Part shown: positions 1 to 64,000 of the stretch, in pieces
Layout: each line of letters begins with the position of its first letter
Position numbering within the stretch: the stretch's first letter is position 1
Assembly (NCBI GenBank): GCA_963844965.1
Contig: CAWJQC010000007.1
Span: 1-64,000, forward strand
Direction of reading: 5' to 3'
Source of the DNA: an uncultured bacterium
GTDB lineage: Bacteria; Patescibacteriota; Minisyncoccia; UBA6257; 2-01-FULL-56-20
DNA: 64,000 nt
Translations under genes and position numbers: made by a program
The notes under the pieces: generated by a model
Seen by the model: the letters and a program-made list of their open reading frames with translations, nothing else
The model's database searches: none
Told to the model about the DNA's origin: nothing

Positions 1-1160
1 TAAAGGATAGGTTTCTTTAGACAGTGATTCGACGGCTTTTTGCCGTTTTTTTTCGTTAAGCCGCAATCTTCTCGGCAAACACGGACGGCGGCATCTTGAG
101 GGCGGAGTGGATCCGCGTGTGGTTGTACTGCCACAAGGTGCTGTAGATCTCCGCCACGAGCTCGCCGAAGTTCCCGAACCGGTTGGGATCACCGAGGTCA
201 ATCTTGAACTTGTCATAGAACGATTCCTGGTAGCCGTTTTCCCATGGGGTACCGGGCCGCGACCGCGAGATCTGATGCCACAGTCCCCCAGTGTATCGGT
301 GAACGCTCGTGCCTTGTACTCGCTGCCGTTGTCCGAATGGAAGATGACCGGATGCGGATGGTGGAAAAGCGCGTTGGCCAGGGTCTGTATCGTGAGGGGC
401 GATCCTTTCCGCAACGCCACATGGACGCCCATCAATCGTCTCGTGAAAAGATCGAGTATCGTGGACACGTACACTTTCTTGCCGCGATACAGGAACTCCG
501 TGAAATCGGTTGCCCAGACGTGGTTCGCGTACGAGGGCATGATGGCAAGTAAGAGGTTCGGAAAGGCCCGCGATGCCTTTGATTTCCGGTATTTCCTGCC
601 TCGCCTCCGGTACGGCCTTATGCCGAAGATTCGCATGACGCGCTGCGCTCGCGGACGGCTCACGCCCAGAGCTTGTCCCAAGCGCCGGGAACCGTATGCC
701 GGATGGCGCTGCAATTCTTCTTCCATGCGGATCTTGAGCGCCCAATCTTTCTTGTTCTGCCGTGATACGTAGTAGAGCGATGCCCGCGAGACGCCCATGG
801 CCCGCGCCATGGCGGACTTGTTCCGCTTTTCCGTCAATTCTTTTTTGGGCCTGGGAGAGCTTCACGGTGAGCTCGCCCACCACTTCAAACAGCTCCCTGT
901 TCTGCTTCTGGAGACGGCTGAACTCGCCCCAGGAAGGGACGCCCGATGCTCCTGCGCCTAGCCAATTGTAGATGGTGGACTCGTGCAAACCGTGGTCCTT
1001 CGCAGCCTGCGCTACGGGGACTCCTTCTTCCTTCACCCGGCGGAGGATGTCCGCCTTCACTTCCTTCGCAATCCGATGCCCTTTTTTGTTGCTCATGACA
1101 CAATGGTAGTTTGTTTCGACCTTTGTGTCTAAATTATCCTATCCGGGTCAATCTCCGGCA
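1..1160 (-). mobile_element. IS3-family insertion sequence, copy 1 (one end lies at the window edge; degenerate)
   Basis: About 99% identical to the 1155-bp elements at 41399-42553 and 45773-46927. Shares the termini TGTAAAGGATAGG... / ...ATCCTATCCGGGTCA. Ends at 1160. Confidence 0.8.
56..1096 (-). pseudogene. IS3 transposase OrfA-OrfB, fused and internally out of frame (degenerate)
   Basis: Compared with copies 2 and 3 it has T6 instead of T7 at the slippery A7G site (about 841-846) and a second 1-nt deletion near 280. The resulting 346-aa ORF reads the HSDNGSEY/DDE core in the wrong frame and rejoins the OrfB frame only for the last ~75 aa. Confidence 0.6.
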
Positions 1161-1277
1161 TTTTGTTCTTCGGCGTGCCGCTTGAGGAACTCATGTTCGC
1201 CTTCGGTCTTGGTTTCCTTTGGTCGAGCGTGTACGAACATGTCGCATGGCGTAAACTAATAACAAGATAAAAATATC

Positions 1278-3797
1278 ATGGATCACAATCATCACAACAA
1301 TTCAAAAACCGGCGCAAAGTTTTACCAATGTCCCGAATGCGGGTTGCACTATAAAGATGAAAGAATTGCGAAACAATGCGAAACATGGTGCAGGGAACAT
1401 AAGAGCTGCAACCTCGAGATTACGGGCCATGCGGTCGAAAATCAAAAGGATGCAGCGACTCCGAATTGTTCCTGCGGCGAGGAATGTTTGTGCTGCAATG
1501 CAGAAACCCTTGCCGCTACCTGCGGATGCGAAATGGAAGCGAAGCAGTTTGAATACCATATGAGCGAATCATGCTGCCACGGCGATCATGAAGAAAAGAA
1601 AAAAGAAGATAAAAAAATGGCTATGTCTGAAGCAACAAACGAAACTATCTACACCTGTCCGATGCATCCCGAAGTCCGGCAAAACGGGCCGGGCAAATGT
1701 CCCGGCTGCGGTATGGACTTGATTCCTGAAAAGAAAAAAGCGGCGAGGCATGATATGGAATCCATGAGCCATGACATACAGAAGATGAGCCATATGGATC
1801 ACGAGGCAGCGATGACGAGTCCTCAGATGGCGAAACAGATGGAGAAAGACATGCGACGCAGGTTTTGGATCTCGTTCCTACTTTCGATCCCAATCTTCCT
1901 TTACTCGCCAGTAGGCACAGCAGTATTCAAAGTCGCTCTACCAAGCCCTATCCCAATCAACTGGCTTTTATTGATCCTTACGACGCCAATCGTTTTCTGG
2001 ACAGGTTCGATTTTCATAACCGGAACATATTACTCGCTCAAAGCGAAGAAATTAAACATGGCCGTCCTGATTGCGACAGGTGTTTTGGCAGCATATCTCT
2101 TCAGTGTCCTTCTCACGGTTATCGGGAGCACCGACACATTCTATGAAGCGGCGGCGCTCCTCGTAACCTTTGTCCTCTTCGGCCATTGGATGGAAATGAA
2201 ATCACGCCGAGGCACCTCGGAATCTCTGCGGGCGCTATTCGACCTCGTGCCGCCTAAGGCGACCGTTATCCGCGACGGCAAGGAACTTGTTATTCCCAGC
2301 GCTGAGATCGTGCATGACGACATCGTGATGCTCCGTCCCGGTGACAAAGTGCCCGTTGACGGCGTGGTCACGGAAGGCGAAAGCGCAATAGACGAGTCGC
2401 TCGTTACCGGCGAATCCATACCGGTTACGAAAAAAATTGGCGACAAGGTTACGGGCGGATCGGTGAACCAGACCGGAACCCTGAAATTCAAGGCGACGCA
2501 GGTAGGATCAGAAACCGTGCTCGCGCAGATTATTAAACTTGTTGAGACCGCCCAGAATTCTAAAGCGCCGGGCCAGCGGCTCGCAGACCGTGCCGCCGGA
2601 TGGCTCGTCATTCTTGCGGTCGGTTCAGGCATCGCCACGTTCCTCGGCTGGTACTTCGGGGTACGTGCAGGATTTCTTACCGCGCTCACTTTTGCAATCT
2701 CCGCCGTCGTGATCGCATGTCCGGATGCTTTGGGACTCGCAACCCCGACCGCCGTTGCCGTCGGCACCGGCATTGGCGCAAAACACAATATTCTCATCAA
2801 GGATGCGGCGACACTTGAAAATACCTCGAAGCTCAACGCAATCGTGCTCGACAAGACGGGGACGCTGACCGAAGGAAAGCCGAAAGTAACCGACATTGTT
2901 GCCTTAAACGGCTTCGGAGAAGCAGATGTTCTGCGATACGAAGCAAGTGTCGAAAATAGCTCTAACCACCCCATCGCCAAAGCGATCGTCGATGAAGCAA
3001 AACGGCGCAGTATTCCCACCGTAGAAGTTTCCCAATTCGAATCGGTTTCAGGACACGGTCTCAAGGCGACTGTTCTCGGCAAGCGCGTGCTCGCCGGAAA
3101 CGAGCGGCTGATGGCAGCGAACGGGGTGACTGTGGAATCAGCCCGTACAACGCTTGAGAAGCTTGCGCGAGAAGGTAAGACCTTGAGTCTTCTCGCCATC
3201 GACGGGAAAATAGTCGGTATCATCGCTGTCGCCGATACCGTGCGGCCGAACGCGAAAGAGGCGATCCGCAAACTTCAAGAGATGGGCATTGAAGTCGCGA
3301 TGATCACGGGCGACCACAAAATTGTCGCCGAAGCGGTCGGCAAGGAACTTGGCATCAATCGCGTTTTCGCGGAAGTTCTGCCGGAGGAGAAGGCCAGTTA
3401 TGTGAAAAAACTTCAGGAAGAAGGAAAATTCGTCGCGATGGTAGGCGACGGCGTGAATGATGCACCTGCTTTGGCGCAATCTGACATCGGCATCGCAATC
3501 GGGGCAGGTACCGATGTTGCGATTGAGACGGGCAATATCGTCCTTATGAAATCCGACCCGTCCGACATCGTGGCCGCCATTCGTTTGAGTAAGGCCACGG
3601 TTGTGAAAATGAAACAGAACCTCTTTTGGGCTGCGATCTATAATGTGTCTGCAATCCCCGTCGCGGCAGGCGTCTTCGCCGGATGGGGCGTTACGCTCCG
3701 GCCGGAAATCTCGGCTCTTCTCATGTCCGCGTCGTCGATTATCGTTGCTACGAATGCGGTGTTGTTGAAACGAGTGGAAAAGAAATTAACCGCATAA
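1278..3797 (+). CDS. copA: P1B-type heavy-metal (copper-like) translocating ATPase with a Cys/His-rich N-terminus
   Basis: Carries the DKTGTLT phosphorylation motif, the GDGVNDAPAL hinge, a TGES-like actuator and 8 predicted TM segments. The N-terminus has CxxC-rich segments and a CPMHPEV...CPGCGMDL metal-binding motif. The membrane motif is IACPD (CPx-type). Confidence 0.88.
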   Translation: MDHNHHNNSKTGAKFYQCPECGLHYKDERIAKQCETWCREHKSCNLEITGHAVENQKDAATPNCSCGEECLCCNAETLAATCGCEMEAKQFEYHMSESCCHGDHEEKKKEDKKMAMSEATNETIYTCPMHPEVRQNGPGKCPGCGMDLIPEKKKAARHDMESMSHDIQKMSHMDHEAAMTSPQMAKQMEKDMRRRFWISFLLSIPIFLYSPVGTAVFKVALPSPIPINWLLLILTTPIVFWTGSIFITGTYYSLKAKKLNMAVLIATGVLAAYLFSVLLTVIGSTDTFYEAAALLVTFVLFGHWMEMKSRRGTSESLRALFDLVPPKATVIRDGKELVIPSAEIVHDDIVMLRPGDKVPVDGVVTEGESAIDESLVTGESIPVTKKIGDKVTGGSVNQTGTLKFKATQVGSETVLAQIIKLVETAQNSKAPGQRLADRAAGWLVILAVGSGIATFLGWYFGVRAGFLTALTFAISAVVIACPDALGLATPTAVAVGTGIGAKHNILIKDAATLENTSKLNAIVLDKTGTLTEGKPKVTDIVALNGFGEADVLRYEASVENSSNHPIAKAIVDEAKRRSIPTVEVSQFESVSGHGLKATVLGKRVLAGNERLMAANGVTVESARTTLEKLAREGKTLSLLAIDGKIVGIIAVADTVRPNAKEAIRKLQEMGIEVAMITGDHKIVAEAVGKELGINRVFAEVLPEEKASYVKKLQEEGKFVAMVGDGVNDAPALAQSDIGIAIGAGTDVAIETGNIVLMKSDPSDIVAAIRLSKATVVKMKQNLFWAAIYNVSAIPVAAGVFAGWGVTLRPEISALLMSASSIIVATNAVLLKRVEKKLTA

Positions 3798-4146
3798 CTA
3801 TAAAGGTCGGAAGCAATCCAAAAAACAACTATGCTTTCACTTAAACGATACGGATGGCTCTGCGTGCTGGGCATCGAGGTGTTCTATATAATTTGCATGA
3901 TCTACCGCACATTTCTCAACGGACCGATTGCTGATTTGCACGCATCGCTCTTCGAGCTTTTGCCTGGGTTCTCATGGACAGCGGGTGGGATCATCGTCGG
4001 CGCAATTGACTTCTTCGTCTTCGCGTGGATATTCGCGGCGTATATGGTTTGGATGCACAACACGAGCCTGAAGAAGTAGCACGGATTCGTCGCACGTATG
4101 AGTCAGCGATTATAAAATGCCCTCTATCGGGGCATTTTATGTTTCC

Positions 4147-4607
4147 TCACAATTTCTTTTCTTTGAACCATTGCCGGAAGGTCAAATCTTCCCACGCATG
4201 GCCGAACCAAAGAGCGAGAAAGACCAGAACATAGATGATTGCCGCACCGATGTCGGTCGATCCTGCGGTGTAGGGACCGCCAAATCCTTCGGCGGTAGAC
4301 CAGATTACAGACTCATCGCGATGCCGCCCCATGTTGTGATGCGTGAGAAAATTCCGAAGATGAGAGCAAGAGCGACAGCCGTTTCCGCAATCGCGACGAT
4401 AAGGGCAAAGAAGTGCGGATTTACCCCTACGACGTGGATCCAGAGATTGATCCAACTCCTTACAAGCGATGATTGGTTCTCGAGGTTCCCCGAAAGATAG
4501 TTCGTGAAATTAGAGAAGAAATCCGGTTGCCATTTGAAGTAGGCATCAATGCCCCAAATAGCGCCGAAGGCAATCCGTAGCCATGCGAATTTTCGTTGGT
4601 CGCTCAT
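4147..4607 (-). CDS. DoxX-like small membrane protein, apparently split by a 1-nt frameshift near 4305
   Basis: ORFs 4305-4607 and 4147-4455 together read as one ~150-aa hydrophobic protein (WGIDAYFKW ... VIWSTAEGFGG...). The junction is not in a homopolymer. Confidence 0.4.
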
Positions 4608-4621
4608 AACTCAATCCTACC

Positions 4622-5227
4622 TTACTTCATAGATTGCGACATTTCCGACTCCGATGGGATTATCGCGCATACGTCGCGATTTTGTATTCCGATGCTTACT
4701 TTCCGAATCGAAAAGAGGAGCAGGATAATTCCTGCAATGCCGAACTCCGCTCCATGGAGCGGAAGCAACGCAATCGCGCCGGATGCCCCAAAAAAAGACA
4801 GAATTGCAGCGCCGAAATATGATACCGCACGCCGTGCATCCGATACCGAAGATGCCGCTCGCAATGCCACTAAACTCCCCACGACGCCGCTCTTTGGCGC
4901 AGTAGAACGAATTGTTTTCCATTGGTAGGCGAGCATGGCAGCGTCGACGCCGAAAAGCAGCGAAAGGATTGCGATGGCCGCCACGGAGAGCGGCATGACG
5001 CTCGTCCCGACTCCCTCAAACAGCGCCCACAGCAACTGGGCTTTTGCGGAAATTGGGATTGCGGGATTCCCGATGAAGCTTGTGATAAGGCGGAAATTCG
5101 GGAGATACGTGGCGAACGCAAAGAGCATGGTGGCACAAACGGCGGCAAGAAAAACGTACCGCCAATTTGCGAAAACCTCTTGTAACGCAGTTGTGATGCT
5201 ATTTTTTCGCGGCATAGGAAACGACAA
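4622..5227 (-). CDS. hypothetical polytopic membrane protein
   Basis: 201-aa ORF with several hydrophobic helices and no recognisable motif. Confidence 0.45.
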   Translation of the reverse strand: MSFPMPRKNSITTALQEVFANWRYVFLAAVCATMLFAFATYLPNFRLITSFIGNPAIPISAKAQLLWALFEGVGTSVMPLSVAAIAILSLLFGVDAAMLAYQWKTIRSTAPKSGVVGSLVALRAASSVSDARRAVSYFGAAILSFFGASGAIALLPLHGAEFGIAGIILLLFSIRKVSIGIQNRDVCAIIPSESEMSQSMK

Positions 5228-5733
5228 TCTGGTCGTTGTCGTGCATGACAGTGTTCTGGTAGGTGTCCACCTTCGAGCCGCTAACTGTTACGTCAATGGT
5301 ATGGCTTGCGTCAGCCACGCTGTCCAAGATCTGGCTCTGGCTGAACGTCTTGCCCCACACCGCGAAGAAATCGCCGAGCGTGAAGTCGCGTGGTTCGGGC
5401 GACTCGATGTGAATCTTCCCACTTGCGTCATGGGTATGGATCGGATGCATACAGGTCAAACTCATGCCGATACCCGAAGGAATCGGCTGCTCCGCGCCGT
5501 TAATGACGATACTGCAAGTTCGGATGGATGTGGAACTGGGTGAGCGGATCGGTCGTGCAGCTCAGGGCCAGCTCGCGGGTGGTTTGCGTGGAAGCGGAAT
5601 GGTTGCCCCATAGTATCAGTCCCGCAAAGATCACGACGATGCCTCCCGCAATCCACCACCCCGAATGTGATTTTTTGTTATAAGGTTTGCTCCTCATGGT
5701 TGTTATGATCCGCAGATATCCGATGCATCCCAA
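5199..5733 (-). CDS. membrane-anchored His-rich protein (HIHP...HTHD motifs), apparently frameshifted
   Basis: ORF 5500-5733 (N-terminal TM, HIHPNLQ) and ORF 5199-5465 are contiguous in adjacent frames. The reading frame is open upstream of M5465 (..IVINGAEQPIPSGIGMSLTCMHPIHTHD..). Confidence 0.35.
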
Positions 5734-6413
5734 TACCCCGCAACCTGCTGGGAGTTGAACGTACCGTCAACGATCATCCTCTTGGCGATGCCCTCGTTCA
5801 CAAAGTAATGCCAGCACTTGCAGCAGCATGGCTTTTCCTTTGATATCGCATAAGCGTCATCAAAGATTTTTTGTTGGGCAGGAGTGAGGGTCGTCGCCTT
5901 ATCGTAGTCAATCCAGTATTTAGCCATGGCGACCGGCGTATGCATCGGGTCAAGCGGGATGTTCAGCATACTCTTATATGCTTGGAGTTTTACGAGGTTC
6001 GCGTGGTAATCAGCCGTGTCTTTCATGGCGCTGCAGCACTGGCCGCCGAGATAAAGCCCAGTCGTACTCGCAAGTAATCCGCCCGCCCCGCCGCAGCTTC
6101 CTGAATACGAGGGGACATTGGAAAGAAGGTTATCGACGTTCGCGCCGCAGGTGATGATCTGGCTGTCGAGATCGACAAGTTCGGGATCAACCGGCTTGGT
6201 CATGCCCGCGCTTTGCGTCATAAAGTTATTCTTCCCGGCTTCGGTCGGAATTTTCGCGTAGATCGCCGCGTCTGCTTCGAGCAGAGCCCTCTTCGAGCCA
6301 TGCAGCGAAAAGTATGCAATCGCACCTGCGATTACTACCGATCCGACAAGGATCACAAGCGGGAGCGCTCTTTTATTTTTCAGCTGTGATTTTGACCTCA
6401 TAGTCGTGGTCAT
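5703..6413 (-). CDS. Cys-rich secreted/membrane-anchored protein (GGQCCSAM, KPCCCKCWHY motifs)
   Basis: N-terminal TM anchor and unusual CC/CCC clusters. Its stop overlaps the start of the DsbA-like gene at 6413. Confidence 0.5.
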   Translation of the reverse strand: MTTTMRSKSQLKNKRALPLVILVGSVVIAGAIAYFSLHGSKRALLEADAAIYAKIPTEAGKNNFMTQSAGMTKPVDPELVDLDSQIITCGANVDNLLSNVPSYSGSCGGAGGLLASTTGLYLGGQCCSAMKDTADYHANLVKLQAYKSMLNIPLDPMHTPVAMAKYWIDYDKATTLTPAQQKIFDDAYAISKEKPCCCKCWHYFVNEGIAKRMIVDGTFNSQQVAGYWDASDICGS

Positions 6414-7189
6414 TATTTCCCCGTCAACGCCGCATCAATGACCACTTTGAACGCCGAGTAGGGCTGTGCACCCAGCACCTGCTGCCCGTTGATGAACACG
6501 GTCGGAGTTGAGTTCACGCCCGCTGCGCTCGCATCATTCTTCTGTTGTGCTACCAAGCTGGCATATTTATTGCCGTCGATACAGCCCGTGAACTGCGTCA
6601 TGTCGAGGCCGATTTGATTTGCGAGCTTCAAGAACAAGGTGCGGTTGAAGTACCCGTCATCTTCACCGCCGCCCTTTGCATCGTCGGCAACTTTTCCGGC
6701 GTACAAGGCATCGCTGTACGCCCAGCGTTTGTTTTGCTCTTGGGCACACTCGGCAGCTTGCGCCGCTGCCGTCGATTCAGGACCGAGAAAGGCGAAGTTC
6801 CTGAATACCATTTTTACCTTTCCCGTATTCACATAGTCAGTAATGATCTGCGGCTCTGTTTGCGAAAAGAAACGGCCACAGAATGGGCACTGGTAGTCGC
6901 CGTATTCGATGAGAGTTACGGGGGCGTTCTGATTTCCGAGAATGGCATCTCTCGCACCGAGTTGCATAACTTGCGAAGCGGAAACGGATGGTTGTGGAGC
7001 GGCGGTAGGCGAAGTAGTCCCGCCTGTCGTTCCGGCGGAAGTCGGCGCGCCCTTATAGGTTGCGGCAAAAACTACCGCTCCGCCGATTACGATTGCGGCG
7101 ATGAGGATTGAGATGGGAAGAAATTTATCTTTTTGTTTCACCTGCGCTGCGGCTTCCGGTTGATGGAGATGTTCTTGGTGGTGTTCCAT
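6413..7189 (-). CDS. DsbA-family thiol:disulfide oxidoreductase (thioredoxin fold)
   Basis: N-terminal TM, a Thr/Gly/Pro-rich linker, and the CPFC active-site motif in YQCPFCGRFF. Confidence 0.8.
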   Translation of the reverse strand: MEHHQEHLHQPEAAAQVKQKDKFLPISILIAAIVIGGAVVFAATYKGAPTSAGTTGGTTSPTAAPQPSVSASQVMQLGARDAILGNQNAPVTLIEYGDYQCPFCGRFFSQTEPQIITDYVNTGKVKMVFRNFAFLGPESTAAAQAAECAQEQNKRWAYSDALYAGKVADDAKGGGEDDGYFNRTLFLKLANQIGLDMTQFTGCIDGNKYASLVAQQKNDASAAGVNSTPTVFINGQQVLGAQPYSAFKVVIDAALTGK

Positions 7190-7272
7190 GATGTAAGTGA
7201 TACTTGATTTATATAACTAAAACAACAGCGCCGACCCGCGCCGCCTCGACAAGGCCATCGCAAATCAGCGAT

Positions 7273-7650
7273 TCAAAAAATCGGAGAAAGGCTGTAGATT
7301 TTCGGATGCATGATACCCCGACGCATGATTTCCAAGATAGGATTCCAGATTTGCGAGAGTGATTGAGTTCTGCCGCCTGAACCGTGAAATGGGTTTAACT
7401 TGGAGATACCTTTTTGAAAACTGGCGTACCAAACCGCGAATGCCGCGAGCAACGCAACGACCGAGAAAAGAAGCACTTTGCCCGCGGGGGTTTGAGGAAG
7501 AACGCTCAATAAGTTGGTGGAACCGCAACCATGTGTCGCTCCGCTATGCATCGGCATGGAGCCGGATGGCATAAAGCCGCAGGATAAAGAAATCGAAGCT
7601 ATGGCCACGAGACTTATAAAAGCCAGGATTTGAGGTGAATAGGTTCTCAT
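7273..7650 (-). CDS. small membrane protein with a Met/His-rich motif (MPSGSMPMHSGATHGCG)
   Basis: Signal/TM segment followed by an M/H-rich motif that resembles periplasmic Cu-binding sequences. The copper-binding role is inferred from context only. Confidence 0.4.
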   Translation of the reverse strand: MRTYSPQILAFISLVAIASISLSCGFMPSGSMPMHSGATHGCGSTNLLSVLPQTPAGKVLLFSVVALLAAFAVWYASFQKGISKLNPFHGSGGRTQSLSQIWNPILEIMRRGIMHPKIYSLSPIF

Positions 7651-7814
7651 GATCGCAACATTGTCATTTTATCAGGAGGGCGCAATTTTGAAAACAGCGA
7701 TTTTATCTTAGGTTCGAATCCTTGCGCCCCGCGACTTTTCGTCGCCTAATCTGTGTTTCAAAAAGATAGCAAAACCCGAGGCCGGAAGGTCTCTCGAACC
7801 GCTGCACTAACGGG

Positions 7815-7903
7815 CGGAGGCGAGAGGATTCGAACCTCTGCGGGGTTTTTTAGACCCCCACGGTTTAGCAAACCGTTGCCTTAAGCCACTCGGCCACGCC
7901 TCC
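7815..7903 (-). tRNA. tRNA-Ser (anticodon GCT)
   Basis: Reverse complement reads GGAGGCGTGGCCGAGTGG...CGGTTTGCTAAACCG...GGTTCGAATCC...CGCCTCCG. Long variable arm and a 7-bp acceptor stem. Confidence 0.85.
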
Positions 7904-7972
7904 ACGATTTACAAAAATATCATAACCCCAGAGCTTGTTTAAATCAAATTTTTCTGGTAGCATTTACGAACG

Positions 7973-9481
7973 ATGGCAAAAATAGCGAACGAAAAGAGAT
8001 TGTCGCCGCGGCCGCCGATAGTGGTCGTTGTGGGGCACGTTGACCACGGGAAGACGACGCTTTTGGATTATATCCGGAAGAGTAGTTATAACGCCAAAGC
8101 CGCCTCGCCAGCGGCGGGCGAGCCTCGCTCGGTTGCCGAGCGGGAGGCCGGCGGAATCACGCAGGCGGTTGGAGCGTATGAAATTTCGCGCAACGGCAGG
8201 AGGATAACGTTCATAGACACGCCGGGACACGAGGCATTTTCCAAGATGCGTTCACGCGGTGCGGAGATCGCGGACTTGGCGATTTTGGTTATTGCTGCCG
8301 ATGAGGGAGTGAAGCCGCAAACAAAAGAAGCGATTGAGATCTTGAATTCGGCGAAGACGCCGTTTGTCGTCGCGATAAACAAAGTGGATAAAACCGGCGG
8401 AAATGTTGAGAAGGCGGCGAACGACCTTGCGGCCGCGGGCGTGTATCTTGAAGGCCGCGGCGGGCAGGTGAGCTTCCACGGGATTTCCGCGAAAACCGGC
8501 GAGGGAGTGAGCGAACTTCTGGATCTGGTACTCCTTGCCACCGATGTGGAAAATTTGACGTACGATCCGGCGGCGCCCACTTCCGGTTACGTGCTTGAGG
8601 TGCGCCACGATTCGCGCCGCGGTACGGAAGCCACAATGATCGTAAAAGACGGCGTTTTGAGAAAAGGGTCGGAAATTTATACCAAGAGCGCCAAGGGTAA
8701 GGCAAAGATTCTGGAAGATTTTTTGGGCAATGCTGTCACGGAACTTTCGCCGTCGGCGCCGGCCCTCGTGGTCGGTTTTGAAAATCCGCCGCAGGTGGGC
8801 GAGATTTTTTCCACGGATCCGTCCGCGGTCGCCGCTGTTCCGGAGCGTCAGGCGATTGCAGCGAAGAAGCTAGCCGTAGCGGACAAGGAGAAAGCGACGC
8901 TTAATTTGATACTCAAGGCGGCGGACGCCGGTTCGCTTGAGGCATTGTCAGCCGTTATCAAATCGCTTCCCAAGGGAGAGAAGACCATTGATGTTGTTTA
9001 CGAGTCGGTCGGCAACATTACGGACGGCGATGTTAAAAGCGCGATCGCGAACGGTGCCGCGATAATCGGTTTCAAAAATAAGGTTGATAAAGCGGCGAAA
9101 AATCTGGCGCAGGCGCAGGAAGTAAAGATCATAACTTCCGAAATTATTTACGACTCGGTGAAAGCCGTTGAGGAATTTTTGGCCACGCTCGGGAAACCGG
9201 CGGTTTTGGGAGAATTGGAGGTACTCGCGGTTTTTAATCAGGAAAAATTGGCAAAACAGCTTATCGGCGGCCGCGTCGCTTCCGGTGTTATACGGAATAA
9301 AGCGGCCTTTGAAGTCGCGGACACCGCGGGCGGCGGGAAAACGACGGCAATGGGCAGGATTTTGAGCATGCGCGAAAAGAAAAGCGAATTGACACAGGCC
9401 GAGCAGGGTGAGGAAGTGGGATTGTACGTTAATTACGGCTCGCCGATAAAAGTAGGCGACAGGTTGGTTGTGAGGAAATAA
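7973..9481 (+). CDS. infB: translation initiation factor IF-2 (short form)
   Basis: G-domain motifs GHVDHGKTTLLD and DTPGHEAF, plus NKVDK. Domain order matches IF-2. Confidence 0.9.
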   Translation: MAKIANEKRLSPRPPIVVVVGHVDHGKTTLLDYIRKSSYNAKAASPAAGEPRSVAEREAGGITQAVGAYEISRNGRRITFIDTPGHEAFSKMRSRGAEIADLAILVIAADEGVKPQTKEAIEILNSAKTPFVVAINKVDKTGGNVEKAANDLAAAGVYLEGRGGQVSFHGISAKTGEGVSELLDLVLLATDVENLTYDPAAPTSGYVLEVRHDSRRGTEATMIVKDGVLRKGSEIYTKSAKGKAKILEDFLGNAVTELSPSAPALVVGFENPPQVGEIFSTDPSAVAAVPERQAIAAKKLAVADKEKATLNLILKAADAGSLEALSAVIKSLPKGEKTIDVVYESVGNITDGDVKSAIANGAAIIGFKNKVDKAAKNLAQAQEVKIITSEIIYDSVKAVEEFLATLGKPAVLGELEVLAVFNQEKLAKQLIGGRVASGVIRNKAAFEVADTAGGGKTTAMGRILSMREKKSELTQAEQGEEVGLYVNYGSPIKVGDRLVVRK

Positions 9482-9509
9482 GGAAAGTCGCAAGACGCGC
9501 AAAAATAAA

Positions 9510-9839
9510 ATGAATTATCGTCCGCTCCGCGTTCAGAAGCTGATACGCGAGGAATTATCCAAAATCATCATCCGCGAACTGGAGTTCGGCGGCGCGCTTG
9601 CCACCATCACGGAAGTCACCGTTGATAAAAAATTGGAAACAGCGGAGGTCAGCGTAAGCGTCATGCCGGCCGGCGCCGCAGCAAAAGTTCTGAAAACGCT
9701 AACCGCGAACACCCCGCGCCTCCAGCATCTTTTAATGAAGAAGATCAATATCAAACCGATGCCCAGGATTCATTTTGAAATAGATTACGGCTTGGAGAAC
9801 GCCGCGATCGTGGAGAAAAGATTATTGGAAAGCGAGTAG
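9510..9839 (+). CDS. rbfA: ribosome-binding factor A
   Basis: 109 aa with RbfA-like sequence and its position directly downstream of infB. Confidence 0.8.
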   Translation: MNYRPLRVQKLIREELSKIIIRELEFGGALATITEVTVDKKLETAEVSVSVMPAGAAAKVLKTLTANTPRLQHLLMKKINIKPMPRIHFEIDYGLENAAIVEKRLLESE

Positions 9840-9938
9840 CCAGCTCCAACGCTATCGGCGTTTTCGCGTAGCGGCAAGAAAAAACCGCACCCCGGCGTGA
9901 GGTGCGGTTGCGGAATTGTTATCCTCGCGTTCACGGAT

Positions 9939-10250
9939 TCAGTTCCAGACGATAGTGACGTTGTGGTACCCCTGGGCGGCATTGCGGATAGTATCGCGGA
10001 TAATGCATTCTATCTTTCTCATGTCCTTTTCCAGGATCAACTTAGCTCTGCCACTTGATTTTTCTTCTCGCGGTCCGCAGATATTGACGACCCTCAGTGT
10101 TCCGCCTTTGGTTTTGGCCTGGCGAACCGCGGATTCAATTTCCTCTTTTATCTCATGGACCATTTCTTCCGGCACGTAATTCTGTCCGCAGGGGAACGTC
10201 CATGGCTTGAATTTTAGGTGCAATTCACACGAGCCGTTTTTTCCATCCAT
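9939..10250 (-). CDS. hypothetical protein
   Basis: 103-aa ORF with no recognisable motif. Confidence 0.3.
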   Translation of the reverse strand: MDGKNGSCELHLKFKPWTFPCGQNYVPEEMVHEIKEEIESAVRQAKTKGGTLRVVNICGPREEKSSGRAKLILEKDMRKIECIIRDTIRNAAQGYHNVTIVWN

Positions 10251-10411
10251 CGGCGCCTCCCGGAAAAATTGCCGCGTTTTGCGTTTGTTGGCTGGTTAGA
10301 ACATAACATGAATCGGATTTTTTATGCAATGAGACCTGCCTCTTGCTCCATATCTGGAAGCGGCGAGGATTGAAAAAGGATTATCAGTGAGTGATAATTA
10401 TATAAAGCAAA

Positions 10412-10780
10412 GTGATGCGATCAAATAAAGTTGAACAGCTCAAAAAGCCGGAAGTTAACGCGCCAGAATTGCTGTCCGTTATTGATTCACTTAAGTACGA
10501 ATCATACGAAACGTTTTCCTATAACGGCTCGAATTACTTAATCATTCCGTTAGATCAAAATGATATTGAGAGCAACGATGACGAAGCATGGTTTGCGGCA
10601 TCAACCGCAATAAGCGGCTGGGATATATACATCTTAACGTCGCTTCCGGCCGAGGAGCGTAGAAGGAAAATGTTCCACGAGGTTTTGGAGTGTTACCTTA
10701 TCGAACATGGATTAAGTAGGAAAGATGCTCACGATATGTCCCGAATTGAGGAAGAAAAACTTTTCGGACAACGTAAGTAG
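10412..10780 (+). CDS. hypothetical protein
   Basis: 122-aa ORF. Confidence 0.3.
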   Translation: MMRSNKVEQLKKPEVNAPELLSVIDSLKYESYETFSYNGSNYLIIPLDQNDIESNDDEAWFAASTAISGWDIYILTSLPAEERRRKMFHEVLECYLIEHGLSRKDAHDMSRIEEEKLFGQRK

Positions 10781-11523
10781 TCAAAGAGATTCGAGATTGA
10801 AGAAAACGGGCTCAGGGGGTAATATTCTTGTGTGGCTTGGCAAGCCCTGTCTGCGCCGATGCTTCCGCCGACGCTAAAATTTTGGCGGACAAGTCGGCGG
10901 GCAGGCGAGTAGCCCCGCAGAACAGCAAAGCTGTCTACGGGGTAAATAAGGCAGGGGTCTGCCCCGCTGGCAAACGGCGGCGCGGTGGCGAAGAAGTAAA
11001 CGCGGCGGTCTGCAAAACCGCTATGCGAGGGTGCGAATCCCTCCCGCGCCTCAAAGAATCTTAGCTGGAATTTTGGGCAGTGTTTTTTATGAAAATCATT
11101 TGACGGCGGACGGCGCCCACGGTCAATCCACAGTTTTTGCGATTGCTTTTTTATCCCGCGGATTTATTGTTAAGGTAGAATTTTATTTTGATAGTGGGAG
11201 AATTTTTTATGGCTATTCCAGTCAGGGGTAGCGACGGCAGGATTTACTATCCGGTAGAATACGGCAAAGATGGCAAGGTGAATATATTGGGATTGCCGGC
11301 GGGCGAGAATCCGATGGATTACGAAGTAGAAGAAGCGATTGTTGAGTTGCTTGCGATGGGCAGTGGTACACACGTGGCGGTTAAGGCGGATGACGTGAGC
11401 GGTTGCGAAAGACGCGACTGGCACGACAAGGGCGGAATTGCGAAAAATTAGCGGCGGCTTCATTGCGTTGGAGCCGCTTTTTGTTGTAATATTGTTGTGC
11501 GAAGCATTGTTTCGGCATGTATG

Positions 11524-11606
11524 GGGCGAGTGGCGGAATGGCAGACGCGCAGGACTCAAAATCCTGTGATCGCAAGGTCGTGAGGGTTCGACTCCCTCCT
11601 CGCCCA
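11524..11606 (+). tRNA. tRNA-Leu (anticodon CAA)
   Basis: GGGCGAGTGGCGGAATGG...CAGGACTCAAAATCCTG...GGGTTCGACTCCCTCCTCGCCCA. Long variable arm. Confidence 0.85.
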
Positions 11607-11613
11607 CAAAGGC

Positions 11614-12085
11614 TTGTCTTATCCTTTGCCAAAACTTTTTGTTTTTGGTAATTTGAAGTCAGTTAAATTTGAGGAGGCGCGCATGGCTGAGCGAAGGGAA
11701 GAATACATATATCCCCACAGGGAGTATGAATCCGATTGCAAAAGAATCGCGGAGTGGGCGAGGGATAAAGGTTTCAAAAGCATATTTGGCGTGTGCAGGG
11801 GTGGCTGGACCCCGGCTGTCAGATTGTCGCACCTTCTGGGTTTGCCAATAGTCAGGTTTGAAAATAAAATTACTAAAGATACGCTGATCATTGAAGAATC
11901 TTATACATGATGGCAACACGATGCGGCGGCTGCTCCGGAAAATCGGCGGCAGCCATCGAATCGCAGTTCTTTTTTATAAAGAAGGAACTAAGCCAAGGCC
12001 AGATTTCTACGCGCGCAAGTGGACAATGTGGGTGCGTTTTCCGTGGGAAACGGAAGAGTCGTCGCGCTACGACGGCACGATTTAG
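11614..12085 (+). pseudogene. hpt: hypoxanthine/guanine phosphoribosyltransferase, split by a 1-nt frameshift
   Basis: ORF 11614-11910 ends ...DTLIIEESYT. ORF 11891-12085 continues LIHDGNTMRRLL...DFYARKW...FPWE. Joined, they give the PRT-type I motif (LIIEE..DGNTM). The junction is not in a homopolymer. Confidence 0.55.
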
Positions 12086-12347
12086 GTTGATTCGAGCTCC
12101 AAGCCGGGGGCTCGTTTTTTATCAGCAAGCTCCACGGTTGCTTTCCCTTTGTGGGCGAGGTGGGAATCTCACGTCGCGAGTCGCTATACAGCAACTCGCT
12201 CCCTCACAACCCTCGGTTTTGAGTAATTTCCTACACGGGAGGAACCTCATACTTTCCTCCCGACCCCTTCTTTGGTTCGACTCCCACCGCGATAGGATGA
12301 AATTTGTGATATGCGAAACATATCACAAATTTTACTGTGGGCGAGGT

Positions 12348-12433
12348 GGGAGTCGAACCCACATGAGGAGTAACCCTCACAACATTTTAAGTGTTGCGCG
12401 TATACCATTCCGCCACTCGCCCGTCGTGCTTTC
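12348..12433 (-). tRNA. tRNA-Leu (anticodon TAA)
   Basis: Reverse complement reads GGGCGAGTGGCGGAATGGTA...CAACACTTAAAATGTTG...GGGTTCGACTCCCACCTCGCCCA. Confidence 0.85.
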
Positions 12434-12475
12434 GTGATTGATTATGCAATAAATTTGGGCTAAAATCAATTTATA

Positions 12476-13295
12476 ATGGCGCGGGTAATTTCTATCTGCA
12501 ATCAGAAAGGCGGTGTCGGGAAAACCACCACGGCCGTTAACCTCGGCGCATATTTGGCGGCATACGGCAAGAGGACACTTCTTGTTGATTTTGACCCGCA
12601 GGCGAACGCGAGTTCTGCCGTCGGGCACGATTATACGGATACAGGTCCGAGCGTTTATCACGGAATTTTGGGCGAGGCGAAGCCGGATGAAGTCGTGAAA
12701 CCGACCCAACTTTTCAATTTTCACTACATTCCTTCCGCGCAGCATCTGGCCGGAGCGCTGATTGAGCTCGTGAATGTTCCCGAGCGGGAATATTTCTTGC
12801 GGAAATTTTTGAACAACCTGCGGCACAAGTACGACTATATTCTGATTGACCTGCCGCCGTCCCTGAATTTGCTCACCGTGAACGGCCTAGTGGCCTCGGA
12901 CGAGGTCCTGATTCCCATACAGGCGGAATATTATTCGCTGGAGGGGCTGGGGCAGATTCTTGAACACCGTGAATCTCGTGAGAGATAATTTGCGGCATCC
13001 GTTGCGGGTTGCCGGAGGTTTGGTTACAATGTATGACAAGCGCGAACATTTGAGCCGCGAAGTAGCTAAGAATCTCCGCCGCCATTTTCCACACAAGGTT
13101 TTTGAGACAGAAATCCCGCGGAGTGTCGCTCTGGCCGAAGCTCCGAGTTTCGGGAAGCCGATAATTTTGTATCGTCCCGATTCGCCCGGCGCCACGGCCT
13201 ACCGCGCGCTCGCGGAGGAAATTATTTCGCAGGAGAAAGAAATAATATCCGAGCAAGGAACGGTCGCCAGTGAAAATTTCGGAAATCTTGTATGA
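12476..13295 (+). CDS. parA: ParA/Soj partition ATPase, split by a 1-nt insertion near 12960
   Basis: Walker A KGGVGKTT in ORF 12476-12988. The C-terminal half (NLVRDNL...VFETEIPRSVALAEAPSFGKPI) is in the +1 frame, ORF 12960-13295. Confidence 0.75.
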
Positions 13296-13719
13296 GTGTG
13301 ATACTAATATACAAATGCATGCGAATGATACAAATAATACGAATAAGATAATTTATCCCGAATTATCTTATACAATCGTCGGCGCTTGTTTCAGCGTTCA
13401 CAACAATCTTGGCAGGTATGCGCGGGAAAAGCAGTATTGTGACGATTTGGCGAAAAGATTTAAAGAAATTAGACTGCCGTTCAGGAGAGAATTAACAGTT
13501 GGTGGTACGGGGAATATAATAGATTTTTTGGTTGATGATAAAATTATTTTGGAAATCAAGGCTAAGCGGTTGCTTGCTAAAGAAGACTATTTTCAAATCC
13601 AGCGTTACTTGCAGGCGTTGAATATCAAGCTAGGCTTATTGATTAATTTTCGCGACAAGTATTTGAAACCCGCAAGGATAGTAAAAATAGATACCAAGAC
13701 AAAAGAAAGATTTGTATAA
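13270..13719 (+). CDS. GxxExxY-family protein (PD-(D/E)xK-like)
   Basis: HNNLGRYAREKQY...GLLINF architecture typical of the GxxExxY family. Confidence 0.6.
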   Translation: MKISEILYECDTNIQMHANDTNNTNKIIYPELSYTIVGACFSVHNNLGRYAREKQYCDDLAKRFKEIRLPFRRELTVGGTGNIIDFLVDDKIILEIKAKRLLAKEDYFQIQRYLQALNIKLGLLINFRDKYLKPARIVKIDTKTKERFV

Positions 13720-13764
13720 TTCGTATCATTAGTACAATTAGTATATTGGTATCATTACATTATT

Positions 13765-14952
13765 ATGCTTGGCAAAGGACTTGAATCATTAATACCCCCG
13801 CACCAGAGCTCTGACGAGCACGGTATGGGGCAGGCCCCGCAACAGTCGCATGGAAGCGGCGACGGGCAACCCCAGTCGGATTTTCCGAACGATGAGGTGG
13901 TTTTGACGCCGTACGATGAAGCGGCGGCCACTACCCCACCAGTTCCAGTAGATCCGCAGCCGGTAAATCCCGCGCCCGCCTTCGCTCCTGAAGAGCTACG
14001 GCGAGGCGAGCCCGCCTCCACTAGTGAAGAGTTCCGGCAGAGCGAGCCCGCTGAAGGCGACTTCCGTTCAAAAATCAGAATAAATCTCCCCGAAGAAAAA
14101 AGAGGAAGAATAGCCCCATCAAGACCCGAAGAGGATTATGTTTTTCATATTGAAGTTTCCAAAATAAAAGCCAATCCGGCACAACCACGCAGGGATTTCA
14201 ACGAGGCGGGAATCAGGGAATTGGCACTGTCCATACGTGAATTCGGTTTTCTCCAGCCGCTCGTCGTCTCAAAAATAGAAAAAGAAACGGCGACGGGGAT
14301 TGATGTTGAGTATCAGCTCATCGCCGGCGAACGGCGCCTGCTTGCCGCGAAAATGCTAGGCTTGGAGATGGTGCCGGCGATCATCCGCAGGGTGGATTTG
14401 GAACGCGAAAAACTGGAATTGGCGGTGGTGGAAAATATCCAGCGTGAGGATTTGAATCCAATTGAGAAAGCAAGAGCGCTCGCGCGGCTTCAGGACGAAT
14501 TTCGCATGACGCAGCGGGAGATCGCGGCGAAGCTCGGCAAATCGCGGGAAGTCGTGGCGAACAGCGTGCGGCTCCTCGGCTTGCCGACATACGCGCAGGA
14601 GGCGCTCATAAAAGGACAAATTACGGAAAGCCACGGGCGGTTTCTTCTCGCGATTGATGACCAGGCGGCGCAGAAAAAATTGTTTGACGATATGCTGGCG
14701 CGGCATTTGACCATGCGGGAACTCAGAGAGCGCGTGCAGATGTCGAGAAGTAGGGGGCAAGAAGTAAGAAGTAAGGAAAACAGTGCGAACTTGACGCCGG
14801 AAATGAAAATGATGGAAGAGAAGTTGTCGGCAGAACTTGGGACGCCGGTGAAAATAGAAAAAGGAGCGAACACCGGCAAAATCACGATTACGTTTTACTC
14901 GGAGGAGGAATTGGAAAGTATCGTGCGAAAAATCGGAAAAGAAGAAGGTTAG
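13765..14952 (+). CDS. parB: ParB/Spo0J partition protein with a long Pro/Glu-rich N-terminal extension
   Basis: ParB box LIAGERRLLAAKMLGLEMVPAII and an HTH region. Sits downstream of parA. Confidence 0.85.
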   Translation: MLGKGLESLIPPHQSSDEHGMGQAPQQSHGSGDGQPQSDFPNDEVVLTPYDEAAATTPPVPVDPQPVNPAPAFAPEELRRGEPASTSEEFRQSEPAEGDFRSKIRINLPEEKRGRIAPSRPEEDYVFHIEVSKIKANPAQPRRDFNEAGIRELALSIREFGFLQPLVVSKIEKETATGIDVEYQLIAGERRLLAAKMLGLEMVPAIIRRVDLEREKLELAVVENIQREDLNPIEKARALARLQDEFRMTQREIAAKLGKSREVVANSVRLLGLPTYAQEALIKGQITESHGRFLLAIDDQAAQKKLFDDMLARHLTMRELRERVQMSRSRGQEVRSKENSANLTPEMKMMEEKLSAELGTPVKIEKGANTGKITITFYSEEELESIVRKIGKEEG

Positions 14953-15025
14953 GAGTTCGGATACTAGCCCGTAACCACGATATACATTTCGTAGGATAAA
15001 CTTTCAGAGATTACTAAATAAAGAT

Positions 15026-15811
15026 ATGGAACTAGATAATTTTCAAAAAAGTTTATTAAAGCATATAGAAAATTTTCGCAGAGTTTTAGCGACACCTTCT
15101 GGCGACTGGTCAGTTAAGGGTTTTATTGATATTGCAAAAAACATTTATACAATTTCAGTAGATACCAAAGTAGTATCTAAAATTATTGAATTGATGATGT
15201 TTCCTGTATTACAGAAATTCGCAAAGGAAAACAATTTTGAAATGACTTTTTGTGCAGAACAAAATCATTATCCAGATGTTACTTTTATAACAAAAGATAA
15301 GCGAAAAATTGCCCTCGATCTTAAAAGTACCTATCGAAAAAATCATGATGTAGTTTCGGGATTTACACTTGGAGCGTTTACTGGTTATTTCCGTTTTCGC
15401 GATTCAAATAAAAATATCACCTTTCCCTACAAAGAATATGATAAGCACTATATTCTCGGCATTATTTATACCCAACAGGGAGAATTGATTGACGAAAATA
15501 AAGTTTATATGATTGATGATTTAGAAGATATTTTATCGGTCGTCAAAGATTTTGATTTTCTTGTTCAAGAAAAATATAAAATCGCTAAAGATAGGCCGGG
15601 TAGCGGAAATACAAAAAATATCGGCTCTTGTGTGAAAATTAACGAGCTTAAAGAAGGCAGGGGGCCGTTTTCAAAACTCGGAGTTAAAATATTTGACGAT
15701 TTCTGGATGAATTATATGACCTTGGAAATGGCACGAAACGCAAAATTAAAGCGGCCGCCATACTCTAATCTCAAAGAGTATTTGAAATATCGCAACATAA
15801 AGAATATTTAA
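15026..15811 (+). CDS. type II restriction endonuclease, EcoRV-like
   Basis: Recalled similarity to R.EcoRV: SVDTKVVSKIIEL.., QNHYPDVTF (EcoRV QNHYPDFTL), RKIALDLKSTY (EcoRV KKIAIDIKTTY, D/K catalytic residues), GSGNTKNIGS. Confidence 0.7.
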   Translation: MELDNFQKSLLKHIENFRRVLATPSGDWSVKGFIDIAKNIYTISVDTKVVSKIIELMMFPVLQKFAKENNFEMTFCAEQNHYPDVTFITKDKRKIALDLKSTYRKNHDVVSGFTLGAFTGYFRFRDSNKNITFPYKEYDKHYILGIIYTQQGELIDENKVYMIDDLEDILSVVKDFDFLVQEKYKIAKDRPGSGNTKNIGSCVKINELKEGRGPFSKLGVKIFDDFWMNYMTLEMARNAKLKRPPYSNLKEYLKYRNIKNI

Positions 15812-15813
15812 CC

Positions 15814-16896
15814 ATGCAAATCGTGAAGCAACAGCAATCCCAATTATTCAACGAAATGCCAACGAAAAATGCTGGCGTTTTGCCATCTACTCGTTATCAG
15901 GGGAGTAAATATAAAATTCTCAAATGGATTGATTACTGCACAAAAGACTTAGATTTTGATTCAGTCCTCGATGCCTTTGGCGGAACTGGTTGTGTCGGCT
16001 ATATGTATAAGAAAAATGGTAAGCAAGTTTTTTATAACGACTCCTTAAAATTCAATCATTACGTTGGGCTTGCTTTAATAGAAAATAAAAATACTACCTT
16101 GAACGATAATGATTTGGATTTAATCTTAAAGAAAAATCCGAAAGTAAAATATCCTTCTTTTATCTACGACACGTTTCACGATATTTATTTCACCGACGAG
16201 GAGAATAAGTGGCTTGATGTGGTCGTAACAAATATTAGAAACATTAAAGATAAATATAAAAGGGCCTTGGCGTATTATGCTTTATTTCAATCCTGCATAA
16301 TTAAGCGGCCATACAATTTATTTCATAGGAAAAATCTATATATAAGAACAGCAGAGGTAGAAAGGAGTTTCGGCAACAAAAAAACATGGGATACTCCGTT
16401 TGAGAATCATTTTCTCAAGTTTGTTGAGGAAGCAAACAGTGCCGTGTTTGATAATGGCAAAAAAAATCAAGCAGTCCATTCAGATATTTTCGGCCTAACC
16501 ATTCCGAAAATTGACCTTGTTTATATTGATACGCCATATATTTCTGAAAAAGGTGTGGGCGTAAATTATTTTGATTTCTATCATTTTTTGGAGGGCATTG
16601 TTTTTTATGATGAATGGCCGAAACTGATTGATGAAAATTCAAAACATAAAAAAATAAAGAACGGAAAAAATGAATGGTGTAATAATGGTGAGATACACGG
16701 TGCTTTTGAGCGACTGTTCGATAAATTCAAAAAATCAATTTTGGTCGTTTCCTATCGTGATGATGGAATTCCGACAATCTTGGAACTGGTAAATATGCTC
16801 AAAAATCATAAGAAGTCCGTTGAAATAAAAAAAATAGATTATAAATACGTTTTAAGTAGTGGCAACTCTAAAGAGGTTTTGATTATAGCGAAATAA
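15814..16896 (+). CDS. Dam-family (D12 class) N6-adenine DNA methyltransferase, cognate to the EcoRV-like endonuclease
   Basis: Motif I DAFGGTGCVG and motif IV DTPY (DPPY-like). Starts 3 nt after the endonuclease stop. Low GC content. Confidence 0.8.
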   Translation: MQIVKQQQSQLFNEMPTKNAGVLPSTRYQGSKYKILKWIDYCTKDLDFDSVLDAFGGTGCVGYMYKKNGKQVFYNDSLKFNHYVGLALIENKNTTLNDNDLDLILKKNPKVKYPSFIYDTFHDIYFTDEENKWLDVVVTNIRNIKDKYKRALAYYALFQSCIIKRPYNLFHRKNLYIRTAEVERSFGNKKTWDTPFENHFLKFVEEANSAVFDNGKKNQAVHSDIFGLTIPKIDLVYIDTPYISEKGVGVNYFDFYHFLEGIVFYDEWPKLIDENSKHKKIKNGKNEWCNNGEIHGAFERLFDKFKKSILVVSYRDDGIPTILELVNMLKNHKKSVEIKKIDYKYVLSSGNSKEVLIIAK

Positions 16897-16914
16897 ATTA
16901 GTATTATTACACTT

Positions 16915-17175
16915 ATGCAGTGTTATATTATTTCATTTCAAACATCCCTCTCTGATAAAACGGGACTAGAGAGTGCCATAAAATCTTATGGCACGTGGGC
17001 AAAAATCACACCAAATACTTGGGCGGTGGTTTCTGATAGGCCCGCAAAAGATATTAGGGATCATATTCTTTCAAATTTGGCACAGGGAGATCGTCTTATG
17101 GTTGTTCGTTCGGGGACGGAGGCTGCGTGGAGCAACGCCATCGCTAGTAACGATTGGCTAAAAAAGAATTTGTAA
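16915..17175 (+). CDS. hypothetical protein
   Basis: 86-aa ORF inside the AT-rich island. Confidence 0.3.
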   Translation: MQCYIISFQTSLSDKTGLESAIKSYGTWAKITPNTWAVVSDRPAKDIRDHILSNLAQGDRLMVVRSGTEAAWSNAIASNDWLKKNL

Positions 17176-17588
17176 TTATGCCAAACGAGAACGAACAAAT
17201 TTCAGGGGGAGTAAAGATCAATCGAGCAAAACTTGGTTCAATTTCTCTGTATGATGTCACGGAAGACGAACTAGGCTTGTTAGAGCGCGGATCGCCAGCT
17301 TCAACTTACCTTAATTTCGCGATCGGACTTCTATCAATCGGAATTTCTTTTTTCATTAGTATTTTTTCAACCAAAATCGAAGATATAAAGGTTTATGCAG
17401 TATTTTGGGTTATTGCGCTTGTAACTACAATTGGCGGGATTGTACTTTTCGTAGTGTGGCGTCAAGCGAATAAATCAGCCGAAAATGTGATACAGAGGAT
17501 AAAGAACAGAATGAGTCCTGCTACACCTAGTTCTAATACCGCTCCGGTTGCTGGGCAAGAATCAAGTTCCCGGGCAGAAAATAATTAA
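17154..17588 (+). CDS. hypothetical membrane protein
   Basis: 144 aa with 2 TM helices. Confidence 0.35.
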   Translation: MAKKEFVIMPNENEQISGGVKINRAKLGSISLYDVTEDELGLLERGSPASTYLNFAIGLLSIGISFFISIFSTKIEDIKVYAVFWVIALVTTIGGIVLFVVWRQANKSAENVIQRIKNRMSPATPSSNTAPVAGQESSSRAENN

Positions 17589-17727
17589 TCGCCGCTAAAA
17601 ATTCTGTCCGGCCGAGCGAGGGCGCGGCGGAAGGGGGATGTAGGGGAATTCCGCCGCATCCGAGCGTCAGAAATCAGCGTCAGGATTTTCGCGAAAAAAA
17701 ATTCGGATTTTGTTTGGGATAGACAGC

Positions 17728-17808
17728 TTATGTCAATTTGTAGCTAATTTCCCTTACTCCTCTGATTTGTCTCAATTTGAAAATCAGTTTCTCTATTTTT
17801 TGCTTGCC
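17728..17808 (-). repeat. relA 3'-end repeat, copy 1 (encodes ..KQKIEKLIFKLRQIRGVREISYKLT*)
   Basis: An 81-nt paralog of the relA C-terminal codons plus stop. It differs from the true gene end mostly at synonymous sites. Confidence 0.8.
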
Positions 17809-18040
17809 CGGTAGTAGTTCTGCGATATTATTCACCCCAATTCGGAGCAGTTTCTCGTTGCCAACTTTGGTAGAATAATAAGTTGACCAAGCCCTCGGAG
17901 CTTAATCGTGGACAATCCGAATTGCAATCGCAGAATCACTACTGGGCTTATCGGTTGCGGCGATTTTAGTGCGGTTGACGGGCTTTTAACGGCAGTTTAG
18001 TATTATAAAAGCGTGTTATTTGGTGTGGATGGGGAGGTGA

Positions 18041-18277
18041 ATGATGTGCCAGGCCGACAGCGAAAAGACCGAACAAGAGCAAACAAAGATAGCGGAAAGA
18101 AAAGCTCTGGGATATTTGCGGGAGCACCCCGGTGCCGTGAGGCGGGATTTCTTGGTGGAATATCTCAGATTTGAGGGCGTGCCGGACCTCGTGGCGCGAG
18201 CCGCACTGAGGAATCTTGTCGACGAGAGGAAGGTTCTGTCAACGGAAAGCGGTCTGGAAATAAAATTGTCGCAGTAG
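18041..18277 (+). CDS. hypothetical protein
   Basis: 78-aa ORF between repeat copies 1 and 2. Confidence 0.3.
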   Translation: MMCQADSEKTEQEQTKIAERKALGYLREHPGAVRRDFLVEYLRFEGVPDLVARAALRNLVDERKVLSTESGLEIKLSQ

Positions 18278-18442
18278 GGGCTGGAAATCAGCCCCGTTTT
18301 TGTTTTCGTGGATGATGTGGAACTTGTCTTATATCGTACAATCGTTCAATATAAGACAGATTCGTTAAATCGCCTTGCAGCTTGTCCCAATCACGCCTTT
18401 CGCCCGCTTCAGTTTCAGAATTGACCTACCGACCGCCGGTTT

Positions 18443-18742
18443 TCAATAAGGCGAGGGGTTGGATTGGACGAGCGCGAAGTAACTCGCGGCATCATCACAA
18501 TCATTTTCTTGCATTTCCTCTATTATCATATTGAGCACCCCCCCATCTTCAATTGACAATATGTGTTCTGACGCGCCTTGATTATGCTTATTAATATGGG
18601 CTTCATGAACAAATTGCAGTGGTTCATCCGGTGCGATGCGGACATAATTAAAACCCGCTTTCTTAAAAAGTTCGATGGCTTCTTTCGCCTCGGTTCTGTG
18701 ATGTTCGCCTTCGTCAGCGGGTAATGATTCGTGGTTAATCAT
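18443..18742 (-). CDS. hypothetical protein
   Basis: 99-aa ORF. Confidence 0.3.
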   Translation of the reverse strand: MINHESLPADEGEHHRTEAKEAIELFKKAGFNYVRIAPDEPLQFVHEAHINKHNQGASEHILSIEDGGVLNMIIEEMQENDCDDAASYFALVQSNPSPY

Positions 18743-18949
18743 ATAAAGAAGCGACTTCGTAAATTCACCTTATATTTTACATTTTATCTGTCGTTGTCAA
18801 TAGCGCGATGGTTTAGAGTTTTTGCGTGAATTACCATACCAAACAAGAGTTTGGCTTAGATGGATTATGTGTCGCTCCTCGTTTGATATTGGGATGAGCC
18901 TTGCCGAACGGTGATGTCTGGAAGCTTTGACGGGATGTAGCGGTTATTT

Positions 18950-19028
18950 ATCATCAAATCAATTTGTAGCTAATTTCTCTTACTCCTTTTATTTGTTTCA
19001 ATTTGAAAATCAGTTTTTCTATTTTCTG
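18950..19028 (-). repeat. relA 3'-end repeat, copy 2 (encodes KQKIEKLIFKLKQIKGVREISYKLI*, identical peptide)
   Basis: Encodes the same 25-aa peptide and stop as relA, with several synonymous nucleotide differences. Confidence 0.8.
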
Positions 19029-19105
19029 CTTGTCTGCGACGCACTTGACCTTATCTGATTCATATATTATTATGTCAGTTAGCAAAATTCACTTGGAGGG
19101 CTTGG

Positions 19106-19717
19106 GTGATAAGCAGATTCCTGTTGCTTTCGCATCAGATTCTCGTATTGGGTTGCGTTTCCGCCGTCGGAAGCATTGCGTACGTAATTTCTAACTGGTG
19201 GACGGCAAGGAAATATGAGGACCGAGGCGTGCCTGGCCGGTATTTTGCCGTCTATTTTTTTACGGCGGTGATTACCGTGCCCGCCACCGAAGAGTTGATT
19301 TGTAGACTACCGTTGCCTATTGCATTCAGCGGTATTTCTGCCGGAGCTTGGGCGGGCATCGTGTTGACGGGCATTGTGTTCGGGCTAGTTCATTACCCCA
19401 AGGGTTTTAGAAAAGACAGAGAAGATGCAGTTTCAATAGGTGGAAACGCCAAATTAACTGATTGGTTCTCAAAACCGATCATGGGAAATAAGTGGCTGCC
19501 ACCGAAATCGTTCGTTCTCAGGGCTTTCTTGGGAGTAATGTGCGGCTATTGCGCCATTAGACTCCAGTCCCTGTACGCGGCATTTGCCGTCCACGCGTTA
19601 TGGAATTCAGTAATGTGGGTCCCGTTGGCGGCGCTGATCTGTTCTTATATGCTGCGCATCAAGGTGAAGGAGTATTTCAGGCATCGGCGTTCTAGAAATT
19701 TTGAGCTGCAACACTAA
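19106..19717 (+). CDS. CPBP-family (CAAX/Abi) intramembrane metalloprotease
   Basis: Motifs ATEELICRLPL (EExxxR), GLVHYPKG and AVHALWNS (HxxxN). Confidence 0.7.
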   Translation: MISRFLLLSHQILVLGCVSAVGSIAYVISNWWTARKYEDRGVPGRYFAVYFFTAVITVPATEELICRLPLPIAFSGISAGAWAGIVLTGIVFGLVHYPKGFRKDREDAVSIGGNAKLTDWFSKPIMGNKWLPPKSFVLRAFLGVMCGYCAIRLQSLYAAFAVHALWNSVMWVPLAALICSYMLRIKVKEYFRHRRSRNFELQH

Positions 19718-19734
19718 GTTGCGGCTCTTATTTT

Positions 19735-19813
19735 TTATATCAGCTTATAACTAATCTCCCTCACTCCTTTAATTTGTTTCAATTTGAAAATCAGCTTTTC
19801 TATTTTTTGCTTG
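19735..19813 (-). repeat. relA 3'-end repeat, copy 3 (the actual gene end)
   Basis: Last 25 codons plus stop of the relA ORF. Gene-proximal member of the three-copy repeat family. Confidence 0.8.
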
Positions 19814-21453
19814 TTAACAATTACGCATTCAATCTTGCTCACGGAAAAACGGCCGCCGGCGATATTTTGCGTGTTGAAGTCGCTGATGTTTACATGAGAA
19901 CGCGCTATTGTCGTGGAGAAATCTTTTATGAGGCCGACGCGGTCGTCGGCAACGATGCGGAGTTCGGTCCTTGTCGGCAATCTTGAGCGCTTTCCCAGGA
20001 TGTTCTTCGCTCTGAGCGACGCCCTGATGTGTTCGCGGGCCATTGAGGTTTTGACGAACTTCAGCCAGTCCTCCGACGGCTTTTTGTTTTTTTGCGTCAT
20101 GATTTGCACCAGGTCGCCGGACTTGAGTTTGTGGTTTAACGGAACGAGCTGGTTGTTTACCTTTGCGCCGGCGCAGGAGTTGCCGATTTCGCTGTGAATT
20201 TGGTAGGCGAAATCTACCGGCGTGGCGTCCGCCGGCAGATCAATGACATCGCCTCTCGGCGTGATTACGAAGATGCGCTTTTTGAAAAAGTCAACTTTCA
20301 TCGCCCGCAGAAATTCTTCTGGGTCTTCGGCGCGTTTTTCCTCGCTGCGGTTCGTGATGGCGGCGGAGAGCCAGTTCTTCAGCTGTTCCACCCATCTCAG
20401 TTCCTCGGAGAGGTGTTTTTGCGGTATTTTTTCGCCGCGCCTTGATTGTTCGTAGAGCCAGTGGGCGGCGATGCCGTTTTCGTTCTCCTCATGCATCTCT
20501 TTCGTGCGGATCTGGAACTCAATTATTTTTTCCTCCGGCCCGATGACGGTCGTGTGCAAACTCCTGTAGCCGTTCGGCTTCGGCATGGCGATATAGTCCT
20601 TGATGCGTCCGGGGAGAGGTGGCCAGGCGTGGTGGATAGCGCCGAGGGCGGCGTAGCATTCCGAAACGTTGCTCACGATGATACGCATGGCGACGAGATC
20701 GTAGACGTTCTCTATTTCCATATCGCGCTCCAAAAGCTTGTGATATAAGCTCGCGTAGCGTTTCGCCCTGAAATCAATGGAGATGGGCGTGAGATTGTTT
20801 TCTTTGAGTATCGCCTCCACCGCCGGTTTTATCTTTTTCAGGTACTCCAGCCGTTTTTCGTATTTTTCCTCAACGGTCTTGTGCAGCCACTCCGATTCGC
20901 GCGGATGAATATAGGGAAAAGCGAGGTCGCGAAGTTCGCCCGACAGGTTCTGCATGCCGAGGCGATAGGCGAGCGGCGCATAGATCTCGTCCGTTTCAAG
21001 CGCGATTCTCTTTTGTTTGATGGGCGGCAGGGCGGCGAGCGTTTTCATGTTGTGTAGCCGGTCGGCAAGTTTTATGAAAACGACCCTCAGGTCCTTGCTC
21101 AGCGCGAGTATCATTTTGCGGAGGTTTTCTATTTTGCTTTCCACGCCGCGGTATTTAATAAGGCCGAGTTTCGTGACTCCATCAACGAGGAAAGCGATGT
21201 CCGGGCCGAACTCGCGCCGCACGTCGTCAATGGTTATGCCCGTGTCCTCAACCGTGTCGTGCAGGAGTCCCGCGGCTATCGTGGTTTCGTCAAGATGCCA
21301 CTGGTTCAGGGTTTCGGCGGTGGCCAAGGGATGCGTGAGATACAGCTCGCCACTCTCGCGCTTTTGCTTCGCATGCGCTTTTTCGGCAAATTTATACGCT
21401 TTGGCTATCACGCCGTCGGGATAGGTTTTTATTATCTCCTTGATTGTCATCAT
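19735..21453 (-). CDS. relA: bifunctional (p)ppGpp synthetase/hydrolase, RelA/SpoT family
   Basis: HD domain (HDTVEDT), a nucleotidyltransferase RelA/SpoT domain, then TGS and C-terminal ACT-like regions. 572 aa. Confidence 0.9.
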   Translation of the reverse strand: MMTIKEIIKTYPDGVIAKAYKFAEKAHAKQKRESGELYLTHPLATAETLNQWHLDETTIAAGLLHDTVEDTGITIDDVRREFGPDIAFLVDGVTKLGLIKYRGVESKIENLRKMILALSKDLRVVFIKLADRLHNMKTLAALPPIKQKRIALETDEIYAPLAYRLGMQNLSGELRDLAFPYIHPRESEWLHKTVEEKYEKRLEYLKKIKPAVEAILKENNLTPISIDFRAKRYASLYHKLLERDMEIENVYDLVAMRIIVSNVSECYAALGAIHHAWPPLPGRIKDYIAMPKPNGYRSLHTTVIGPEEKIIEFQIRTKEMHEENENGIAAHWLYEQSRRGEKIPQKHLSEELRWVEQLKNWLSAAITNRSEEKRAEDPEEFLRAMKVDFFKKRIFVITPRGDVIDLPADATPVDFAYQIHSEIGNSCAGAKVNNQLVPLNHKLKSGDLVQIMTQKNKKPSEDWLKFVKTSMAREHIRASLRAKNILGKRSRLPTRTELRIVADDRVGLIKDFSTTIARSHVNISDFNTQNIAGGRFSVSKIECVIVNKQKIEKLIFKLKQIKGVREISYKLI

Positions 21454-21500
21454 AGCTTATGATAGCCTACTTGCAGCTTTTATAAAACTTAAGGGGGCGG

Positions 21501-22565
21501 ATGATGGCAAACCATTTCTTGCGTGAGACGCTGGGATCCATAGGCGCGGTGCTGCCGGATTTCAGGCACGTAAGAGTTGACTGGGAAAGACTGAATTTTG
21601 TCGCGGAGGAGAACGCGCTTATGGATTACGATTTGCCGTGCTGGGATTTTTCCGGATGCTATCCGCAGTCCGACGAAGCGGCCCTCTCGCATTTTTTCTG
21701 GGGGAACGTGATAAATTTCTGTTTTGATCACTCGCGGGGCAACGGGGACGGCGAACTACTTAAGTTCAAAGTTCGCAACTGTGACGGAAAAATTATATCC
21801 GGTTCTTTCGGGATGCAATCCTGCTTTTACAGGACCTACAAAGAGTTGCCGATTACGACGGAAGATTTGAAAGCGCGGATTGGCACGTTTTCCAAGTTTG
21901 AGGAAATGTTCCGGGGAGTGGATTCTTCAATGCCGCTTCTCAGTCAACGCTGGGAAATGCTCAATGAAGCTATCGTGGTACTTGAAAATAGGTTCGGCGG
22001 GCAAGTGCAGAACTTACTTGAAGAAGGGTGCTACAGGGCTTTTGGCGAAGGCGGGGGGACGCAGCCGGGCATGGTGGAGTTGCTGGTTGATTACTTTCCT
22101 AACGCTTTTGGAGACGATAAGTTTATAGATTACAAGGGATGTTTTAATCCGCCCGGAAAAGCATTTTACTTTTACAAACGGGCACAGCTTTTTGTGATGA
22201 TGTATCATGGGCGCGCCCTGAGATCAGGCGGAAAACTTAAGTCCATTGATGGTATTGAAGAGATCGGTCCGCTCGTAGATTATATCATTCCCAAACGATA
22301 CGTCGCGGACAGCGTGCTTGTGTACGGCGACGAGCTTCGCGAGAAAATTGAAAGAGCATTGCCGATTGAAAGACACAGTAGGGAAGTGCTTGAAATTCGG
22401 CTCGGAACATACCTGGCCTTTTGGAAAGAGCTTGAGATAATAAATAAGATAAGAGCGATGGGCTGCATCGAGCCGATTCATGTCGGGCATCTTGACTATC
22501 GCAGATTCAGCCGCAGCGATGGCGGTAAATTTAAGCACTATTTTTGTCCTTGCACCGATTGCTGA
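21501..22565 (+). CDS. conserved hypothetical protein (possibly DUF2419/queuosine-salvage-like; tentative)
   Basis: 354 aa with a WGNVINFCF motif and a C-terminal HYFCPCTDC. The family assignment is from memory and is weak. Confidence 0.4.
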   Translation: MMANHFLRETLGSIGAVLPDFRHVRVDWERLNFVAEENALMDYDLPCWDFSGCYPQSDEAALSHFFWGNVINFCFDHSRGNGDGELLKFKVRNCDGKIISGSFGMQSCFYRTYKELPITTEDLKARIGTFSKFEEMFRGVDSSMPLLSQRWEMLNEAIVVLENRFGGQVQNLLEEGCYRAFGEGGGTQPGMVELLVDYFPNAFGDDKFIDYKGCFNPPGKAFYFYKRAQLFVMMYHGRALRSGGKLKSIDGIEEIGPLVDYIIPKRYVADSVLVYGDELREKIERALPIERHSREVLEIRLGTYLAFWKELEIINKIRAMGCIEPIHVGHLDYRRFSRSDGGKFKHYFCPCTDC

Positions 22566-22669
22566 TTTTATTGGGCAGGGCGCTTCTTCGGAGGCGCTTT
22601 TTTGTTTTGTAAGCGCAAGATGCAAAAATCAGAATGTAGAATTGGTACAATTTTGTTATACTTTTAAAT

Positions 22670-22969
22670 ATGAATAAATACCAAAAAGAAGTGGACGAGT
22701 GGTTCAAAAAAGAAGGGTGGCAGTATTGGGAACCGCTAGCCATAACAGCCCGTTTATTTGAAGAAGGAGGCGAATTTGCCCGTCTTATCAATCACATCTA
22801 TGGCTCCAAGAAAAAGAAACCCGATGAGCGAAAGCAGGATATAGAGGAAGAGATCGGAGATATAATTTATACTCTTATTTGCTTTGCGAATGAGAACGGG
22901 ATAGATCTTGATGTCGCAATCCGCAAAAGTTTGGATAAGGTTGTAAAAAGAGACAAAGATCGATATTAA
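22670..22969 (+). CDS. MazG-like nucleotide pyrophosphohydrolase
   Basis: EEGGEFARL ... EEIGDIIYTL motif pair of the all-alpha NTP pyrophosphatases. Confidence 0.65.
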   Translation: MNKYQKEVDEWFKKEGWQYWEPLAITARLFEEGGEFARLINHIYGSKKKKPDERKQDIEEEIGDIIYTLICFANENGIDLDVAIRKSLDKVVKRDKDRY

Positions 22970-25257
22970 TCCGATTTCACTTTAGATTTTGCCGCGCGCG
23001 GTTTACTTTTTTTCTCATTATCGTTTTTCTTCTCTTCTCCCTTAGCCTTCCACGCTTCAAATAATGCCGCGAGTTCGGCTTCGCTCTCCGGTTTTTTGTT
23101 GGCGATGAAAGTGCACTCCGGATAGCGCGTGCAGGCGTAGAACGGCCGGCCGCGTCCACGCGATTTTTTCTCCACAATGTCGCCGATTTTGCAGTTGGGG
23201 CACTTGAAACCGGTTTTGTTCCAGATTTTCATTACGCCTTTGCAATTCGGGTAGTCGCTGCAGCCGAGGAAGAAGCCGAAGCGGCCGCGCCGCACGGTCA
23301 TCGGTTTTCCGCAGATCGGGCAACACTCGTCTTTCGTTTTTTCCTCAAGCTCCCTGATCTTCGCCGCCTCCTCGGGCATTGGGAGTGTTACCTTGCTTTC
23401 CGGGTCGGGGCAGGCAAGGAATTTTCCGTTCCTGCCGAACTTTATGAGCATCGGTTTGCCGCAGTGCGGGCAGGGAGTTTCGGAAATCTCAACCTGTTTT
23501 TCCACGGCTTTTTCTTTTTCTTCCAGATTTTTTTTGAAAGGGACGTAAAATTCGCGGATGACGGGAACCCATTTGGTCTTTCCTTCGGCGATCTCGTCCA
23601 GCTCTTCTTCCACGTGCGCCGTAAATTTGATGTCCACGATTTCCGGGAAATGTTCCACGAGCAGATCGTTTACGAGCGTGCCGATTTCCGTCGGGTGGTA
23701 TTTTTTTTCTATCTTTTCCACATAGCCGCGTTCCTGTATGGTTGAAAGAGTCGGCGCGTACGTTGATGGGCGGCCGATGCCGTCGGCTTCAAGCGCCTTT
23801 ATGAGCGTGGCGTCCGTGTAGCGCGGCGGCGGTTCGGTGAAATGTTGCAGCGGCAGGAGTTCTTTGAGCGTCAGTTTCTCGCCGATTTCTAGCGGCGGAA
23901 GCGTATTTTCTTCCTCCCCGTTTTCATCGCCTTTTTCCGTGTAAATTTTCATAAAGCCGTCAAATTTCACGCTGACTCCTCTTGCGCGGAAAAGATATTT
24001 GCCGTCGCGCTTGTCCGCCATAGCTTTCTCGTCCGCCGAAGTTTTAACGAAGGCGGAAGCGGCGGTGGAGGCGCCGATTGTCGCGCGCGTTTCTTCAAGA
24101 AGCGCGGCCTGCATCTGAGAAGCAAGCGTGCGTTTATAGATGAGGTCGTAAAGTTTCGTCTGACCACGGTCGCGGAGACCGATGGCATCCGGTGTTTTTC
24201 CGAAATCGGTTGGTCTTACGGCTTCGTGCGCTTCTTGCGCGCCCTTGGATTTATTCGTATAAACACGTGGCGCGGCGAGGGCGTAGTTCACTCCGAAGCG
24301 CTCCGTGATTACGGCGCGTGCCTGGGCTAAGGCGGAGGTCGCGAGATTCAGGCTGTCCGTTCTCATATAAGTTATAAAACCCTCTTCGTAAAGTTTTTGG
24401 GCGATGACCATCGTTTGTTTTGCCGAAAAACCGAAACGCCGCGCCGCTTCCTGCTGCAGGGTTGAGGTCGTGAAGGGAGGAGCGGGGACGCGTGTCATTT
24501 CTCTGGTTTCAACGCCGTAAACCGCGTAATCCGCGCCTTTAAGTCCGGAAATTATTTTTTGCGCTTCCGTTTCGCTCGCCACGTCCATTTTTCCGAGATT
24601 CTTTCCGTCAACGAAATAAAGCGTTGCGCGAAACGGCTTTGGCACTTTGCGTTTTACTCCGCTTTTCATGAAATCCGCTTCAATCGTCCAGTATTCTTCT
24701 TTCTTGAAATTTTGGATTTCGCGTTCGCGCTCAACGACCAGGCGCATGGCCACGCTTTGCACGCGCCCAGCGGATAGGCCATAGCGTATTTTTCTCCAGA
24801 GAAACGGCGAGAGTTCGTATCCCACAAGCCGGTCCAAAACCCGCCGCGCCTGCTGGGCGTCAACGAGGTTTATGTCAATATCGCGCGGACTCGCGAGCGC
24901 GTCTTTTATGGCGGGTTTGGTGATCTCATGGAATGCTATCCGTTCGTATTTCTTTTCCTTCCCAAGTTCAAGCGCCTGGACAAGGTGCCAAGCGATAGCT
25001 TCTCCTTCGCGGTCTTCGTCTGTCGCGAGAATAACCATTTCGGCTTTTGCCACGTTTTTCTTGAGCGTTTCGACCACCCCGTGTGCCTTTTTAGGTATCA
25101 CATATGTCGGCTTGAAATCGTGTTTTACGTCAATGCCCAGTTTGCTTTTCGGAAGGTCGCGGAGGTGACCATAAGAGGACTCAACGAGATATTCTCTGCC
25201 GAGGAACTTTGAGATAGTCTTTGCCTTAGTTGGAGATTCTACTATTACAAGGTTCAT
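22966..25257 (-). CDS. topA: DNA topoisomerase I
   Basis: N-terminal Toprim (LVIVESPTKAKTI), the topoisomerase IA core, and C-terminal zinc-ribbon repeats (C..C..C..C). Confidence 0.95.
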   Translation of the reverse strand: MNLVIVESPTKAKTISKFLGREYLVESSYGHLRDLPKSKLGIDVKHDFKPTYVIPKKAHGVVETLKKNVAKAEMVILATDEDREGEAIAWHLVQALELGKEKKYERIAFHEITKPAIKDALASPRDIDINLVDAQQARRVLDRLVGYELSPFLWRKIRYGLSAGRVQSVAMRLVVEREREIQNFKKEEYWTIEADFMKSGVKRKVPKPFRATLYFVDGKNLGKMDVASETEAQKIISGLKGADYAVYGVETREMTRVPAPPFTTSTLQQEAARRFGFSAKQTMVIAQKLYEEGFITYMRTDSLNLATSALAQARAVITERFGVNYALAAPRVYTNKSKGAQEAHEAVRPTDFGKTPDAIGLRDRGQTKLYDLIYKRTLASQMQAALLEETRATIGASTAASAFVKTSADEKAMADKRDGKYLFRARGVSVKFDGFMKIYTEKGDENGEEENTLPPLEIGEKLTLKELLPLQHFTEPPPRYTDATLIKALEADGIGRPSTYAPTLSTIQERGYVEKIEKKYHPTEIGTLVNDLLVEHFPEIVDIKFTAHVEEELDEIAEGKTKWVPVIREFYVPFKKNLEEKEKAVEKQVEISETPCPHCGKPMLIKFGRNGKFLACPDPESKVTLPMPEEAAKIRELEEKTKDECCPICGKPMTVRRGRFGFFLGCSDYPNCKGVMKIWNKTGFKCPNCKIGDIVEKKSRGRGRPFYACTRYPECTFIANKKPESEAELAALFEAWKAKGEEKKNDNEKKSKPRAAKSKVKSD

Positions 25258-25402
25258 TTTGGTGGTTATTGTTTTTGTCCCGATTTTTTCAAAATTTTCA
25301 ATTTTGTAAAAAATCGTGGATCCTCGATAAATCTATCCCGACAAAGTCGCGGATGATTTATCGGGACTTTGGTTGGTGATTCAACGATGACGAGGTTCAT
25401 TG

Positions 25403-26434
25403 TTATAAAGTATAACATCCATCGCCGGTTTCTTTTACGATGTTCTTAATTATAAGATATGTGAGCGCGCGGTTCGCCTCCGAGACGGATAGATTAGTCG
25501 TTCCCAGTATTTTGTCAATACCGGCAGGTTTTGAAAATTTTTTAAGCGCTTCGTAAATTTTTTGTTCCTCCGGAGTTTCGAAATCTTTTATCAAAATGCT
25601 TTCCGCACCGGTTTCGATATTGAAAGCCTCCAAAATATCTTCGGCCTTGGTGACGAGTTCGGCGCCACTTCTTATGAGACGATTTGAGCCGATGTAGTTT
25701 GGGTGGGAAATCGGTCCCGGCACCACGAAAACCTGGCGGTTTTGGTCCAGCGCGTGATGGGCGGTCACGAGCGCGCCGGAATTTTCCGGCGCCTCCACCA
25801 CCAGTACGCCCTCGGCGAGGCCGCTTACGATCCGGTTGCGTTCAAGAAATCTGTATGGGAGCGGCCGCGTATCTGGAGGATATTCGGAAATGATCGCGCC
25901 GCCCGCCGACAATATTTTTCTGGCCAGCCGCTCGTTCGTGCGCGGGTAAACGTGATTTAGGCCGTTACCCAAGACGGCGACGGTTTTGCCTTTTGCCTCA
26001 AGGCATCCCTCGTGCGCGGCGGCGTCGATCCCGAGAGCCAGGCCGCTTATTATGGAAAATCCGCGCTTGGCAAGTTCGGCAGCGAATTTCCTGGCCAATT
26101 CTCTACCCTCAATCGTCGCTTTTCTCGTGCCGACAATCGCGATGGTTCTCGCGTCTTTCGGCGGCATAGTTCCGAGGATGTACAGACCGAATGGCGGCTG
26201 GGGGATTTCTTTAAGAAGCGGGGGATAGCCCGGCGAGTCGCGGAGCGTTAACTTTATGTCAGCCTTTTCCATTATTTCCCACTCTTTTGCGGGATTCGGC
26301 GCCACTTTTCCCGCCACGGCCGATTCTCGCCAGGCGGTTTCCCAATCGGGAAATTTATTTTTTAGCGCCTCAAGTTTTTTGTAGTCGCTTTCAAGCGCGA
26401 TGTTAACCGCGTTGTAGAATAATTCTTCCTGCAT
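25403..26434 (-). CDS. dprA: DNA processing protein DprA/Smf
   Basis: Rossmann-like GTRKAT...ISGLALGIDAAAH motif region. Confidence 0.85.
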   Translation of the reverse strand: MQEELFYNAVNIALESDYKKLEALKNKFPDWETAWRESAVAGKVAPNPAKEWEIMEKADIKLTLRDSPGYPPLLKEIPQPPFGLYILGTMPPKDARTIAIVGTRKATIEGRELARKFAAELAKRGFSIISGLALGIDAAAHEGCLEAKGKTVAVLGNGLNHVYPRTNERLARKILSAGGAIISEYPPDTRPLPYRFLERNRIVSGLAEGVLVVEAPENSGALVTAHHALDQNRQVFVVPGPISHPNYIGSNRLIRSGAELVTKAEDILEAFNIETGAESILIKDFETPEEQKIYEALKKFSKPAGIDKILGTTNLSVSEANRALTYLIIKNIVKETGDGCYTL

Positions 26435-26811
26435 CCCAGTAGAGGAATTTCGAATATTAATTTAGTAGTTCCGACTGTGTCATAATATTGTCGCGAAACA
26501 TTGATTGTGTTGATAATTTTTGCTAGTTAGGGAAACTCTTGTTCGAAATTCCCTGCCTGCCGGCAGGTTCTACTGGGCATAGTTTAGTTTAGAATAATAT
26601 ACGCAATCGGTGGCAAGTCAATTACTGTTATCGGTGGAATTTTTGAAAAGAAAAAAGCGGCCGTTGTTTGGATCGCGACCGCTCACCGCTTTTGGCCGGA
26701 TTGTCCAGCTACTCGCTGAATTTTTTCAGCGCTTCTTCTTCTGTCTTGCAGGAATCAAACATAGTAGCACCAAGGAGATTCAGTATCCGAAGTTTTTCGC
26801 ACACATGCCCG

Positions 26812-27072
26812 TCAGGGCAGGCGAGCTCTTAATTTCCCGCCGTTTTCCTTGATAGACATAAGAACCGAAATAAGCATGCCAATACCGCCGGAATCAACAC
26901 CAGTCAAATCTTTGAAGTTAAGTAGTAAATTTCTGCAATTCTCGGCCAAGAGGTCCGTGACAACTTCTCTTAAAGCTCTCGTGGCGTCGCCTGTAAAGCC
27001 TGCAAATAAGTTTCCTTGGCAGTCGATGACTGTAACATCGCCAACAACCTTGCGGACGTTTATCCTAAACAT
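26812..27072 (-). CDS. STAS-domain protein (anti-sigma-factor antagonist-like)
   Basis: 86 aa with SpoIIAA-like ..VIDCQG...LTGVDSGGIGML. Confidence 0.45.
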   Translation of the reverse strand: MFRINVRKVVGDVTVIDCQGNLFAGFTGDATRALREVVTDLLAENCRNLLLNFKDLTGVDSGGIGMLISVLMSIKENGGKLRARLP

Positions 27073-27152
27073 GATTCCTCCTTCCTCCAGTGGTTTCGGC
27101 TTTCAACTACACCGATGCCATTGTAAACGCTCTGTCAATTTTTGTCAATTAG

Positions 27153-27710
27153 TTGGGGTTTTGTTACAATAAAATTACGATGCTCAACCGCTTCAGGAGA
27201 GGATTAATCGTAAGCGCAATAATCATTGTCGGTTCGTTTTTGATTTCTGGAGTGGTACTTTACTTAATGGCCGGCGATTTGCGGTTTCAAGTTCAGAAGA
27301 TCGGGGAGGCACAGGCGGCGATATTGAACAGCCGCATTGTTCTTGATTCACTCTCGGCGCTGAAAGAAGATCTTGCCCAAGCCTCGGATTACAGCCAGGC
27401 TATGGATAAAATTTTAGTGCCGCAGGACCAGCTGTTGGATTTCGGGAAATGGCTTGACCAACTGGCTCGCGCGTACCAAATCCAATTAAACTTCTCTTTT
27501 GGCGGCGAACCGGTATCTCCGCAGGCGGGCTCACCCGGTTATTATAATTTCTCGTTGGAACTCAACGGCGACCTGAACAATATTATGGATTTTGTGAAAG
27601 ACGTGGAGTATAGATCGCCGCGGTTTTTAACGGTTTTTGATAGTCTTGATTTGAGCAATAAAGACGGCAGTTACGAGGTCTCGGCGAATGGACGGGTTTT
27701 CTTCAAATAG
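27153..27710 (+). CDS. hypothetical membrane-anchored protein
   Basis: 185 aa with an N-terminal TM. Confidence 0.35.
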   Translation: MGFCYNKITMLNRFRRGLIVSAIIIVGSFLISGVVLYLMAGDLRFQVQKIGEAQAAILNSRIVLDSLSALKEDLAQASDYSQAMDKILVPQDQLLDFGKWLDQLARAYQIQLNFSFGGEPVSPQAGSPGYYNFSLELNGDLNNIMDFVKDVEYRSPRFLTVFDSLDLSNKDGSYEVSANGRVFFK

Positions 27711-28110
27711 AGGTCGGCCGTGATATATTAAGATTTTACGATAAAGTTACCGGCATGCGAAAATTTTTTAATAAACATCCAGAATTTACGCTTGCAGTTA
27801 TAGCTGCGGTATTTTTGATAATCATGGCCGCGTCCTACGTTTGGGGCGTCACGACGATTGTCACCAACGTGAGCAAGGCGACCAGTGTCGGAGAGGAAAA
27901 GATTCCGCAGGCTGGATTTGATATCCAAGGAGCCGCCGGTCTGGACTTAAAGGGGCTTATTCGTTAAAATCGGCTTTTGCGGGCATCTTAGCTTGCCCCG
28001 CCAAATTTTTGAAAGCGCCTTTAGGGCCGACGCTTGCGAGTCGGCCTCCCGACACCGACCAATGTCGGTCGTCGGGACTCAGTGGTAAGAATATTTTACA
28101 ACCAATTAAT

Positions 28111-28182
28111 GCGTCCTTAGCTCAGTGGCAGAGCGCTTGCATGACACGCAAGAGGTCGCAGGTTCAATCCCTGCAGGACGCA
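28111..28182 (+). tRNA. tRNA-Val (anticodon GAC)
   Basis: GCGTCCTTAGCTCAGTGGCAGAGCG CTTGC ATGACAC GCAAG ..GCAGGTTCAATCCCTGCAGGACGCA. Confidence 0.85.
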
Positions 28183-28329
28183 CACAGCAGTGACAGGTGT
28201 TTCACGACCGCGTCAGCCGACTCTTTCGCGCGACCGCGAGAGCCGACCCAGTTGGACGGAATCATCTTCACATACAAAATACCGTCGCAGAATTGCGGCG
28301 GTATTTTGTATTTCGGCTTCGCCTTTTCG

Positions 28330-29673
28330 CTATGCCGTTTCCTTCGGCATCAAGCTGATCACTCTATTCTTGAGCATCAGTCGGCTCTTGAGGTTCGACA
28401 ACAATTCCCGTTTTTCCGTGATCGTTCCTTCGGTCAGGATATATATCGCATAGGACTTAGCATCGAACGTCTCCGGCTCGGCGTTCTGCTCCCGGCTCTT
28501 GCCCAAGGCAATCCTTCGGAACTTGTTGTACCGCGTGATCTCGTCCTTGAATTTCTGCTTGATGCCAAGCTCGTTCATATCTAAGGTGTCCAGCATGGCA
28601 ATGATCTGTTCGATGATTTCCTCCTCCTTGATGTATCCACACTGGCAATTCACGTCACGTTTCTTTGTGCAGCCGTAATAAACGTATCGATGGGTATTGC
28701 CGTTTTTCTGGTATTTCCACTTCTCGGACGCAGTGATTCCTGACCCACACAAGCCGCAGGTTATCAATTTCGTGAAGGCGAATTCCTTGTCGTTTTTGAC
28801 CTCGCTCCGCTTCAGCTGCTCGCGCGCCCGGTCAAAGAGTTCTTTCGTGATAATTGGCGTATGCTGCCCCGTATACCAGTTTCCCGACCCCTCCGGGAAT
28901 TCAAAGACGCCGTAGTAGAAGGTTTTCTGCAGGATGATAAAGATGTTGGATAACGAGAGGTACTTCCCGTTCGTCGTCTTGAATTTTAGATCATTCTTGA
29001 GCCACAGGTAGAGACGCCGTCCCGACCACTGATCATTCGCCACCTTCTCAAACATCTGGCGGATGACGGGAGCTCGAACTGGATCCACGATCACCTCGCA
29101 GGGCTTGTCCTTGCGCTTTTCGTTCAGGTATCCCGTCGGCGCGATGGATGGCCGCAATCCCTGCTCGCAACGTGTTCGCAACCCTCGCTTCACGTTTTCC
29201 GATTTGTTGTCGTTCTCAAGTTTCGCTGTCGAACACAGAATCATCAGCATAAACTTCTCGCTTGGGTTGTTCGTAAATTTCTGACTGAAGGTTCTGATTT
29301 CGATTAAGAGTTTCTGGTCCATGAGATCGACGAGCGAACCGAGATCACCAGCATTGCGGCTAAGACGGTCCGGTGCCCACGTAAGGATGCCGTTGAATTT
29401 GCCATCTTTGATATCTTTGAGGAGACTATTGAATACCTCACGCTGGCCGACGGCTTTCGCGGAGTGCGATTCCTTCCTTATCTCCACGATCTCAAGTCCG
29501 TCGCGCTCGGCGACCCGGGTCATCTCCTTGATTTGCGAATCAATACTCAGGACTTGTTGCTCCTCAGATTCCGTTGATTTTCTTGCGTATAAACAGTATG
29601 CGACCTTTATGGGAAGCGGTTGATTGGTTGAGGTCGCCGCTCCCACCGACCCCTTGATTAGGTTTGTCATCAA
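28330..29673 (-). CDS. large serine recombinase (integrase)
   Basis: N-terminal resolvase catalytic domain (YARKSTESEEQ..S.), a recombinase domain and a zinc ribbon (CGLCG...C.C). Lies about 150 nt from tRNA-Val. Confidence 0.85.
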   Translation of the reverse strand: MMTNLIKGSVGAATSTNQPLPIKVAYCLYARKSTESEEQQVLSIDSQIKEMTRVAERDGLEIVEIRKESHSAKAVGQREVFNSLLKDIKDGKFNGILTWAPDRLSRNAGDLGSLVDLMDQKLLIEIRTFSQKFTNNPSEKFMLMILCSTAKLENDNKSENVKRGLRTRCEQGLRPSIAPTGYLNEKRKDKPCEVIVDPVRAPVIRQMFEKVANDQWSGRRLYLWLKNDLKFKTTNGKYLSLSNIFIILQKTFYYGVFEFPEGSGNWYTGQHTPIITKELFDRAREQLKRSEVKNDKEFAFTKLITCGLCGSGITASEKWKYQKNGNTHRYVYYGCTKKRDVNCQCGYIKEEEIIEQIIAMLDTLDMNELGIKQKFKDEITRYNKFRRIALGKSREQNAEPETFDAKSYAIYILTEGTITEKRELLSNLKSRLMLKNRVISLMPKETA

Positions 29674-29831
29674 GACAAGAGATGATGCGAACCCACGAGG
29701 GCGTCCAGGATGGTCGAGTTGATAACTGATGGGTCGCTACAAGGCTATGAAGGAGCGAGGAAGGCAAGTTGATTGATTTAGCGAGATGCTGAATGCCATA
29801 TTCGGAGAGAAAAAACTGCTGGAGTTTACAA

Positions 29832-30308
29832 TTATTTTTTTGGAAAAAGTCCAGCCATTATAACCACAATCACAAGGGCTGGAGAAATTATCTTCAGGCC
29901 CCAAATCGATATCAGAAAAACAGTAAGAGAGGACAGGCCCGGATTTCCCGCCCCAACCGCGTTTAAAAACGCCATCACGAGAACAAACAAAAAGAAAATG
30001 GTGAATGTCAGTATGTTAATTAACGCGTAAAATAATTGCGAGATTTTGTTTTTAAATAAATCGAAGAAAATATATGCCAATAAATAAGTAATAACAGTCC
30101 ACGAGGTACCGAGAACCATTTTGTCCGCCTCAGACCTGTTATAGATATTAGAAAAATTATATATTAGGCCGACAAAAAATATAGAAATTACGACCAAAAA
30201 CTGTAGCCTATTTCCAATCTCTAAAAGACCAGCTCTATTTGGCGCCCTCGTCGCAAGCTTTCTAATTTTACGCCACAGATTTTTATTCATGGTTTCGGCC
30301 CAAGCCAT
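29832..30308 (-). CDS. hypothetical polytopic membrane protein (AT-rich)
   Basis: 158 aa with 4 TM helices in a low-GC segment. Confidence 0.4.
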   Translation of the reverse strand: MAWAETMNKNLWRKIRKLATRAPNRAGLLEIGNRLQFLVVISIFFVGLIYNFSNIYNRSEADKMVLGTSWTVITYLLAYIFFDLFKNKISQLFYALINILTFTIFFLFVLVMAFLNAVGAGNPGLSSLTVFLISIWGLKIISPALVIVVIMAGLFPKK

Positions 30309-30544
30309 GTTAAATAATTACGCCCAAATTTTACTCCGCTGGCAATAAAAAACAAGGCCGCTGCGGTCGGCGGCAGTTGGCTTATTTTTCCCACGGCACC
30401 GGCCTTTGTAGGATGTGCATTGGTTTGAAATCCGTCATCGCGGACTATTACATAACAGTGCCATCTGTGCGGCCCCCTTCAGAATTATCGATTTTATGCT
30501 ATTATAACGATAACAACTGAATATGCCTAAACCTCGCCACCGGC

Positions 30545-30670
30545 GGGGCATGGCACGAAAACCGGTCGGGGATAGAGAGCCCATCGTTTGGGAGCACCCT
30601 GACCGGTCGCATGCCGAAAGGTATGTGGGTGGCGCAAGCCATCGCCCAGCGGTGGGCTTTGTGGTTTCGC
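30545..30670 (+). ncRNA. unclassified structured RNA-like element, copy A (paralog of 40685-40807)
   Basis: About 70% identical to copy B. GAAA and GCAA tetraloop hairpins show compensatory changes between copies (catgcc/ggtatg vs tatctc/ggggtg; tggc/gcca vs tccc/ggga). Ends in GGGCTTT. The strand is assumed. Confidence 0.4.
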
Positions 30671-30701
30671 TACTGGCATAAAAATAAAACCGGTCAGGGT
30701 T

Positions 30702-32175
30702 ATGCCTAATAAACTATATTTTGGAGACAATTTAGATATTCTCCGAAACAAAATCGCCGATAGCTCGGTTGATTTAATTTATCTAGACCCGCCATTTCAG
30801 AGTGGCAAAAACTACAATCAAATTTTTCGTCCCGAAGAAGGCGAAATTCAAGGCGCAACCGCACAGATTCAAGCATTTGAAGACACATGGCAGTGGGGCC
30901 CCGAAGCAGAGAAAAACTACAACGGACTTATTGTGGGCGAAATCAATAAAGAGAAACCAAGTCAGAAACTGATTGACCTCATCAAGGCGATGCGTAGCTA
31001 TCTTGGCGAAGTGCCAATGATGGCATATCTCTCTATGATGGCTCCGAGGTTGCTCGAGATGCGTCGCGCACTAAAGAATACCGGCAGCATCTATTTGCAT
31101 TGCGACCCGACGGCAAGCCACTACCTCAAACTCCTTATGGACGCTATCTTCGGCCCAGAGCATTTTAGAAACGAAATCATCTGGCGCATCGGTTGGGTGT
31201 CCGGCTACAAGAACTCAGAAGCTAGGCTGGATTCGAAATCACGACACGCTCCTCTACTACACGAAATCAGACGAGTTTACGTTCAACAAGGAATATATAC
31301 CCTACCCGCCGGATTATGTCAGACGTGACGGCAAGAAACCCGAAGGGAAAGGCATCCCGATTGAGGATACGTGGAACTGCAATTCAGCCGATGTTCTCAA
31401 CTCCATCATGATCATGAGTTTTTCCACCGAGAAGGTGGGCTACCCGACTCAAAAACCAGAAAAACTTTTAGAGAGAATTGTTAAGGCGAGCTCAAATAAG
31501 GGTGACGTCGTTTTGGATCCATTCTGCGGCTGCGGCACTACAGTCGCCGTCGCTCAAAAACTCGGGCGGCAATGGGTCGGGATAGACATAACGTACCTTG
31601 CCATTGATGTTATAGCAAAGCGATTAGAAAAAAGTGGGTACAAAAAGGGCGATGACTTTGAAATCGATGGCGAACCGAAGGATGTTTATTCCGCAGAAAA
31701 GTTGGCCCAGCAAAAACCATTTCAATTCCAATTCTGGTGCATTGCCAAGATCAATGCGACACAATCAGCAATGAAATCGGGCGATCAGGGTATAGACGGC
31801 ATCATCAATTTTGTTGACTTCACAAAAAAGGACAAGGCGGGTAAGGGCATAGTCCAGGTTAAGGGAACCCAAACAGTTAATCCGTCAATGGTGCGCGATC
31901 TTAAGGGCACAATTAAAAGCCAGGAGGCAGATTTCGGCATTCTTATAACGCTTAAACCACCCACGCACGGCATGATCACGGAGGCGGGAAAAGAGGGTTA
32001 TTATGAATACACCTACGTACCAAATACTCCGCCGCAGAAGATACCGAGGATTCAGTTCTTGACTGCCGAAGATCTGTTCAAAGATCCATTGCCCATCAAG
32101 CTTCCTCCAGCCGTCATTTCGCCCTTCAAGAAGCCCGCTATCGAAGCCATAAAAGAAGAAAGGGGCCTGTTCTAG
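30702..32175 (+). CDS. N6/N4 DNA methyltransferase fused to a C-terminal Mrr-cat-like nuclease domain, split by a frameshift near 31210
   Basis: DPPF motif ([11 protein letters not shown]) in ORF 30702-31328. The +1 frame continues ...[19 protein letters not shown]... into ORF 31408-32175, which carries [23 protein letters not shown]. The C-terminus resembles an Mrr catalytic domain: [10 protein letters not shown]...IVQVKG...DFGILITL. Confidence 0.75.
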
Positions 32176-32264
32176 GTTTTGAAAATCAAACCCCAACCGA
32201 AACGAGAATTTAAATATAAAAAATACCGAATACCAATATTCCAACAGCTCAACTCCCAAAGTCC

Positions 32265-33137
32265 CTATTCACGAGAGAAAACAACCTGAGGGCGGAACCC
32301 CAAGTCGTCGTCCCGTGCGGCAGGGCCATCCCAGTACACGTCGGAGAGGCCACCGTAGCCTGAGCTGCCGCCATCGAGGCGCCTCGCGCCCTTCTGGTAA
32401 GAATCTTCAAACCATTCCCAGGTATTGGTATCGCCCCACTCGGGGTGATAGGCGTTGCCGATGAAGTTCCATTCAATGGCTCGCGGCAGGCGGAGACACT
32501 CTTCGGGCACGTCCATTGCCTCCGCTATGGCTTTTTTCACTTCCGGCTTGTTCAGCTCGTCCCAGGAGATGTTGAAGCGGGAGCCTTTCGTCTCAAAGTC
32601 CGTAATAATCTTCTTTTTCCTCAAGTCCTCCAAGACGGGTCTGAGAACGTCGTCCTTATATATTTGCTTGCCGCTCTCGTACTTCGGCTTCCCGCGGGTG
32701 TCGACGAGAATCCAGGAGGCGGGGAGCTTCAGGGCGTCCTTCGGCAAATCGTCCTTTTTAACATCGGCATAAAATTCAATTCCCCAACCATCGGCATATT
32801 TTTTGCCCGGCTTCTTTTTCCAACCAGGCAAATCGCGCTCTTCTGTTAGTTCTTCATCGGGCAAGTAATGGAGCTCGAAGCCCATTTCCTTCCACTTCTC
32901 GTATCGTTCGGGTGTGATTTCTTCCGGCAGCGGTGGAACCTCAACGTCGTAGCCGAAGAATTCCCTGAGTTTCTCGGTTTCCTGTTCCATTAGTTCCCTG
33001 AACTCTGCCGAGGATTCGGGCGCTTTCCTTTTCTCCTTCTCCGCCTCGCCCAATGCTTTTTCCACCTTCTTCTGGACGGTGGTTTTGTACTGGTCGGGGT
33101 TATACTCTTCGTAGATTTTGTAACCGGGGAAGGGCAT
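32265..33137 (-). CDS. DGR target protein 3 (C-terminal C-type-lectin/FGE-like variable domain)
   Basis: Paralog of 36921-37799 and 37889-38737. C-terminus reads WEWFEDSYQKGARRLDGG...GFRPQVVFSRE and contains VR3. Confidence 0.8.
   Translation of the reverse strand: MPFPGYKIYEEYNPDQYKTTVQKKVEKALGEAEKEKRKAPESSAEFRELMEQETEKLREFFGYDVEVPPLPEEITPERYEKWKEMGFELHYLPDEELTEERDLPGWKKKPGKKYADGWGIEFYADVKKDDLPKDALKLPASWILVDTRGKPKYESGKQIYKDDVLRPVLEDLRKKKIITDFETKGSRFNISWDELNKPEVKKAIAEAMDVPEECLRLPRAIEWNFIGNAYHPEWGDTNTWEWFEDSYQKGARRLDGGSSGYGGLSDVYWDGPAARDDDLGFRPQVVFSRE
32285..32390 (-). repeat. DGR variable repeat VR3
   Basis: 106-nt match to the TR at 36576-36681 with 10 mismatches, all at TR adenines (coding sense). 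Confidence 0.85.
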
Positions 33138-33142
33138 GGGGG

Positions 33143-35164
33143 TTATAAGTCTTTAGTATATTGAAGAATAACTTTTTGAACGGCCCGCGGCAATTTATTG
33201 ATGTCTTCAATGACTTCCGCGTCGGGCTTGTAGGTTTCTTTCACAGCGGCCCCAGATTCCGTCATCCCGAGTCCCAAAACAATCACTCCTTTCTCGCGAA
33301 GGGCTTTGAGATTTTTTTGAACAAGCTCCGCGTTTTCGCTTTCGCCGTCCGAGAGCACCACGATTACCTTGCGCCTTATCTTTTCTCGAATCTGTCGCTC
33401 GTCTTCTGGCGTCAACGATTTCAATACCTCATCAAGCGATAGATAATCCGGCGTTCCGCCGCCCGCGTTGTGCATTTTCTTCCAAATTGCGATGCGGTCT
33501 TTTTCCGATAGGTCTGGCGAGAGTTTTTTGAGTTCAGCGTCCCCGAAGTCGCCGAACGCTCTCGTTTCGGTTCTCACGCCCAAGCCAACCGGCGTACCGC
33601 TTTCGTACTCGGCCTCCTCAATTTCTTTTTGGAAATCCGCAAGCGATTCCAAGAAGAGAAGCTTGCTCTTCCGGTCCATTTCCAATTTTGATCCCTCGTT
33701 CATGGAACCGGACAGGTCGTTGATCAGGGTCATGTCAAGCGCACCGTATCCTTCCTCCTCCCGTTCTTTGCGCTCGACTTCTCGGAATGCCCTCGGCTCG
33801 CCGCCGCTTTTTGATTCAATGTACGCTTCCGCGATCGCGCCACCTTCTATTTCCTCTCCTTCCCTCTGAAGTTGTGGCCGCACTTTCCAGCGCCGCCGCA
33901 ATCTCCTTGTCACCACTTGTTTGAACACTTCTCGGAGTTCGGCGATGAGCGGTGCGATTTCTTTATATTCATTCCGATAGCCAATTATGTCCTCAGGGCT
34001 TACATTATGCTCTTTGGCCCACTGTTCAAGGATGCTTTGATCAAGCGACGGCATTCCGCCCCGTTCTTTCACGATCGTCTCCATTGTTTTCATGATTTTC
34101 TCCTCGTCTTTCGCGGATAACGGCTCGGGGTGCACATCTTCGTAAGTTTTATATTGCTTCTTGAAATTTTTTTCCGCTTCTTTTCGCGCCGCGCTCTCGC
34201 TCCCCTTATCTTTTTTCTTGTCTTTCTCTTTCCCGCCCTCTTCCTCTTTGCCCTTGCCGGCCTCGGCTTCTTTTTTCTTTTTGAATTTGTCCCACCATTT
34301 TTTATCCTGCTTTTGCTCGCCTTGTCCCCCCTGCCCTTCTTGAGGTTGGCCTTCTCCGGCCTCTTCCTGCCCCTTCCCTTTTTTACCCTTACCTTTCTGC
34401 GTTTCTTTCTCCAGGTCCTTGCGATAGAGCTCCATATAAACCGGCTCGACAACCTGGCGCATAAGCCTGAAGCGATCGCGCGGCTCTATCGTAGGAGTGG
34501 TTACGAGATCCAAAATATCCGTCTTGTCGCCGCCGAAGCTTCTGAGCTTATCGAGCGCTTCTTGGGCTTCGGGACCCACCATAACCTTTTCATCGGGGAC
34601 CATCATCTGACGTATAAAGCCGTAGACGAACTGGACGTGGGCCGCCAGTTCTTGTTCTTGCCCGGTCTTCGGGTCTTCCAGGCGTCGGTAGTCCGTCGCC
34701 GGAAACATTTTCTCTTTATATAAAGTTCGGCGCGTCTCCTCCAAAAATGGTAGTTCGGCGACGATACGCCGATTACCAAGCACATCTTCAAAAATATTAT
34801 GAAGGATGTGGAGCTGCGGTTTTTGCTGGCTGTATCGCTTCGCTTCTTTGAGTATGAACTCGGGGTCTCTCAAGAGCTCGCCGTAATGAGCCATAAGTTC
34901 GTGGGTTGTCGCAAAAAGGGTTTCTTTGAGATTGTAGCCGCGCTCGATAAAAAAGTTAGGATCGTAAATTAGCCGACGGTTTTCAAAATCGAACGCCCAG
35001 CCGTTATTGCCCCTATCAAGCGTGATATCGCCGCGCATGCCGTACGCGCCGAGAATCTCGCCCTCTCTATCGAAAAACGCTTCAATTTCGGATGGCGGCG
35101 CCTCCTTTTTCTCAGCGAGGACGGTATTCTCCTCTGGCGGTTTTTCTGGCGAGAATTTAGTCAC
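33143..35164 (-). CDS. vWA-domain protein with a highly charged Lys/Glu/Gly-rich central region
   Basis: C-terminal von Willebrand A domain with the MIDAS motif DLSGSM. Confidence 0.75.
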   Translation of the reverse strand: MTKFSPEKPPEENTVLAEKKEAPPSEIEAFFDREGEILGAYGMRGDITLDRGNNGWAFDFENRRLIYDPNFFIERGYNLKETLFATTHELMAHYGELLRDPEFILKEAKRYSQQKPQLHILHNIFEDVLGNRRIVAELPFLEETRRTLYKEKMFPATDYRRLEDPKTGQEQELAAHVQFVYGFIRQMMVPDEKVMVGPEAQEALDKLRSFGGDKTDILDLVTTPTIEPRDRFRLMRQVVEPVYMELYRKDLEKETQKGKGKKGKGQEEAGEGQPQEGQGGQGEQKQDKKWWDKFKKKKEAEAGKGKEEEGGKEKDKKKDKGSESAARKEAEKNFKKQYKTYEDVHPEPLSAKDEEKIMKTMETIVKERGGMPSLDQSILEQWAKEHNVSPEDIIGYRNEYKEIAPLIAELREVFKQVVTRRLRRRWKVRPQLQREGEEIEGGAIAEAYIESKSGGEPRAFREVERKEREEEGYGALDMTLINDLSGSMNEGSKLEMDRKSKLLFLESLADFQKEIEEAEYESGTPVGLGVRTETRAFGDFGDAELKKLSPDLSEKDRIAIWKKMHNAGGGTPDYLSLDEVLKSLTPEDERQIREKIRRKVIVVLSDGESENAELVQKNLKALREKGVIVLGLGMTESGAAVKETYKPDAEVIEDINKLPRAVQKVILQYTKDL

Positions 35165-35201
35165 GTTGTTTTGTTTATTATACCGCTTATACGCAAAAAA
35201 A

Positions 35202-36278
35202 TCAAATGATTTTCTTTATCATTTCCAGCCGCACCCCGCGAGACCGAGAATGCTTCACGAGCCCCAAATACGAGATGAAAGAATCTTTATTGAAACCGTT
35301 ATCCAATTTTTGGAGCATTCTCCGTTTTGTTTTTGTGCGCAAAATGCGGTGATGCGGAAAACAAACAAATCCGAGAAAATCTACGCCCTGATGATATTTT
35401 CTTATGGAAACTTTTTTGGGGTGCAGCTCGAGTTTGAGGTTTGCGTTAAGAAAATCGCTGATTTTTTCGATGTAGCTCGACAGAAGTTCCTTGTCCCTGT
35501 CCAAAATCACGAAATCATCGCAATAGCGCATATAATATTTTGCCCGCAAGATCGTTTTTACGAATTGATCGAGCTCATTCATGTAGATATTCGCGAAGAG
35601 TTGGCTCGTAAGGTTGCCGAGCGGCAACCCCTTGCCAGCTTCTTTGCTGAAACTGTCGATAATTATTTGGAAAAGGCTGAGGGCGCGCGGATCTTGTATT
35701 CGCCGCGCAAGAAGATTCTTCAATATCCCGTGGTCAATGGAGTTGAAAAAACTTTTGATGTCGCACTTCAGGGCCCAAACTGTTTTCGTGTTGTTTTTGG
35801 ATAATTTCCAGCCAAATTTGTGCAAGCGCTCGAGCGCGGCGTGAGCCCCCTTCTCGTCCCGGCAAGCGTAAGAATCAAAAATGAAGCGCAGATCGAATAT
35901 CGGCTCGATCACCCTGACGATCGCGTGATGTAAAACCCGGTCGCGAACCGGTGCTTTGTGGATGTGTCTTTTCTTCGGATCGAACACAAAAAACGATTTA
36001 TACGCGCCATGTTGATATTTTCCGTCCTTTAGCGTATAATGCAGGCAGAAAAGGTTATCTTCAAGATTGCGGGAAAATTCCATCACTTCCAGCTTCCGCG
36101 ATTTACCTCGTAAAAACTCATACCATGCAAACAACAAATTATTAGATGAAATAATGTTTTCATACACAACATGACTATCCAAACCGTCCCCGATAGAATG
36201 TTGGACCTCCCTATTTTCCATAAAACATACGATTTTATTATTGTATTTTCCAATTACGTCGTTAAGTTTCCCAAACAC
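35202..36278 (-). CDS. diversity-generating retroelement reverse transcriptase
   Basis: RT motifs including YMRYCDDFVIL (YxDD). The DGR hallmark LPLGNLTSQLFANIYM ([ILV]GxxxSQ) replaces the QGxxxSP of group II and retron RTs. 358 aa with no maturase or endonuclease domains. Confidence 0.88.
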   Translation of the reverse strand: MFGKLNDVIGKYNNKIVCFMENREVQHSIGDGLDSHVVYENIISSNNLLFAWYEFLRGKSRKLEVMEFSRNLEDNLFCLHYTLKDGKYQHGAYKSFFVFDPKKRHIHKAPVRDRVLHHAIVRVIEPIFDLRFIFDSYACRDEKGAHAALERLHKFGWKLSKNNTKTVWALKCDIKSFFNSIDHGILKNLLARRIQDPRALSLFQIIIDSFSKEAGKGLPLGNLTSQLFANIYMNELDQFVKTILRAKYYMRYCDDFVILDRDKELLSSYIEKISDFLNANLKLELHPKKVSIRKYHQGVDFLGFVCFPHHRILRTKTKRRMLQKLDNGFNKDSFISYLGLVKHSRSRGVRLEMIKKII

Positions 36279-36551
36279 GATCGCTTCACTCTCGGCGCGA
36301 GGATAGAAAACACCGCCGTCGAACTCTTAATGCTTATCATGCGGGCGAATTACGGGCAAGCCGTAGCGCGCGTCGGTTTTTTAAACGAAGGAAGTATCCT
36401 GCTCGATATGCTCAAGGTATTCGTGCGGCTCGCGAAGGATAAGAAAGCTATACACCCGAATCAGTATTTAATGCTCGAGGAACGGTTGCAGGAAATAGGC
36501 CGCATGCTCGGCGGTTGGATAAAGTCCTCAAGTGCAAAAAGACCCGTGTGA
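36171..36551 (+). CDS. avd: Avd-like four-helix-bundle protein (DGR accessory variability determinant family)
   Basis: FPKHDRFTLGARIENTAVELLMLIMRAN and LEERLQEIGRMLGGWI match the four-helix-bundle/Avd family. Lies opposite to the RT. A probable later start at M36198. Followed by a hairpin terminator at 36536-36566. Confidence 0.65.
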   Translation: MTIQTVPDRMLDLPIFHKTYDFIIVFSNYVVKFPKHDRFTLGARIENTAVELLMLIMRANYGQAVARVGFLNEGSILLDMLKVFVRLAKDKKAIHPNQYLMLEERLQEIGRMLGGWIKSSSAKRPV

Positions 36552-36575
36552 GCGGGTCTTTTTGTGAGATACGAT

Positions 36576-36681
36576 CTGAGGGCGGAACCCCAAGTTGTCG
36601 TTCCGTTCGGCAGGGTCATCCCAGTTCACGTTGGAGAGGCCACCGTTGTCTGAGTTGCCGCCATCGAGGCGCCTCGTGCCC
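36576..36681 (-). repeat. DGR template repeat (TR)
   Basis: 106 nt. Coding-sense translation is Asn/AAC-rich (..GNSDNGGLSNVNWDDPAERNDNLGFRPQ). It is the invariant partner of VR1-3, and every VR difference maps to a TR adenine. Confidence 0.88.
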
Positions 36682-36920
36682 GGTCCCAAGCCCATCTGTG
36701 TCCCAAACCATCCAAGGCAGCGGCAATTCGCAGAAAGCGTCTTGCCTGTATAAATATGGAGCGGTATTCCTTTGTTTAAAGGAAATCCGCATAAGTTTGG
36801 AGCACGTCGTTTCTCTCGTTTGTTGGGCGAACCGACGATCCGTAGATCCGGCTACATTAGCCCGCATAAAAAATTTACACCGAAATGCCCAAAGGAGCAA
36901 CAGCCCAATCCCCAAAGTTC

Positions 36921-37799
36921 CTACTCACGAGAGAAAACAACCTGAGGGCGGAACCCCAAGTCGTCGTTCCGTCCGGCAGGGCCATCCCAGTCCACGTGGG
37001 AGAGGCCACCGCGGCCTGAGTGGCCGCCATCGAGGCGCCTCGCGCCCTTTTGGTAAGAGTCCTCGAACCATTCCCAGGTATTCGTCTCACCCCACTTGGG
37101 ATAATAAAGATTTCCCATATAGTTCCATTCAATAGCTCTTGGAAGTCTCAGGGATTCGGGCGGAACGTCGAGTGCCTCCGCGATGGCTTTTTTCACTTCC
37201 GGCTTGTTCAGCTCGTCCCAGGAGATATTATAGCGAGAGTTCTTGACTTTGAAATCCGTGATTATCTTTTTCTTTCTCAAATCCTCAAGTGTCTCTGCCA
37301 GTATGTCTTCGGCATATTTTTGTTTGCCGTCTTGATAGTTGGGCTTTTCGCGGCTGTCCACGAGAATCCACGAGGCAGGTAGTTTGAGGGTGTCTTTCGG
37401 AAGATTGCCGTTCTTTACCTCGTCAAAAAACTCGATACCCCAACTCTTATCCGGAGTGTATCGCGTGCCCGGCTTCTTTTTCCAACCAGGCAAATCGCGC
37501 TCTTCTGTTAGCTCTTCATCGGGCAAGTAATGAAGTTCAAGCCCCATTTCTTTCCACTTTTCGTATCGTTCTGGTGTGATTTCTTCCGGCAGCAGTGGAA
37601 CCTCAACGTCGTAGCCGAAGAATTCCCTGAGTTTCTCGGTTTCCTGCTCCATTAGTTCCCTGAACTCTGCCGAGGATTCGGGTGCTTTCCTTTTCTCCTT
37701 CTCCGCCTCGCCCAATGCTTTTTCCACCTTCTTTTGAACGGTGGTTTTGTACTGGTCGGGGTTATACTCTTCGTAGATTTTGTAACCGGGGAAGGGCAT
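36921..37799 (-). CDS. DGR target protein 1
   Basis: 292 aa, paralog of targets 2 and 3. VR1 lies at its 3' end. Confidence 0.8.
   Translation of the reverse strand: MPFPGYKIYEEYNPDQYKTTVQKKVEKALGEAEKEKRKAPESSAEFRELMEQETEKLREFFGYDVEVPLLPEEITPERYEKWKEMGLELHYLPDEELTEERDLPGWKKKPGTRYTPDKSWGIEFFDEVKNGNLPKDTLKLPASWILVDSREKPNYQDGKQKYAEDILAETLEDLRKKKIITDFKVKNSRYNISWDELNKPEVKKAIAEALDVPPESLRLPRAIEWNYMGNLYYPKWGETNTWEWFEDSYQKGARRLDGGHSGRGGLSHVDWDGPAGRNDDLGFRPQVVFSRE
36942..37047 (-). repeat. DGR variable repeat VR1
   Basis: 10 mismatches to the TR, all at TR adenines. Confidence 0.85.
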
Positions 37800-37888
37800 G
37801 GTGTCAAATGAATGGTCTTATTTGTTTATTGTTATAAAATTTTTTTTGAAAGCCTACCAAAGAAACAAGAGAACAATTGTCAAAGTTC

Positions 37889-38737
37889 CTACTCACGAGA
37901 GAAAACAACCTGAGGGCGGAACCCCAAGCTGCCGAGCCGCTCGGCAGGGTCATCCCAGTCCACGTGGGAGAGGCCACCGAGGCCTGAGCCGCCGCCATCG
38001 AGGCGCCTCGCGCCCTTTTGGTAAGAATCTTCAAACCATTCCCAGGTATTGGTATCGCCCCACTCGGGGTGATAGGCGTTGCCGATAACGTTCCATTCAA
38101 TCGCTCGCGGCAGGCGGAGACACTCTTCGGGCACGTCCATTGCCTCCGCTATGGCCTTTTTGACTTCGGGCTTATTCAGTTCGTCCCAGGAGATGTTGAA
38201 GCGGGAGCCTTTCGTCTCAAAGTCCGTAATAATCTTCTTTTTCCTCAAGTCCTCTAAGACGGGTCTGAGGACGTCGTCCTTATATATTTGCTTGCCGCTC
38301 TCGTACTTCGGCTTCCCGCGGGTGTCGACGAGAATCCAGGCGTCGGGGAGCTTAGCAGCATCGGCAGGGATTTCGTTCGCCTCTAAGCGGCCATAAAACC
38401 AATCTCCAGGTTTCTTTTTCCACCCCGGGAAAGCGGCATCCTTCCTCATCTCTTCCGGGGGAAGGTAGTGCAATTCAAAACCCATCTCTTTCCATTTTTC
38501 ATAACGCTCGGGGGTAACTTCATCGGGTAAGGGCGGGACTTCAACCTCATGACCGAAGAAAGTGCTGAGAGATTCTGTCTCGCGATCTACCAGTTCCCGG
38601 AATTCCGCTGATTCCGGCGTCATTCTCCCTTTCTCCTTCTCCGCCTCGCCCAGTGCTTTTTCCACCTTCTTCTGGACGGTGGTTTTGTACTGGTCGGGGT
38701 TGTACTCTTCATAGATTTTGTAGCCGGGGAAGGGCAT
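37889..38737 (-). CDS. DGR target protein 2
   Basis: 282 aa paralog. The N-terminal 200 aa are ~80% identical to targets 1 and 3. Confidence 0.8.
   Translation of the reverse strand: MPFPGYKIYEEYNPDQYKTTVQKKVEKALGEAEKEKGRMTPESAEFRELVDRETESLSTFFGHEVEVPPLPDEVTPERYEKWKEMGFELHYLPPEEMRKDAAFPGWKKKPGDWFYGRLEANEIPADAAKLPDAWILVDTRGKPKYESGKQIYKDDVLRPVLEDLRKKKIITDFETKGSRFNISWDELNKPEVKKAIAEAMDVPEECLRLPRAIEWNVIGNAYHPEWGDTNTWEWFEDSYQKGARRLDGGGSGLGGLSHVDWDDPAERLGSLGFRPQVVFSRE
37900..38005 (-). repeat. DGR variable repeat VR2
   Basis: 13 mismatches to the TR, all at TR adenines. Confidence 0.85.
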
Positions 38738-38742
38738 CGGAA

Positions 38743-40419
38743 TTATTCTTTACCTTGCCACGCACGTAGGGTCTTCGCCGCGAGTCCAGGCACCTTGAAA
38801 TCTTCCGGCTTGGTGTCTTTGAAGAATTTATTCGCCATAAAGACGCGGATCATGTTTTCCCTGTCTTTGCTCGCGCGTCCGCTGATTTCCGCCTTATGGA
38901 AGAACTCGCGGAGAACCACGTTTCCGAGCGGATCTTTGAAGCCGCCGGCCTTCCACGCCTTCATAATTTCAATCTGGTCCTTCAAGGTGATGACGAGTTC
39001 TCGAAACGCAAGGCGGTCGCTCTTTGACAAGCTTTCTTCCGCGCCCTCCCGCACCGAGAGCGTGAAATCTTCCTGAATTTTGCGGCAGGCGGCGGCAAAG
39101 CGCTTCAGCTCATCAACTTTTTGCCCTGCTTCCGCTTCGCTCCATTGAATGTTGCCGTGGCGGTCGGCGAGAACGGCGGTCAAAATCTGCAACGTTTCCG
39201 GAGCGATATACTGCCCTTCTTTATTTTTCTTGCCGAGGTCCAAGTAATGTATTTCCCGCGCCCCTGCGCCTCCGATGAAGCGGCGAAGGGTCGCGACGTC
39301 CAGCTCATAGCGCTGCTTATATCGTTCTGATTTCAAGTTTGCCGTTGCCATAATCGGCGCGCGGATCGGAATTTCTTCCCCGGTCACCGGATGCTTCCAT
39401 GCGTCGCCGACGCGTTTCTGAAGAAGATCGTGCAAGATCCCCGCGAATTCGTGGGGCATAAGGTTGACTTCGTCCAAGATCACCGGGCGTCCTTCTTTTT
39501 GCGCCTTTACGAATTCGGAATAGTCAAAAACCGTCTCGCCCCCTTTGAGCCCTCGGCTCCCTATGATTTGTGATTCTTTGATTTGTTCTTGAATGGGGAT
39601 TAGGGCTGGGTCTCTCCTTAAGTATCTTTCGGAAATATATTTTGCAAGCTGCGACTTTCCGGAACCGGTTTCGCCCTGGAAAAGAACCGGCGCACCCTGC
39701 ATCAAATCCGGAAGTATGGCTCGGATCAATTCCGTACGCGATTCCGTTTCGGCGAAGCTGTAACGTTCGAGGTCGCGCTGCATGCGTCTGATTCCTCGCC
39801 GCTCCAACATATCAATCGTTTCGGGGTCCAATTCAAACTTCTGTAATCTTTCTTGAAGCTCAATCTTCCGAGCCGCCATGTTCGCCAATTTCTTGCGTTC
39901 AATCGGACCGGGCGCTCGCCCCACTTTCTCGAAAAGCATCTGGAGCTTTTCTTCGGCAGAAGTTATTGCGCCAAGTTCTTTCTCCGCATGTTCGTATTCT
40001 AACGCTTTTGCGAGCGTCTGTTTTTGTCTTTCAAATTTTTCTTTGTAAGCACGCAGCACTTCTGGATTGCTTGCTAATTCTTTTATACGAGCGTCGTATT
40101 CGTGAAGCGTGGTTTCCTGAAATTCCGCTAATTCTGGATCGAGCGAAAGAGCCTCAAGATGTGCGGCCATTTCTTTTTCGCCTTTGGCTTTGAGATCGGC
40201 GAGTTCCGTTTTGCTTTTCACGCCCCAGGCCTCATTCACATGTTTTGCGACCTCCGCGCGAGAAGCCGAAAACTCGGCGAGTTCGCTGACTCGCGATTCT
40301 AATTCTTCAGGCGACAGGGTTTTTTCTTTTTTCCCGGATTTTTGCGCGCCCTCCTTCTCAAGAACGATTTCGGGGGTAGTTTTTACCTCGGGAACATGTG
40401 GTATTTTTTCTGGGGACAT
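38743..40419 (-). CDS. MoxR-like AAA+ ATPase with a long N-terminal coiled-coil region
   Basis: Walker A GETGSGKSQLA, Walker B VILDEVN and a sensor region. It sits immediately upstream of DGR target 2 on the same strand. Confidence 0.75.
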   Translation of the reverse strand: MSPEKIPHVPEVKTTPEIVLEKEGAQKSGKKEKTLSPEELESRVSELAEFSASRAEVAKHVNEAWGVKSKTELADLKAKGEKEMAAHLEALSLDPELAEFQETTLHEYDARIKELASNPEVLRAYKEKFERQKQTLAKALEYEHAEKELGAITSAEEKLQMLFEKVGRAPGPIERKKLANMAARKIELQERLQKFELDPETIDMLERRGIRRMQRDLERYSFAETESRTELIRAILPDLMQGAPVLFQGETGSGKSQLAKYISERYLRRDPALIPIQEQIKESQIIGSRGLKGGETVFDYSEFVKAQKEGRPVILDEVNLMPHEFAGILHDLLQKRVGDAWKHPVTGEEIPIRAPIMATANLKSERYKQRYELDVATLRRFIGGAGAREIHYLDLGKKNKEGQYIAPETLQILTAVLADRHGNIQWSEAEAGQKVDELKRFAAACRKIQEDFTLSVREGAEESLSKSDRLAFRELVITLKDQIEIMKAWKAGGFKDPLGNVVLREFFHKAEISGRASKDRENMIRVFMANKFFKDTKPEDFKVPGLAAKTLRAWQGKE

Positions 40420-40684
40420 ATTATTGCAATTATAGTAGCAAGGCCTTTATTTCTCAAGACTTTCGATTGTTTCCATGATACCATAATAATATAACTGCGT
40501 CAAGTCGCGCGTTTTCGTTCCCGAACGACCCCTGCTCTATCCTCAAAAACCTTGTCAGGGTCTAACTACGAAGGCCCCTTCGCAAGTCCTCTGATCTAAG
40601 TTAGGGTGGATGCAAAGGTCGAAAAATCGTATAATCTCATTAACAACTGAATAACCTCAAAGGCAGAGCCGTAACCCTCGCGAA

Positions 40685-40807
40685 AAATCGTGCGGCATGG
40701 CTCGAAATCCGTCCTCGGTAGAAAGCTCCTAGTCAGAGCACCGGGGACGGTCATATCTCGAAAGGGGTGTGGGTCCCGCAAGGGATCGCTGGCTGGGAGC
40801 TTTTTAT
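40685..40807 (+). ncRNA. unclassified structured RNA-like element, copy B (paralog of 30545-30670)
   Basis: Same hairpin architecture as copy A with covarying stems. Ends GGGAGCTTTTTATTT, which looks like a terminator. Confidence 0.4.
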
Positions 40808-40860
40808 TTCGGTCGATCTCTCGCTGGCACATTAGTAAATAATTAACAAAAAATAAAAAT

Positions 40861-41421
40861 ATGGAAGAGCAAACAAAGAAATGCAGGGAGTGCAAGTCGG
40901 ACATTCCGGCTGGCGCCAAGCGATGTCCCAGCTGCCGAGCGGATCAAAGGAACTGGTTGATGCGCCATAAAGCCTTAACTGTCGTGGTGATATTTATAGC
41001 GCTCATTATCATAGCCATGGTTGCTGGTAGTAATAGCAATAACCCTAAACAGGTCGGCAATAACAGCCAGCCAGTCCCATCATCCCAAGAGCAGACGTTC
41101 AAGGTCGGCGATCACGTCCAGATGGGAAGCGATATCATAACGGTGAACAGCGCGGAGTTTTCGAGCGGTACAGAATTCGCAAAGCCAGCCGCTGGGAACA
41201 CCTGGTTAGACGTCAATCTGACGATACAAAACACGGACAACGCCCAGCAGTATATAACGACCATGGGACAGATGTTTGTTAAGGATTCCGACGGCAACAG
41301 TTACAACGTTTCGCCCACGGACAAAGAATTACAAAATCCATCGCTTGGCATGGACGGCCCGATTCTTGCCAACAGCAAAAAGACCGCTTGGGTAGGGTTT
41401 GTAAAGGATAGGTTTCTTTAG
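40861..41421 (+). CDS. zinc-ribbon/TM/DUF4352-like protein; its last 6 codons lie inside an IS3 terminus
   Basis: N-terminal CxxC...CxxC, one TM, then a beta-rich extracellular domain. The C-terminal ..VKDRFL* is encoded by the IS3 end TGTAAAGGATAGGTTTCTTTAG. Confidence 0.55.
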   Translation: MEEQTKKCRECKSDIPAGAKRCPSCRADQRNWLMRHKALTVVVIFIALIIIAMVAGSNSNNPKQVGNNSQPVPSSQEQTFKVGDHVQMGSDIITVNSAEFSSGTEFAKPAAGNTWLDVNLTIQNTDNAQQYITTMGQMFVKDSDGNSYNVSPTDKELQNPSLGMDGPILANSKKTAWVGFVKDRFL

Positions 41422-41456
41422 ACAGTGATTCGACGGCTTTTTGCCGTTTTTTTTCG

Positions 41457-42239
41457 TTAAGCCGCAATCTTCTCGGCAAACACGGACGGCGGCATCTTGA
41501 GGGCGGAGTGGATCCGCGTGTGGTTGTACTGCCACAAGGTGCTGTAGATCTCCGCCACGAGCTCGCCGAAGGTCCCGAACCGGTTGGGATCACCGAGGTC
41601 AATCTTGAACTTGTCATAGAACGATTCCTGGTAGCCGTTTTCCCATGGGGCACCGGGCCGCGACCGCGAGATCGTGATGCCACAGTCCCCCAGTGTATCG
41701 GTGAACGCTCGTGCCTTGTACTCGCTGCCGTTGTCCGAATGGAAGATGACCGGATGCGGATGGTGGAAAAGCGCGTTGGCCAGGGTCTGTATCGTGAGGG
41801 GCGATCCTTTCCGCAACGCCACATGGACGCCCATCAATCGTCTCGTGAAAAGATCGAGTATCGTGGACACGTACACTTTCTTGCCGCGATACAGGAACTC
41901 CGTGAAATCGGTTGCCCAGACGTGGTTCGCGTACGAGGGCATGATGGCAAGTAAGAGGTTCGGAAAGGCCCGCGATGCCTTTGATTTCCGGTATTTCCTG
42001 CCTCGCCTCCGGTACGGCCTTATGCCGAAGATTCGCATGACGCGCTGCGCTCGCGGACGGCTCACGCCCAGAGCTTGTCCCAAGCGCCGGGAACCGTATG
42101 CCGGATGGCGCTGCAATTCTTCTTCCATGCGGATCTTGAGCGCCCAATCTTTCTTGTCCTGCCGTGATACGTAGTAGAGCGATGCCCGCGAGACGCCCAT
42201 GGCCCGCGCCATGGCGGACTTGTTCCGCTTTTCCGTCAA
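41457..42239 (-). CDS. IS3 transposase OrfB (DDE integrase core)
   Basis: HSDNGSEY and PWENGYQESF motifs. 260 aa. Confidence 0.9.
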   Translation of the reverse strand: MTEKRNKSAMARAMGVSRASLYYVSRQDKKDWALKIRMEEELQRHPAYGSRRLGQALGVSRPRAQRVMRIFGIRPYRRRGRKYRKSKASRAFPNLLLAIMPSYANHVWATDFTEFLYRGKKVYVSTILDLFTRRLMGVHVALRKGSPLTIQTLANALFHHPHPVIFHSDNGSEYKARAFTDTLGDCGITISRSRPGAPWENGYQESFYDKFKIDLGDPNRFGTFGELVAEIYSTLWQYNHTRIHSALKMPPSVFAEKIAA

Positions 42240-42499
42240 TTCTTTTTTTGGGCCTGGGAGAGCTTCACGGTGAGCTCGCCCACCACTTCAAACAGCTCCC
42301 TGTTCTGCTTCTGGAGACGGCTGAACTCGCCCCAGGAAGGGACGCCCGATGCTCCTGCGCCTAGCCAATTGTAGATGGTGGACTCGTGCAAACCGTGGTC
42401 CTTCGCAGCCTGCGCTACGGGGACTCCTTCTTCCTTCACCCGGCGGAGGATGTCCGCCTTCACTTCCTTCGCAATCCGATGCCCTTTTTTGTTGCTCAT
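42236..42499 (-). CDS. IS3 transposase OrfA (HTH)
   Basis: 87 aa. Overlaps orfB at AAAAAAAG, the -1 frameshift site. Confidence 0.9.
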   Translation of the reverse strand: MSNKKGHRIAKEVKADILRRVKEEGVPVAQAAKDHGLHESTIYNWLGAGASGVPSWGEFSRLQKQNRELFEVVGELTVKLSQAQKKN

Positions 42500-42531
42500 G
42501 ACACAATGGTAGTTTGTTTCGACCTTTGTGT

Positions 42532-43794
42532 CTAAATTATCCTATCCGGGTCAATGGTTAAGTCGCAGAATGCCGGTTCCAATTCGACCGTATAGACCCG
42601 GCGCTTAAGTTGTTCACCTGCAATCAGCGTGCTGCCGCTGCCGCAAAAGCTGTCCAAGATAATGTCTCCCGGACGGCTGCACCTGCGGATCGCTTTTTCA
42701 TGGAGCGCTGGCGGCTTGGACGTAGCGTGCTGATATTCGTTGCCCGCGAGTCGCTTCACGAGCCAGATGTCAAGCAAATCCAGGATGTCGTCAATGAGCC
42801 TGTTGCCCGTGGAGAGTTCCTTGTTCTGGATCTCGTTGAGCGACTGGAGGCCCTTCGCGAGATACGGCTTGCCGCGGACGCCGTAGACGGCGGGTTCATA
42901 GCACTTCGAGAAAGCGACCTCGGGAGTGGGGTTCTGGCCGTTTTTAATCCAGAGGCAGACGCGCTTGTTTTCAAGGCCGAGTTCCGCGTAGAGTGTCTGC
43001 AGGAGCCAGATATAACGCTGGTCGCACCAATAAAAGACATGCATATCGTCTTTCGCGACGGCGAGGGCGTTTACGAGGCTCTTCCGGAGAAACTCTTTGT
43101 ACTCGTCGTCAGTCCGCGTGTCGTTGACGCTACCGCCGTAGTTGGCATGTCCGCCGACGCCCTTCGCATAATCCACGCCGCCCTTCAGGTTATAGACCGG
43201 ATCGGAATAAATGACGGATGCCTTCTCGCCGCCAAAAAGCTTTTTGAGGACGGCGGGGTCTGTTGAATCGCCGCAAGCTAATTTATGAGGGCCTAGCGAG
43301 AATATGTCGCCGAGCTTTGTTTTCGGTTTTTTGATCTTGGCGAGCTCGCGTTCGACATTGAACTCATCGTCCTGAACTTCCGCGATGTCGTCCCAGAGGT
43401 GCGACAGCTCTTCGTCTTTAAATCCGATTTCAAGCAATAGCTCGGTGTCGAAGGTGCGTAATAGCTCGTATGACCAGTCTCCGCGCACGGCATTTGAGGT
43501 GAGCAAGTATTGCTCAAACTCGTGTTTCGTCAATTTCCGGTTCGGCACGCGCACTTCTATTTCTTCGCTCCCTCGGCCAAGGAGCTGAAGGGCCTTCAAC
43601 CTTTGATGACCAGCTATGATCGTGCCGTCCGTGTCGATCGCGGGAAGTTCTACGACGTTGAATTTCGTCAGGCTCTTCTTAAGGGCCTCGAGCTGAGCCT
43701 CGCCGATGGTGCGGGGATTTTTGGAAAACGGGACGAGTGAGTTAATCGCTCTCTTCTCCGTGTGCCAGATTAGCGATATGTGTTTTCTAGCCAT
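42532..43794 (-). CDS. ParB-like nuclease domain fused to an N6/N4 DNA methyltransferase
   Basis: N-terminal ParB/Srx-like (..AGHQRLKAL..), then DPVYNLKG (DPPY-like) and FCGSGSTLIAGEQL. The last ~7 codons (..DPDRII*) are encoded by the IS3 terminus. Confidence 0.8.
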   Translation of the reverse strand: MARKHISLIWHTEKRAINSLVPFSKNPRTIGEAQLEALKKSLTKFNVVELPAIDTDGTIIAGHQRLKALQLLGRGSEEIEVRVPNRKLTKHEFEQYLLTSNAVRGDWSYELLRTFDTELLLEIGFKDEELSHLWDDIAEVQDDEFNVERELAKIKKPKTKLGDIFSLGPHKLACGDSTDPAVLKKLFGGEKASVIYSDPVYNLKGGVDYAKGVGGHANYGGSVNDTRTDDEYKEFLRKSLVNALAVAKDDMHVFYWCDQRYIWLLQTLYAELGLENKRVCLWIKNGQNPTPEVAFSKCYEPAVYGVRGKPYLAKGLQSLNEIQNKELSTGNRLIDDILDLLDIWLVKRLAGNEYQHATSKPPALHEKAIRRCSRPGDIILDSFCGSGSTLIAGEQLKRRVYTVELEPAFCDLTIDPDRII

Positions 43795-44054
43795 TGTTGA
43801 TAATTTTTAATTTGTTCGACGACATAACGACTGCATTCCCACCCGACCGATTTTTCCTCTGACCATTCACGAAGGGTTGACAACGTGACATCAGTCGAGA
43901 TCGCAAACGCTTTTATCTGCTCCGGCGTCGCGTCGCGTACGGCGGCCCGCCAGTGGATGAATGCCGAGCGTCGCGCCAGTTCGTCGTATTTTCCGCGCCG
44001 GATGACGATCGGTTCCCGTGCCGTCGGCACTTTTTCGGGGCTTAGATATTGCAT
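43770..44054 (-). CDS. hypothetical protein
   Basis: 94-aa ORF in the IS-flanked cargo. Confidence 0.35.
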   Translation of the reverse strand: MQYLSPEKVPTAREPIVIRRGKYDELARRSAFIHWRAAVRDATPEQIKAFAISTDVTLSTLREWSEEKSVGWECSRYVVEQIKNYQQWLENTYR

Positions 44055-44168
44055 ATAAATGTAAATTTATTTTTCGACTCTTTGCCTCATGAAAAATTTG
44101 AGGCATGACCGTTCGGTCATACCTCTATCGAAGCACAAGCTCCTGTGGATATTCGGGAAAAAAGTAGA

Positions 44169-45098
44169 CTACTCTTTCCCGAAGCGCTTATCCCTCAATT
44201 CCTGCAGCAACCGGGCCGCCTCGGCGATTCGCTTGCCATCAGGCTTCCCTTTGATAAGTTTTTGCTCTATGGCGGTCTTGGCGAGTTCGTCGAGGGTGGT
44301 GTGGTAATACGCGCCGCGCTCGTTATTCTCGGCGTGATCCCAATGGTCGCGGTCTCCCATGACCCACTGCTCAATGGTCAATTTGTTATCGATGTCTTTA
44401 ATGGGATTAAACTTAGCGAGGCGGCGCTTGCCCCAGTAGGTGAGATAGCGTTTAAGTTCCTCGAAGTCTTCGTCGGTAAGTTGAGCATATACGTTTACGG
44501 GCACATACCGCATATCTTTCGATCGCGCGCCCGGCGGCCATGCGCCACCCTGAAAACTGCTCATGGGGGCGTTAATACTCCCGTTCAAAATATATTGCTG
44601 AATAAACCAGCCGAAGTGTTCCGGCGCGTTGAATCGTGCCGCGATATAGCGTGGCATTTCATGGAGATAATAGCTTGGGTTTTTGAAGTTCAGCATCTTC
44701 CGGCGTAGTTTCGCAGCATCGAAATCTTTCTGCGCTTTTTCTCGGTCTTGTGCAGTGGCGTTTTTGTCTCGCGATAACTCATAACAGACCTTCCGGCACT
44801 TCTCGATTTCGGCGTTTGCGTCGCGCTCGCTTTTCTGGAATTCGAGGGAATCCAAGACTGCTTCGGAGCGTTCCAGAAGGCAGTCGCCCCATCCAACGTG
44901 TCGCTTGTCATTTTTATCAGTGGGGATATCGAGAAATTCCCGCGCTTCCGCGACGAACTCTTGGAACGGCTTGTGGGAAATGAGCAGCTTCATCATGTCG
45001 AGATTCTTCCTGTGGGATGGAAATTTGCCGTTCAGCCATCCCGTCGCCATTCTCTTGGCCGGAGACTTTTTCTTTGTTTTACGTTTCGCTTTGGGCAT
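44169..45098 (-). CDS. hypothetical protein (basic N-terminus)
   Basis: 309-aa ORF in the cargo with no recognisable motif. Confidence 0.45.
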   Translation of the reverse strand: MPKAKRKTKKKSPAKRMATGWLNGKFPSHRKNLDMMKLLISHKPFQEFVAEAREFLDIPTDKNDKRHVGWGDCLLERSEAVLDSLEFQKSERDANAEIEKCRKVCYELSRDKNATAQDREKAQKDFDAAKLRRKMLNFKNPSYYLHEMPRYIAARFNAPEHFGWFIQQYILNGSINAPMSSFQGGAWPPGARSKDMRYVPVNVYAQLTDEDFEELKRYLTYWGKRRLAKFNPIKDIDNKLTIEQWVMGDRDHWDHAENNERGAYYHTTLDELAKTAIEQKLIKGKPDGKRIAEAARLLQELRDKRFGKE

Positions 45099-45147
45099 TG
45101 TAAGCTAATGGTAATTCCCTAGTTTTGGAAAAGCAATTTACCTCATT

Positions 45148-45795
45148 ATGGATAAAGAAAAGCAAGAACAAGAAATTGAAGAGACTGCGTCGACAAATCA
45201 ATCCAAGAAGCCACGCAAATTAAAAGCGCGTTTACTGCGCCTTTATTACCTCGCCGTTTGGAACAGTACCCTCCGCAAAGATCGCTGCGTACAGTGGTTT
45301 CGGCGATATGCGCACGCCCTACGCGAAATTTTTATCTTAATAGTCACGATCGTTGCGGCTTGGTCTATCACGCAATTCATCGACATTTCTTCAATTTCGA
45401 CGAATAACTTGGCGAGTTGTTTTGTCGCGGTTGGTGCGATGATCGGTGGCGTCATAGCCATCGTGTTTTCGCTCTCGATTTTTGCCCAGCAAAGCAGCGC
45501 CGATCTTTATTCATCCCAGTATTTCGAGGTGTATGCCCACGATTGGAAAGAGAAGATGACGTATTCGTTAATTGTGCTCATAACGATTGCGTTCTTCGTC
45601 GGCGGAATCATTTTTTACGGCAACGCGAACTTGGCCACGGTCTATAAGTATGTCGGTGTGTATGCATCGCTGATCTTAATAGGAACCGTCTTCATTTTGG
45701 TCGATTGGCAGTACCGAAACGTAACGTCGAAGGCTAATCCCATTAAAGCGCTCAACTTTCTCGAAAGGCAATCTGACCCGGATAGGATAATTTAG
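45148..45795 (+). CDS. hypothetical membrane protein; its C-terminal ..DPDRII* is encoded by the IS3 terminus
   Basis: 215 aa with 4 TM helices. The stop lies 22 nt inside IS3 copy 3. Confidence 0.45.
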   Translation: MDKEKQEQEIEETASTNQSKKPRKLKARLLRLYYLAVWNSTLRKDRCVQWFRRYAHALREIFILIVTIVAAWSITQFIDISSISTNNLASCFVAVGAMIGGVIAIVFSLSIFAQQSSADLYSSQYFEVYAHDWKEKMTYSLIVLITIAFFVGGIIFYGNANLATVYKYVGVYASLILIGTVFILVDWQYRNVTSKANPIKALNFLERQSDPDRII

Positions 45796-45827
45796 ACACA
45801 AAGGTCGAAACAAACTACCATTGTGTC

Positions 45828-46091
45828 ATGAGCAACAAAAAAGGGCATCGGATTGCGAAGGAAGTGAAGGCGGACATCCTCCGCCGGGTGAAGGAAGAAG
45901 GAGTCCCCGTAGCGCAGGCTGCGAAGGACCACGGTTTGCACGAGTCCACCATCTACAATTGGCTAGGCGCAGGAGCATCGGGCGTCCCTTCCTGGGGCGA
46001 GTTCAGCCGTCTCCAGAAGCAGAACAGGGAGCTGTTTGAAGTGGTGGGCGAGCTCACCGTGAAGCTCTCCCAGGCCCAAAAAAAGAATTGA
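45828..46091 (+). CDS. IS3 transposase OrfA
   Basis: Identical to the orfA at 42236-42499. Confidence 0.9.
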   Translation: MSNKKGHRIAKEVKADILRRVKEEGVPVAQAAKDHGLHESTIYNWLGAGASGVPSWGEFSRLQKQNRELFEVVGELTVKLSQAQKKN

Positions 46092-46870
46092 CGGAAAAGC
46101 GGAACAAGTCCGCCATGGCGCGGGCCATGGGCGTCTCGCGGGCATCGCTCTACTACGTATCACGGCAGGACAAGAAAGATTGGGCGCTCAAGATCCGCAT
46201 GGAAGAAGAATTGCAGCGCCATCCGGCATACGGTTCCCGGCGCTTGGGACAAGCTCTGGGCGTGAGCCGTCCGCGAGCGCAGCGCGTCATGCGAATCTTC
46301 GGCATAAGGCCGTACCGGAGGCGAGGCAGGAAATACCGGAAATCAAAGGCATCGCGGGCCTTTCCGAACCTCTTACTTGCCATCATGCCCTCGTACGCGA
46401 ACCACGTCTGGGCAACCGATTTCACGGAGTTCCTGTATCGCGGCAAGAAAGTGTACGTGTCCACGATACTCGATCTTTTCACGAGACGATTGATGGGCGT
46501 CCATGTGGCGTTGCGGAAAGGATCGCCCCTCACGATACAGACCCTGGCCAACGCGCTTTTCCACCATCCGCATCCGGTCATCTTCCATTCGGACAACGGC
46601 AGCGAGTACAAGGCACGAGCGTTCACCGATACACTGGGGGACTGTGGCATCACGATCTCGCGGTCGCGGCCCGGTGCCCCATGGGAAAACGGCTACCAGG
46701 AATCGTTCTATGACAAGTTCAAGATTGACCTCGGTGATCCCAACCGGTTCGGGACCTTCGGCGAGCTCGTGGCGGAGATCTACAGCACCTTGTGGCAGTA
46801 CAACCACACGCGGATCCACTCCGCCCTCAAGATGCCGCCGTCCGTGTTTGCCGAGAAGATTGCGGCTTAA
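46088..46870 (+). CDS. IS3 transposase OrfB
   Basis: Identical to the orfB at 41457-42239. Confidence 0.9.
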   Translation: MTEKRNKSAMARAMGVSRASLYYVSRQDKKDWALKIRMEEELQRHPAYGSRRLGQALGVSRPRAQRVMRIFGIRPYRRRGRKYRKSKASRAFPNLLLAIMPSYANHVWATDFTEFLYRGKKVYVSTILDLFTRRLMGVHVALRKGSPLTIQTLANALFHHPHPVIFHSDNGSEYKARAFTDTLGDCGITISRSRPGAPWENGYQESFYDKFKIDLGDPNRFGTFGELVAEIYSTLWQYNHTRIHSALKMPPSVFAEKIAA

Positions 46871-46929
46871 CGAAAAAAAACGGCAAAAAGCCGTCGAATC
46901 ACTGTCTAAAGAAACCTATCCTTTACAGG

Positions 46930-47675
46930 GCACGGAATATGGCGAAGGCGGTCATCTTGTCATCCCGACGCTTTCATCGCGGCCGCACCATCATCCACGC
47001 GAACTCGACCGAGCGGTCATTGGCCGCATCCTTGCACTTCGCAGCGAACGGGACCAATGCGCGGAGATCGTCCATCACCGGCTAGAAGAGGAAAAGATTG
47101 CCGTTAGCCTTTCGTCCGTGAAGCGTACACTCAAACGCCACGGTATCACGCGATATTCAAAATGGAAGAAGTGGCACCAGTATCTTCCGCGTCCCATGCC
47201 CACAAAGCCAGGCATATTGGTTGAGATCGATTCAATGCAAGAAGGTATTGCCATGGACCACCTCCATGCGTACGCCTTGATCGACGTATGTTCCCGTTGG
47301 GCGTGGGCATGGCCAGCCGCCCAGGTCTCAAGCCGCTTAAGCGCACGGTTCGTCCAGCAAGCGCAAGCGGCAGCTCCGTTTCCTTTCGTCACAATCCAAT
47401 CCGACCGTGGCGGGGAGTTTTCAAAATGGTTTACCAAGGTCATCGAGCATCAGGGATTTTCACATCGCCACTCGCGCGTACGGACGCCAACAGATAACAG
47501 CCATGTGGAACGGTTCATCCAAACGCTTCAGCGGGACTGTTTACGACGTATCCCTAACACTCTTGCCGCGTGGCGCAAGGAGATTCCCGATTTTCTTCAC
47601 TACTACAATACCGAACGGCCGCACATGGGACTTGATATGAAAACGCCCGTCGAGTGGTTAGAAGCTATTGATTAG
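46930..47675 (+). CDS. IS481-like DDE transposase (integrase core); the N-terminus is apparently truncated by the adjacent IS3 insertion
   Basis: HTH-like LSSVKRTLKRHGI, then a DDE core (..IQSDRGGEF.., ..NTERPHMGL..). No start codon lies between the IS3 end (46927) and the HTH. The ORF track fuses it to an antisense IS3 frame (ORF 46503-47675). Confidence 0.6.
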
Positions 47676-47691
47676 AAAGCATCACCGCGGG

Positions 47692-48129
47692 CTAAAGCCC
47701 GCGGCTTGTGTTCGGCTCCTGTTCCCACTGGTTTCTGATATATTCTCTCATCGCTTTTTCGTTTTGACGGCCAACGGTTTCGGCAAAGTAACCATCCTGC
47801 CACAAGCTGTCTCCCCAGAGGAATTCTTCCAGCTCGGGAAATTCTTTTCTGACAGCCCTGGACGTACCGCCTTTGAGATAAAACACCGCTTTGGCAACCG
47901 TCAGGGTAGCAGGAATTTGAAGCAATAGATGGACATGGTCGGGCATTATCTGCGCTTCATGGATGAACCATTTATTCATCTTGGCGGCTTGAAAGAACAA
48001 TGTCTTGAGTCGCCCGACCATGTCCCCTCGCAGTATCGAGCGGCGGTACTTTGGGCAGAAAACAACGTGGTACAAACATCGCGTATAGCTGTGGTTGCTT
48101 GGCCAGAATCCAGAGGGCATTATCTTCAT
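47692..48129 (-). CDS. tnpA: IS200/IS605-family transposase TnpA (HUH Y1)
   Basis: YHVVFCPKYRR, HUH motif DHVHLLL and catalytic Y in ..GYFAETVG. 145 aa. Confidence 0.85.
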   Translation of the reverse strand: MKIMPSGFWPSNHSYTRCLYHVVFCPKYRRSILRGDMVGRLKTLFFQAAKMNKWFIHEAQIMPDHVHLLLQIPATLTVAKAVFYLKGGTSRAVRKEFPELEEFLWGDSLWQDGYFAETVGRQNEKAMREYIRNQWEQEPNTSRGL

Positions 48130-48581
48130 TATCGCACCGGCAGAAACCAGTGGGAACAGGCAAATAAGCCCTCCGCCCCTCGCTTCGCTCGGGGCTACGG
48201 GGTCGCCTTATCCTCGGCCTAAAGGCCGGGGCTTGCGGCGGAGCGGGTCAAATGAGAAACCTCCCACATGCCTCTTTTTTGCCCCAAATGCCCCAAATGA
48301 TCACCGACCGCGGTGCTTCAGGAGCTGGCAAAGCATCTCAAAATGCTTTATATTTCCGTCATAGCCCCGCGACCAGGGTGCTTCGGAAAGGAGTGGAAGG
48401 GTAATCATCAAAATCCCTCAATAACCTTGTGAAACCTCGCTAGGAATACACCCTTAAAAGTTCGACACCGCACGGGGGGCAGGCAGGCCTCCAAGGCGCA
48501 CACCATCGTGGCTCTTGCTTCTGGCTCTGCGGGGGTTTAAGCTATTCGTAGTCCTATTTTTATTTTTACACGGAGACATGA

Positions 48582-49235
48582 TTGCTGAAAGATCCAAGGA
48601 TTCTGAGGCCGGCTCCTCCGAGCGTTTTGATTTGGGACATTGGCGGAGTGCTTATAAGGTATAGAAATCTTTGGGAAGATGGTGAGTTTGTGGGCAACTG
48701 TGCCTGCGGAGTTGCCGAGATAGAGAGGTTCTTTACCAGCTACCCATTTTTTCTCTGCGAGGAGAGTAAAATAAGCGACGCGGAATTATTCGGATTGGTC
48801 AAAGAACAACTTGGGTACAAGTTCGATCTTGGAAAGTTCGCTGTTGATTTCTGCGAATGCTGCCGTTTTGAGTTGGACAGGGAAGTATTCAAACTTTTCT
48901 TGTATATAAAGGTGAAATATGCCGACGTGACGACGCTGTGGGCGCTGAGTAACGTGAATAAAATCCATTATGATTACTTTCGGAAGCTATATCCCGGGCT
49001 CTATGCTAATTTTTCCGAACTTTTTCTGTCTTTCGAAATGGGAGCGAGAAAGCCAGATTTGGCAATCTATGAGAGAATGTGCGGGATGGGCGGAGTTAGT
49101 TATTCCGACTGCCTGCTTATTGATGATAACCCGGAAAACGGCGTTGCGCCGAAGCAACTCGGCATGGGGTTCGTACATTTTGAAAATTCTAGACGGTTGA
49201 GGTTGGCGCTTGCGGTTCGCGGCATCGTGATTTAA
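48582..49235 (+). CDS. HAD-superfamily hydrolase
   Basis: Motif I WDIGGVL and motif IV LIDDNPENG. Confidence 0.55.
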   Translation: MLKDPRILRPAPPSVLIWDIGGVLIRYRNLWEDGEFVGNCACGVAEIERFFTSYPFFLCEESKISDAELFGLVKEQLGYKFDLGKFAVDFCECCRFELDREVFKLFLYIKVKYADVTTLWALSNVNKIHYDYFRKLYPGLYANFSELFLSFEMGARKPDLAIYERMCGMGGVSYSDCLLIDDNPENGVAPKQLGMGFVHFENSRRLRLALAVRGIVI

Positions 49236-49554
49236 TCCCCCCCAGTCGTTCTTCGGCGGGGGATTTTGATTTTTATCATTGCTTTGGTATTATTTGATTT
49301 GTGCGGAACGCCGATTCTGCCTTCGTTCTGAATTTTTGGGTGTGTAGTTCAGTGGCACCCCGTAGCAAAATTTGGGCACATAGTTCAGCTTGCCCCGCCA
49401 AATTTTACCAGTTAGTAAAATTTGGCGGGGTGAAGTAGAACGTCCCGATATTTGCAAAATTTTCAATTTTGCTAAAATATCGAGGATCCGCGATTTTGCT
49501 TTTCTGTCGCACCGAAAGCAAAATCGGGACTGTCCTGACCCCGCACCAAATTAT

Positions 49555-49626
49555 GCGCGTGTAGCTCAGTGGTAGAGCACAGTCCTGATAAGACTGGGGT
49601 CGATGGTTCAATTCCATCCACGCGCA
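49555..49626 (+). tRNA. tRNA-Ile (anticodon GAT)
   Basis: GCGCGTGTAGCTCAGTGGTAGAGCA CAGTC CTGATAA GACTG ..GGTTCAATTCCATCCACGCGCA. Confidence 0.85.
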
Positions 49627-49649
49627 CATCATAATTGGTGCGGGGCAAG

Positions 49650-49717
49650 TAAGACAGACCTGCCTGCCGGCAGGCAGGGGTCGAAGGTTCGATTCCTTCT
49701 GTGCCCACCAAAAACAT
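49650..49717 (+). pseudogene. tRNA-like 3' half with a genomically encoded CCA (pseudo-tRNA fragment)
   Basis: ..GGGGTCGAAGGTTCGATTCCTTCTGTGCCCACCA has a T-arm and acceptor 3' strand. The matching acceptor 5' strand GGGCACA occurs about 340 nt upstream at 49374. No canonical anticodon arm is present. Confidence 0.3.
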
Positions 49718-49728
49718 AATTACAGCTC

Positions 49729-50472
49729 ATGTCGGAACCCGAAATTATCTATCAAGACGAGAATTTTCTGGCGGTCAACAAGCCGGCAGGCCTGCTGGTT
49801 CACAAGGCGCGAATTACCAATTACCAATTACCAATTACCAATGAGCCCACCTTGGTTGATTGGCTGCTTAAGAAATATCCTGAGATAAAAAACGTAGGCG
49901 ATGACCCCGAGACGCGACCAGGGATTGTTCATCGGCTGGATAAGGATACTTCCGGCGTGATGCTCGTGGCGAAAAACCAAAAATATTTTGAGTATCTGAA
50001 GTCGCTTTTCCAGAGACATGAAGTTAAAAAAACCTACCTGGCGGTGGTGGCGGGAGAATTGCGGCCGAGAGCGGGGGTTATAAGCAAGCCGATTGGCATT
50101 AAAAGCGGGACGACGAAACACAGCGTTCACTCCAAAAAGTTTTTAAAGGATGCGGTCACGGAGTATGGGGTCGTAAAATCGCTGAAATTGGATAGCGGTC
50201 GCGGTGAGGAGCGGGGATTTTCTCTGGTGGAAGTATGGCCCAAGACCGGCAGGACGCACCAAATCCGAGTGCATTTCGCGAGCATCGGGCACCCGGTCGT
50301 CGGCGACTTGCTCTATGGTCCCAAAAAGCAGCCAGAGTGGGCAACTCGTCTCATGCTTCACGCGCTATCTTTGGAATTTGCCGCGGCCGAAGGCAAGGTG
50401 TTGAAGATAGAGGCGGAGCCACCCGAAGAGTTCACTAAGTTTGCTGAAGTTGCGAGGTTGAAGGGCGGATAA
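49729..50472 (+). CDS. rluA: RluA-family pseudouridine synthase
   Basis: Catalytic HRLDKDTSGVML motif. Contains an (AATTACC)x4 heptamer repeat at 49813-49842. Confidence 0.85.
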   Translation: MSEPEIIYQDENFLAVNKPAGLLVHKARITNYQLPITNEPTLVDWLLKKYPEIKNVGDDPETRPGIVHRLDKDTSGVMLVAKNQKYFEYLKSLFQRHEVKKTYLAVVAGELRPRAGVISKPIGIKSGTTKHSVHSKKFLKDAVTEYGVVKSLKLDSGRGEERGFSLVEVWPKTGRTHQIRVHFASIGHPVVGDLLYGPKKQPEWATRLMLHALSLEFAAAEGKVLKIEAEPPEEFTKFAEVARLKGG

Positions 50473-50566
50473 GAGTTCTGAGCTGGGCTCTGTTTGCGAC
50501 CCGGAAAAAGAGGCGGTCTGTGCATAACTCCCGCCGCCGGATTTGATATAATTAAATTCTAAGACA

Positions 50567-52177
50567 ATGTCTGATACGCCCGGTTTCATAGGGGGAGCTA
50601 TGCGCAAGGGTCTTCTTGTTGCCCTATTGGCCTTCATTGTGCTCGCCGGTCTGACCATCTCGATCGGCTTGTATTATTATCGATTTATAAATCAGCAGCT
50701 TACTTTGAGCGTTTACAATCACCGGCTGGTTGTCGCGAGCCTGACCGCATCCGGAATCAAGTTGAAATTGGACCATCTTGAGGGGATCGCGATATCTTTC
50801 GCGGCGCAGGACGACATGCGCGCAGAAATTATTGGCGGCAGATGGGAAGACGCCATGGCTAAGGCCGAGGACCTCTCCAACAGCCCAGATTTTTATGATT
50901 ACTACATAGACAGAACCTTATTGGTGGACGCCTCGGGAGCCATAAGAGCTGCCTATCCGCTCCTTAGCGGAACCATGGGTTTGCCCAAGTCAAATTTTAA
51001 GGAGTGGAGCGTTCCCCTTGAGAACGGGCAGGCCGCGTATGTTTCCGATGTCTATGAAAGGTCCGTCTCCCCGCGGATTAATGTCGTTGACGTCGTCGCG
51101 CCGGTTGCGGCGCACTCCGTTATTTACGGCTTCGTCGTTCTGCAGGTGCCCATCAATGAATTTTCCGATTTCGGCCAGGATACCGACATCAGCTCCAACG
51201 GTTTTGCCTACATAGTTGACAGGAAGGGTCAGATTGTATATCACCCGAAATATTCTTCCGTCGGTCCCATTGTTGACTATTCGGAGGTGCCGGCTGTGCA
51301 AAAATTGCTCAGCGGCGAAACCGGAATCGGAATTTTATCCAATCCGATTGAGAGAACGGAGAGAGTGTCGGCTTACGAATTGGTGCCGACATACGGGTGG
51401 GGCGTTGTGTCCGTGGAGCCGACCGCGGACGCGTTTGAGGCGCGGAATAGCATTTTGCACCAGATTTTGCTGGCCATTTCGGTTTTATGCGCATCAGAGC
51501 TTTTCCTGGCGATTTTCATTTTTTGGCTGGTTACGAGGTCCGAGAGAAGCAAACCGAACGCGGGATACGCGAGACAATTTCCGAAGACGCCGCCGAGGGC
51601 CAGCGGAGGGTTCACGCTGATAGAACTTTTGGTCGTTATCGCCATTATCGCCGTTTTGTCCATAGTCGTCATCCTGACCCTTAATCCGACGGAACTTCTG
51701 CGCCAGGCGAGGGATTCCGACAGGATTTCGGATCTCTCCATAATAAAGAGCGCCATTTCTATTTATTTGGTAGACCTGCGCAATCCGATTATCGCTTCCT
51801 CTACGGAATACTGCTACGAATCGGTCTTGGCAGCGAACGTCACCACTACCTACAGCACTTGGTTTCCCTCAATCCCACTCGGCAATGCGACTACTTCTCC
51901 GCAAGCTACCTACAGAAATATTGACGGCACGGGCTGGATTCATGTGAACTTTACCCAAATCAGCGCCGGCACGCCCTTCGGCCAGCTTCCGATCGACCCC
52001 TTGAATAACGCACAGTATATGTATATGTATGTAGGCAGTTCCACGCAGTCCACATTCAAACTCGCTACGGATATGGAAAGTTCAAAGTACGGCAATGGCG
52101 GAGCAGCGGACGTTGAGTCAAAAGACGGCGGCACTGACCCGAATAAATACGAAGCCGGAAGCAATCTCAATTTGTAG
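50567..52177 (+). CDS. in-frame fusion: TM/Cache-like periplasmic domain/TM followed by a type IV pilin (prepilin motif GFTLIELLVVIAIIAV)
   Basis: Residues 1 to about 330 are 2 TM helices flanking a Cache-like domain. Residues from about 345 are a pilin paralogous to 52349-52954 and 53262-53888, with no intervening stop or start codon. Confidence 0.55.
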   Translation: MSDTPGFIGGAMRKGLLVALLAFIVLAGLTISIGLYYYRFINQQLTLSVYNHRLVVASLTASGIKLKLDHLEGIAISFAAQDDMRAEIIGGRWEDAMAKAEDLSNSPDFYDYYIDRTLLVDASGAIRAAYPLLSGTMGLPKSNFKEWSVPLENGQAAYVSDVYERSVSPRINVVDVVAPVAAHSVIYGFVVLQVPINEFSDFGQDTDISSNGFAYIVDRKGQIVYHPKYSSVGPIVDYSEVPAVQKLLSGETGIGILSNPIERTERVSAYELVPTYGWGVVSVEPTADAFEARNSILHQILLAISVLCASELFLAIFIFWLVTRSERSKPNAGYARQFPKTPPRASGGFTLIELLVVIAIIAVLSIVVILTLNPTELLRQARDSDRISDLSIIKSAISIYLVDLRNPIIASSTEYCYESVLAANVTTTYSTWFPSIPLGNATTSPQATYRNIDGTGWIHVNFTQISAGTPFGQLPIDPLNNAQYMYMYVGSSTQSTFKLATDMESSKYGNGGAADVESKDGGTDPNKYEAGSNLNL

Positions 52178-52348
52178 ATATATTTGCAAATGTGTCTTCG
52201 CGCGCTACTTCCCGCACCTCCTCAGGACGGGTTTTCGGTTATCCACAGAGGCGGTTATGAAGACGTGAGCGGTTTGTTACAATTAAGATTGTTGGTATTA
52301 GCAAAACGAAAAAGGTCGATTTGACGCGATGTTTAGTGTGAAATAAAC

Positions 52349-52954
52349 ATGTCAAAGAAAACCAATAAAGGTTTTACGCTCGTTGAGCTTCTGGTTGTTA
52401 TCGCCATTATCGCCGTAATGTCCATAGTCGTCATTTTGACCCTTAACCCGGCGGAACTTCTGCGCCAGTCAAGGGATTCCAACAGAATTTCGGATATGGC
52501 GACGCTTAAGAGCGCGATGTCGCTCTACCTCGCGGATGTGAACGCGCCGTACCTCGGGACAAGTACCTGGTGTTATCAGGATGTAAGCGCGGCAAACGCC
52601 GCTACCGCGGGCACGAGCTCGAATTCCTGCAATGCTACGTTCGGTAATAATCCCGCCACAAATGCCGTGAGCAATGTGGCTTCTCCGAGGAATGTGGACG
52701 GCACGGGCTGGATTCCGGTTAATTTCTCCAAAATCAGCTCCGGCGCTCCGTTCGGCCAGCTTCCGATTGACCCCCTGGACAATGATGCGTTGCACCTGTA
52801 TCTCTACAAGACATCGAGCACGCTTCTCACTTTCCACATTGCAGTAAAGATGGAAAGCGCGAAGTACAGCTATCCTTCAGCCACCAATATTGAGGGTACC
52901 GATGGCGGCACCTCGCTTACCGAGTATGAAGTTGGAAATAATTTGAGCTTGTAA
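52349..52954 (+). CDS. type IV pilin
   Basis: Class III signal MSKKTNKG|FTLVELLVVIAIIAV. Conserved upstream motif GGTCGATTTGACGCGAT. Confidence 0.85.
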   Translation: MSKKTNKGFTLVELLVVIAIIAVMSIVVILTLNPAELLRQSRDSNRISDMATLKSAMSLYLADVNAPYLGTSTWCYQDVSAANAATAGTSSNSCNATFGNNPATNAVSNVASPRNVDGTGWIPVNFSKISSGAPFGQLPIDPLDNDALHLYLYKTSSTLLTFHIAVKMESAKYSYPSATNIEGTDGGTSLTEYEVGNNLSL

Positions 52955-53261
52955 CGTCTGCGGACGGCAAGCCAGTCCGATTCTTGGCTTAAGAACGTGA
53001 GCGCTCCGACCAAAGTCGGAGCGCTCACGTTTCTGCGTTGCCAGAACATCGTTCCGACCGCGGAAATATGCGGCGGCTCGGTTTCTGAGGCCGGCTCCAT
53101 CTTTGCTTTCGTTGATTTGCGCGAGCGGTATGGCCATAAATTGGGCTTTTGGGTTATCCACAGAGCATTCTGCGGATAAGGGGGAGATTTGCTATAATGT
53201 ATTTGTTGGTATTAACCAAACAAGAAAGGTCGATTTGACGCGATATTCACACAAAACGAAT

Positions 53262-53888
53262 ATGTCAAAGAAAACCAGCAAAGGTTTTACACTTATTGAA
53301 CTTTTGGTCGTTATTGCCATTATCGCCGTCTTGTCCATAGTCGTCATCTTGACCCTTAACCCCGCGGAACTCCTGCGTCAGGCGAGGGATTCCAACAGAA
53401 TTTCGGATATGTCCGTGGCGAAGAGCGCGATTTCGCTCTACCTCGCGGACGTGAGCTCGAATATCTCTATCGGGAGCACAACACCGTTCGTATACTGCTA
53501 TGAGGATGTTTCTGCGGCAAATGCGACCACTAATGGCACTACTTCGGCGAGTTGCAAAAGTGGTGTGGCAGGCGCAGAAACGTTTGCGAGCGACATAAGC
53601 TCCTCTAGCAACGCGGTTACTCCCAGAAACGTTGACGGCACGGGCTGGATTCCGGTTAACTTCACTAAAATCAGCTCCGGCGCGCCAATCGGTCAGCTTC
53701 CGGTTGACCCGTTAGATAATGACGGCATGCACATGTACCTCTACAGAACGAGTTCAACCCTCGTTTTCAAGATGGCGACAAAGATGGAAAGCTCTAAGTA
53801 CAGCAAGGGCGGCGCAGGTGACGTTGAGTCAACCGATGGCGGCACTAATACTGGCATGTATGAATCGGGAACCAATTTGAGTTTGTAG
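53262..53888 (+). CDS. type IV pilin
   Basis: MSKKTSKG|FTLIELLVVIAIIAV. Same upstream motif as the 52349 pilin. The ORF-track start at 53103 is probably an upstream extension. Confidence 0.85.
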   Translation: MSKKTSKGFTLIELLVVIAIIAVLSIVVILTLNPAELLRQARDSNRISDMSVAKSAISLYLADVSSNISIGSTTPFVYCYEDVSAANATTNGTTSASCKSGVAGAETFASDISSSSNAVTPRNVDGTGWIPVNFTKISSGAPIGQLPVDPLDNDGMHMYLYRTSSTLVFKMATKMESSKYSKGGAGDVESTDGGTNTGMYESGTNLSL

Positions 53889-54127
53889 TATGTAGGCGTG
53901 TGAAAGTTTGTCCCGGCGGTTTGTCCCACAAGGGGAGCGCTCCGACTTTGGTCGGAGCGCTCCTTTGTGTTTTTGGCCGTGAAGCCGTATTTTGTTATGA
54001 TTAAGGAGTAATCGCCGATGATGCGAATCCTGGCCCATTTTCACCAAACCTCCAGCGAGGTAAACAGATAATACCGACGAGGATTCGCATTATTGAATGA
54101 AAATTCGCGTTATTAGCGAACACTCTT

Positions 54128-55843
54128 ATGAGGACGCCCTTGCCGCCGCTACAACTTAAAAAGGCGCTTATGGCCGATAACCTGATCACGGCCGAGAGAT
54201 TTGACGAACTTCTCGGGGAAGCCGAGAGGAAAGACCAGAACATACTTGATGTTCTTGTTTCCGAGAAGATCGCGAGCTACGGGTTTTTGGGCGATATGGT
54301 GGCGAAGATCTTGGGAGTTGAACGTGTGGATTTCGCGGCGAAATCCACTGACAGGCAAACCGTGCAGATGCTTCCGGAAGACGTCGCGCGGCAGCGGCAG
54401 GTGATAGTCTTTGACCGCGAGCCGAACGGGACACTGGACGTAGCCATGACAGATCCTTCCGACCTGGAAACCATAGAATTTCTGACCCAGCGCTTTAAGG
54501 TGGAAATCAGGCCGTTTCTCGCCACGGCGGACGATTTGAACCGCGGCTTCGCGGTGTACGGCTATGAACTCGGCCAGGATTTCAAAAAATTGATTGAGGA
54601 AAATATCAAGGCCTCGCTTACGAGCCGCGCCGGAACAATAGAGGAAGCGGCGTCTCAATTGCCGATTGTCGGCATCGTGGACAACATCTTGTCCTACGCG
54701 ATGGCTTCCAGGGCGTCGGATATCCACATTGAAATATTTGAAGAGGCGACCCTCATCCGCTACAGGATTGACGGGATTTTATACGAGATCATGAGCATCG
54801 CCAAGGCGGTGCATCCGGCCATTGTCGCGAGAATTAAACTCCTCTCCGGCCTCAAAATTGACGAGCACGTGAAACCGCAGGACGGCCGTTTCCGCCACCA
54901 GATTGTCGGCGATATCATTGACGTCAGGGTTTCGGTGATGCCGACCTACTTCGGAGAGAAGGTGGAAATGAGATTATTGGAAGCCGCGCAGAAGCCGCTT
55001 TCGTTGGAAGAACTGGGGATCGAGCGGGAAACCGCGAAGATCATTTCTGACAATCTCGGCAACACTTTCGGAATGATACTTTCGTGCGGGCCGACCGGTT
55101 CGGGAAAAACGACCACGCTGTACGCTGTGATGAACATAATCAACAAGCCGCAGATTAACGTCGTGACGATTGAAGATCCGATTGAATATAACATGCGCTA
55201 TGTGAATCAGACGCAGATCAATCCGCAGGCGGGAATAACTTTTGCCTCCGGTCTCAGAGCGATACTCCGCCAGGACCCGAACGTTATCATGGTCGGCGAG
55301 ATCAGGGATTCGGAAACCGCGGAAATAGCCGTGCAAGCCGCGATCACAGGCCACCTTTTGTTGTCGTCTTTGCACACCAACGACGCGCTTACTGCCATCC
55401 CGCGCCTCTTTGACCTGAAGGTGCAGCCGTTTCTTGTATCTTCCGTCCTGAATTTGATAATTGCCCAGCGGCTGGTTAGAAGAATTTGCCAAAGTTGCGT
55501 GTGCTCCTATGACGCCGGTCCGGAGGTGGGTCGGATTATCGCCGAGCAGTTCAAAGAGTCCGGCATCTCCAAAGAGGTCATAAGAGTTCCCAAAACGTTG
55601 TATAGGGGCAAAGGTTGTGCCGCTTGCGGCATGACAGGATACAAGGGACGGCTGGGAATTTTTGAGATATTCGCCGTTGATGATAAAATTAGGAAGATTA
55701 TGAATGATTCAGACTTTGACTTTGACAAGCTCCGCGCGGCGGCGCGCGAGCGCGGCATGAGAACGATTTTTGAGGACGGTCTCGACAAAGCGGAATTGGC
55801 CATTACGACCCTGGAAGAGGTGTTGAGGGTGGTGCAGGAATAG
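54128..55843 (+). CDS. pilB: type IV pilus assembly ATPase PilB (GspE family)
   Basis: N-terminal T2SSE_N domain, Walker A GPTGSGKTTTLYA and a CxxC...CxxC tetracysteine. Confidence 0.9.
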   Translation: MRTPLPPLQLKKALMADNLITAERFDELLGEAERKDQNILDVLVSEKIASYGFLGDMVAKILGVERVDFAAKSTDRQTVQMLPEDVARQRQVIVFDREPNGTLDVAMTDPSDLETIEFLTQRFKVEIRPFLATADDLNRGFAVYGYELGQDFKKLIEENIKASLTSRAGTIEEAASQLPIVGIVDNILSYAMASRASDIHIEIFEEATLIRYRIDGILYEIMSIAKAVHPAIVARIKLLSGLKIDEHVKPQDGRFRHQIVGDIIDVRVSVMPTYFGEKVEMRLLEAAQKPLSLEELGIERETAKIISDNLGNTFGMILSCGPTGSGKTTTLYAVMNIINKPQINVVTIEDPIEYNMRYVNQTQINPQAGITFASGLRAILRQDPNVIMVGEIRDSETAEIAVQAAITGHLLLSSLHTNDALTAIPRLFDLKVQPFLVSSVLNLIIAQRLVRRICQSCVCSYDAGPEVGRIIAEQFKESGISKEVIRVPKTLYRGKGCAACGMTGYKGRLGIFEIFAVDDKIRKIMNDSDFDFDKLRAAARERGMRTIFEDGLDKAELAITTLEEVLRVVQE

Positions 55844-55980
55844 TTCCGGTAATTTCTAAATCCTAATATCTAATTTCTAAATAAATCCCAATTTTACAAT
55901 GGACAATATCAAAACTTTTTGAATTTTGGATTTGGAACGTTGAACATTGTTTAGAAATTAGATATTAGAAATTTTAAAAC

Positions 55981-57190
55981 ATGCTCTATCGTTACGTCGC
56001 GGCGGATAAGGGGGGCAGGGTTCACGAGTCGCAATTGGATGCCGACAACTTGAATCAGGTTCTCCAGTACTTGGCCGGGCACGAACTCCAACCAATCTCG
56101 GTTAAGCCCCTCGGAGAAGCGCATGCGACCGCGTGGCACTTTTTTGGCAAGAAGATTTCCACGACGGACAAGGTTTTTTTAACTAAATACTTGGCCCTGA
56201 TGCTGCGGGTGGGGACCGATTTGCTGTCGGCCATTAATATTCTGATCCAGGACTTTGATAAGCCGGCGGTGAGAAATTTTCTTCTGGAAGTAAGGGATAA
56301 TCTGACCCGCGGCCGCCAGTTTTACACCGCGTTTGAGGCGCACGAAGACGTTTTTTCCCCGGCTCTCGTCAATATGATAAGGGCGGCGGAGGCTTCCGGG
56401 AATCTCCAGCAGACCATGGAGGATTTGAGCGTCAGTTTGGGTCGTGACGCCGAGCTCGGTGGGCGTATAAAGTCGGCGCTTATCTATCCGATAATCCTGC
56501 TTTCACTTTCTTCCGTGATCATAGTTTTTTATGGTGACCTACGCGCTGCCCAAGGTTGCCAAGGTTTTCACGGATAGTGGCATAAAACCGCCGATTTTTT
56601 CGCGAATTGTGTTTACGGTCGGCCTCTTTGTGGGAGATCATATAATTGTGATTTGCATTTTGCTTGTAGGCACGATAGTGGGCGTCATTTACGCTTATCT
56701 CAAAACCGTTATCGGGAGGCGCGTGATTAATCGCGTGCTTTTCGGTTTGCCCCTCATTAAGAAGATTTACAGCGAACTCGCGATTCAGCGGCTTGCCTCC
56801 ACGATGGGTTCGCTTATGAAGGCCGGCCTGCCGATTACAGAAAGCATTAAAGTCGCCGCAAGGACTGTCGGCCTTGACGAATACCGCTTTCAGCTGGAGC
56901 GCGTTGCCGATGGAATCACCAAGGGGCTTACACTTGGGGAGGCGTTCAAACGCGAGGTTGTTTTTCCCAAGACGGTGGTCAATTTGATTGCCATATCGGA
57001 GAAAGCCGGTCACCTTGAAGAAGTTTTGGCGACGCTCGCGGATTTTTACGCGTCTAGCGTTGATAACGGGATAAAGGCCATTGTGTCCCTGCTCGAGCCG
57101 GTTCTCTTGCTGACCATGGCCCTGTTTGTGGGAATATTAGCGGTTGCGATTATCGTGCCGATTTATCAGCTGACAAGCAACATCAGTTAA
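55981..57190 (+). CDS. pilC: type IV pilus platform protein PilC (GspF family), split by a T6 homopolymer frameshift at about 56530
   Basis: Two GspF repeats, ORFs 55981-56577 and 56531-57190. Removing one T restores ..IIVFMVTYALPKVAKVF. Confidence 0.8.
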
Positions 57191-57354
57191 TTTGAAACGA
57201 AATTCACTTCAAATATCCGGATAAGACATGTATTTTGACGCGCTTAGGCCGAAAACATCACAGAGAAAGTTTGTTCCCGCATCGGGGCGGGGATTCACCC
57301 CCACGCCAGAAACGGGAAGTTTTGGGTATCCAATGTCCGCGGCCCGTCTCCCGT

Positions 57355-57819
57355 TCGGTGCGGGGGTTCACGATGATAGAGGCAATCGTTTGCATCGGTA
57401 TATTGGCAGTTATCGGGACGGCTACTATTCTTTCGCTTTTATCCAGGCGTAGCCAGACCGATCTCACCACTACGGCTCAGAAAATCGCGGCGCTGCTCCG
57501 TGAGGCGCAGAGTCGTTCGGCCGCCGTGGAAGGAGGCGTGGCTTGGGGCGTGTATTTCGCGAATCCGACGACCACGCAGCCGTTCTACGCCATCTTCAGC
57601 AATGTTTATGGGACGTCCACCGTGAAGGGTTTGTACCTGCTGCCCAATACGGTAAGTTTTTCCGCAGCAACGGTCACGTCCGGTTCTTCGACGCAAATTA
57701 TTTTCGGAAACGTTTCGGGCCTTCCCGCCGCTTCATTCAGTGTCGGCATATTTGTCACGTCTAATCCAAATCAGTCGTCAACCATAAGTGTCGCTACCTC
57801 GGGGTTGGTGAATTATTGA
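57355..57819 (+). CDS. minor pilin/pseudopilin (GTG start, MRG|FTMIEAIV)
   Basis: Prepilin cleavage motif and N-terminal hydrophobic helix. The ATG-initiated ORF at 57235 would give an implausible 45-aa leader. Confidence 0.6.
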   Translation, partial: SVRGFTMIEAIVCIGILAVIGTATILSLLSRRSQTDLTTTAQKIAALLREAQSRSAAVEGGVAWGVYFANPTTTQPFYAIFSNVYGTSTVKGLYLLPNTVSFSAATVTSGSSTQIIFGNVSGLPAASFSVGIFVTSNPNQSSTISVATSGLVNY

Positions 57820-57893
57820 AGGCGCGAAAGTCACAATCTCAGCAGGAGAACGCGGCTCCGATTTTTGGACCGACTTGATGTTATAATAAAAGC

Positions 57894-58550
57894 GTGGGGA
57901 ATTTTCTGCTTTCCATTTTCCGCCCTCTGCTATTTGCGAAGCGGGGGCAGTCATTGATTGAGATTCTGGTTGCCGCCTCTGTCGGCGCTGTTTTGATCAT
58001 GGCAGCCGCTTCTCTGATTGCTCCGGCATTGAGAATTAATACCGAAACAATTCAGGAACAGACGGCTGCCGCGCTGGCCAAGGGGCTTTTGGACAATGTG
58101 AGCGTTTGGGCGGACGGCAACTGGCACAATATTGCCAACCTTTCCACAAGTTCCGCGTATCATTATTATCTGAACGCTTCGGGCTCGCCATTTTCGTCTT
58201 CCGCCGGTGATGACAGCATCGTGGTGGCTACAACGACATATAAAAGGTTTTTTTATGTTGACGATGTTTGCCGCGACGGCGGCGGGAATATCGCCTCACC
58301 GCCATGCAGCGGCCCGCCCTATTACGATCCTTCCACGAAGAAGATCACCGTCGGCTACAGCTGGCCGAATGCCACGACGGCCACCATATCGGCCTATCTC
58401 ACGAGGAACTCCGATATGGTCTTTATGCAAACCGATTGGTCCGGCGGGCCTAACCAGGCGGGGCCGATTACAAACGCCAACTCACAGTTCGCTTCTTCAA
58501 CCCCGAATATTAATTATGCCTCGAGTGGGGCCATATATTTAAATCTGTAG
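57894..58550 (+). CDS. minor pilin (prepilin-type N-terminus KRG|QSLIEILVAA)
   Basis: Class III signal-like N-terminus. 218 aa. Confidence 0.6.
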   Translation: MGNFLLSIFRPLLFAKRGQSLIEILVAASVGAVLIMAAASLIAPALRINTETIQEQTAAALAKGLLDNVSVWADGNWHNIANLSTSSAYHYYLNASGSPFSSSAGDDSIVVATTTYKRFFYVDDVCRDGGGNIASPPCSGPPYYDPSTKKITVGYSWPNATTATISAYLTRNSDMVFMQTDWSGGPNQAGPITNANSQFASSTPNINYASSGAIYLNL

Positions 58551-58583
58551 CCGGACCAGTCCTTCGCTTCAGGCCGCAATCCA

Positions 58584-59510
58584 ATGCTCAAAGATCTTAT
58601 GAGATTATTTAAAAACATTTCCGGCGCGGCGATTGGTTTCGCTTTCGTCTGCATCGTTTTATACTTAACGACGCTCACGGTTTCGGCTAGTCCGAATATC
58701 AGCTCCACGTATCCAAATTACTGGGGATGGAACGATGTGATGGGGTGGATAGATTTTTACGACACCAAGACCATCAATATTGGTTCAAATCAGACAACCA
58801 CGGGCTATGCCGGTTCTTCCGCCGGTTATATTTCTCTTGATTGCGCGACTACGTACAGCGGAAATATTTGCGGCACGAGCAACTACGGTGTTTACAATCC
58901 CGGCAACGGCAATCTCACCGGCTGGGGCTGGAACAATACTTACGGCTGGATAAGTTTTGATTGCCACAATAACGGCGGCTGCGGCAGCGGGCCAAGTTCG
59001 TCAACTTATCAGGTTGAAATCAATCCGGCTACCGGCGATTTCGGCGGCACCAATACCGTGGATTTTGCCTGGAACGATATTGTTGGCTGGATAAGTTTTA
59101 ACTGTTCCGATTATGGCGGTTGCGGAACCTCGATTTTTAAGGTGAATACAACGTGGCAGTCCACCTCTACCAGTGGCTATCTTGACTCCACTACCTACGA
59201 CACCGGAGTCGCCGGCGGTGCGGAATTGAACTCCATTGTCTGGCAGGGACCGTCGCTGCCGGCGGGGACGGCAGTGAGATTTCAAATTGCGGCGAGCAGC
59301 ACTCCGAACGGACCGTGGAATTTTATCGGTCCCGACGGAACCGGAAATGGTTACTATGTGGGTTTGGGGGCGCCTGGCTCATCCATCCAACTTGACTACG
59401 TTTTACACAATAACCAGCGATATTTCCGTTACCGCGTGATTTTGGTGTCGGACCAGACGCAAAAATTGACCCCGACCGTAAACAGCATCAGTGTCAATTG
59501 GAGCCCATGA
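58584..59510 (+). CDS. secreted Trp/Gly-rich repeat protein in the pilus cluster (possible tip/adhesin component)
   Basis: Signal/TM segment, then repeats WNDVMGWIDF / WNNTYGWISFDC / WNDIVGWISFNC. Confidence 0.45.
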   Translation: MLKDLMRLFKNISGAAIGFAFVCIVLYLTTLTVSASPNISSTYPNYWGWNDVMGWIDFYDTKTINIGSNQTTTGYAGSSAGYISLDCATTYSGNICGTSNYGVYNPGNGNLTGWGWNNTYGWISFDCHNNGGCGSGPSSSTYQVEINPATGDFGGTNTVDFAWNDIVGWISFNCSDYGGCGTSIFKVNTTWQSTSTSGYLDSTTYDTGVAGGAELNSIVWQGPSLPAGTAVRFQIAASSTPNGPWNFIGPDGTGNGYYVGLGAPGSSIQLDYVLHNNQRYFRYRVILVSDQTQKLTPTVNSISVNWSP

Positions 59511-59592
59511 AATTAATAAACAGTAGGTAGTAGGTGGTAAGTAGTAATTGGCGAATAAAAAACCGCGAATGCGTTATAATTAGATAACGAAC

Positions 59593-60024
59593 ATGGCCCT
59601 ACTACCTACTACTTACTACCCGCTACCTACCCATAGGGGGCAGGCGGCCCTGGCCCTGGTTCTTATAATCGGCGGGACAATAGTGACCGTCTCCTTAACT
59701 CTCGCGATCCTCACCACCTCCTTCGTCAATTCCGCTTACGGCTTCAGTGTTTCCGAGAGGGCAGAGGCGGTTGCTTCATCCGGAGCGGCGGATGCACTTG
59801 TGCGGCTTTTGCGCAATAAAGATTTCTCGTCTCCCGGTGGTTATTCGGTTAACGTTGGCAGCGACTCGGCTTGGGTAACCGTGAGCAACGGTTCGCCGAT
59901 TGCCGGTGAAGTTACTATAATCTCAAAAGCTACGGCTTCCACGCGCCAACGGACAACTACCGTTATCGCAGCCAGAAGTTCTACGAGCAGCCTTATAACC
60001 GTAGTTTCTAGGATACAGTCCTGA
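59593..60024 (+). CDS. minor pilin-like protein (RG|QAALALVLIIGG)
   Basis: Prepilin-like N-terminus. 143 aa. Confidence 0.5.
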   Translation: MALLPTTYYPLPTHRGQAALALVLIIGGTIVTVSLTLAILTTSFVNSAYGFSVSERAEAVASSGAADALVRLLRNKDFSSPGGYSVNVGSDSAWVTVSNGSPIAGEVTIISKATASTRQRTTTVIAARSSTSSLITVVSRIQS

Positions 60025-60040
60025 AGATTAATTTGAAGAC

Positions 60041-61554
60041 ATGGCAATAAATTTTAAATATTACGCAGGAAAAATATTGTCCGCTCTGAGGATTAAGACC
60101 TTCGTGGGCGGCTTGGAGGTTTCCGATTCGGTGATGCGCTTCGCGTATTTTGACGGAAGGACGTGGCGTTTGGCTGGCGTGCGCCTCGAACCGGGCATAA
60201 TCGATGGCGGCAAGATAAAAAACCGCGACGGTTTCATTTCGGCCCTGCAGGCGCTCAAGTCCCAGATTTTCAGCGGTCACGATTTAAAAAGAGGGCCAGC
60301 GTCATTGTTTCTTTGAGTTCCATCGGCATTTACAGCCAGGTATTCAGCTTGCCGATTATAGAGGGGGAAAATCTGGAGAAGGCCATCCAACTTAATGTTC
60401 AGATGGTTTCTCCGATTGAGGCCTCGCAGGCTTACTCCGGTTGGCAGAAGGTCGGCGAGGATAAGGCCTCTTTGCGCCTTGAAATTTTGAGCGCTTTCGT
60501 GGACAAATCGGTGATTGACGAACTTAATCAGGCGCTTTTTGACGGCGGCTTTGTCGCCGCAGCGGTTGATTCGCGGGCGTTGTCTCTCGCTCGTCTTTTC
60601 CGGGAGGAAGGGATTGGTTTTGACGAGAACAAGTCCTACGTGCTTCTGAGCATTGACAGTTCCGGCATGGATTTTTTGATAATCAGGCGTAGCCAACTTT
60701 ATTTTGAATATTTTAGCCCCTGGCGCGAGGCCGCGGACGAGAAAGGCGAAATACAAATCTCTTCATTCAATGCCGCAATCACACGCAATCTTCACCGCGT
60801 TATGAATTTTTACAGTCAGCACTGGCCGGAACCCCTGGAGGGCGTTATACTTTCCGCGACCGCGCTGGTTGACGAGACGAAGAAGGTCGTTGCCGAAAAT
60901 TTCTCGCTCCCGGTGAGGGAATTGCGGCTAAGCATGGACCAATCAATAGGTCCGGAATGGTTCGTCGCCCTGGGGTGTGGACTGCGGGGTGTGAAGCCGA
61001 GGGGCGCCGATAAAGAAGTGAGTTTGCTGGGGATCGGCGCCGCAGAGGAGTTTTATCGCGAACAGCTGATTGGATTCATGAGTTTTTGGCGCTTGCTTGT
61101 GCCACTCGTGCTCGGTTTACTTGTTGTATCGTTTTTCTTGTCGGATTTATTCCTGATTCAGACGCGTCATTCTCTCGAGGCGCGAGCGCTGCCCACTTTT
61201 TCAGGCGAGCAAACAAAAGAGTATTCTACGCTCGCGGCGCAAGCCGATGACTTCAACCGCTCAGTTAAGCTGATTGAGAGTGTCCAGAGTTCACTTTTTT
61301 CGGATGGTAAGCTTTGGGATAAAATTTCTGGAATTATGGCTACCGCCGGGGTAAAACCAGACCACCTTTCTTTCCAGGGCATTAATTCGCCGGTTGCTTT
61401 GAGCGGTACCGCCAAATCAGAGGATCAGGTTATGGCCTTCAAATCCGCATTGGCGAACGATCCAGAATTCGGCGGGGTTAATTTGCCGATTTCAAACATT
61501 GAAACCAACCCCGAAGGAGTTTCTTTTTCCCTTACCTTTAACATAAATCACTAA
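60041..61554 (+). CDS. pilM: PilM actin-like protein fused to a PilN-like TM/coiled-coil C-terminus, split by an A5 homopolymer frameshift at about 60285
   Basis: ORFs 60041-60316 and 60163-61554. Adding one A gives ..HDLKKRASVIVSL... A C-terminal TM (FWRLLVPLVLGLLVV) is followed by a PilN-like region. Confidence 0.7.
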
Positions 61555-61571
61555 AGGACGGTTCGGGCTGT

Positions 61572-62181
61572 TCAGCTGCCGGCGAGACCGATATCTTCGG
61601 CAGCTTTTTTGACAGCCCGAGCCAGCAGTTCGGAGTTCTCCTTCCCGATTTTCTTTAAGACGAATTCCCCAGCCTTTTTTCTTGTTCCTAGTCCAACACC
61701 ATCCAGATGCTCCACTCTTATGCCAATACGCAAGCGCCACAGTTTTTTTGTGCCCAGACGGCTGATTATGGATTCAACTCCTTTGTGGCCGGCCGAGCCG
61801 CGGTTCCAGGACAACTTCGTGCGGCCGATCTCGAGAATCGCTGTCGTCGTGTATGACAAGGATTTCTTCGGGTCGGAGGTTGAAATAGTGGAGCGCCTTC
61901 TCTGCCACCGCACCGGATTCGTTCATAAAGGTCAAGGACTTGATCCAGACGAGCCTTTTCCCCCTGCAATATTCAAAGGACCTTCCGACTCTTTTCGTGG
62001 CAGCTGCTTCTTTGGTGTGATTCCGGCGCAGCCAATCAACAGCGCTGATACCGACATTGTGATAGGTGTTTTCGTATTCGGCCGCGGCATTTCCGAGTCC
62101 GATTATGGCTTTGATAGACGAGGCATCCCATTGTTTTTCACCCTCGGAGCTCGGAGCTTGATTCGATCCTTTTTTAGTCAT
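61572..62181 (-). CDS. pth: peptidyl-tRNA hydrolase, split by a 1-nt frameshift
   Basis: N-terminal IIGLGNAAAEYENTYHNVG..VIHDDSD in ORF 61774-62181. C-terminal ..GSAGHKGVESIISRLGTKKLWRLRIGI.. in ORF 61572-61913. Confidence 0.75.
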
Positions 62182-62227
62182 ATAATGTAGTATAACGCTG
62201 CGGGGAAAAAATTAGAAATTTTTTATA

Positions 62228-62779
62228 TTGATGCGCCAATTTTTCGCTTCGGTTTTGGAGGTTTTCGAGGTCGCCCTCGTTGCCGTGGGCGCCGTCTTTG
62301 TGATCCGAAGCTTTTTGGTCCAGCCGTTTCTTGTAAGCGGCTCAAGCATGGTCCCGAATTTCAAGAACGGCGATTATCTTCTCGTGGACGAGCTGACCTA
62401 TCGCTTTCGTCCGCCGGAGCGCGGCGAAGTGATCGTTTTCCGGTACCCGAACGATCCGTCAACATACTTTATCAAACGCATCGTCGGCCTTCCGGGTGAG
62501 CGAATTGTGATTAAAGACGACAAAATTATGGTTTATAACCAAACGACCACTGGCGGTTTCGTTTTGACGGAAGATTATCTGCCCAAGTCGATTTACACGA
62601 ACGGCGATGAAGAATTCAAATTAAAAGATGATCAGTATCTGACGCTGGGGGATAATCGTTCGCTCAGTTTTGATTCGCGAAGCTGGGGACCTCTTCCCAA
62701 GAACGATATTGTTGGCCTTGTGCGCTTGCGGCTTTGGCCCCTACCGGATTTCCAGGCGTTCGCGGCGCCGCAATACTAA
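62228..62779 (+). CDS. lepB: signal peptidase I
   Basis: GSSMVPNF (catalytic Ser), KRIVGLPGE, GDNRSLSFDSRSWG. Confidence 0.85.
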   Translation: MMRQFFASVLEVFEVALVAVGAVFVIRSFLVQPFLVSGSSMVPNFKNGDYLLVDELTYRFRPPERGEVIVFRYPNDPSTYFIKRIVGLPGERIVIKDDKIMVYNQTTTGGFVLTEDYLPKSIYTNGDEEFKLKDDQYLTLGDNRSLSFDSRSWGPLPKNDIVGLVRLRLWPLPDFQAFAAPQY

Positions 62780-62890
62780 ATTAAACTTACGAAAATACGA
62801 AAATATACGAAAATATGAAAGGAAACGAGGATTCATTTTTTTCGTACGTTCGTACAATTTCGTACTTTCGTAAGGGTGAGCAGAAGCGAA

Positions 62891-64000
62891 CATGAAAAAC
62901 AAATCCAAAAACAAGGAAACGCCGAAGATGTTCCAAGCGCCGAAGGGGATGCATGATGTTTTGCCCCACGACCAGCCGTACTGGGAGAGAATTGAATCTG
63001 TCGTGAAAGATGCGGCGCGGTACTTTAATTTCCAGAGGATTGAGCCGCCGATTTTGGAGGATGCCGATTTGTTTAAGAAGACCACTGGCGAGGACAGCGA
63101 CATTGTTCAGAAAGAAATGTATACCCTAAGGACAAAAGGCGGCGATTTGCTGGCGCTACGGCCGGAATATACGCCGTCAATCTGCCGCGCCTATTTGGAA
63201 CACGGACTCTCGCGCCTTGGTCAGCCACAGAAGCTTTTCCATTTCGGCCCGGTTTTTCGCCATGACCGCCCGCAGCTCGGCCGGTTCCGGCAGTTCACCC
63301 AATTTGGCTTTGAGATTCTTGGCGGTCCGAACGATCCGATTTACGACGCGCAAGTGATTTTGATTTACAACACCATCCTTGAGGATTTGAAAATAAAAAA
63401 TACATTATTGAAAATAAATTCAATAGGGTGCAAGGTTTGCCGGCCCCTCTATAAGAAACAGTTGCAGAACTATTACAAAAATCACGAGAAAGAATTGTGC
63501 GCTGATTGTGCGAGGCGCCTGAAAACTAACCCATTGCGCCTTCTTGATTGTAAAAACGAGAACTGCGAGAAATTGAAGAGTAAGGCGCCGAATTTCCTGG
63601 ACAAACTGTGCGCCACCTGCGGCAAACACTTCAGAGAGGTGTTGGAATATTTGGATGAGCTTAACATTCCATACACTCTTGATAACCAGCTCGTTAGGGG
63701 GCTTGATTACTACAGCCGGACGGTTTTTGAAATTTACGCGGACGGCGTCGGCAGCGATGTCGGCGCTTTGCCTGCTGGCGGACGCTACGATTATCTGATG
63801 GAATTTTTGGGCGGGCGCCTCACGTTCGCGGTGGGAGCCGCTTGCGGCGTTGAACGATTGATCGCCGTTATGAAGCTGCGCGAGATTGGTTTGCAGCCGA
63901 AGATTATGAAACGGATTTTTCTGGCGCACGCCGGGGACTTGGCAAAACGAAAGGCGCTAAAGTTGATGAAAACTTTGGAATCAGAGGGGATTCCGGTGGT
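62891..64000 (+). CDS. hisS: histidyl-tRNA synthetase (3' partial, runs off the window) with a Cys-rich insertion
   Basis: HisRS motifs ..GMHDVLP.., ..LRPEYTPSICRAY.., ..GGRYDYL... Insertion CKVCRP..CADCARR..C..C..CATC. Confidence 0.85.

Follow-up and report, generated by a model that had tools for sequence, protein, structure and literature searches.

In the window (the whole 64,000-nucleotide stretch of DNA that we analyzed), the AT-rich island between parB and relA very probably encodes a horizontally acquired type IIP restriction-modification system that is intact and EcoRV-like. Judging from the two gene sequences, the methyltransferase (M) would use S-adenosylmethionine to methylate an adenine in host GATATC sites. 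The nuclease (R) would act with Mg2+ as an EcoRV-like homodimer, reading bases through a conserved GSGNTKNIGS loop and cutting unmethylated GATATC in incoming DNA via E55, D84, D98, and K100. In this genome, the two-gene unit would have arrived as, or grown into, a block of four genes.

Composition and layout of the island

GC content in the 64 kb is lowest at 15026 to 17588 (2563 bp), where it is 0.35 compared to a window mean of 0.499, a deficit of ~4.4 standard deviations (sd 0.034; same-size windows across the 64 kb). Values of 0.30 to 0.39 extend over about 14800 to 17200. A preliminary description had noted an AT-rich island with a sharp GC drop at 14960 to 17600; the drop is indeed the GC minimum of the 64 kb, and those limits agree well with the homology-defined island (15026 to 17588). 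The block from 15026 to 17587 is collinear with Nomurabacteria-like contigs L051 to L055 at 78.9% nucleotide identity, with unrelated flanks, and four genes common to these contigs make up the island here: R, M, o86, and o136, all on the plus strand.

A 73-nt spacer (14953 to 15025, plus strand) runs from the parB stop to the start of R. The R gene (15026 to 15811) encodes a predicted 261-amino-acid type IIP restriction endonuclease of the EcoRV family, and the M gene (15814 to 16896) encodes a predicted 360-amino-acid D12-class N6-adenine DNA methyltransferase. The TAA stop of R ends at 15811 and the ATG of M begins at 15814, leaving 2 bases (CC) between them. The two genes are therefore co-directional, as previously described, with a gap of 2 rather than 3 nt.

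The third gene, o86 (16915 to 17175), encodes a soluble protein of 86 amino acids and was recognized by collinearity with L051 to L055 and by a match to phrog_1090 (E = 6e-10); it is missing from loci L006 to L042. The fourth, o136 (17178 to 17588), starts 2 nt past the o86 stop and encodes a 136-amino-acid predicted membrane protein with a hydrophobic center that had no significant family matches. Its homologue in L052 begins with MPNENEQ, matching a start at the ATG of 17178, so the open reading frame (ORF) that begins at 17154 is probably overextended. More speculatively, o86 and o136 might be a functional add-on to the restriction-modification pair, both here and in the Nomurabacteria-like contigs. 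Directly right of the island lies a GC-rich, hairpin-containing noncoding element (17590 to 17714, no strand assigned). Its relatives were found by blastn 1.4 to 1.9 kb downstream of the cassette in L006, L026, and L033, and Rfam searches with the element returned no credible family.

The nuclease and its expression

By sequence, R is clearly an EcoRV-family endonuclease with its predicted catalytic and recognition residues intact. It matched Pfam family PF09233 (Endonuc-EcoRV) with an E value of 1.3e-96 and 323 bits (cutoff, 25) over profile positions 2 to 243 of 244, and it matched EcoRV chains in the PDB at 35% identity (E = 1e-37). These matches bear out the earlier reading of R as EcoRV-like, which a finding of unrelatedness would have overturned. 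The active-site blocks then pointed out, QNHYPDVTF and RKIALDLKSTY, are both present, with D74, D90, and K92 of EcoRV, the PD...(D/E)XK catalytic residues, corresponding to D84, D98, and K100 here. In addition, E45 of EcoRV maps to E55, and all four of these residues (E55, D84, D98, and K100) are invariant in 29 cassette sequences. In EcoRV numbering, R is identical to EcoRV at K38, E45, Q69, N70, D74, D90, K92, and K119, and the loop residues G182 to S191 (with N185, T186, and N188) are also matched. These catalytic and contact residues are invariant or nearly so across the cassette sequences (at least 28 of 29). The recognition loop (R-loop) reads GSGNTKNIGS at G192 to S201, compared to GSGNTTNIGS in EcoRV. 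The roles of D74, D90, K92, E45, the R-loop, the Q-loop, and the intercalating K38 in EcoRV are those given in PMC4081073. Departures from EcoRV occur at Q68E, S112G, R140Q, T187K, and R226K. Strong purifying selection was apparent on both R and M (dN of 0.055 to 0.2, with dS saturated; dN/dS of 0.02 to 0.08).

Compared to EcoRV itself, from Escherichia coli plasmid pLG13, the nuclease family, the residues E45, D74, D90, and K92, the Q-loop QN, and the R-loop pattern GSGNTxNIGS are shared; the partner is likewise an N6-adenine methyltransferase of the D12 superfamily, and the likely site is the same. The layout is different, in that M.EcoRV diverges from a controller (C) gene and R, whereas here R is followed by M with no controller gene. 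The co-directional arrangement had been described as unlike that of the EcoRV genes, which holds for EcoRV itself, but other members of the family share it. The closest nucleases outside the cassette family, in Rhodothermus marinus pRMAR01, Antarctobacter heliothermus pSMS3-1, and two IMG/VR contigs (L056 and L057), have 44 to 45% identity to R, and all four are followed by a co-directional, abutting methyltransferase gene.

Only 2 nt separate R from M and both genes point the same way, so co-transcription and translational coupling are probable. A promoter and terminator scan yielded 7 promoter-like sites, compared to 10.6 in shuffled sequence, with none upstream of R and no terminator there; the spacer holds no consensus promoter. 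Neither a helix-turn-helix (HTH) ORF nor a remnant of one was present at 14953 to 15025, and tblastn with the HTH protein of related loci found nothing in the window. With no C gene and no recognizable promoter of its own, the pair is probably transcribed from the parAB side. In EcoRI and Eco29kI, too, R precedes M in a co-directional operon that lacks a controller protein, and these systems depend on promoters or antisense RNAs within the R gene. The window copy shares their order, nuclease gene first and methyltransferase gene next, and their lack of a C gene. In contrast to them, a search for a regulatory element embedded in R revealed no region of reduced synonymous variation (flat profile, 0.58 to 0.79), and promoter-like sites were no more common than in shuffles.

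It is possible, if unlikely, that controller and promoter were lost on insertion, leaving the nuclease silent or barely expressed in this genome and the island mainly an orphan methyltransferase beside a dormant, decaying nuclease. Related loci do carry an HTH controller gene upstream of R (complete in L006, L009, L013, and L018; truncated versions in six others) that matches the PADLOC Control_protein model (E = 3e-9), while the window has neither a C gene nor a promoter-like site at that position. Moreover, R has decayed while M has been kept in loci L037, L038, and L040 to L042. However, both ORFs are full length here with all key residues present, in many carriers without a C gene R is intact and strongly constrained by purifying selection, and the absence of a terminator between parB and R leaves read-through transcription possible.

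The methyltransferase and the recognition site

The preliminary description placed M in the Dam family and likened it to M.EcoRV. The first part holds at the level of the D12/Dam superfamily (PF02086; 51.2 bits with a cutoff of 22; E = 1.8e-13), with M a divergent member compared to M.EcoRV, which reaches 211 bits on the same profile. The likeness to M.EcoRV does not hold. In BLASTP, only 21 residues at the DPPY-motif stretch aligned (E = 0.01 to 0.1), and in profile-profile comparison with hhalign, only 46 N-terminal columns did, so that alignment is confined to the SAM-binding motifs at the N terminus and to the DPPY-like motif. M matched PADLOC model PDLC03261 (E = 1e-69) through the C-terminal half of the model, while M.EcoRV matched the N-terminal half of that model and also matched PDLC03264. 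Searches of all PDB chains by sequence and profile found no relative of M, and AlphaFold2 with 31 close homologues reached a pLDDT of 46.

M.EcoRV (298 amino acids, compared to 360 for M) belongs to an orthologous group whose members are mutually 47 to 59% identical, and M falls outside it. Enzymes of the M.EcoRV type accompany all eight of the other EcoRV-family systems examined; those of pRMAR01, pSMS3-1, L056, and L057 are orthologues 52 to 58% identical to M.EcoRV, in contrast to M. The nearest annotated relatives of M instead have 33 to 37% identity over ~90% of its length, share its motif order, and lie beside DpnII-family or AlwI-family nucleases. On the DpnII side, they occur in Sphingomonas taxi STP2 and Rhizobium pTi6.2; on the AlwI side, they are C-terminal domains of tandem methyltransferases in Geobacillus pGS18, Acinetobacter, and Priestia. 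Their nuclease partners are different from R, and their sites presumably are as well (GATC or GGATC). The possibility raised earlier that M might belong to another specificity group, at odds with an EcoRV-like system, is thus borne out in part. On these alignments, M appears to be recruited from a Dam-like lineage other than that of M.EcoRV.

SAM-binding motif I of M (pattern FxGxG) reads DAFGGTG (residues 53 to 59), and catalytic motif IV, canonically (D/N)PP(Y/F/W), reads DTPY (residues 239 to 242); FGGTG and DTPY are invariant across 31 cassette homologues. Motif IV is DPPY in both M.EcoRV and the relatives of M, and DTPY in the cassette family. Purifying selection on M suggests that this form of motif IV may be active.

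The conserved contact residues of R make GATATC the most probable specificity. In host sequence flanking the cassette, pooled over 38 carrier loci, GATATC was observed 69 times compared to 124 expected (z = -4.95), was second of 2079 hexamers in depletion and first among palindromes, and was below expectation in 35 of the 38 loci. In this contig alone, where underrepresentation had been proposed as a check, the deficit was not significant (12 observed; 16 to 17 expected). Loci whose R has decayed showed a comparable deficit (6 observed; 10.8 expected), and GATATC was likewise low in two cassette-free relatives (6 observed; 8.6 expected), which might suggest that avoidance is community-wide rather than specific to carriers. 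Short palindromes are generally depleted in these genomes. Self-avoidance of GATATC inside the cassettes did not stand out (12 compared to 30 expected, placing it 15th among 44 palindromes), and the site is present in 10 of 38 cassettes. The pooled depletion is consistent with GATATC specificity but is not specific to carriers.

A working pair with a site other than GATATC, such as a GAT-containing variant, seems improbable. Two observations lean toward it: M is not orthologous to M.EcoRV and is 33 to 37% identical to methyltransferases of a GATC- or GGATC-associated lineage, and R departs from EcoRV at several phosphate contacts. Nevertheless, R keeps all EcoRV residues known for base contacts or catalysis, and GATATC is the most depleted hexamer palindrome in carrier flanks. 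Methyltransferase specificity, moreover, is not expected to hold at 33 to 37% identity, and all of the sites involved share GAT.

Distribution, mobility, and significance

The R-M pair recurs in 37 species genomes of many phyla at 71 to 82% nucleotide identity, with synonymous sites saturated between copies. The pair is present in many Patescibacteria and also on Mb-scale chromosomes of Bdellovibrionales, Alphaproteobacteria, and Oxydemutatoraceae; the host of the window is itself Patescibacteria-like. Archaeal carriage was set aside, as the contig labeled "Pacearchaeota" (L014) has a gene for an EF-P of the bacterial, three-domain type and the record labeled "Methanofastidiosa" is a contig of 2.2 kb. 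The neighbors of the pair differ in every genome, and the pair is AT-rich everywhere, with cassette GC of 0.22 to 0.37 regardless of flank GC (0.26 to 0.59). Of the 35 loci whose contig reaches M, 34 have it 0 to 20 nt after R, and at least 27 of these loci have both genes intact. DNA homology to the 37 loci starts at 15011 to 15026 in the window, taking in only the last 10 to 15 nt of the spacer, and homology among cassettes ends at ORF ends. The core mobile unit would be R and M alone, at about 15015 to 16900.

No mobility genes or terminal repeats recur around the cassette at the 37 loci; upstream neighbors that recur in a subset are the HTH controller and PDC-S18. In a search for a vector, IMG/VR contained no cassette-type homologue, only the two relatives of 44 to 45% identity on the Rhodothermus branch, and PLSDB contained no homologue above 45% identity. 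Among phage records, M had two distant matches only, and a literature search found nothing specific on this cassette or on EcoRV-type systems in candidate phyla radiation bacteria. It is quite possible, if not quite probable, that the pair is a minimal 1.9-kb selfish unit that circulates across many phyla, with Patescibacteria overrepresented. Such a unit would combine an EcoRV-type nuclease with a nonorthologous DTPY methyltransferase and would travel without a mobility gene, terminal repeats, or a known plasmid or phage vector. Its turnover would be faster than base-composition adjustment, with its proteins under very strong constraint, and it may be common enough to drive community-wide avoidance of GATATC.

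The preliminary description also placed the island beside an integration hotspot at relA. In support of the hotspot, the relA 3' end occurs three times as a direct repeat, at 17728 to 17808 (minus strand; the outermost copy, identified by repeat search and translation), 18954 to 19034, and 19735 to 19815, the last being the real gene end. All three still encode the same 25 residues, and relatives of the host have a syntenic site without the cassette and with other cargo between parB and relA. Together, the copies delimit an array of insertions on the relA side, right of the island. The island itself sits beyond the segments that these repeats enclose, and there is no such repeat on its left. 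The repeats and the variable cargo could also be read as a sign that integrative elements entered the relA 3' end site specifically and in tandem, and that the whole parB-relA interval, restriction-modification island included, is one of them. We consider this slightly less probable still than a site other than GATATC. Such an element would have relA-end copies on both sides and would encode or be served by an integrase, whereas here the copies lie only to the right of the island and there is no integrase gene anywhere from parB to relA; in addition, relA is beside the cassette in none of the 37 other carrier loci, and the four-gene block ends at 17587, short of the outermost repeat.

Horizontal acquisition, as first proposed, is borne out by the GC minimum together with the 37 unrelated genomic contexts of the cassette. 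Native origin, for which only the chromosomal location speaks, has a negligible chance and is refuted by GC content 4.4 standard deviations below the window mean, by the 79% identical block in Nomurabacteria-like contigs with unrelated flanks, and by the presence of the cassette in 37 other species amid unrelated flanks and its absence from the syntenic site of relatives.

The mechanism of a horizontally acquired EcoRV-kind system would be standard type IIP restriction-modification, and it answers no open question in that respect. The pairing would indicate that an EcoRV-type nuclease can be served by a methyltransferase of a different Dam-like lineage. It may offer a natural case for the study of methyltransferase specificity shifts among GAT-containing sites and of DTPY as a functional motif IV. 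The reading predicts m6A at GATATC in carriers. To our knowledge, CRISPR is largely absent from uncultivated bacteria with small genomes, and this pair would be among the most widely shared small defense cassettes of such bacteria.

Genomic setting of the AT-rich island

GC content falls from ~0.50 to 0.56 to 0.30 to 0.39 across roughly 14800 to 17200 of the window and is back up by ~17600; positions 15026 to 17588 (GC, 0.35) form the lowest 2.56-kb window of the whole 64 kb (mean, 0.499; SD, 0.034), which bears out the GC drop given in the preliminary description. The ORF list opens the island with R (15026 to 15811, + strand; 261 aa), encoding an EcoRV-family endonuclease, and M (15814 to 16896, + strand; 360 aa), encoding a D12-class methyltransferase. 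The two are co-directional and abut, as had been described, but the gap (TAA-CC-ATG) is 2 nt rather than 3 nt. A 2,565-bp collinear match with 78.9% identity (window 15026 to 17587) was found to Nomurabacteria-like contigs L051 to L055, where the same gene order holds for R, M, and the genes of two small proteins (86 aa and 136 aa, the latter with a hydrophobic core), with unrelated flanks. Since this match spans R, M, and both small genes, the island is a four-gene block, and its ends coincide with those previously drawn for the island.

The small genes, o86 (16915 to 17175, +) and o136 (17178 to 17588, +), form a tightly coupled pair (16915 to 17588) in which a soluble protein is followed 2 nt later by a hydrophobic one. 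Neither had an informative family match; o86 matched phrog_1090, whose function is unassigned. Homologues of both were absent from the other 37 loci carrying the two-gene R-M cassette, and the pair travels with the cassette only in the window's genome and in L051 to L055. It could be an accessory or an independent two-gene module.

Judged by its ParB homologues, the host falls within Patescibacteria, with the best named matches in Liptonbacteria and Minisyncoccia (52 to 67% identity). The order parA-parB-[cargo]-relA(convergent)-topA-dprA is retained in two relatives, and because they hold different cargo there, the parB-relA gap is a variable spot. On the relA side, the final 25 relA codons are present as three direct repeats (17728 to 17808, 18954 to 19034, and 19735 to 19815; − strand) that encode nearly one peptide, KQKIEKLIFKL[K/R]QI[K/R]GVREISYKL[I/T]*, despite 74 to 80% nucleotide identity. 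They look like a tandem array of repeated insertions at the relA 3′ end; no integrase was found at this array. Between the copies lie two small ORFs without known function (18041 to 18277, +; 18443 to 18742, −) and a CPBP/Rce1-like protease gene (19106 to 19717). The copies give a basis to the relA hotspot of the preliminary description, but not to entry of the R-M island through it: all three copies are to the right of the island, none flanks it on the left, and no integrase gene lies between parB and relA. The R-M system is part of a four-gene island, with parB on one side and the relA-side insertion array on the other.

Immediately right of the island is a GC-rich hairpin-containing element (17590 to 17714) with no Rfam family match; related elements occur 1.4 to 1.9 kb downstream of the cassette in L006, L026, and L033, with halves ~220 nt apart in L006. 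A second AT-rich dip between parA and parB (13270 to 13719; GC, 0.35) holds a GxxExxY/PDDEXK_3 gene. Relatives L047 and L049 have parB directly after parA, and the dip is probably a further small insertion. The parA gene appears as two overlapping ORFs in different frames (12476 to 12988 and 12960 to 13295), which suggests a frameshift or sequencing error. The LOOT RNA motif (Rfam RF03000; 83 to 90 bits) occurs twice, at 30524 to 30643 and 40667 to 40787.

Nuclease R and its probable GATATC specificity

R matched the whole Pfam Endonuc-EcoRV profile (PF09233; E = 1.3e-96) and EcoRV crystal-structure chains (E = 1e-37; 35% identity). Alignment of R with EcoRV, six plasmid homologues, and 28 cassette homologues showed conservation of K38, E45, Q69, N70, D74, D90, K92, K119, and the loop G182-S191 (EcoRV numbering); at the conserved residues the window is identical to EcoRV, and the cassette sequences are invariant or nearly so (at least 28 of 29). 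The loop reads GSGNTKNIGS in the window versus GSGNTTNIGS in EcoRV, with N185, T186, and N188 identical. In EcoRV, D74/D90/K92 carry out catalysis, the R-loop reads the major groove, the Q-loop is associated with minor-groove contacts and D74, and K38 functions in DNA kinking (Pingoud et al. review, PMC4081073). Given this conservation and these roles, the active-site motifs originally assigned in R (D74/D90/K92) are correct, and GATATC is the best candidate for its recognition sequence.

Under-representation of GATATC in the window, put forward earlier as a check, was nonsignificant (12 observed versus 16 to 17 expected). When the host flanks of 38 carrier loci were taken together (344 kb), GATATC was observed 69 times versus 124 expected (ratio, 0.56; z = −4.95), ranking second in depletion of 2,079 hexamers, behind AAAAAA, and falling below expectation in 35/38 loci; median observed/expected ratios were 0.84 for palindromes and 1.00 for nonpalindromes. 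The pooled deficit is consistent with GATATC restriction. A few decayed-R loci and two cassette-free relatives have a similar deficit, and depletion extends to short palindromes, GATC and GGCC among them. The depletion is supportive of this specificity but not decisive.

A methyltransferase of a different lineage

M passed the Pfam D12-class model weakly (51 bits; E = 1.8e-13), on which M.EcoRV scored 211 bits. Direct comparison of the two aligned only the DPPY-motif stretch (E = 0.01 to 0.1), and profile-profile comparison of their families aligned only 46 N-terminal columns containing the SAM-binding motifs (probability, 90%). The earlier label of Dam family therefore holds at the superfamily level, while the likeness to M.EcoRV is incorrect. 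The methyltransferases beside all eight other EcoRV-family nucleases examined (E. coli pLG13, Rhodothermus, Antarctobacter, Geobacillus pEF60063-2, Acinetobacter, Latilactobacillus, and two IMG/VR contigs) share 47 to 59% identity among themselves and with M.EcoRV in any gene orientation, whereas M falls outside that group.

M instead has 33 to 37% identity over ~90% of its length to two other groups: single-domain enzymes whose genes lie upstream of those for DpnII-family nucleases (Sphingomonas taxi and Rhizobium rhododendri) and tandem methyltransferases, in their C-terminal domain, that are encoded upstream of AlwI-family nucleases (Geobacillus pGS18, Acinetobacter ursingii, and Priestia megaterium). 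The PADLOC tandem model PDLC03261 leads to the same point, with M matching positions 297 to 623 and M.EcoRV matching positions 26 to 205, so that M sides with the C-terminal tandem domain. In the cassette M family, D-T-P-Y (invariant in 31 homologues) takes the place of the DPPY found in M.EcoRV and in the family's relatives. No solved structure was detectable for M by sequence or profile search, and its AlphaFold model was too poor for use. On these sequence comparisons, M is a Dam-superfamily methyltransferase nonorthologous to M.EcoRV; its dissimilarity to M.EcoRV and its identity to the DpnII- and AlwI-associated enzymes indicate recruitment from a different Dam-like lineage, one otherwise associated with GAT-containing sites.

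Distribution and variation of the cassette

Metagenomes contain thousands of R homologues, the best 120 clusters of which are 75 to 100% identical and come from bins of widely differing taxa; the pattern for M is the same. One scan of GTDB species genomes yielded 37 cassette loci, many in Patescibacteria and others in Omnitrophota, Elusimicrobia, Margulisbacteria, Firestonebacteria, Coxiellaceae, and Actinomycetota bins, as well as on Mb-scale chromosomes or contigs of Bdellovibrionales, Alphaproteobacteria, and Oxydemutatoraceae. Archaeal carriage was unconvincing: contig L014, whose Pacearchaeota bin assignment is doubtful, carries a gene (4579 to 5160) for a bacterial EF-P with three domains, and the second record is a contig of 2.2 kb. 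No cassette-family copy was found in IMG/VR or PLSDB.

The same M follows R in 34/35 loci whose contig reaches far enough. The preliminary description contrasted this arrangement with the divergent ecoRV genes; the closest noncassette relatives share the R-then-M order, so it is no peculiarity of the window locus. DNA homology to the window begins at 15011 to 15026 and stops at 16889 to 16901 (two ORFs plus ~10 nt). Cassette GC is 0.22 to 0.37 regardless of flank GC (0.26 to 0.59), and nucleotide identity is 69 to 82% (71 to 82% except for the most divergent locus, L036). With synonymous sites saturated, dN at 0.055 to 0.2, and omega at ~0.02 to 0.08, the genes are old, strongly constrained, and still moving, and do not reflect a recent sweep. 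Flanking genes vary between loci, and no recurrent transposase, integrase, or terminal repeat was found in them.

Upstream of R, four loci have a full HTH_3 gene matching the PADLOC R-M control-protein model that C.EcoRV also matches, and six more retain a 3′ remnant. A PDC-S18 gene lies immediately before R in four loci, and in three of these a full controller gene precedes PDC-S18. On the downstream side, neighbours such as PDC-S39 and an AriA/PtuA-like ATPase occur, so the cassette is often located in defence islands. Five loci (L032, L034, L035, L037, and L039) share a conserved ~90-nt leader before R that contains a short hairpin and, in addition, a TACAAT/TATAAT-like box; in that sublineage it is probably the promoter of the cassette itself. 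The window lacks this leader; apart from ~13 nt, no controller gene or remnant was found upstream of its R, nor any promoter-like site or terminator between parB and R.

Decay of R with retention of M is the usual fate of R-M systems. It was seen in five loci: R is frameshifted in L037 and L038 and 5′ truncated beside an intact M in L040 to L042, with the remnant fused in frame to M in L041 (6001 to 7404). M is split beside an intact R in L030, which may be an assembly error.

The island carries an intact, horizontally acquired R-M system of the known type IIP kind with an EcoRV-family nuclease, made mildly unusual by its swapped methyltransferase, by the DTPY motif, and by the very wide distribution of the bare two-gene unit.

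Follow-up and report, generated by a model that had tools for sequence, protein, structure and literature searches.

Stacked copies of the relA 3' end beside parB in an uncultured patescibacterium, a possible record of serial gene acquisition

Four copies of the 3' end of relA, one of them decayed, lie between relA and parB or at the end of relA itself in a genome of an uncultured member of the Patescibacteria. We found them in a window of 64,000 nt, by which we mean the whole stretch of DNA that was analyzed. The tail copies behave as former or alternative functional relA ends, and they diverged under coding selection. Serial acquisition at the 3' end of relA is the right general reading of the locus. 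Our favored explanation, in which we place about half of our confidence, is that DNA from related genomes was imported by way of homologous recombination within relA, which served as the anchor; the extra copies would be displaced former relA ends.

Patescibacteria (CPR) have tiny genomes and are largely uncultured, and little is known of how they acquire genes. To our knowledge, almost no mobile-element biology has been described in these bacteria. At this locus, gene acquisitions repeated at a single position can still be read, with successive relA ends kept in order. If the favored explanation is true, the locus is also a footprint, left in nature, of gene capture that is of the transformation type and anchored by homology in CPR bacteria.

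Gene order at the relA-parB junction

The relA/spoT-type gene (19735..21453, minus strand) encodes a long RSH protein of 572 aa with HD, RelA_SpoT, TGS, and ACT domains, as determined from the open reading frame and Pfam matches; the protein is 100% identical to P0001. The convergent gene parB (13765..14952, plus strand) was assigned by Pfam and synteny. We examined relA-parB synteny and orphan tails in a comparison set of ~57 related genomes, in which the two genes are usually neighbors, with the parB stop codon 0 to 40 nt from that of relA in most. Here 4.8 kb separates them, and because both genes are usually adjacent in relatives, the 4.8 kb is inserted. The initial annotation had proposed a comparison with relatives in which the region downstream of relA is uninterrupted, and many of them do have stop codons at this close spacing, i.e., an unoccupied target site. 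Across the relatives, the gap ranges from 0 to 6 kb and holds unrelated cargo, usually with no orphan tail. Under our favored explanation, the junction is a hot spot for gene acquisition in this clade of Paceibacteria and, as a variable locus, could be mined across metagenomes. Comparison with the spacer of the empty-site relative L048 gave matches of only 6 to 7 nt.

Copies of the relA tail

The resident tail, copy C (19735-19812), is the true relA end and comprises 25 codons and a TAA stop. Copy B (18954-19031) is an orphan tail that ends in TGA, and copy A (17728-17805), the outermost orphan, carries three conservative substitutions (K>R, K>R, and I>T), with homology that starts sharply at codon -25. 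All three are direct repeats on the minus strand. A 23-nt repeat probe matched only at A, B, and C in the 64 kb, where no match is expected by chance. Three copies in one orientation had been described before our analysis, along with the substitutions in A and the identity of the B peptide to the relA end, and these observations stand; the earlier coordinates for B (18950-19028) were ~4 nt out of register. The claim that the same ~30 nt follow every copy did not survive, as only B and C share ~10 of 14 to 17 nt after the stop codon and A shares nothing.

Both B and C encode the peptide KQKIEKLIFKLKQIKGVREISYKLI before their differing stop codons. Eleven of the codons differ between them, every one synonymously, which has a probability of ~1e-7 under neutral change. 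Per 75 nt, there are 8 differences between A and B, 11 between B and C, and 12 between A and C. Eleven synonymous and zero nonsynonymous differences imply that B and C each evolved as a translated relA end, in different lineages, before they were joined.

A fourth copy, R (18365-18442, minus strand), is decayed, with 43 of 78 nt identical to C and a GC content of 53%. It encodes KPAVGRSILKLKRAKGVIGTSCKAI, in frame and with its stop codon aligned with that of relA, and belongs to the clade-consensus "ILKLK" type. On both strands of the window, it was the sole further site at its score (background mean, 21; standard deviation, 4; maximum elsewhere, 41). In per-codon analysis, clear homology in R begins only at codon -18 and continues as far as the aligned stop. 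Upstream of B, 11 further relA-like codons may extend to ~19064; they align in the full profile and are not significant alone, and we treat them as no more than suggestive. The starts of homology differ among the orphans (about codon -18 in R, -20 in the orphan of a second genome described below, -25 in A, and at least -26 in B), and we dropped the idea of a common left boundary at codon -25. We also considered the low GC and GC3 of the tail as a foreign signature and rejected this, since GC3 in the tail is lower than in the gene body in most relatives; low GC is a clade-wide property of the tail.

Gene content between the tails

Proceeding from relA toward parB, the first cargo gene (19106..19717, plus strand) encodes a CPBP/Rce1-like intramembrane protease of 203 aa, identified by Pfam. 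It has a GGAGG ribosome-binding site, a GTG start at 19106, and a sigma-70-like promoter, TTGACC-17-TATTAT (19045..19073, plus strand), that adjoins copy B. A hairpin terminator (19703..19727, plus strand) is located between the stop codons of this gene and relA, which are convergent. A protein search with the CPBP protein returned no relative but itself. Between B and A lie two ORFs with no assigned function, one of 99 aa (18443..18742, minus strand, the orientation of relA) and one of 78 aa (18041..18295, plus strand) with its own terminator at 18277-18295. A 142-nt element with 21-nt terminal inverted repeats (17806..17947, unstranded) abuts the left edge of A and is strongly structured (z = -4.7). 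The earlier description of the cargo as a CPBP protease and two small ORFs, with no integrase, was accurate.

The remaining lineage-specific DNA, from parB to copy A (14953..17727, plus strand), is flanked by no relA-tail copy. It contains an EcoRV-type R-M pair (15026-16896) and genes for two further proteins, a phrog_1090 protein of 86 aa and a membrane protein of 144 aa. The segments between tails have a host-like GC content of 46 to 48%, and the R-M block has 33%. No cargo gene has relatives among the related loci. Whichever reading of the locus is adopted, the cargo (CPBP protease, small proteins, and R-M system) looks like accessory or defense-type material.

A second genome with an orphan tail

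In the relative L050, an orphan relA tail of the clade-consensus type lies behind an inserted permease gene. This is a second, independent genome with the same architecture and different cargo. The window and L050 are the only 2 of ~57 genomes with orphan tails: a self-tail scan of 44 loci and a tail-profile sweep of 57 loci found none beyond L050, and an HMMER scan of 1.84 billion representatives for further orphan tails returned truncated RelA genes only. A literature search found no report of integration at the relA end.

The existence of L050 bears on the possibility that the repeats are an artifact, either a chimeric assembly in which the shared tail joined strain variants or a tandem duplication that arose recently in place. 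The sequence is from a metagenome-assembled genome, repeats can mislead assemblers, and in the closest relative, L046, the contig breaks off a short distance past relA. However, an independent assembly shows the same architecture, the copies differ at 8 to 12 of 75 nt with longest shared runs of 16 to 23 nt, and to the left of each orphan there is cargo and not the body of relA, an arrangement that misjoining at the repeat would not give. In-place duplication cannot produce the purely synonymous divergence of B and C. We consider an artifact of either kind the least probable of the explanations discussed here.

Mosaic structure of relA

RelA itself is recombinant in its last ~150 codons. Residues 1 to 422 are closest to P0002 (86%), whereas residues 423 to 572 are closest to P0004 (77% versus 60%). 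Sliding identity delimits this 3' part (19735..20187, minus strand; approximately residues 423 to 572), and a test for breakpoints places one close to residue 422 (P = 1.4e-11 by Fisher's test; permutation P < 1/300). The RelA proteins P0002 (P = 2e-8) and P0004 (P = 1e-10) are likewise mosaic. A recombinant tract of ~150 codons is far longer than an att site, which points to homologous recombination.

Two relatives, P0002/L046 and P0006/L050, fall into different groups by the N-terminal part of RelA and share a C-part type, the "KLKQVKGV" tail type, and the same permease gene directly after relA; in L050 this is the permease behind which the orphan tail lies. This suggests that the relA 3' part and cargo travel together, as seen in these two relatives; the cargo of the window has no relatives.

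Proposed import anchored in relA

We postulate the following course of events. Each acquisition would bring in a DNA segment from a related genome, carrying its own relA 3' end and then cargo. On the left side, the incoming DNA would recombine homologously inside relA, with the current crossover near residue 422; on the right side, illegitimate or short-homology joining would link it to the resident relA within the last 18 to 36 codons of that gene. The incoming end would become the working end of relA, and the old end would be pushed downstream as a nonfunctional orphan. Two recent events would have orphaned first A and then B, and the decayed copy R, by then an old orphan, may have been carried in with the import before the last. 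We infer the structure of the donor DNA, the kind of joint made on the right, and transformation as the route of DNA uptake. The window encodes dprA and type IV pilus/secretion genes, which are compatible with DNA uptake. The varying positions at which orphan homology begins, the recombinase-free arrays, and the host-like GC of the segments between tails are further points for import.

The proposed right-hand joining resembles homology-facilitated illegitimate recombination (HFIR) of naturally transformable bacteria, as defined in PMC3240628. With HFIR and with recombination hot spots, the locus described here shares a one-sided homologous anchor in a conserved gene with foreign DNA adjoining it, a mosaic core gene at the flank in which the breakpoint is clear, and no need for a dedicated recombinase; competence-type genes (dprA and pilus genes) are also present. 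Recombination hot spots flanked by mosaic core genes are a known comparison, and HFIR is known mainly from laboratory crosses. We know of no description of natural stacks of displaced gene ends as an HFIR footprint.

A further parallel is found in the orphan C-terminal modules downstream of the toxin genes rhs and cdiA, where a new end arrives by recombination in the conserved upstream part, the old end and its neighbor gene are displaced, and orphans stack. Those ends differ functionally, being toxin tips with matching immunity genes, whereas at relA one and the same peptide is encoded by the displaced ends, and nothing evident links the cargo to RelA.

Several observations count against import. 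All four cargo-tail junctions are in the last ~36 codons of a 572-codon gene. If illegitimate joints formed at random beyond a crossover at residue 422, they should scatter over ~450 nt, and the tighter clustering seen here sets the locus apart from HFIR. The import model has to assume either that the AT-rich tail is preferred or that longer repeats are unstable. The units between tails are compact single-gene cassettes with their own promoter or terminator, as in a cassette system, and B and C share a 23-nt identical run with a 13-nt palindrome inside it. We found no donor genome for the inserted segments, and the rarity of orphan tails among the relatives also speaks against the model. The relative nearest in the C part shares only 77% identity, and the crossover in relA may therefore predate the cassette insertions and be unrelated to them.

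Tests of site-specific integration

The initial annotation interpreted the copies as marks of serial site-specific integrations. Serial acquisition, each time with a replacement gene end, agrees with the synonymous divergence, the inserted DNA, and L050; the site-specific mechanism found no such agreement, as the arrays lack a recombinase, no attP-like copy was found in viral, phage, or plasmid collections, the shared core is not significant, and the orphan boundaries differ. This alternative holds that small integrase-less cassettes, integrating one after another, used a replacement relA end as their att site and were moved in trans by a recombinase that is located elsewhere or has been lost. 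We regard it as the main rival to import and as less probable.

Much of the architecture is as this alternative would have it. Direct repeats of the target gene's 3' end flank each unit and relA stays intact, relatives have an unoccupied site, each unit is a compact cassette with a single gene, and all junctions cluster in the tail. An identical run of 16 to 23 nt with the palindrome is common to the copies. Copies A and B are pristine and the internal copy R is decayed, as expected if the outer sites of a mobile composite are under selection. Large serine recombinases do circulate in these genomes: in two of them the enzymes are 90.6% identical, although the RelA proteins share only 69% identity.

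The search for an enzyme gave a different picture. Annotation of all ORFs from 13.7 to 22.9 kb and of the other large ORFs in the window found no recombinase in or adjoining the array, and there is none within 10 kb of the L050 array. An integrase located elsewhere had been suggested as the user of a relA-end att site, and the sole recombinase of the window does not fit this role: it is a large serine recombinase (28330-29673) in a separate island of 21.4 kb, which has its own conserved site and is bracketed by its own perfect 20-nt repeat, unrelated to the relA tail. The tail was absent from viral contigs, searched with the exact core and codon-degenerate patterns, and from phages and plasmids; the core was found nowhere else in the metagenome collection, where the scan gave one chance match only. 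By eye, we saw no convincing match to a 28-bp dif-like Xer site (two 11-bp arms and a 6-bp spacer).

A nucleotide-level recombination core was likewise not supported, since the length of the identical run is not significant (P = 0.09 to 0.13) and the palindrome is absent from the tails of relatives. In the B/C comparison, the left half is more conserved than the right (P = 0.005). As evidence for an att core, this asymmetry is weakened by a similar one between C and the natural relA tail of L051, with 3 versus 9 differences. Site-specific integration also leaves the ~450-nt recombinant relA tract and its linkage to cargo unexplained, and most relatives carry cargo at this position without any repeats.

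Accretion arrays at the 3' ends of protein genes are well known, e.g., ICESt1/ICESt3 with integrase-less CIMEs at fda and SCCmec with pseudo-SCC composite islands at rlmH/orfX. As at relA, tandem units are bounded by a direct repeat of the target's 3' end, the gene stays intact, and some units have no recombinase. Those arrays share an identical short core, and one or more units, or else related strains, carry the cognate recombinase. The relA locus differs from them in that neither a recombinase nor an attP form was found, the repeats are 85 to 89% identical over 78 nt with no significant core, and 450 nt of the gene belong to the exchanged tract. Tycheposon and tRNA-island arrays are known from Prochlorococcus (bioRxiv 10.1101/2020.12.28.424599). 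They are similar in that hypervariable islands arise in a streamlined genome by repeated insertion at one gene end and leave partial gene-end repeats and cargo-only remnants. Tycheposons reportedly carry tyrosine recombinases and target tRNA genes, whereas here the target is a protein gene without an associated recombinase. If site-specific integration did take place, the locus would represent a new protein-gene attachment site and integrase-less cassettes in the phylum.

A more speculative proposal, which we consider unlikely, is that the conserved 78-nt relA end is itself a portable recombination module, so that integrase-less single-gene cassettes stack at relA and spread among related Patescibacteria via host recombination (RecA or Xer-type) or an unrecognized trans-acting enzyme. 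This would amount to integron-like gene capture built on a housekeeping gene end. Integron arrays resemble the locus in their compact single-gene units stacked at one site. They differ in that here there is no IntI gene, the repeat is a coding gene end, and there is no attC hairpin fold; attC-like hairpins were dismissed on the basis of single-stranded DNA folding z-scores of 0.25 to -1.5.

Possible functions of the extra tails

The extra tails might have been kept for a function of their own, as translated mini-ORFs, a parS-like ParB site, a terminator, or another DNA or RNA signal. Copies A and B keep their reading frame and stop codon intact, and the core TGTTTCAATTTGAAAA is parS-like and lies near parB. 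However, orphan tails are absent from 55 of ~57 relatives and copy R is decayed, the tails have no Rfam match and no unusual folding, and judging from the sequence there is no convincing ribosome-binding site before the orphan ORFs. A parS/ParB cluster was rejected, as neither the window, with up to 3 mismatches allowed, nor any of 53 loci contained the 16-bp palindrome TGTTTCACGTGAAACA; the palindrome of the core is absent from all relatives' tails. We therefore consider a retained function very improbable, only slightly less so than an artifact.

One observation in its favor is that gene-end mimics can function in this genome: a copy of the first 11 codons of topA lies upstream of that gene and is under coding selection in three genomes. 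We had considered this orphan topA start (25368-25400) as a second recombination scar and set the idea aside, because it is kept with a structured 110-nt leader in all three.

Copies of the relA 3' end

The relA gene (19735-21453, minus strand) encodes 572 amino acids with HD, RelA_SpoT, TGS, and ACT domains and ends in the peptide KQKIEKLIFKLKQIKGVREISYKLI*. Its own last 25 codons plus stop (copy C, 19735-19812) recur downstream on the same strand, in the orientation of relA, as copy B (18954-19031) and copy A (17728-17805). A 23-nt repeat probe matched A, B, and C only in the 64 kb, where no match was expected by chance. The peptides of B and C are identical, all 11 of their 11 codon differences being synonymous (P ~1e-7 under neutral change), and their stop codons differ; the peptide of copy A has three conservative replacements. 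These same-orientation copies, with B and C sharing one peptide across synonymous DNA differences, had been reported in the initial annotation, which placed the genuine copy B in a register about 4 nt off (18950-19028). Its statement that about 30 identical nt follow each copy did not hold, as similarity 3' of the stop is confined to B and C (about 10 of 14 to 17 nt) and A shares nothing.

A tail-profile sweep of six-frame translations found a fourth copy, R (18365-18442, minus strand; KPAVGRSILKLKRAKGVIGTSCKAI*), which is in frame, has its stop aligned, and is identical to C at 43 of 78 nt. Outside A, B, and C, no other position on either window strand equals its score (background mean of 21, standard deviation of 4, maximum elsewhere of 41). 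Its GC content is 53%, versus 24 to 29% in the other copies, and it has the clade-consensus "ILKLK" where A, B, and C have "IFKLK." Copy R is an old, decayed orphan, that is, a displaced tail without a relA body. With this copy, a second genome showing the same pattern, and a mosaic relA (both described below), the earlier observation is confirmed and extended. The low GC and GC3 of the tail were considered as a foreign signature and dismissed, being a clade-wide feature.

The tail peptide is kept across the clade, with up to 23 of 25 identities between proteins that are 67 to 77% identical overall. Because of this strong conservation, most differences between real relA-end alleles should be synonymous, which would not remain true of an untranslated copy that drifts in place. 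The divergence of B and C thus shows that they evolved as working relA ends in separate lineages and were brought together later, and copy A is likewise probably a former working end from a separate lineage. Such divergence excludes in-place duplication or a long target-site duplication, and we consider it highly unlikely that the extra tails are repeats kept for a role. That the array arose by assembly error is likewise highly unlikely, because cargo rather than the relA body lies to the left of each orphan and an independent assembly (L050, the relA locus of a related genome) has the same architecture.

Array layout and cargo

Read in the relA sense, relA with copy C is followed by a CPBP gene (antisense), copy B, a 99-aa open reading frame (ORF) (sense), copy R, a 78-aa ORF (antisense) that has a terminator of its own, an inverted-repeat element of 142 nt, and copy A. 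Beyond A lie genes for a 144-aa membrane protein and an 86-aa phrog_1090 protein, an EcoRV-type R-M pair, and parB, which is convergent with relA. The segments between tails have a host-like GC content of 46 to 48%. The CPBP/Rce1-like intramembrane protease gene (19106-19717) has its own promoter (19045-19073) and terminator (19703-19727); a word-index search of a 5.8-billion-protein collection returned no relative but the protein itself, which is a very divergent or orphan family member. The R-M pair, an EcoRV-family restriction enzyme and a D12-class adenine methylase (15026-16896), sits between parB and the small ORFs with no flanking repeats and has a GC content of 33%, versus 50% for the genome. 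It seems to have been acquired separately, from a low-GC source. The 142-nt element (17806-17947) adjoins copy A, has 21-nt terminal inverted repeats and a fold of -54.9 kcal/mol (z = -4.7), occurs once in the window, and matches no Rfam family; a MITE-like remnant and a small structured RNA are both possible identities.

The relA-parB junction in related genomes

The window belongs to a contig of 331 kb. The nearest RelA proteins are from Patescibacteria (Parcubacteria/Paceibacteria group), the next relatives being 80, 77, 74, and 72% identical. Gene order is conserved across about 57 relA loci as dprA-topA-relA and then convergent parB-parA. The uninterrupted relA downstream region that the initial annotation proposed for comparison exists: in many genomes, the 74%, 72%, and 70% relatives among them, 0 to 40 nt separate the relA and parB stops. 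Other genomes have 0.2 to 6 kb of unrelated cargo between the two genes. By this distribution, the window's 4.8-kb parB-relA segment is lineage specific and the junction is a recurrent insertion spot.

An orphan tail was found in one other genome only, at L050 (GCA_040960625.1; RelA 72% identical), where an amino-acid permease gene lies between relA and the orphan ...SKLILKLKQIKGVREISYKLI* at about 13727-13789. L046, from the 80% relative, has the start of the same permease after relA, and its contig stops there. Neither a self-tail scan nor a profile sweep of the relA loci gave further orphan tails, and among 1.84 billion representative proteins scanned for tails with HMMER only truncated RelA genes were recovered.

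The topA-relA gap (21501-22969 in the window) is also variable, holding a queuosine-salvage gene and a MazG-like gene in the window. In L046 it contains only MazG, in L047 and L050 Q_salvage, and in L051 a MOSC gene; in several further genomes it is empty. At 12476-13719, the window's parA ORF has only 170 aa, whereas relatives have about 275 aa; a different frame (12960-13295) may encode the rest, by frameshift or sequencing error. Between parA and parB is a gene for a PD-(D/E)XK nuclease (13270-13719). Further displaced gene-start fragments were seen in relatives. The 6-kb relA-parB insert of L019 contains a 38-codon ExoIII 5' fragment fused to another ORF (13322-13437 and 15354-15452), and L033 has a 15-codon gene-start copy (MIIIIGLGNPGEQYK; 2082-2114 and 2265-2297) 183 nt upstream of the true start.

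Mosaic relA genes

Over residues 1 to 440, the RelA proteins group as the window protein with P0002 and P0003 and, separately, P0004 with P0005 and P0006. Over about the final 130 residues, nearest neighbors come from opposite groups: the window protein is 77% identical to P0004, versus 60% for P0002, and P0002 is 75% identical to P0006. Breakpoint tests placed the switch at about residue 422 to 425 (Fisher P = 1.4e-11 and 2e-8; permutation P < 1/300), and the nucleotide profile agrees. P0002 (from L046) and P0006 (from L050) belong to the two genomes with the permease after relA, and both have the unusual "KLKQVKGV" tail type, which suggests that in this case the relA 3' part, tail, and cargo traveled together. 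The L050 orphan behind the permease is of the clade-consensus type. The window encodes dprA and type IV pilus/secretion genes, which are compatible with a presumed uptake of DNA.

Origin of the array

The array had been read in the initial annotation as the product of serial site-specific integration at the relA 3' end. Serial acquisition with replacement gene ends stands; the site-specific mechanism is not supported, as we found no recombinase, attP, or significant core. Site-specific accretion of integrase-less cassettes mobilized in trans would account for the clustering of junctions in the tail, the compactness of the units, and the pristine outer copies A and B versus the decayed internal R. 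However, every direct hallmark that could be tested is missing. The array differs from integrative-element families in having neither a recombinase nor an attP form, and it may also lack a core. As had been noted for the intervening segments, there is no recombinase in or beside the window array, nor is there one within 10 kb of the L050 array. Viral contigs gave no match to the exact core or to two codon-degenerate back-translations of the tail, and phage and plasmid records gave none to the tail peptide; a single metagenome match to the core, inside a malate synthase gene, was attributed to chance. The invariant 16- to 23-nt run is no longer than expected (P = 0.09 to 0.13), the 13-nt palindrome of the core is in no relative's tail, and attC-like folding of the repeat unit was not found. 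Homology begins at codon -25 in A, at -26 or beyond in B (possibly -36, which is suggestive only), at about -18 in R, and at about -20 in the L050 orphan. Differences between B and C are concentrated in the 3' half (2 of 13 versus 9 of 12 codons; P = 0.005), but the same asymmetry separates C from the natural relA tail of L051 (3 versus 9 differences) and is therefore ascribed to shared ancestry of "F-type" tails rather than to an att core. Furthermore, an integrative cassette would not carry ~450 nt of relA, as a chromosomal fragment from a related genome would. We regard site-specific accretion as the leading alternative, though rather unlikely.

A search for an integrase using a relA-end att site was also proposed earlier; the recombinase that the window does encode belongs to a different island. 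This large serine recombinase (28330-29673) has a 90.6% identical counterpart in L051, whose RelA shares only 69% identity with that of the window, and both recombinases lie at the same site, beside a conserved 70-aa gene near dprA. The recombinase and tRNA-Val (28111-28183) are at the start of a 21.4-kb island (27990-49406). Its two ends carry a perfect 20-nt direct repeat, AGCTTGCCCCGCCAAATTTT (27990-28009 and 49387-49406), with no relation to the relA tail. The cargo includes DNA methylases, VWA and AAA_5 proteins, a reverse transcriptase, and insertion sequence (IS) copies. This is a recently mobile, defense-type island with the classical site-specific look in this genome, and the relA array is unlike it.

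Within the same region, 32231-38737 is a probable diversity-generating retroelement, with its reverse transcriptase at 35202-36278 (minus strand) and four copies of a 111-nt repeat (88 to 93% identity). The intergenic copy (36571-36681) is the candidate template repeat, and the other three are at the 3' ends of paralogous genes (32265-33137, 36921-37799, and 37889-38737). An rve-type (DDE) IS is present in three copies (1-1155, 41332-42570, and 45757-46995); the two internal ones, identical over 1155 nt and mutually inverted, flank a methylase gene (42532-43794) in a composite-transposon-like arrangement.

We favor, with about an even chance of its being correct, homology-anchored import of related-genome DNA through relA. 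Incoming DNA consisting of a relA 3' part, tail, and cargo would undergo homologous recombination inside relA at one end and, at the other, would attach through an illegitimate or short-homology joint to a point within the last 18 to 36 codons of the resident relA, so that the donor end becomes the functional relA end and the resident end becomes a downstream orphan. Two recent events would have orphaned A first and then B, and R would have arrived as an old orphan within the same import as the two ORFs of 99 and 78 aa. Cargo between two tails could then pass to any relative by double homologous recombination, with the relA body as left anchor and the tail as right anchor. Import through relA has weak points: junctions are clustered more closely in the tail than is expected of random joints, the units have a compact, cassette-like form, no donor genome is known, and the relA crossover may be older than the insertions. 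In architecture, the array is like the accretion of ICE/CIME elements at fda, the composite SCC islands at rlmH, the arrays formed by tycheposons, and the stacks of orphan tips that lie behind rhs and cdiA genes. The closest mechanistic parallels are homology-facilitated illegitimate recombination and recombination hot spots flanked by core genes.

A putative leader ORF upstream of topA

We also detected an extra topA start in the window (25258-25400, minus strand), L006 (7527-7660), and L050 (6497-6627). A copy of topA's first 11 codons (MNLVIVESPTK) begins two nt after the dprA stop, upstream of the true start (25225-25257), from which it differs by 7 synonymous and 0 nonsynonymous changes. 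The ~110-nt spacer that follows it shows high nucleotide conservation across three genomes with RelA proteins that share only 65 to 72% identity; the spacer has no Rfam match and forms two hairpins with 5 compensatory pairs. The copy resembles a translated and conserved leader ORF mimicking the TopA N terminus, accompanied by a structured leader.

Follow-up and report, generated by a model that had tools for sequence, protein, structure and literature searches.

How did accessory DNA come to lie directly behind the tRNA-Val(GAC) gene in the chromosome of this tiny-celled CPR bacterium, and how far does it reach? A sequence-only reading had proposed an integrated element at this tRNA, stretching perhaps to about 40.8 kb. 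Comparison with related genomes that lack the island bears out the insertion and moves its end. Within the window (the whole 64,000-nt stretch of DNA analysed here) the flanks follow the same gene order, relA-topA-dprA-(orf27153)-tRNA-Val/tRNA-Ile-RluA-pilins, as in four related Patescibacteria (L002, L004, L009 and L011) from which the whole block is absent and where the two tRNA genes are separated by 21-741 nt, against 21.4 kb in the window. In L002, L004 and L009, the order can be read as dprA, the orf27153 homologue, tRNA-Val, tRNA-Ile, RluA and the pilins. Since tRNA-Val and tRNA-Ile(GAT) adjoin each other between the same flanks in relatives, tRNA-Ile marks the right limit of the inserted DNA, and the island runs from 28184 to 49554 (21.4 kb), making it larger than first proposed. 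Note that these relatives are distant (DprA is 48-55% identical to that of the window), so that the insertion is only loosely dated, and the inserted DNA could comprise several stacked events.

The gene at the edge of the island encodes an intact large serine recombinase (LSR), probably starting at the ATG at 29670. Pfam assigns it the resolvase catalytic (E=3e-22), recombinase (8e-11) and zinc ribbon (Zn_ribbon_recom, 3e-10) domains typical of phage and ICE large serine integrases (SPbeta SprA/YokA, TP901-1, A118/LI, Bxb1, phiC31). It carries the nucleophile motif YARKSTESEEQ and matches both TP901-1 Int and, over residues 30-382, the SPbeta integrase YokA (E=8e-15). Between its stop codon and the 3' end of the convergent tRNA-Val gene there are 146 nt, close to the roughly 150 nt initially estimated. 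The protein shows 100% identity to P0121, and many CPR lineages have homologues at 80-92% identity. The genes of these homologues likewise face a convergent tRNA, 122-194 nt away from its 3' end; the eight closest distinct loci in this identity range involve Val-GAC (twice), Val-CAC, Arg-CCT, Leu-CAA, Arg-TCT, Arg-TCG and Lys-TTT. More generally, a tRNA is found within 250 nt downstream of the LSR stop codon at 15 of 98 evaluable loci where 1.6 would be expected (P=2e-10), convergent in all 15 cases, and upstream of the LSR at none of 103 loci. Because its clade occurs at tRNA 3' ends far above chance, the LSR is a plausible integrase of the island. To our knowledge, characterised large serine integrases target protein-coding genes or specific intergenic sites; unlike them, this widespread clade is seen at tRNA 3' ends, with at least 15 different tRNA species represented. 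A large survey of LSR targets nowhere mentions tRNA (PMC10083194).

The left junction coincides with the extreme 3' end of tRNA-Val(GAC). In relatives, the unoccupied gene ends ...GCAC|A and the sequence diverges beyond. In the window, the tRNA is followed by a conserved arm that, read towards the tRNA, takes the form GGTC-N5-AAACACCTnTCACTG-N3-TGTG|C(tRNA) at 28184-28212 and harbours two 17-nt direct repeats, CGACCGCGnnAGCCGAC, at 28205-28221 and 28231-28247. About 30 nt of this arm are kept up to the tRNA end beside seven different tRNA species in other genomes, the window copy scoring 42 bits against the PWM, and loci with more distant LSR homologues retain a CGGTC motif 13-27 nt from the junction. 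We found no consensus RNA fold in the arm and no similarity between it and the LOOT RNA described below. A hairpin separates the arm from the LSR gene, and homologous loci also have a hairpin in this tRNA-LSR intergenic position.

Like the tRNA-associated islands and prophages that use tyrosine integrases (P4, lambda family), the window island abuts a tRNA 3' end, is missing from relatives with the same synteny and includes modification and variable-surface genes as well as those of IS elements. Unlike them, it has no Phage_integrase domain among the island ORFs scanned with Pfam and no duplicated tRNA 3' segment, and its tRNA stays complete because the discriminator base comes before the junction. 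Att-like direct repeats of the tRNA-Val 3' end, for which the sequence-only reading had suggested a downstream search, are absent from the window; from a serine integrase, no such repeat is expected. An attR was not found: neither the window nor, at eight other loci, the 10 kb upstream of the LSR holds an inverted copy of the arm, and IMG/VR yielded no free attP form.

We put at about two in three the probability that the DNA between tRNA-Val(GAC) and tRNA-Ile(GAT) is a single 21.4-kb integrative island, of which the block behind tRNA-Val forms the left end. Imagine a circular element integrated by the LSR at the island's edge through attP x attB recombination, with attB taking in the final ~20-38 nt of the tRNA gene (T-arm and acceptor end) plus its 3' flank. 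A crossover at the discriminator base or immediately beyond it (GCA|CA) would leave the tRNA intact and create no long direct repeat, as at junctions of phage and ICE elements, where the serine integrase gene likewise sits at the very edge; the resulting attL, on the LSR side, would join the tRNA end to the element arm GGTC-N5-AAACACCTnTCACTG. The whole 21 kb may then have arrived as one element with modular cargo: the membrane ORF, a LOOT-led methyltransferase-Mrr gene that may have protected the element's DNA and that a +1 A insertion would since have inactivated, a DGR together with VWA and AAA_5 accessory genes, another LOOT-led gene and another methyltransferase. The invasion of the right part by IS elements would have come later.

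Features of the island and its flanking tRNA genes (window coordinates)
Feature	Position	Strand	Basis
tRNA-Val(GAC), intact host gene	28111-28183	+	ARAGORN; Rfam tRNA 69.8 bits
Element-borne conserved arm, proposed P' half of attL	28184-28271	-	Alignment across genomes, PWM
18-bp hairpin, terminator-like in both directions, between convergent tRNA and LSR genes	28272-28311	.	Inverted repeat, 94% complementary
LSR, integrase type, 446-447 aa, intact	28330-29673	-	Pfam PF00239, PF07508, PF13408
Conserved block upstream of LSR: AGTTATCAAC...CTGGAC...GGGTTGCGTCATCC...ATG	29674-29730	-	Alignment
AT-rich membrane ORF, 158 aa, four hydrophobic segments	29832-30308	-	GC 0.375 vs ~0.50 around; Kyte-Doolittle
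LOOT RNA copy 1	30524-30643	+	Rfam RF03000, 89.6 bits vs cut-off 46.4
Beta-class N4/N6 DNA methyltransferase with C-terminal Mrr-like PD-QxK domain	30702-32175	+	Translations, homologue alignment, Pfam, structure model
DGR cassette	32265-40419	-	Pfam; TR/VR comparison
DGR targets	32265-33137, 36921-37799, 37889-38737		
DGR VWA protein	33143-35164		
DGR RT	35202-36278		
DGR Avd	36171-36551	+	
DGR TR	36576-36681		
DGR AAA_5 ATPase	38743-40419		
LOOT RNA copy 2 and zinc-ribbon/TM/DUF4352 gene	40667-41421	+	Rfam 83 bits; Pfam DUF4352
Two inverted IS copies, 1154 bp, 100% identical, transposase with rve (DDE) domain	41400-42553, 45774-46927	.	Self-blast; Pfam rve
Second N4/N6 methyltransferase	42532-43794	-	Pfam N6_N4_Mtase
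Right end of island	46503-49554	.	Pfam; repeats
Further rve transposase ORF	46503-47675		Pfam
IS200-like Y1 transposase	47692-48129	-	Pfam
Perfect 20-nt inverted-repeat pair near Y1 transposase	47718-47737 / 48141-48160		
Weak HAD-like ORF	48582-49235		Pfam
tRNA 5'-like fragments	49335-49352, 49371-49388		
20-nt repeat	49387-49406		
tRNA-Ile(GAT)	49555-49627	+	ARAGORN; immediate neighbour of tRNA-Val in relatives

The membrane ORF next to the LSR, recognised from the outset as AT-rich, has no Pfam or PADLOC match; a same-length ORF adjoins the LSR in L084, where homology was looked for and not detected. The methyltransferase beyond it falls into two ORFs (30702-31328 and 31408-32175) because one additional nucleotide, an A, stands at 31212/31213, confirming the frameshift noted previously. 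From about 31201 the reading of the first ORF shifts to the +1 frame and runs on to 32175, and the two parts together align as a single protein to full-length homologues, which have GYK-TQK(R/K)GW where the window has AAG-A-ACT, hence a single extra A; the alignment reveals no further disruption. Once repaired, the 490-aa protein matches N6_N4_Mtase (2e-46) and, as had been proposed for its C-terminus, Mrr_cat (8.7e-8; 32.7 bits against a cut-off of 21), with D...QxK kept in the homologue alignment and a predicted alpha/beta core (pLDDT 78.5). The single-chain arrangement had been thought of special interest, whereas it is an ordinary, common phage and plasmid gene: there are more than 8000 homologues, nearly all of the best 120 share the architecture, cultured phages and plasmids carry full-length versions, and phage-like and conjugative-like contigs also bear homologues. 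Mycobacterium phage Dori gp42 and a Streptomyces phage OzzyJ protein, for example, have the same length and domain order, with a C-terminal domain of Mrr_cat/NA-iREase1-like type (40-47% identity over 91-97% of the protein), and this family is usually solitary on mobile elements; the window copy differs in being frameshifted and in having, along with its closest homologue, a LOOT RNA leader in front. The homologue alignment shows two TRD variants. Methyltransferase-Mrr homologues also lie near LSR homologues in L097, L168, L176, L185, L186 and L189. Type IIG/IIC restriction-modification enzymes (MmeI, BcgI, Eco57I) also combine nuclease fold and methyltransferase in one chain with a swappable recognition region. 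In Type IIG enzymes, the nuclease comes first and the methyltransferase is gamma-class; in the window protein, the order is reversed, the methyltransferase is beta-class (PF01555) and the nuclease motif is Mrr-type D...QxK. A limited literature search returned a paper on Shedu nucleases and no experimental work on a methyltransferase C-terminal Mrr-like domain.

The structured element previously suggested as a possible limit of the island is the LOOT RNA (Rfam RF03000), which we reject as a boundary: there are two copies, each leading a downstream cargo gene. Both fit the full model well above the gathering threshold. Copy 1 has a TATTAT/TATAAC -10-like box at 30500-30508 and is followed after 58 nt by the methyltransferase start codon; copy 2 (40667-40787) follows a TATAAT at 40630-40635 and precedes the zinc-ribbon/TM/DUF4352 gene at 40861-41421. 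The first pairing recurs in L199 (with a 78% identical protein) and L176, the second, with zinc-ribbon/DUF4352-like genes, in L176, L107, L130, L099 and L148. LOOT is strongly linked to this LSR clade. Rfam lists it as an sRNA gene, yet in 36 of 39 instances from the window and related loci an ORF begins on the same strand 1-95 nt after it, and a -10-like box precedes it in the instances read by eye, which suggests a promoter-proximal, cis-acting leader on mobile-element cargo genes.

Did the island move as a whole? One might suppose that only a minimal self-mobile unit of 1.6-1.7 kb, the LSR gene flanked by ~150 nt of arm downstream and a ~100-nt block upstream, moves to tRNA 3' ends, the other 20 kb having gathered independently at a hot spot. 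Nucleotide homology between elements spans 28109-29769 at most, DNA homology stopping no more than ~100 nt upstream of the LSR start (blastn extents, alignment), so that one-piece mobility rests on recurrent protein-level cargo rather than on shared ends. Cargo, often including a DGR, differs from element to element, wholly so even beside close LSR homologues: L086, with a 92% identical LSR, has nothing else in common with the window. The tRNA-Val/tRNA-Ile spacer also behaves as a hot spot in relatives (L009 contains an ORF-bearing insert of 741 nt, L004 a tRNA-Ile pseudo-half). We nevertheless consider this unlikely. No inverted arm lies upstream of the LSR; DGR accessory genes accompany the LSR to tRNA-Arg(CCT) in L085, whose proteins are 67% (AAA_5) and 68-69% (VWA) identical to those of the window; DGRs also adjoin the LSR in L084, L088 and L089; and LOOT-led cargo and the second-methyltransferase family recur beside LSR homologues at dozens of loci. 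A very improbable reading is that the locus is variable and vertically inherited, the LSR being a domesticated chromosomal recombinase (controlling the DGR or surface genes, for instance) and its proximity to the tRNA a matter of conserved gene order. The LSR does occupy the same tRNA-Val/dprA locus in the window, L082 and L084, which could partly reflect vertical inheritance, island GC (0.506) equals that of the flanks and the genome, and no attR was found. If this were the whole story, we would not expect close homologues at six other tRNA species in unrelated contexts (beside murB in L085, for example) or homologues on IMG/VR contigs, nor four syntenic relatives without the block. The LSR is 86-89% identical where DprA, TopA and RelA are only 43-67% identical, a disparity that, on sequence identity, points to horizontal transfer.

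The LSR would be uninvolved if the DNA had been inserted or duplicated, tRNA-Val included, through the 20-nt exact direct repeat AGCTTGCCCCGCCAAATTTT (27990-28009, 49387-49406) by tyrosine-type or homologous recombination. This pair, the only two full copies in 64 kb, brackets tRNA-Val and the island, each copy is preceded by a tRNA-5'-like fragment, and three matches exist at up to three mismatches, a number no shuffle reached. We find this scarcely credible: tRNA-Val is already at this position in relatives, no tyrosine recombinase was found among the island ORFs scanned, the repeat may be a shared promoter or leader motif upstream of both tRNA genes, and the conserved arm-tRNA junction in other genomes would be left unexplained. 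A separate doubt concerns the frameshift, as the extra A might be an error of assembly or sequencing, or else a minority variant, the organism keeping a working methyltransferase on its island. The lesion is single, all catalytic motifs are preserved, and both halves align to homologues at 78% identity free of further stops or indels. We regard an intact gene as possible, though doubtful, given that the insertion falls in an AA dinucleotide rather than a long homopolymer and that no intact version at least 90% identical exists among the homologues (best 78%).

Returning to the integrative island, its description as a remnant holds in part: the methyltransferase is broken and no attR is recognisable, whereas the LSR, the DGR and the two 100%-identical IS copies are intact. 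The DGR, which the left block abuts as reported earlier, has an RT, an Avd and three VRs, and within the core the VRs depart from the TR at TR adenines only. The right third of the island is full of IS elements; the inverted IS pair (41400-46927) brackets the second methyltransferase and two ORFs without assigned function, and at many related loci a homologue of this second methyltransferase is encoded 4-6 kb upstream of the LSR.

Between the tRNA-Val(GAC) gene, placed with ARAGORN and Rfam, and the tRNA-Ile gene downstream of it lies a long stretch of DNA that related genomes lack. The organism is a member of the Patescibacteria: the closest DprA homologues among species-representative genomes come from Patescibacteria/Parcubacteria-group MAGs (48-55% identity), several of them labelled Liptonbacteria or Saccharibacteria. 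In three compared loci (L002, L004 and L009) the order runs relA, topA, dprA, a homologue of orf27153 (the window ORF upstream of tRNA-Val), tRNA-Val(GAC), tRNA-Ile(GAT), RluA, pilins and T2SSE ATPase, with the two tRNA genes 75, 67 and 741 nt apart, respectively; in a fourth, L011, they are adjacent too, spaced by 21 nt and in reversed order. In the window both flanks carry the relatives' genes but the tRNA genes are 21.4 kb apart, and 28184-49554 is therefore all inserted DNA. The sequence-only reading had suspected the remnant of an integrated element here, possibly within an accessory island reaching to about 40.8 kb. Integration is supported, and on a larger scale, since the element adjoins a tRNA 3' end and is not present in syntenic relatives, where 21-741 nt separate the two tRNA genes (L002, L004, L009 and L011). 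The larger accessory island also holds, its proposed limit does not (it extends past 40.8 kb to 49554), and we find no support for calling it a remnant.

The GC content of the island (0.506) does not differ from that of its flanks. It opens with a large serine recombinase (LSR) gene and a membrane ORF, and a LOOT RNA with a methyltransferase-Mrr gene behind it comes next. The DGR that follows has three target genes and includes genes for a VWA protein and an AAA_5 ATPase. After it stand another LOOT RNA with a zinc-ribbon/DUF4352 gene and then a 1154-bp IS in two inverted copies, which enclose a second N4/N6 methyltransferase gene and two unknown ORFs. The right end holds a further rve transposase, an IS200-like Y1 transposase whose locus has a perfect pair of 20-nt inverted repeats, and a weak HAD-like ORF with tRNA fragments. 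The object itself is of an ordinary kind, an island flanking a tRNA gene with a broken modification gene.

Coordinates of features in and around the island (window positions)
Feature	Position	Strand	Remarks
T-arm-like extra GGTTCGAnTCC	7711-7721	+	by tRNA-Ser (7812-7904)
T-loop of tRNA-Leu(CAA)	11585-11595		identical to next entry
T-arm-like extra GGTTCGAnTCC	12274-12284	+	by tRNA-Leu(TAA) (12337-12422)
EcoRV-like endonuclease and D12-class adenine methyltransferase	15026-16896		endonuclease E=1e-96; GC 0.32-0.34
Direct repeat AGCTTGCCCCGCCAAATTTT, copy 1	27990-28009		101 nt upstream of tRNA-Val
tRNA-Val(GAC)	28111-28183	+	
Arm	28184-28271		abuts tRNA-Val 3' end
Hairpin, 18 bp	28272-28311		
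LSR	28330-29673	-	447 aa, probable ATG 29670
Membrane ORF	29832-30308	-	GC 0.375
LOOT copy 1	30524-30643	+	89.6 bits
Post-LOOT complementarity	30644-30680		
Methyltransferase-Mrr, first ORF	30702-31328	+	
Extra A	31212/31213		
Methyltransferase-Mrr, +1 frame	~31201-32175	+	
DGR cassette	32265-40419		
TR	36576-36681		
LOOT copy 2	40667-40787	+	83 bits
IS copy 1	41400-42553		1154 bp
IS copy 2	45774-46927		inverted, 100% identical
Y1 transposase, IS200-like	47692-48129	-	E=9e-39
Inverted-repeat pair, 20 nt	47718-47737/48141-48160		
tRNA 5'-like fragments	49335-49352, 49371-49388		upstream of tRNA-Ile
Direct repeat AGCTTGCCCCGCCAAATTTT, copy 2	49387-49406		148 nt upstream of tRNA-Ile
tRNA-Ile	49555-49627		
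tRNA 3' fragment, 37 nt	49672-49708		ends CCA
AAACACCTATCACAA	62057-62071	-	inside ORF 61609-62190

The expected recombinase about 150 nt from the tRNA-Val 3' end is indeed there, its stop codon 146 nt away and the two genes convergent, with the hairpin between them. Its catalytic domain matches PF00239 (Resolvase, E=3.2e-22, residues 28-172), the translation contains the serine nucleophile motif YARKSTESEEQ, and two further domains lie C-terminal to the catalytic one: PF07508 (Recombinase, E=7.5e-11) and PF13408 (Zn_ribbon_recom, E=2.7e-10). Residues 30-382 match the solved SPbeta integrase YokA (E=7.8e-15). This is the domain composition of an integrase-type large serine recombinase, with att sites that are half defined, and we infer that the protein, whose catalysis is predicted, would serve as the integrase of the island. 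The AT-rich membrane-protein gene foreseen beside it is likewise present, its GC content contrasting with ~0.50 around it; it encodes four hydrophobic segments and has no family match. PADLOC made no defence-system assignment for the LSR, the membrane ORF or the VWA protein and returned weak matches only for the AAA_5 protein.

More than 8000 homologues of the LSR are detectable, the closest (86-92% identical) from many CPR lineages. We compared 80 metagenomic loci, 33 from IMG/VR and four contexts of named LSR homologues. Above 78% LSR identity, eight of ten distinct loci have a convergent tRNA gene starting 122-194 nt past the LSR stop. The tRNAs convergent with LSR homologues are Val-GAC (L082 and L084, both adjoining dprA as in the window), Val-CAC (L086), Arg-CCT (L085, adjoining murB), Leu-CAA (L088), Arg-TCT (L089), Arg-TCG (L090) and Lys-TTT (L091), and homologues at 46-66% identity sit at Lys-CTT, Ser-TGA, Ser-CGA, Arg-TCT, Arg-GCG, Gln-TTG, Asp-GTC and Glu-TTC. 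Across 98 evaluable loci, 15 have a tRNA within 250 nt downstream of the LSR, all 15 of them convergent, where 1.6 would be expected from tRNA density (Poisson P=2e-10); a tRNA upstream of the LSR was found in none of 103 loci. In L082, L084 and L088 the LSR is 86-89% identical to that of the window, as against 43-67% for DprA, TopA and RelA, and such conservation relative to adjacent housekeeping genes indicates horizontal transfer of the LSR. From this pattern we infer that the clade would integrate elements at tRNA 3' ends. Some loci carry a second LSR gene (L089, L107, L119, L136 and L181 have two); in L082, another CPR genome with an island at tRNA-Val, that island also holds a second serine recombinase gene (652-2538), which is larger (628 aa, ~54% identical over part of its length) and 7.5 kb away from the first.

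What might such a recombinase recognise? The sequence from the hairpin to the tRNA (the arm, our candidate attL half) is conserved right up to the tRNA end across elements located at different tRNAs, and must therefore belong to the element, not the host. It reads GGTC-N5-AAACACCTnTCACTG-N3-TGTG|C, and at distant LSR homologues a CGGTC motif persists, 13-27 nt away from the junction. In relatives the empty tRNA-Val genes close with ...GCAC|A, past which their sequences diverge; this puts the junction at the discriminator base or immediately behind it and leaves the tRNA whole; the tRNA T-arm and acceptor end would then form one attB half. In L090 (~10112-10150) the arm abuts a 36-nt tRNA 3' fragment, 16 nt from an intact tRNA-Arg(TCG), which suggests that the junction may need no more than a short tRNA 3' segment (~38 nt or less), or else that the fragment travelled along as a passenger. 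Two other identities for the arm were considered and rejected: a structured RNA, as RNAalifold found no consensus pairs, and a part of LOOT, as the covariance model gave E>0.2. The absent RNA fold and the lack of relation to LOOT fit a candidate protein-binding DNA site.

The other half of the attachment system did not come to light. No inverted or direct second arm copy that could mark attR occurs in the window, nor does one occur in the 10 kb that precede the LSR in eight other loci; inverted-arm pattern searches gave matches at chance level only, and PWM scans of the window and eight related loci found nothing above 15 bits, where real arms score 35-44 bits in seven of eight cases and 16.5 bits in L090. 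A pattern scan of IMG/VR for a free attP returned two matches, both in coding DNA without a nearby LSR or tRNA, and these are chance matches. The att-like direct repeats that the sequence-only reading suggested looking for did not turn up either, the final 23 nt of tRNA-Val having no second match in the window at up to three mismatches. Near the far end of the window AAACACCTATCACAA matches the arm motif with two mismatches; it lies inside an ORF with no tRNA nearby, so that a chance match is probable.

How does this compare with known systems? Like a classical tRNA genomic island, the insertion adjoins a tRNA 3' end and is not in syntenic relatives. A classical island, however, has a tyrosine integrase at its edge and a duplicated tRNA 3' segment at its far end, whereas no PF00589 match occurs among the scanned island ORFs and the segment is not duplicated. 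The island works like a tRNA-associated genomic island yet lacks both defining traits of the classical kind. Elements of large serine integrases are flanked by a short attL and attR that have no more than a small crossover core in common and whose half-sites are imperfectly symmetric. Here the LSR has all three domains, and an attL-like junction is conserved across tRNAs, with attR and attP not found.

The most far-reaching reading, to which we give a probability of about 0.4, is that a Patescibacteria-wide LSR clade can attach at nearly any tRNA gene by using its extreme 3' end as the site, recognising the conserved T-arm and acceptor end and crossing over just past the discriminator base; that it mobilises modular islands with complete DGR cassettes and LOOT-led genes; that LOOT is a cis-regulatory leader and no free sRNA; and that the "cellular" DGRs of CPR are in part mobile island cargo. 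As comparative genomics presents it, a serine-integrase clade that recurs at the ends of many tRNA species would extend the range of targets known for LSRs and would constitute a natural integrase family with a conserved, ubiquitous landing site. It would also provide a vehicle by which DGRs and modification genes could spread horizontally in CPR. To our knowledge, little is known of CPR mobile elements. The 3' ends of tRNA genes are the textbook target of tyrosine integrases. The tRNA-end habit of this LSR clade has probably gone undescribed so far: our literature searches found no description of LSRs targeting tRNA ends, itself weak evidence of absence, and the largest published survey of LSR targets (PMC10083194) has protein-coding targets only and leaves tRNA unmentioned.

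Whether the island moves as one piece is a separate matter. Imagine that the mobile unit were minimal, consisting of the LSR only, and that the remaining cargo had accreted later. This is a live rival: nucleotide homology between related elements stops ~100 nt or less upstream of the LSR start, at a conserved block reading AGTTATCAAC...CTGGAC...GGGTTGCGTCATCC, and with attR not found the case for movement in one piece therefore rests on recurrent cargo. Such cargo does recur. L085 has AAA_5 and VWA proteins 67-69% identical to those of the window, together with RT and Avd, directly beside the LSR at a tRNA-Arg; DGR genes also adjoin the LSR in L084, L088, L089, L127, L174, L175 and L182; more than 25 loci have a homologue of the second methyltransferase 4-6 kb upstream of the LSR; and in six a methyltransferase-Mrr homologue is near the LSR.

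The DGR that the methyltransferase block was said to abut is confirmed. It comprises an RT (PF00078), Avd (PF22296), a TR and three VRs, each with 11-14 adenine-specific mismatches to the TR; mismatches in the core fall only at TR adenines, and the few others lie outside the TR-VR homology as delimited by blastn. DGR cassettes sit directly beside the LSR at different tRNAs in the window, L084, L085, L088 and L089; they include several paralogous targets, and their AAA_5 and VWA accessory genes are conserved. Such recurrence suggests that islands can carry CPR DGRs as cargo. A global survey (PMC8144416) treats CPR DGRs as essentially cellular, and no account of DGRs carried by LSR elements in CPR turned up in our literature searches, which is weak evidence of absence.

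A structured element, A, had been proposed as a possible island delimiter. It corresponds to two LOOT (RF03000) matches, both spanning model positions 1-121 and well above the gathering threshold of 46.4 bits; LOOT is a recurrent leader before diverse genes, and we reject the two copies as bounds of the element for that reason. With our own covariance model, built from five instances, LOOT occurs in 35 of ~115 LSR loci and is strongly linked to the LSR clade (examples are L091, L099, L102, L107-L110, L114, L122, L124, L131, L145, L155, L159, L161, L169, L175-L177 and L183, among others). It lies 23-60 nt past the LSR stop on the same strand in seven loci and 127-270 nt upstream of the LSR, divergently, in at least 12. 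An ORF begins 1-95 nt past LOOT in 36 of 39 instances, encoding zinc-ribbon/DUF4352-like, small membrane and nuclease-like proteins (including a PLD-domain protein) or methyltransferases. The first window copy is 58 nt upstream of the methyltransferase-Mrr start; in L199, the locus of the closest protein homologue (78% identical), the distance is 53 nt, and L176 likewise has LOOT upstream of its methyltransferase-Mrr copy. By eye, a TATAAT-like box and TAACAAyTGAATA precede LOOT in the window's two copies and in LSR-adjacent loci. Also by eye, a post-LOOT segment (for example cggcgagcTTTGTGTT) shows complementarity to a stretch within LOOT, GCTCGTCG, and a U-rich tract comes next, in the window and in L109, L114, L122 and L159. 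This segment may be a terminator or expression platform, and the arrangement suggests a cis-acting leader with a terminator platform, not a free sRNA; LOOT looks like a promoter-proximal leader of cargo genes. An orphan RNA motif thereby gains a genomic context, beside this LSR clade and leading cargo genes. The main text of the 2017 Weinberg paper does not mention LOOT.

The frameshifted methyltransferase-Mrr fusion is present as described. Full-length homologues read GYK-TQK(R/K)GW where the window has AAG-A-ACT-CAG, an alignment that locates one extra A. Once the frame is restored, the 490-aa protein is a full-length match to PF01555 (N6_N4_Mtase, E=2e-46) with motif IV (DPPF, residues 29-32) preceding motif I (DPFCGCG, ~273-279), the beta-class order. 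Its C terminus is Mrr_cat-like, as had been supposed: PF04471 scores 32.7 bits (E=8.7e-8) against a curated cut-off of 21, and across 26 sequences the D of IDG and the K of QVK in the D...QxK signature are invariant and the Q nearly so. PF22722, an "inactive REase" family, also matches this putative nuclease domain (E=1.2e-6). When the last 191 residues are modelled with AlphaFold (pLDDT 78.5), their structural elements come in the alpha-beta-beta-beta-alpha-beta order of a restriction-endonuclease fold; Foldseek against the PDB gave weak matches only, none at E<=1e-3 (best E=5e-3; RPB5 N-domain, EcoO109I, Bse634I and Can2). The nearest solved structures are the beta-class methyltransferases CcrM, M.MboIIA and M.RsrI, and a PDB sequence search found no structure covering the Mrr-like domain. 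In our reading of these matches the protein is probably an element-borne modification enzyme with a putative nuclease-fold domain, and the window copy is predicted to be inactive as a methyltransferase because the frameshift, a 1-nt insertion that interrupts the reading frame, parts motif IV from the AdoMet-binding motif I. Exact-protein look-ups of the window LSR, of its 100%-identical match P0121 and of the truncated methyltransferase ORF returned no record and thus no independent assembly over the gene; for DprA the sole record was a 4-kb contig stopping short of the tRNA.

Is the fusion special? Types IIG and IIC of the MmeI and BcgI kind start at the N terminus with a PD-ExK nuclease and continue with a gamma-class methyltransferase and a TRD, whereas here the order is reversed, methyltransferase before nuclease, and the methyltransferase is beta-class PF01555; the fusion is therefore not a Type IIG enzyme of that kind. 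The interest that the sequence-only reading attached to its single-chain arrangement is not sustained by the homologues, at least 8000 candidates (all E<=1e-10) extending to cultured phages and plasmids: among the best 120, almost every protein is 480-560 aa long and combines PF01555 with PF04471/PF22722, and the METHYLTRANSFERASE-Mrr architecture is common and routine. Full-length homologues in cultured phages include Dori gp42 and Amgine gp37 of Mycobacterium phages and a group of Streptomyces phages, with 28 records covering at least 80% of the query; plasmid homologues come from Actinobacteria and rhizobia. All of these phage and plasmid proteins are annotated merely as DNA methyltransferase, and PADLOC gave generic methyltransferase models only. 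Three close homologues are on mobile-element-like contigs, with a secretin, TraC and an integrase or with several methyltransferases and ParB, and none of their annotated neighbours is a separate nuclease domain. Homologues have two alternative middle (target-recognition) regions between conserved ends, as expected of specificity-diversifying enzymes. Elsewhere in the window, an EcoRV-like restriction endonuclease and a D12-class adenine methyltransferase in a GC-poor patch beside parB are a separate, probably acquired Type II R-M system.

The IS copies, 3.2 kb apart, encode an rve-domain transposase, and each overlaps the final 22 nt of a flanking ORF; the pair indicates recent transposition or a composite transposon. 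Of the inverted repeats at the Y1 transposase, one arm lies just past the gene start and the other within its 3' end. The tRNA-Val/tRNA-Ile spacer is a recurrent insertion target: that of L004 holds a pseudo-copy of the tRNA-Ile 5' half and that of L009 a 741-nt insert containing an ORF, and in the window tRNA debris flanks tRNA-Ile on both sides. The extra T-arm-like fragments beside tRNA-Ser and tRNA-Leu(TAA) may be traces of other tRNA-targeted insertions. Finally, the exact 20-nt direct repeat brackets tRNA-Val and the island, each copy preceded by a tRNA-5'-like fragment (GGGCAyyTAG); it may represent a promoter motif, a duplicated stretch or the core of an old recombination event.
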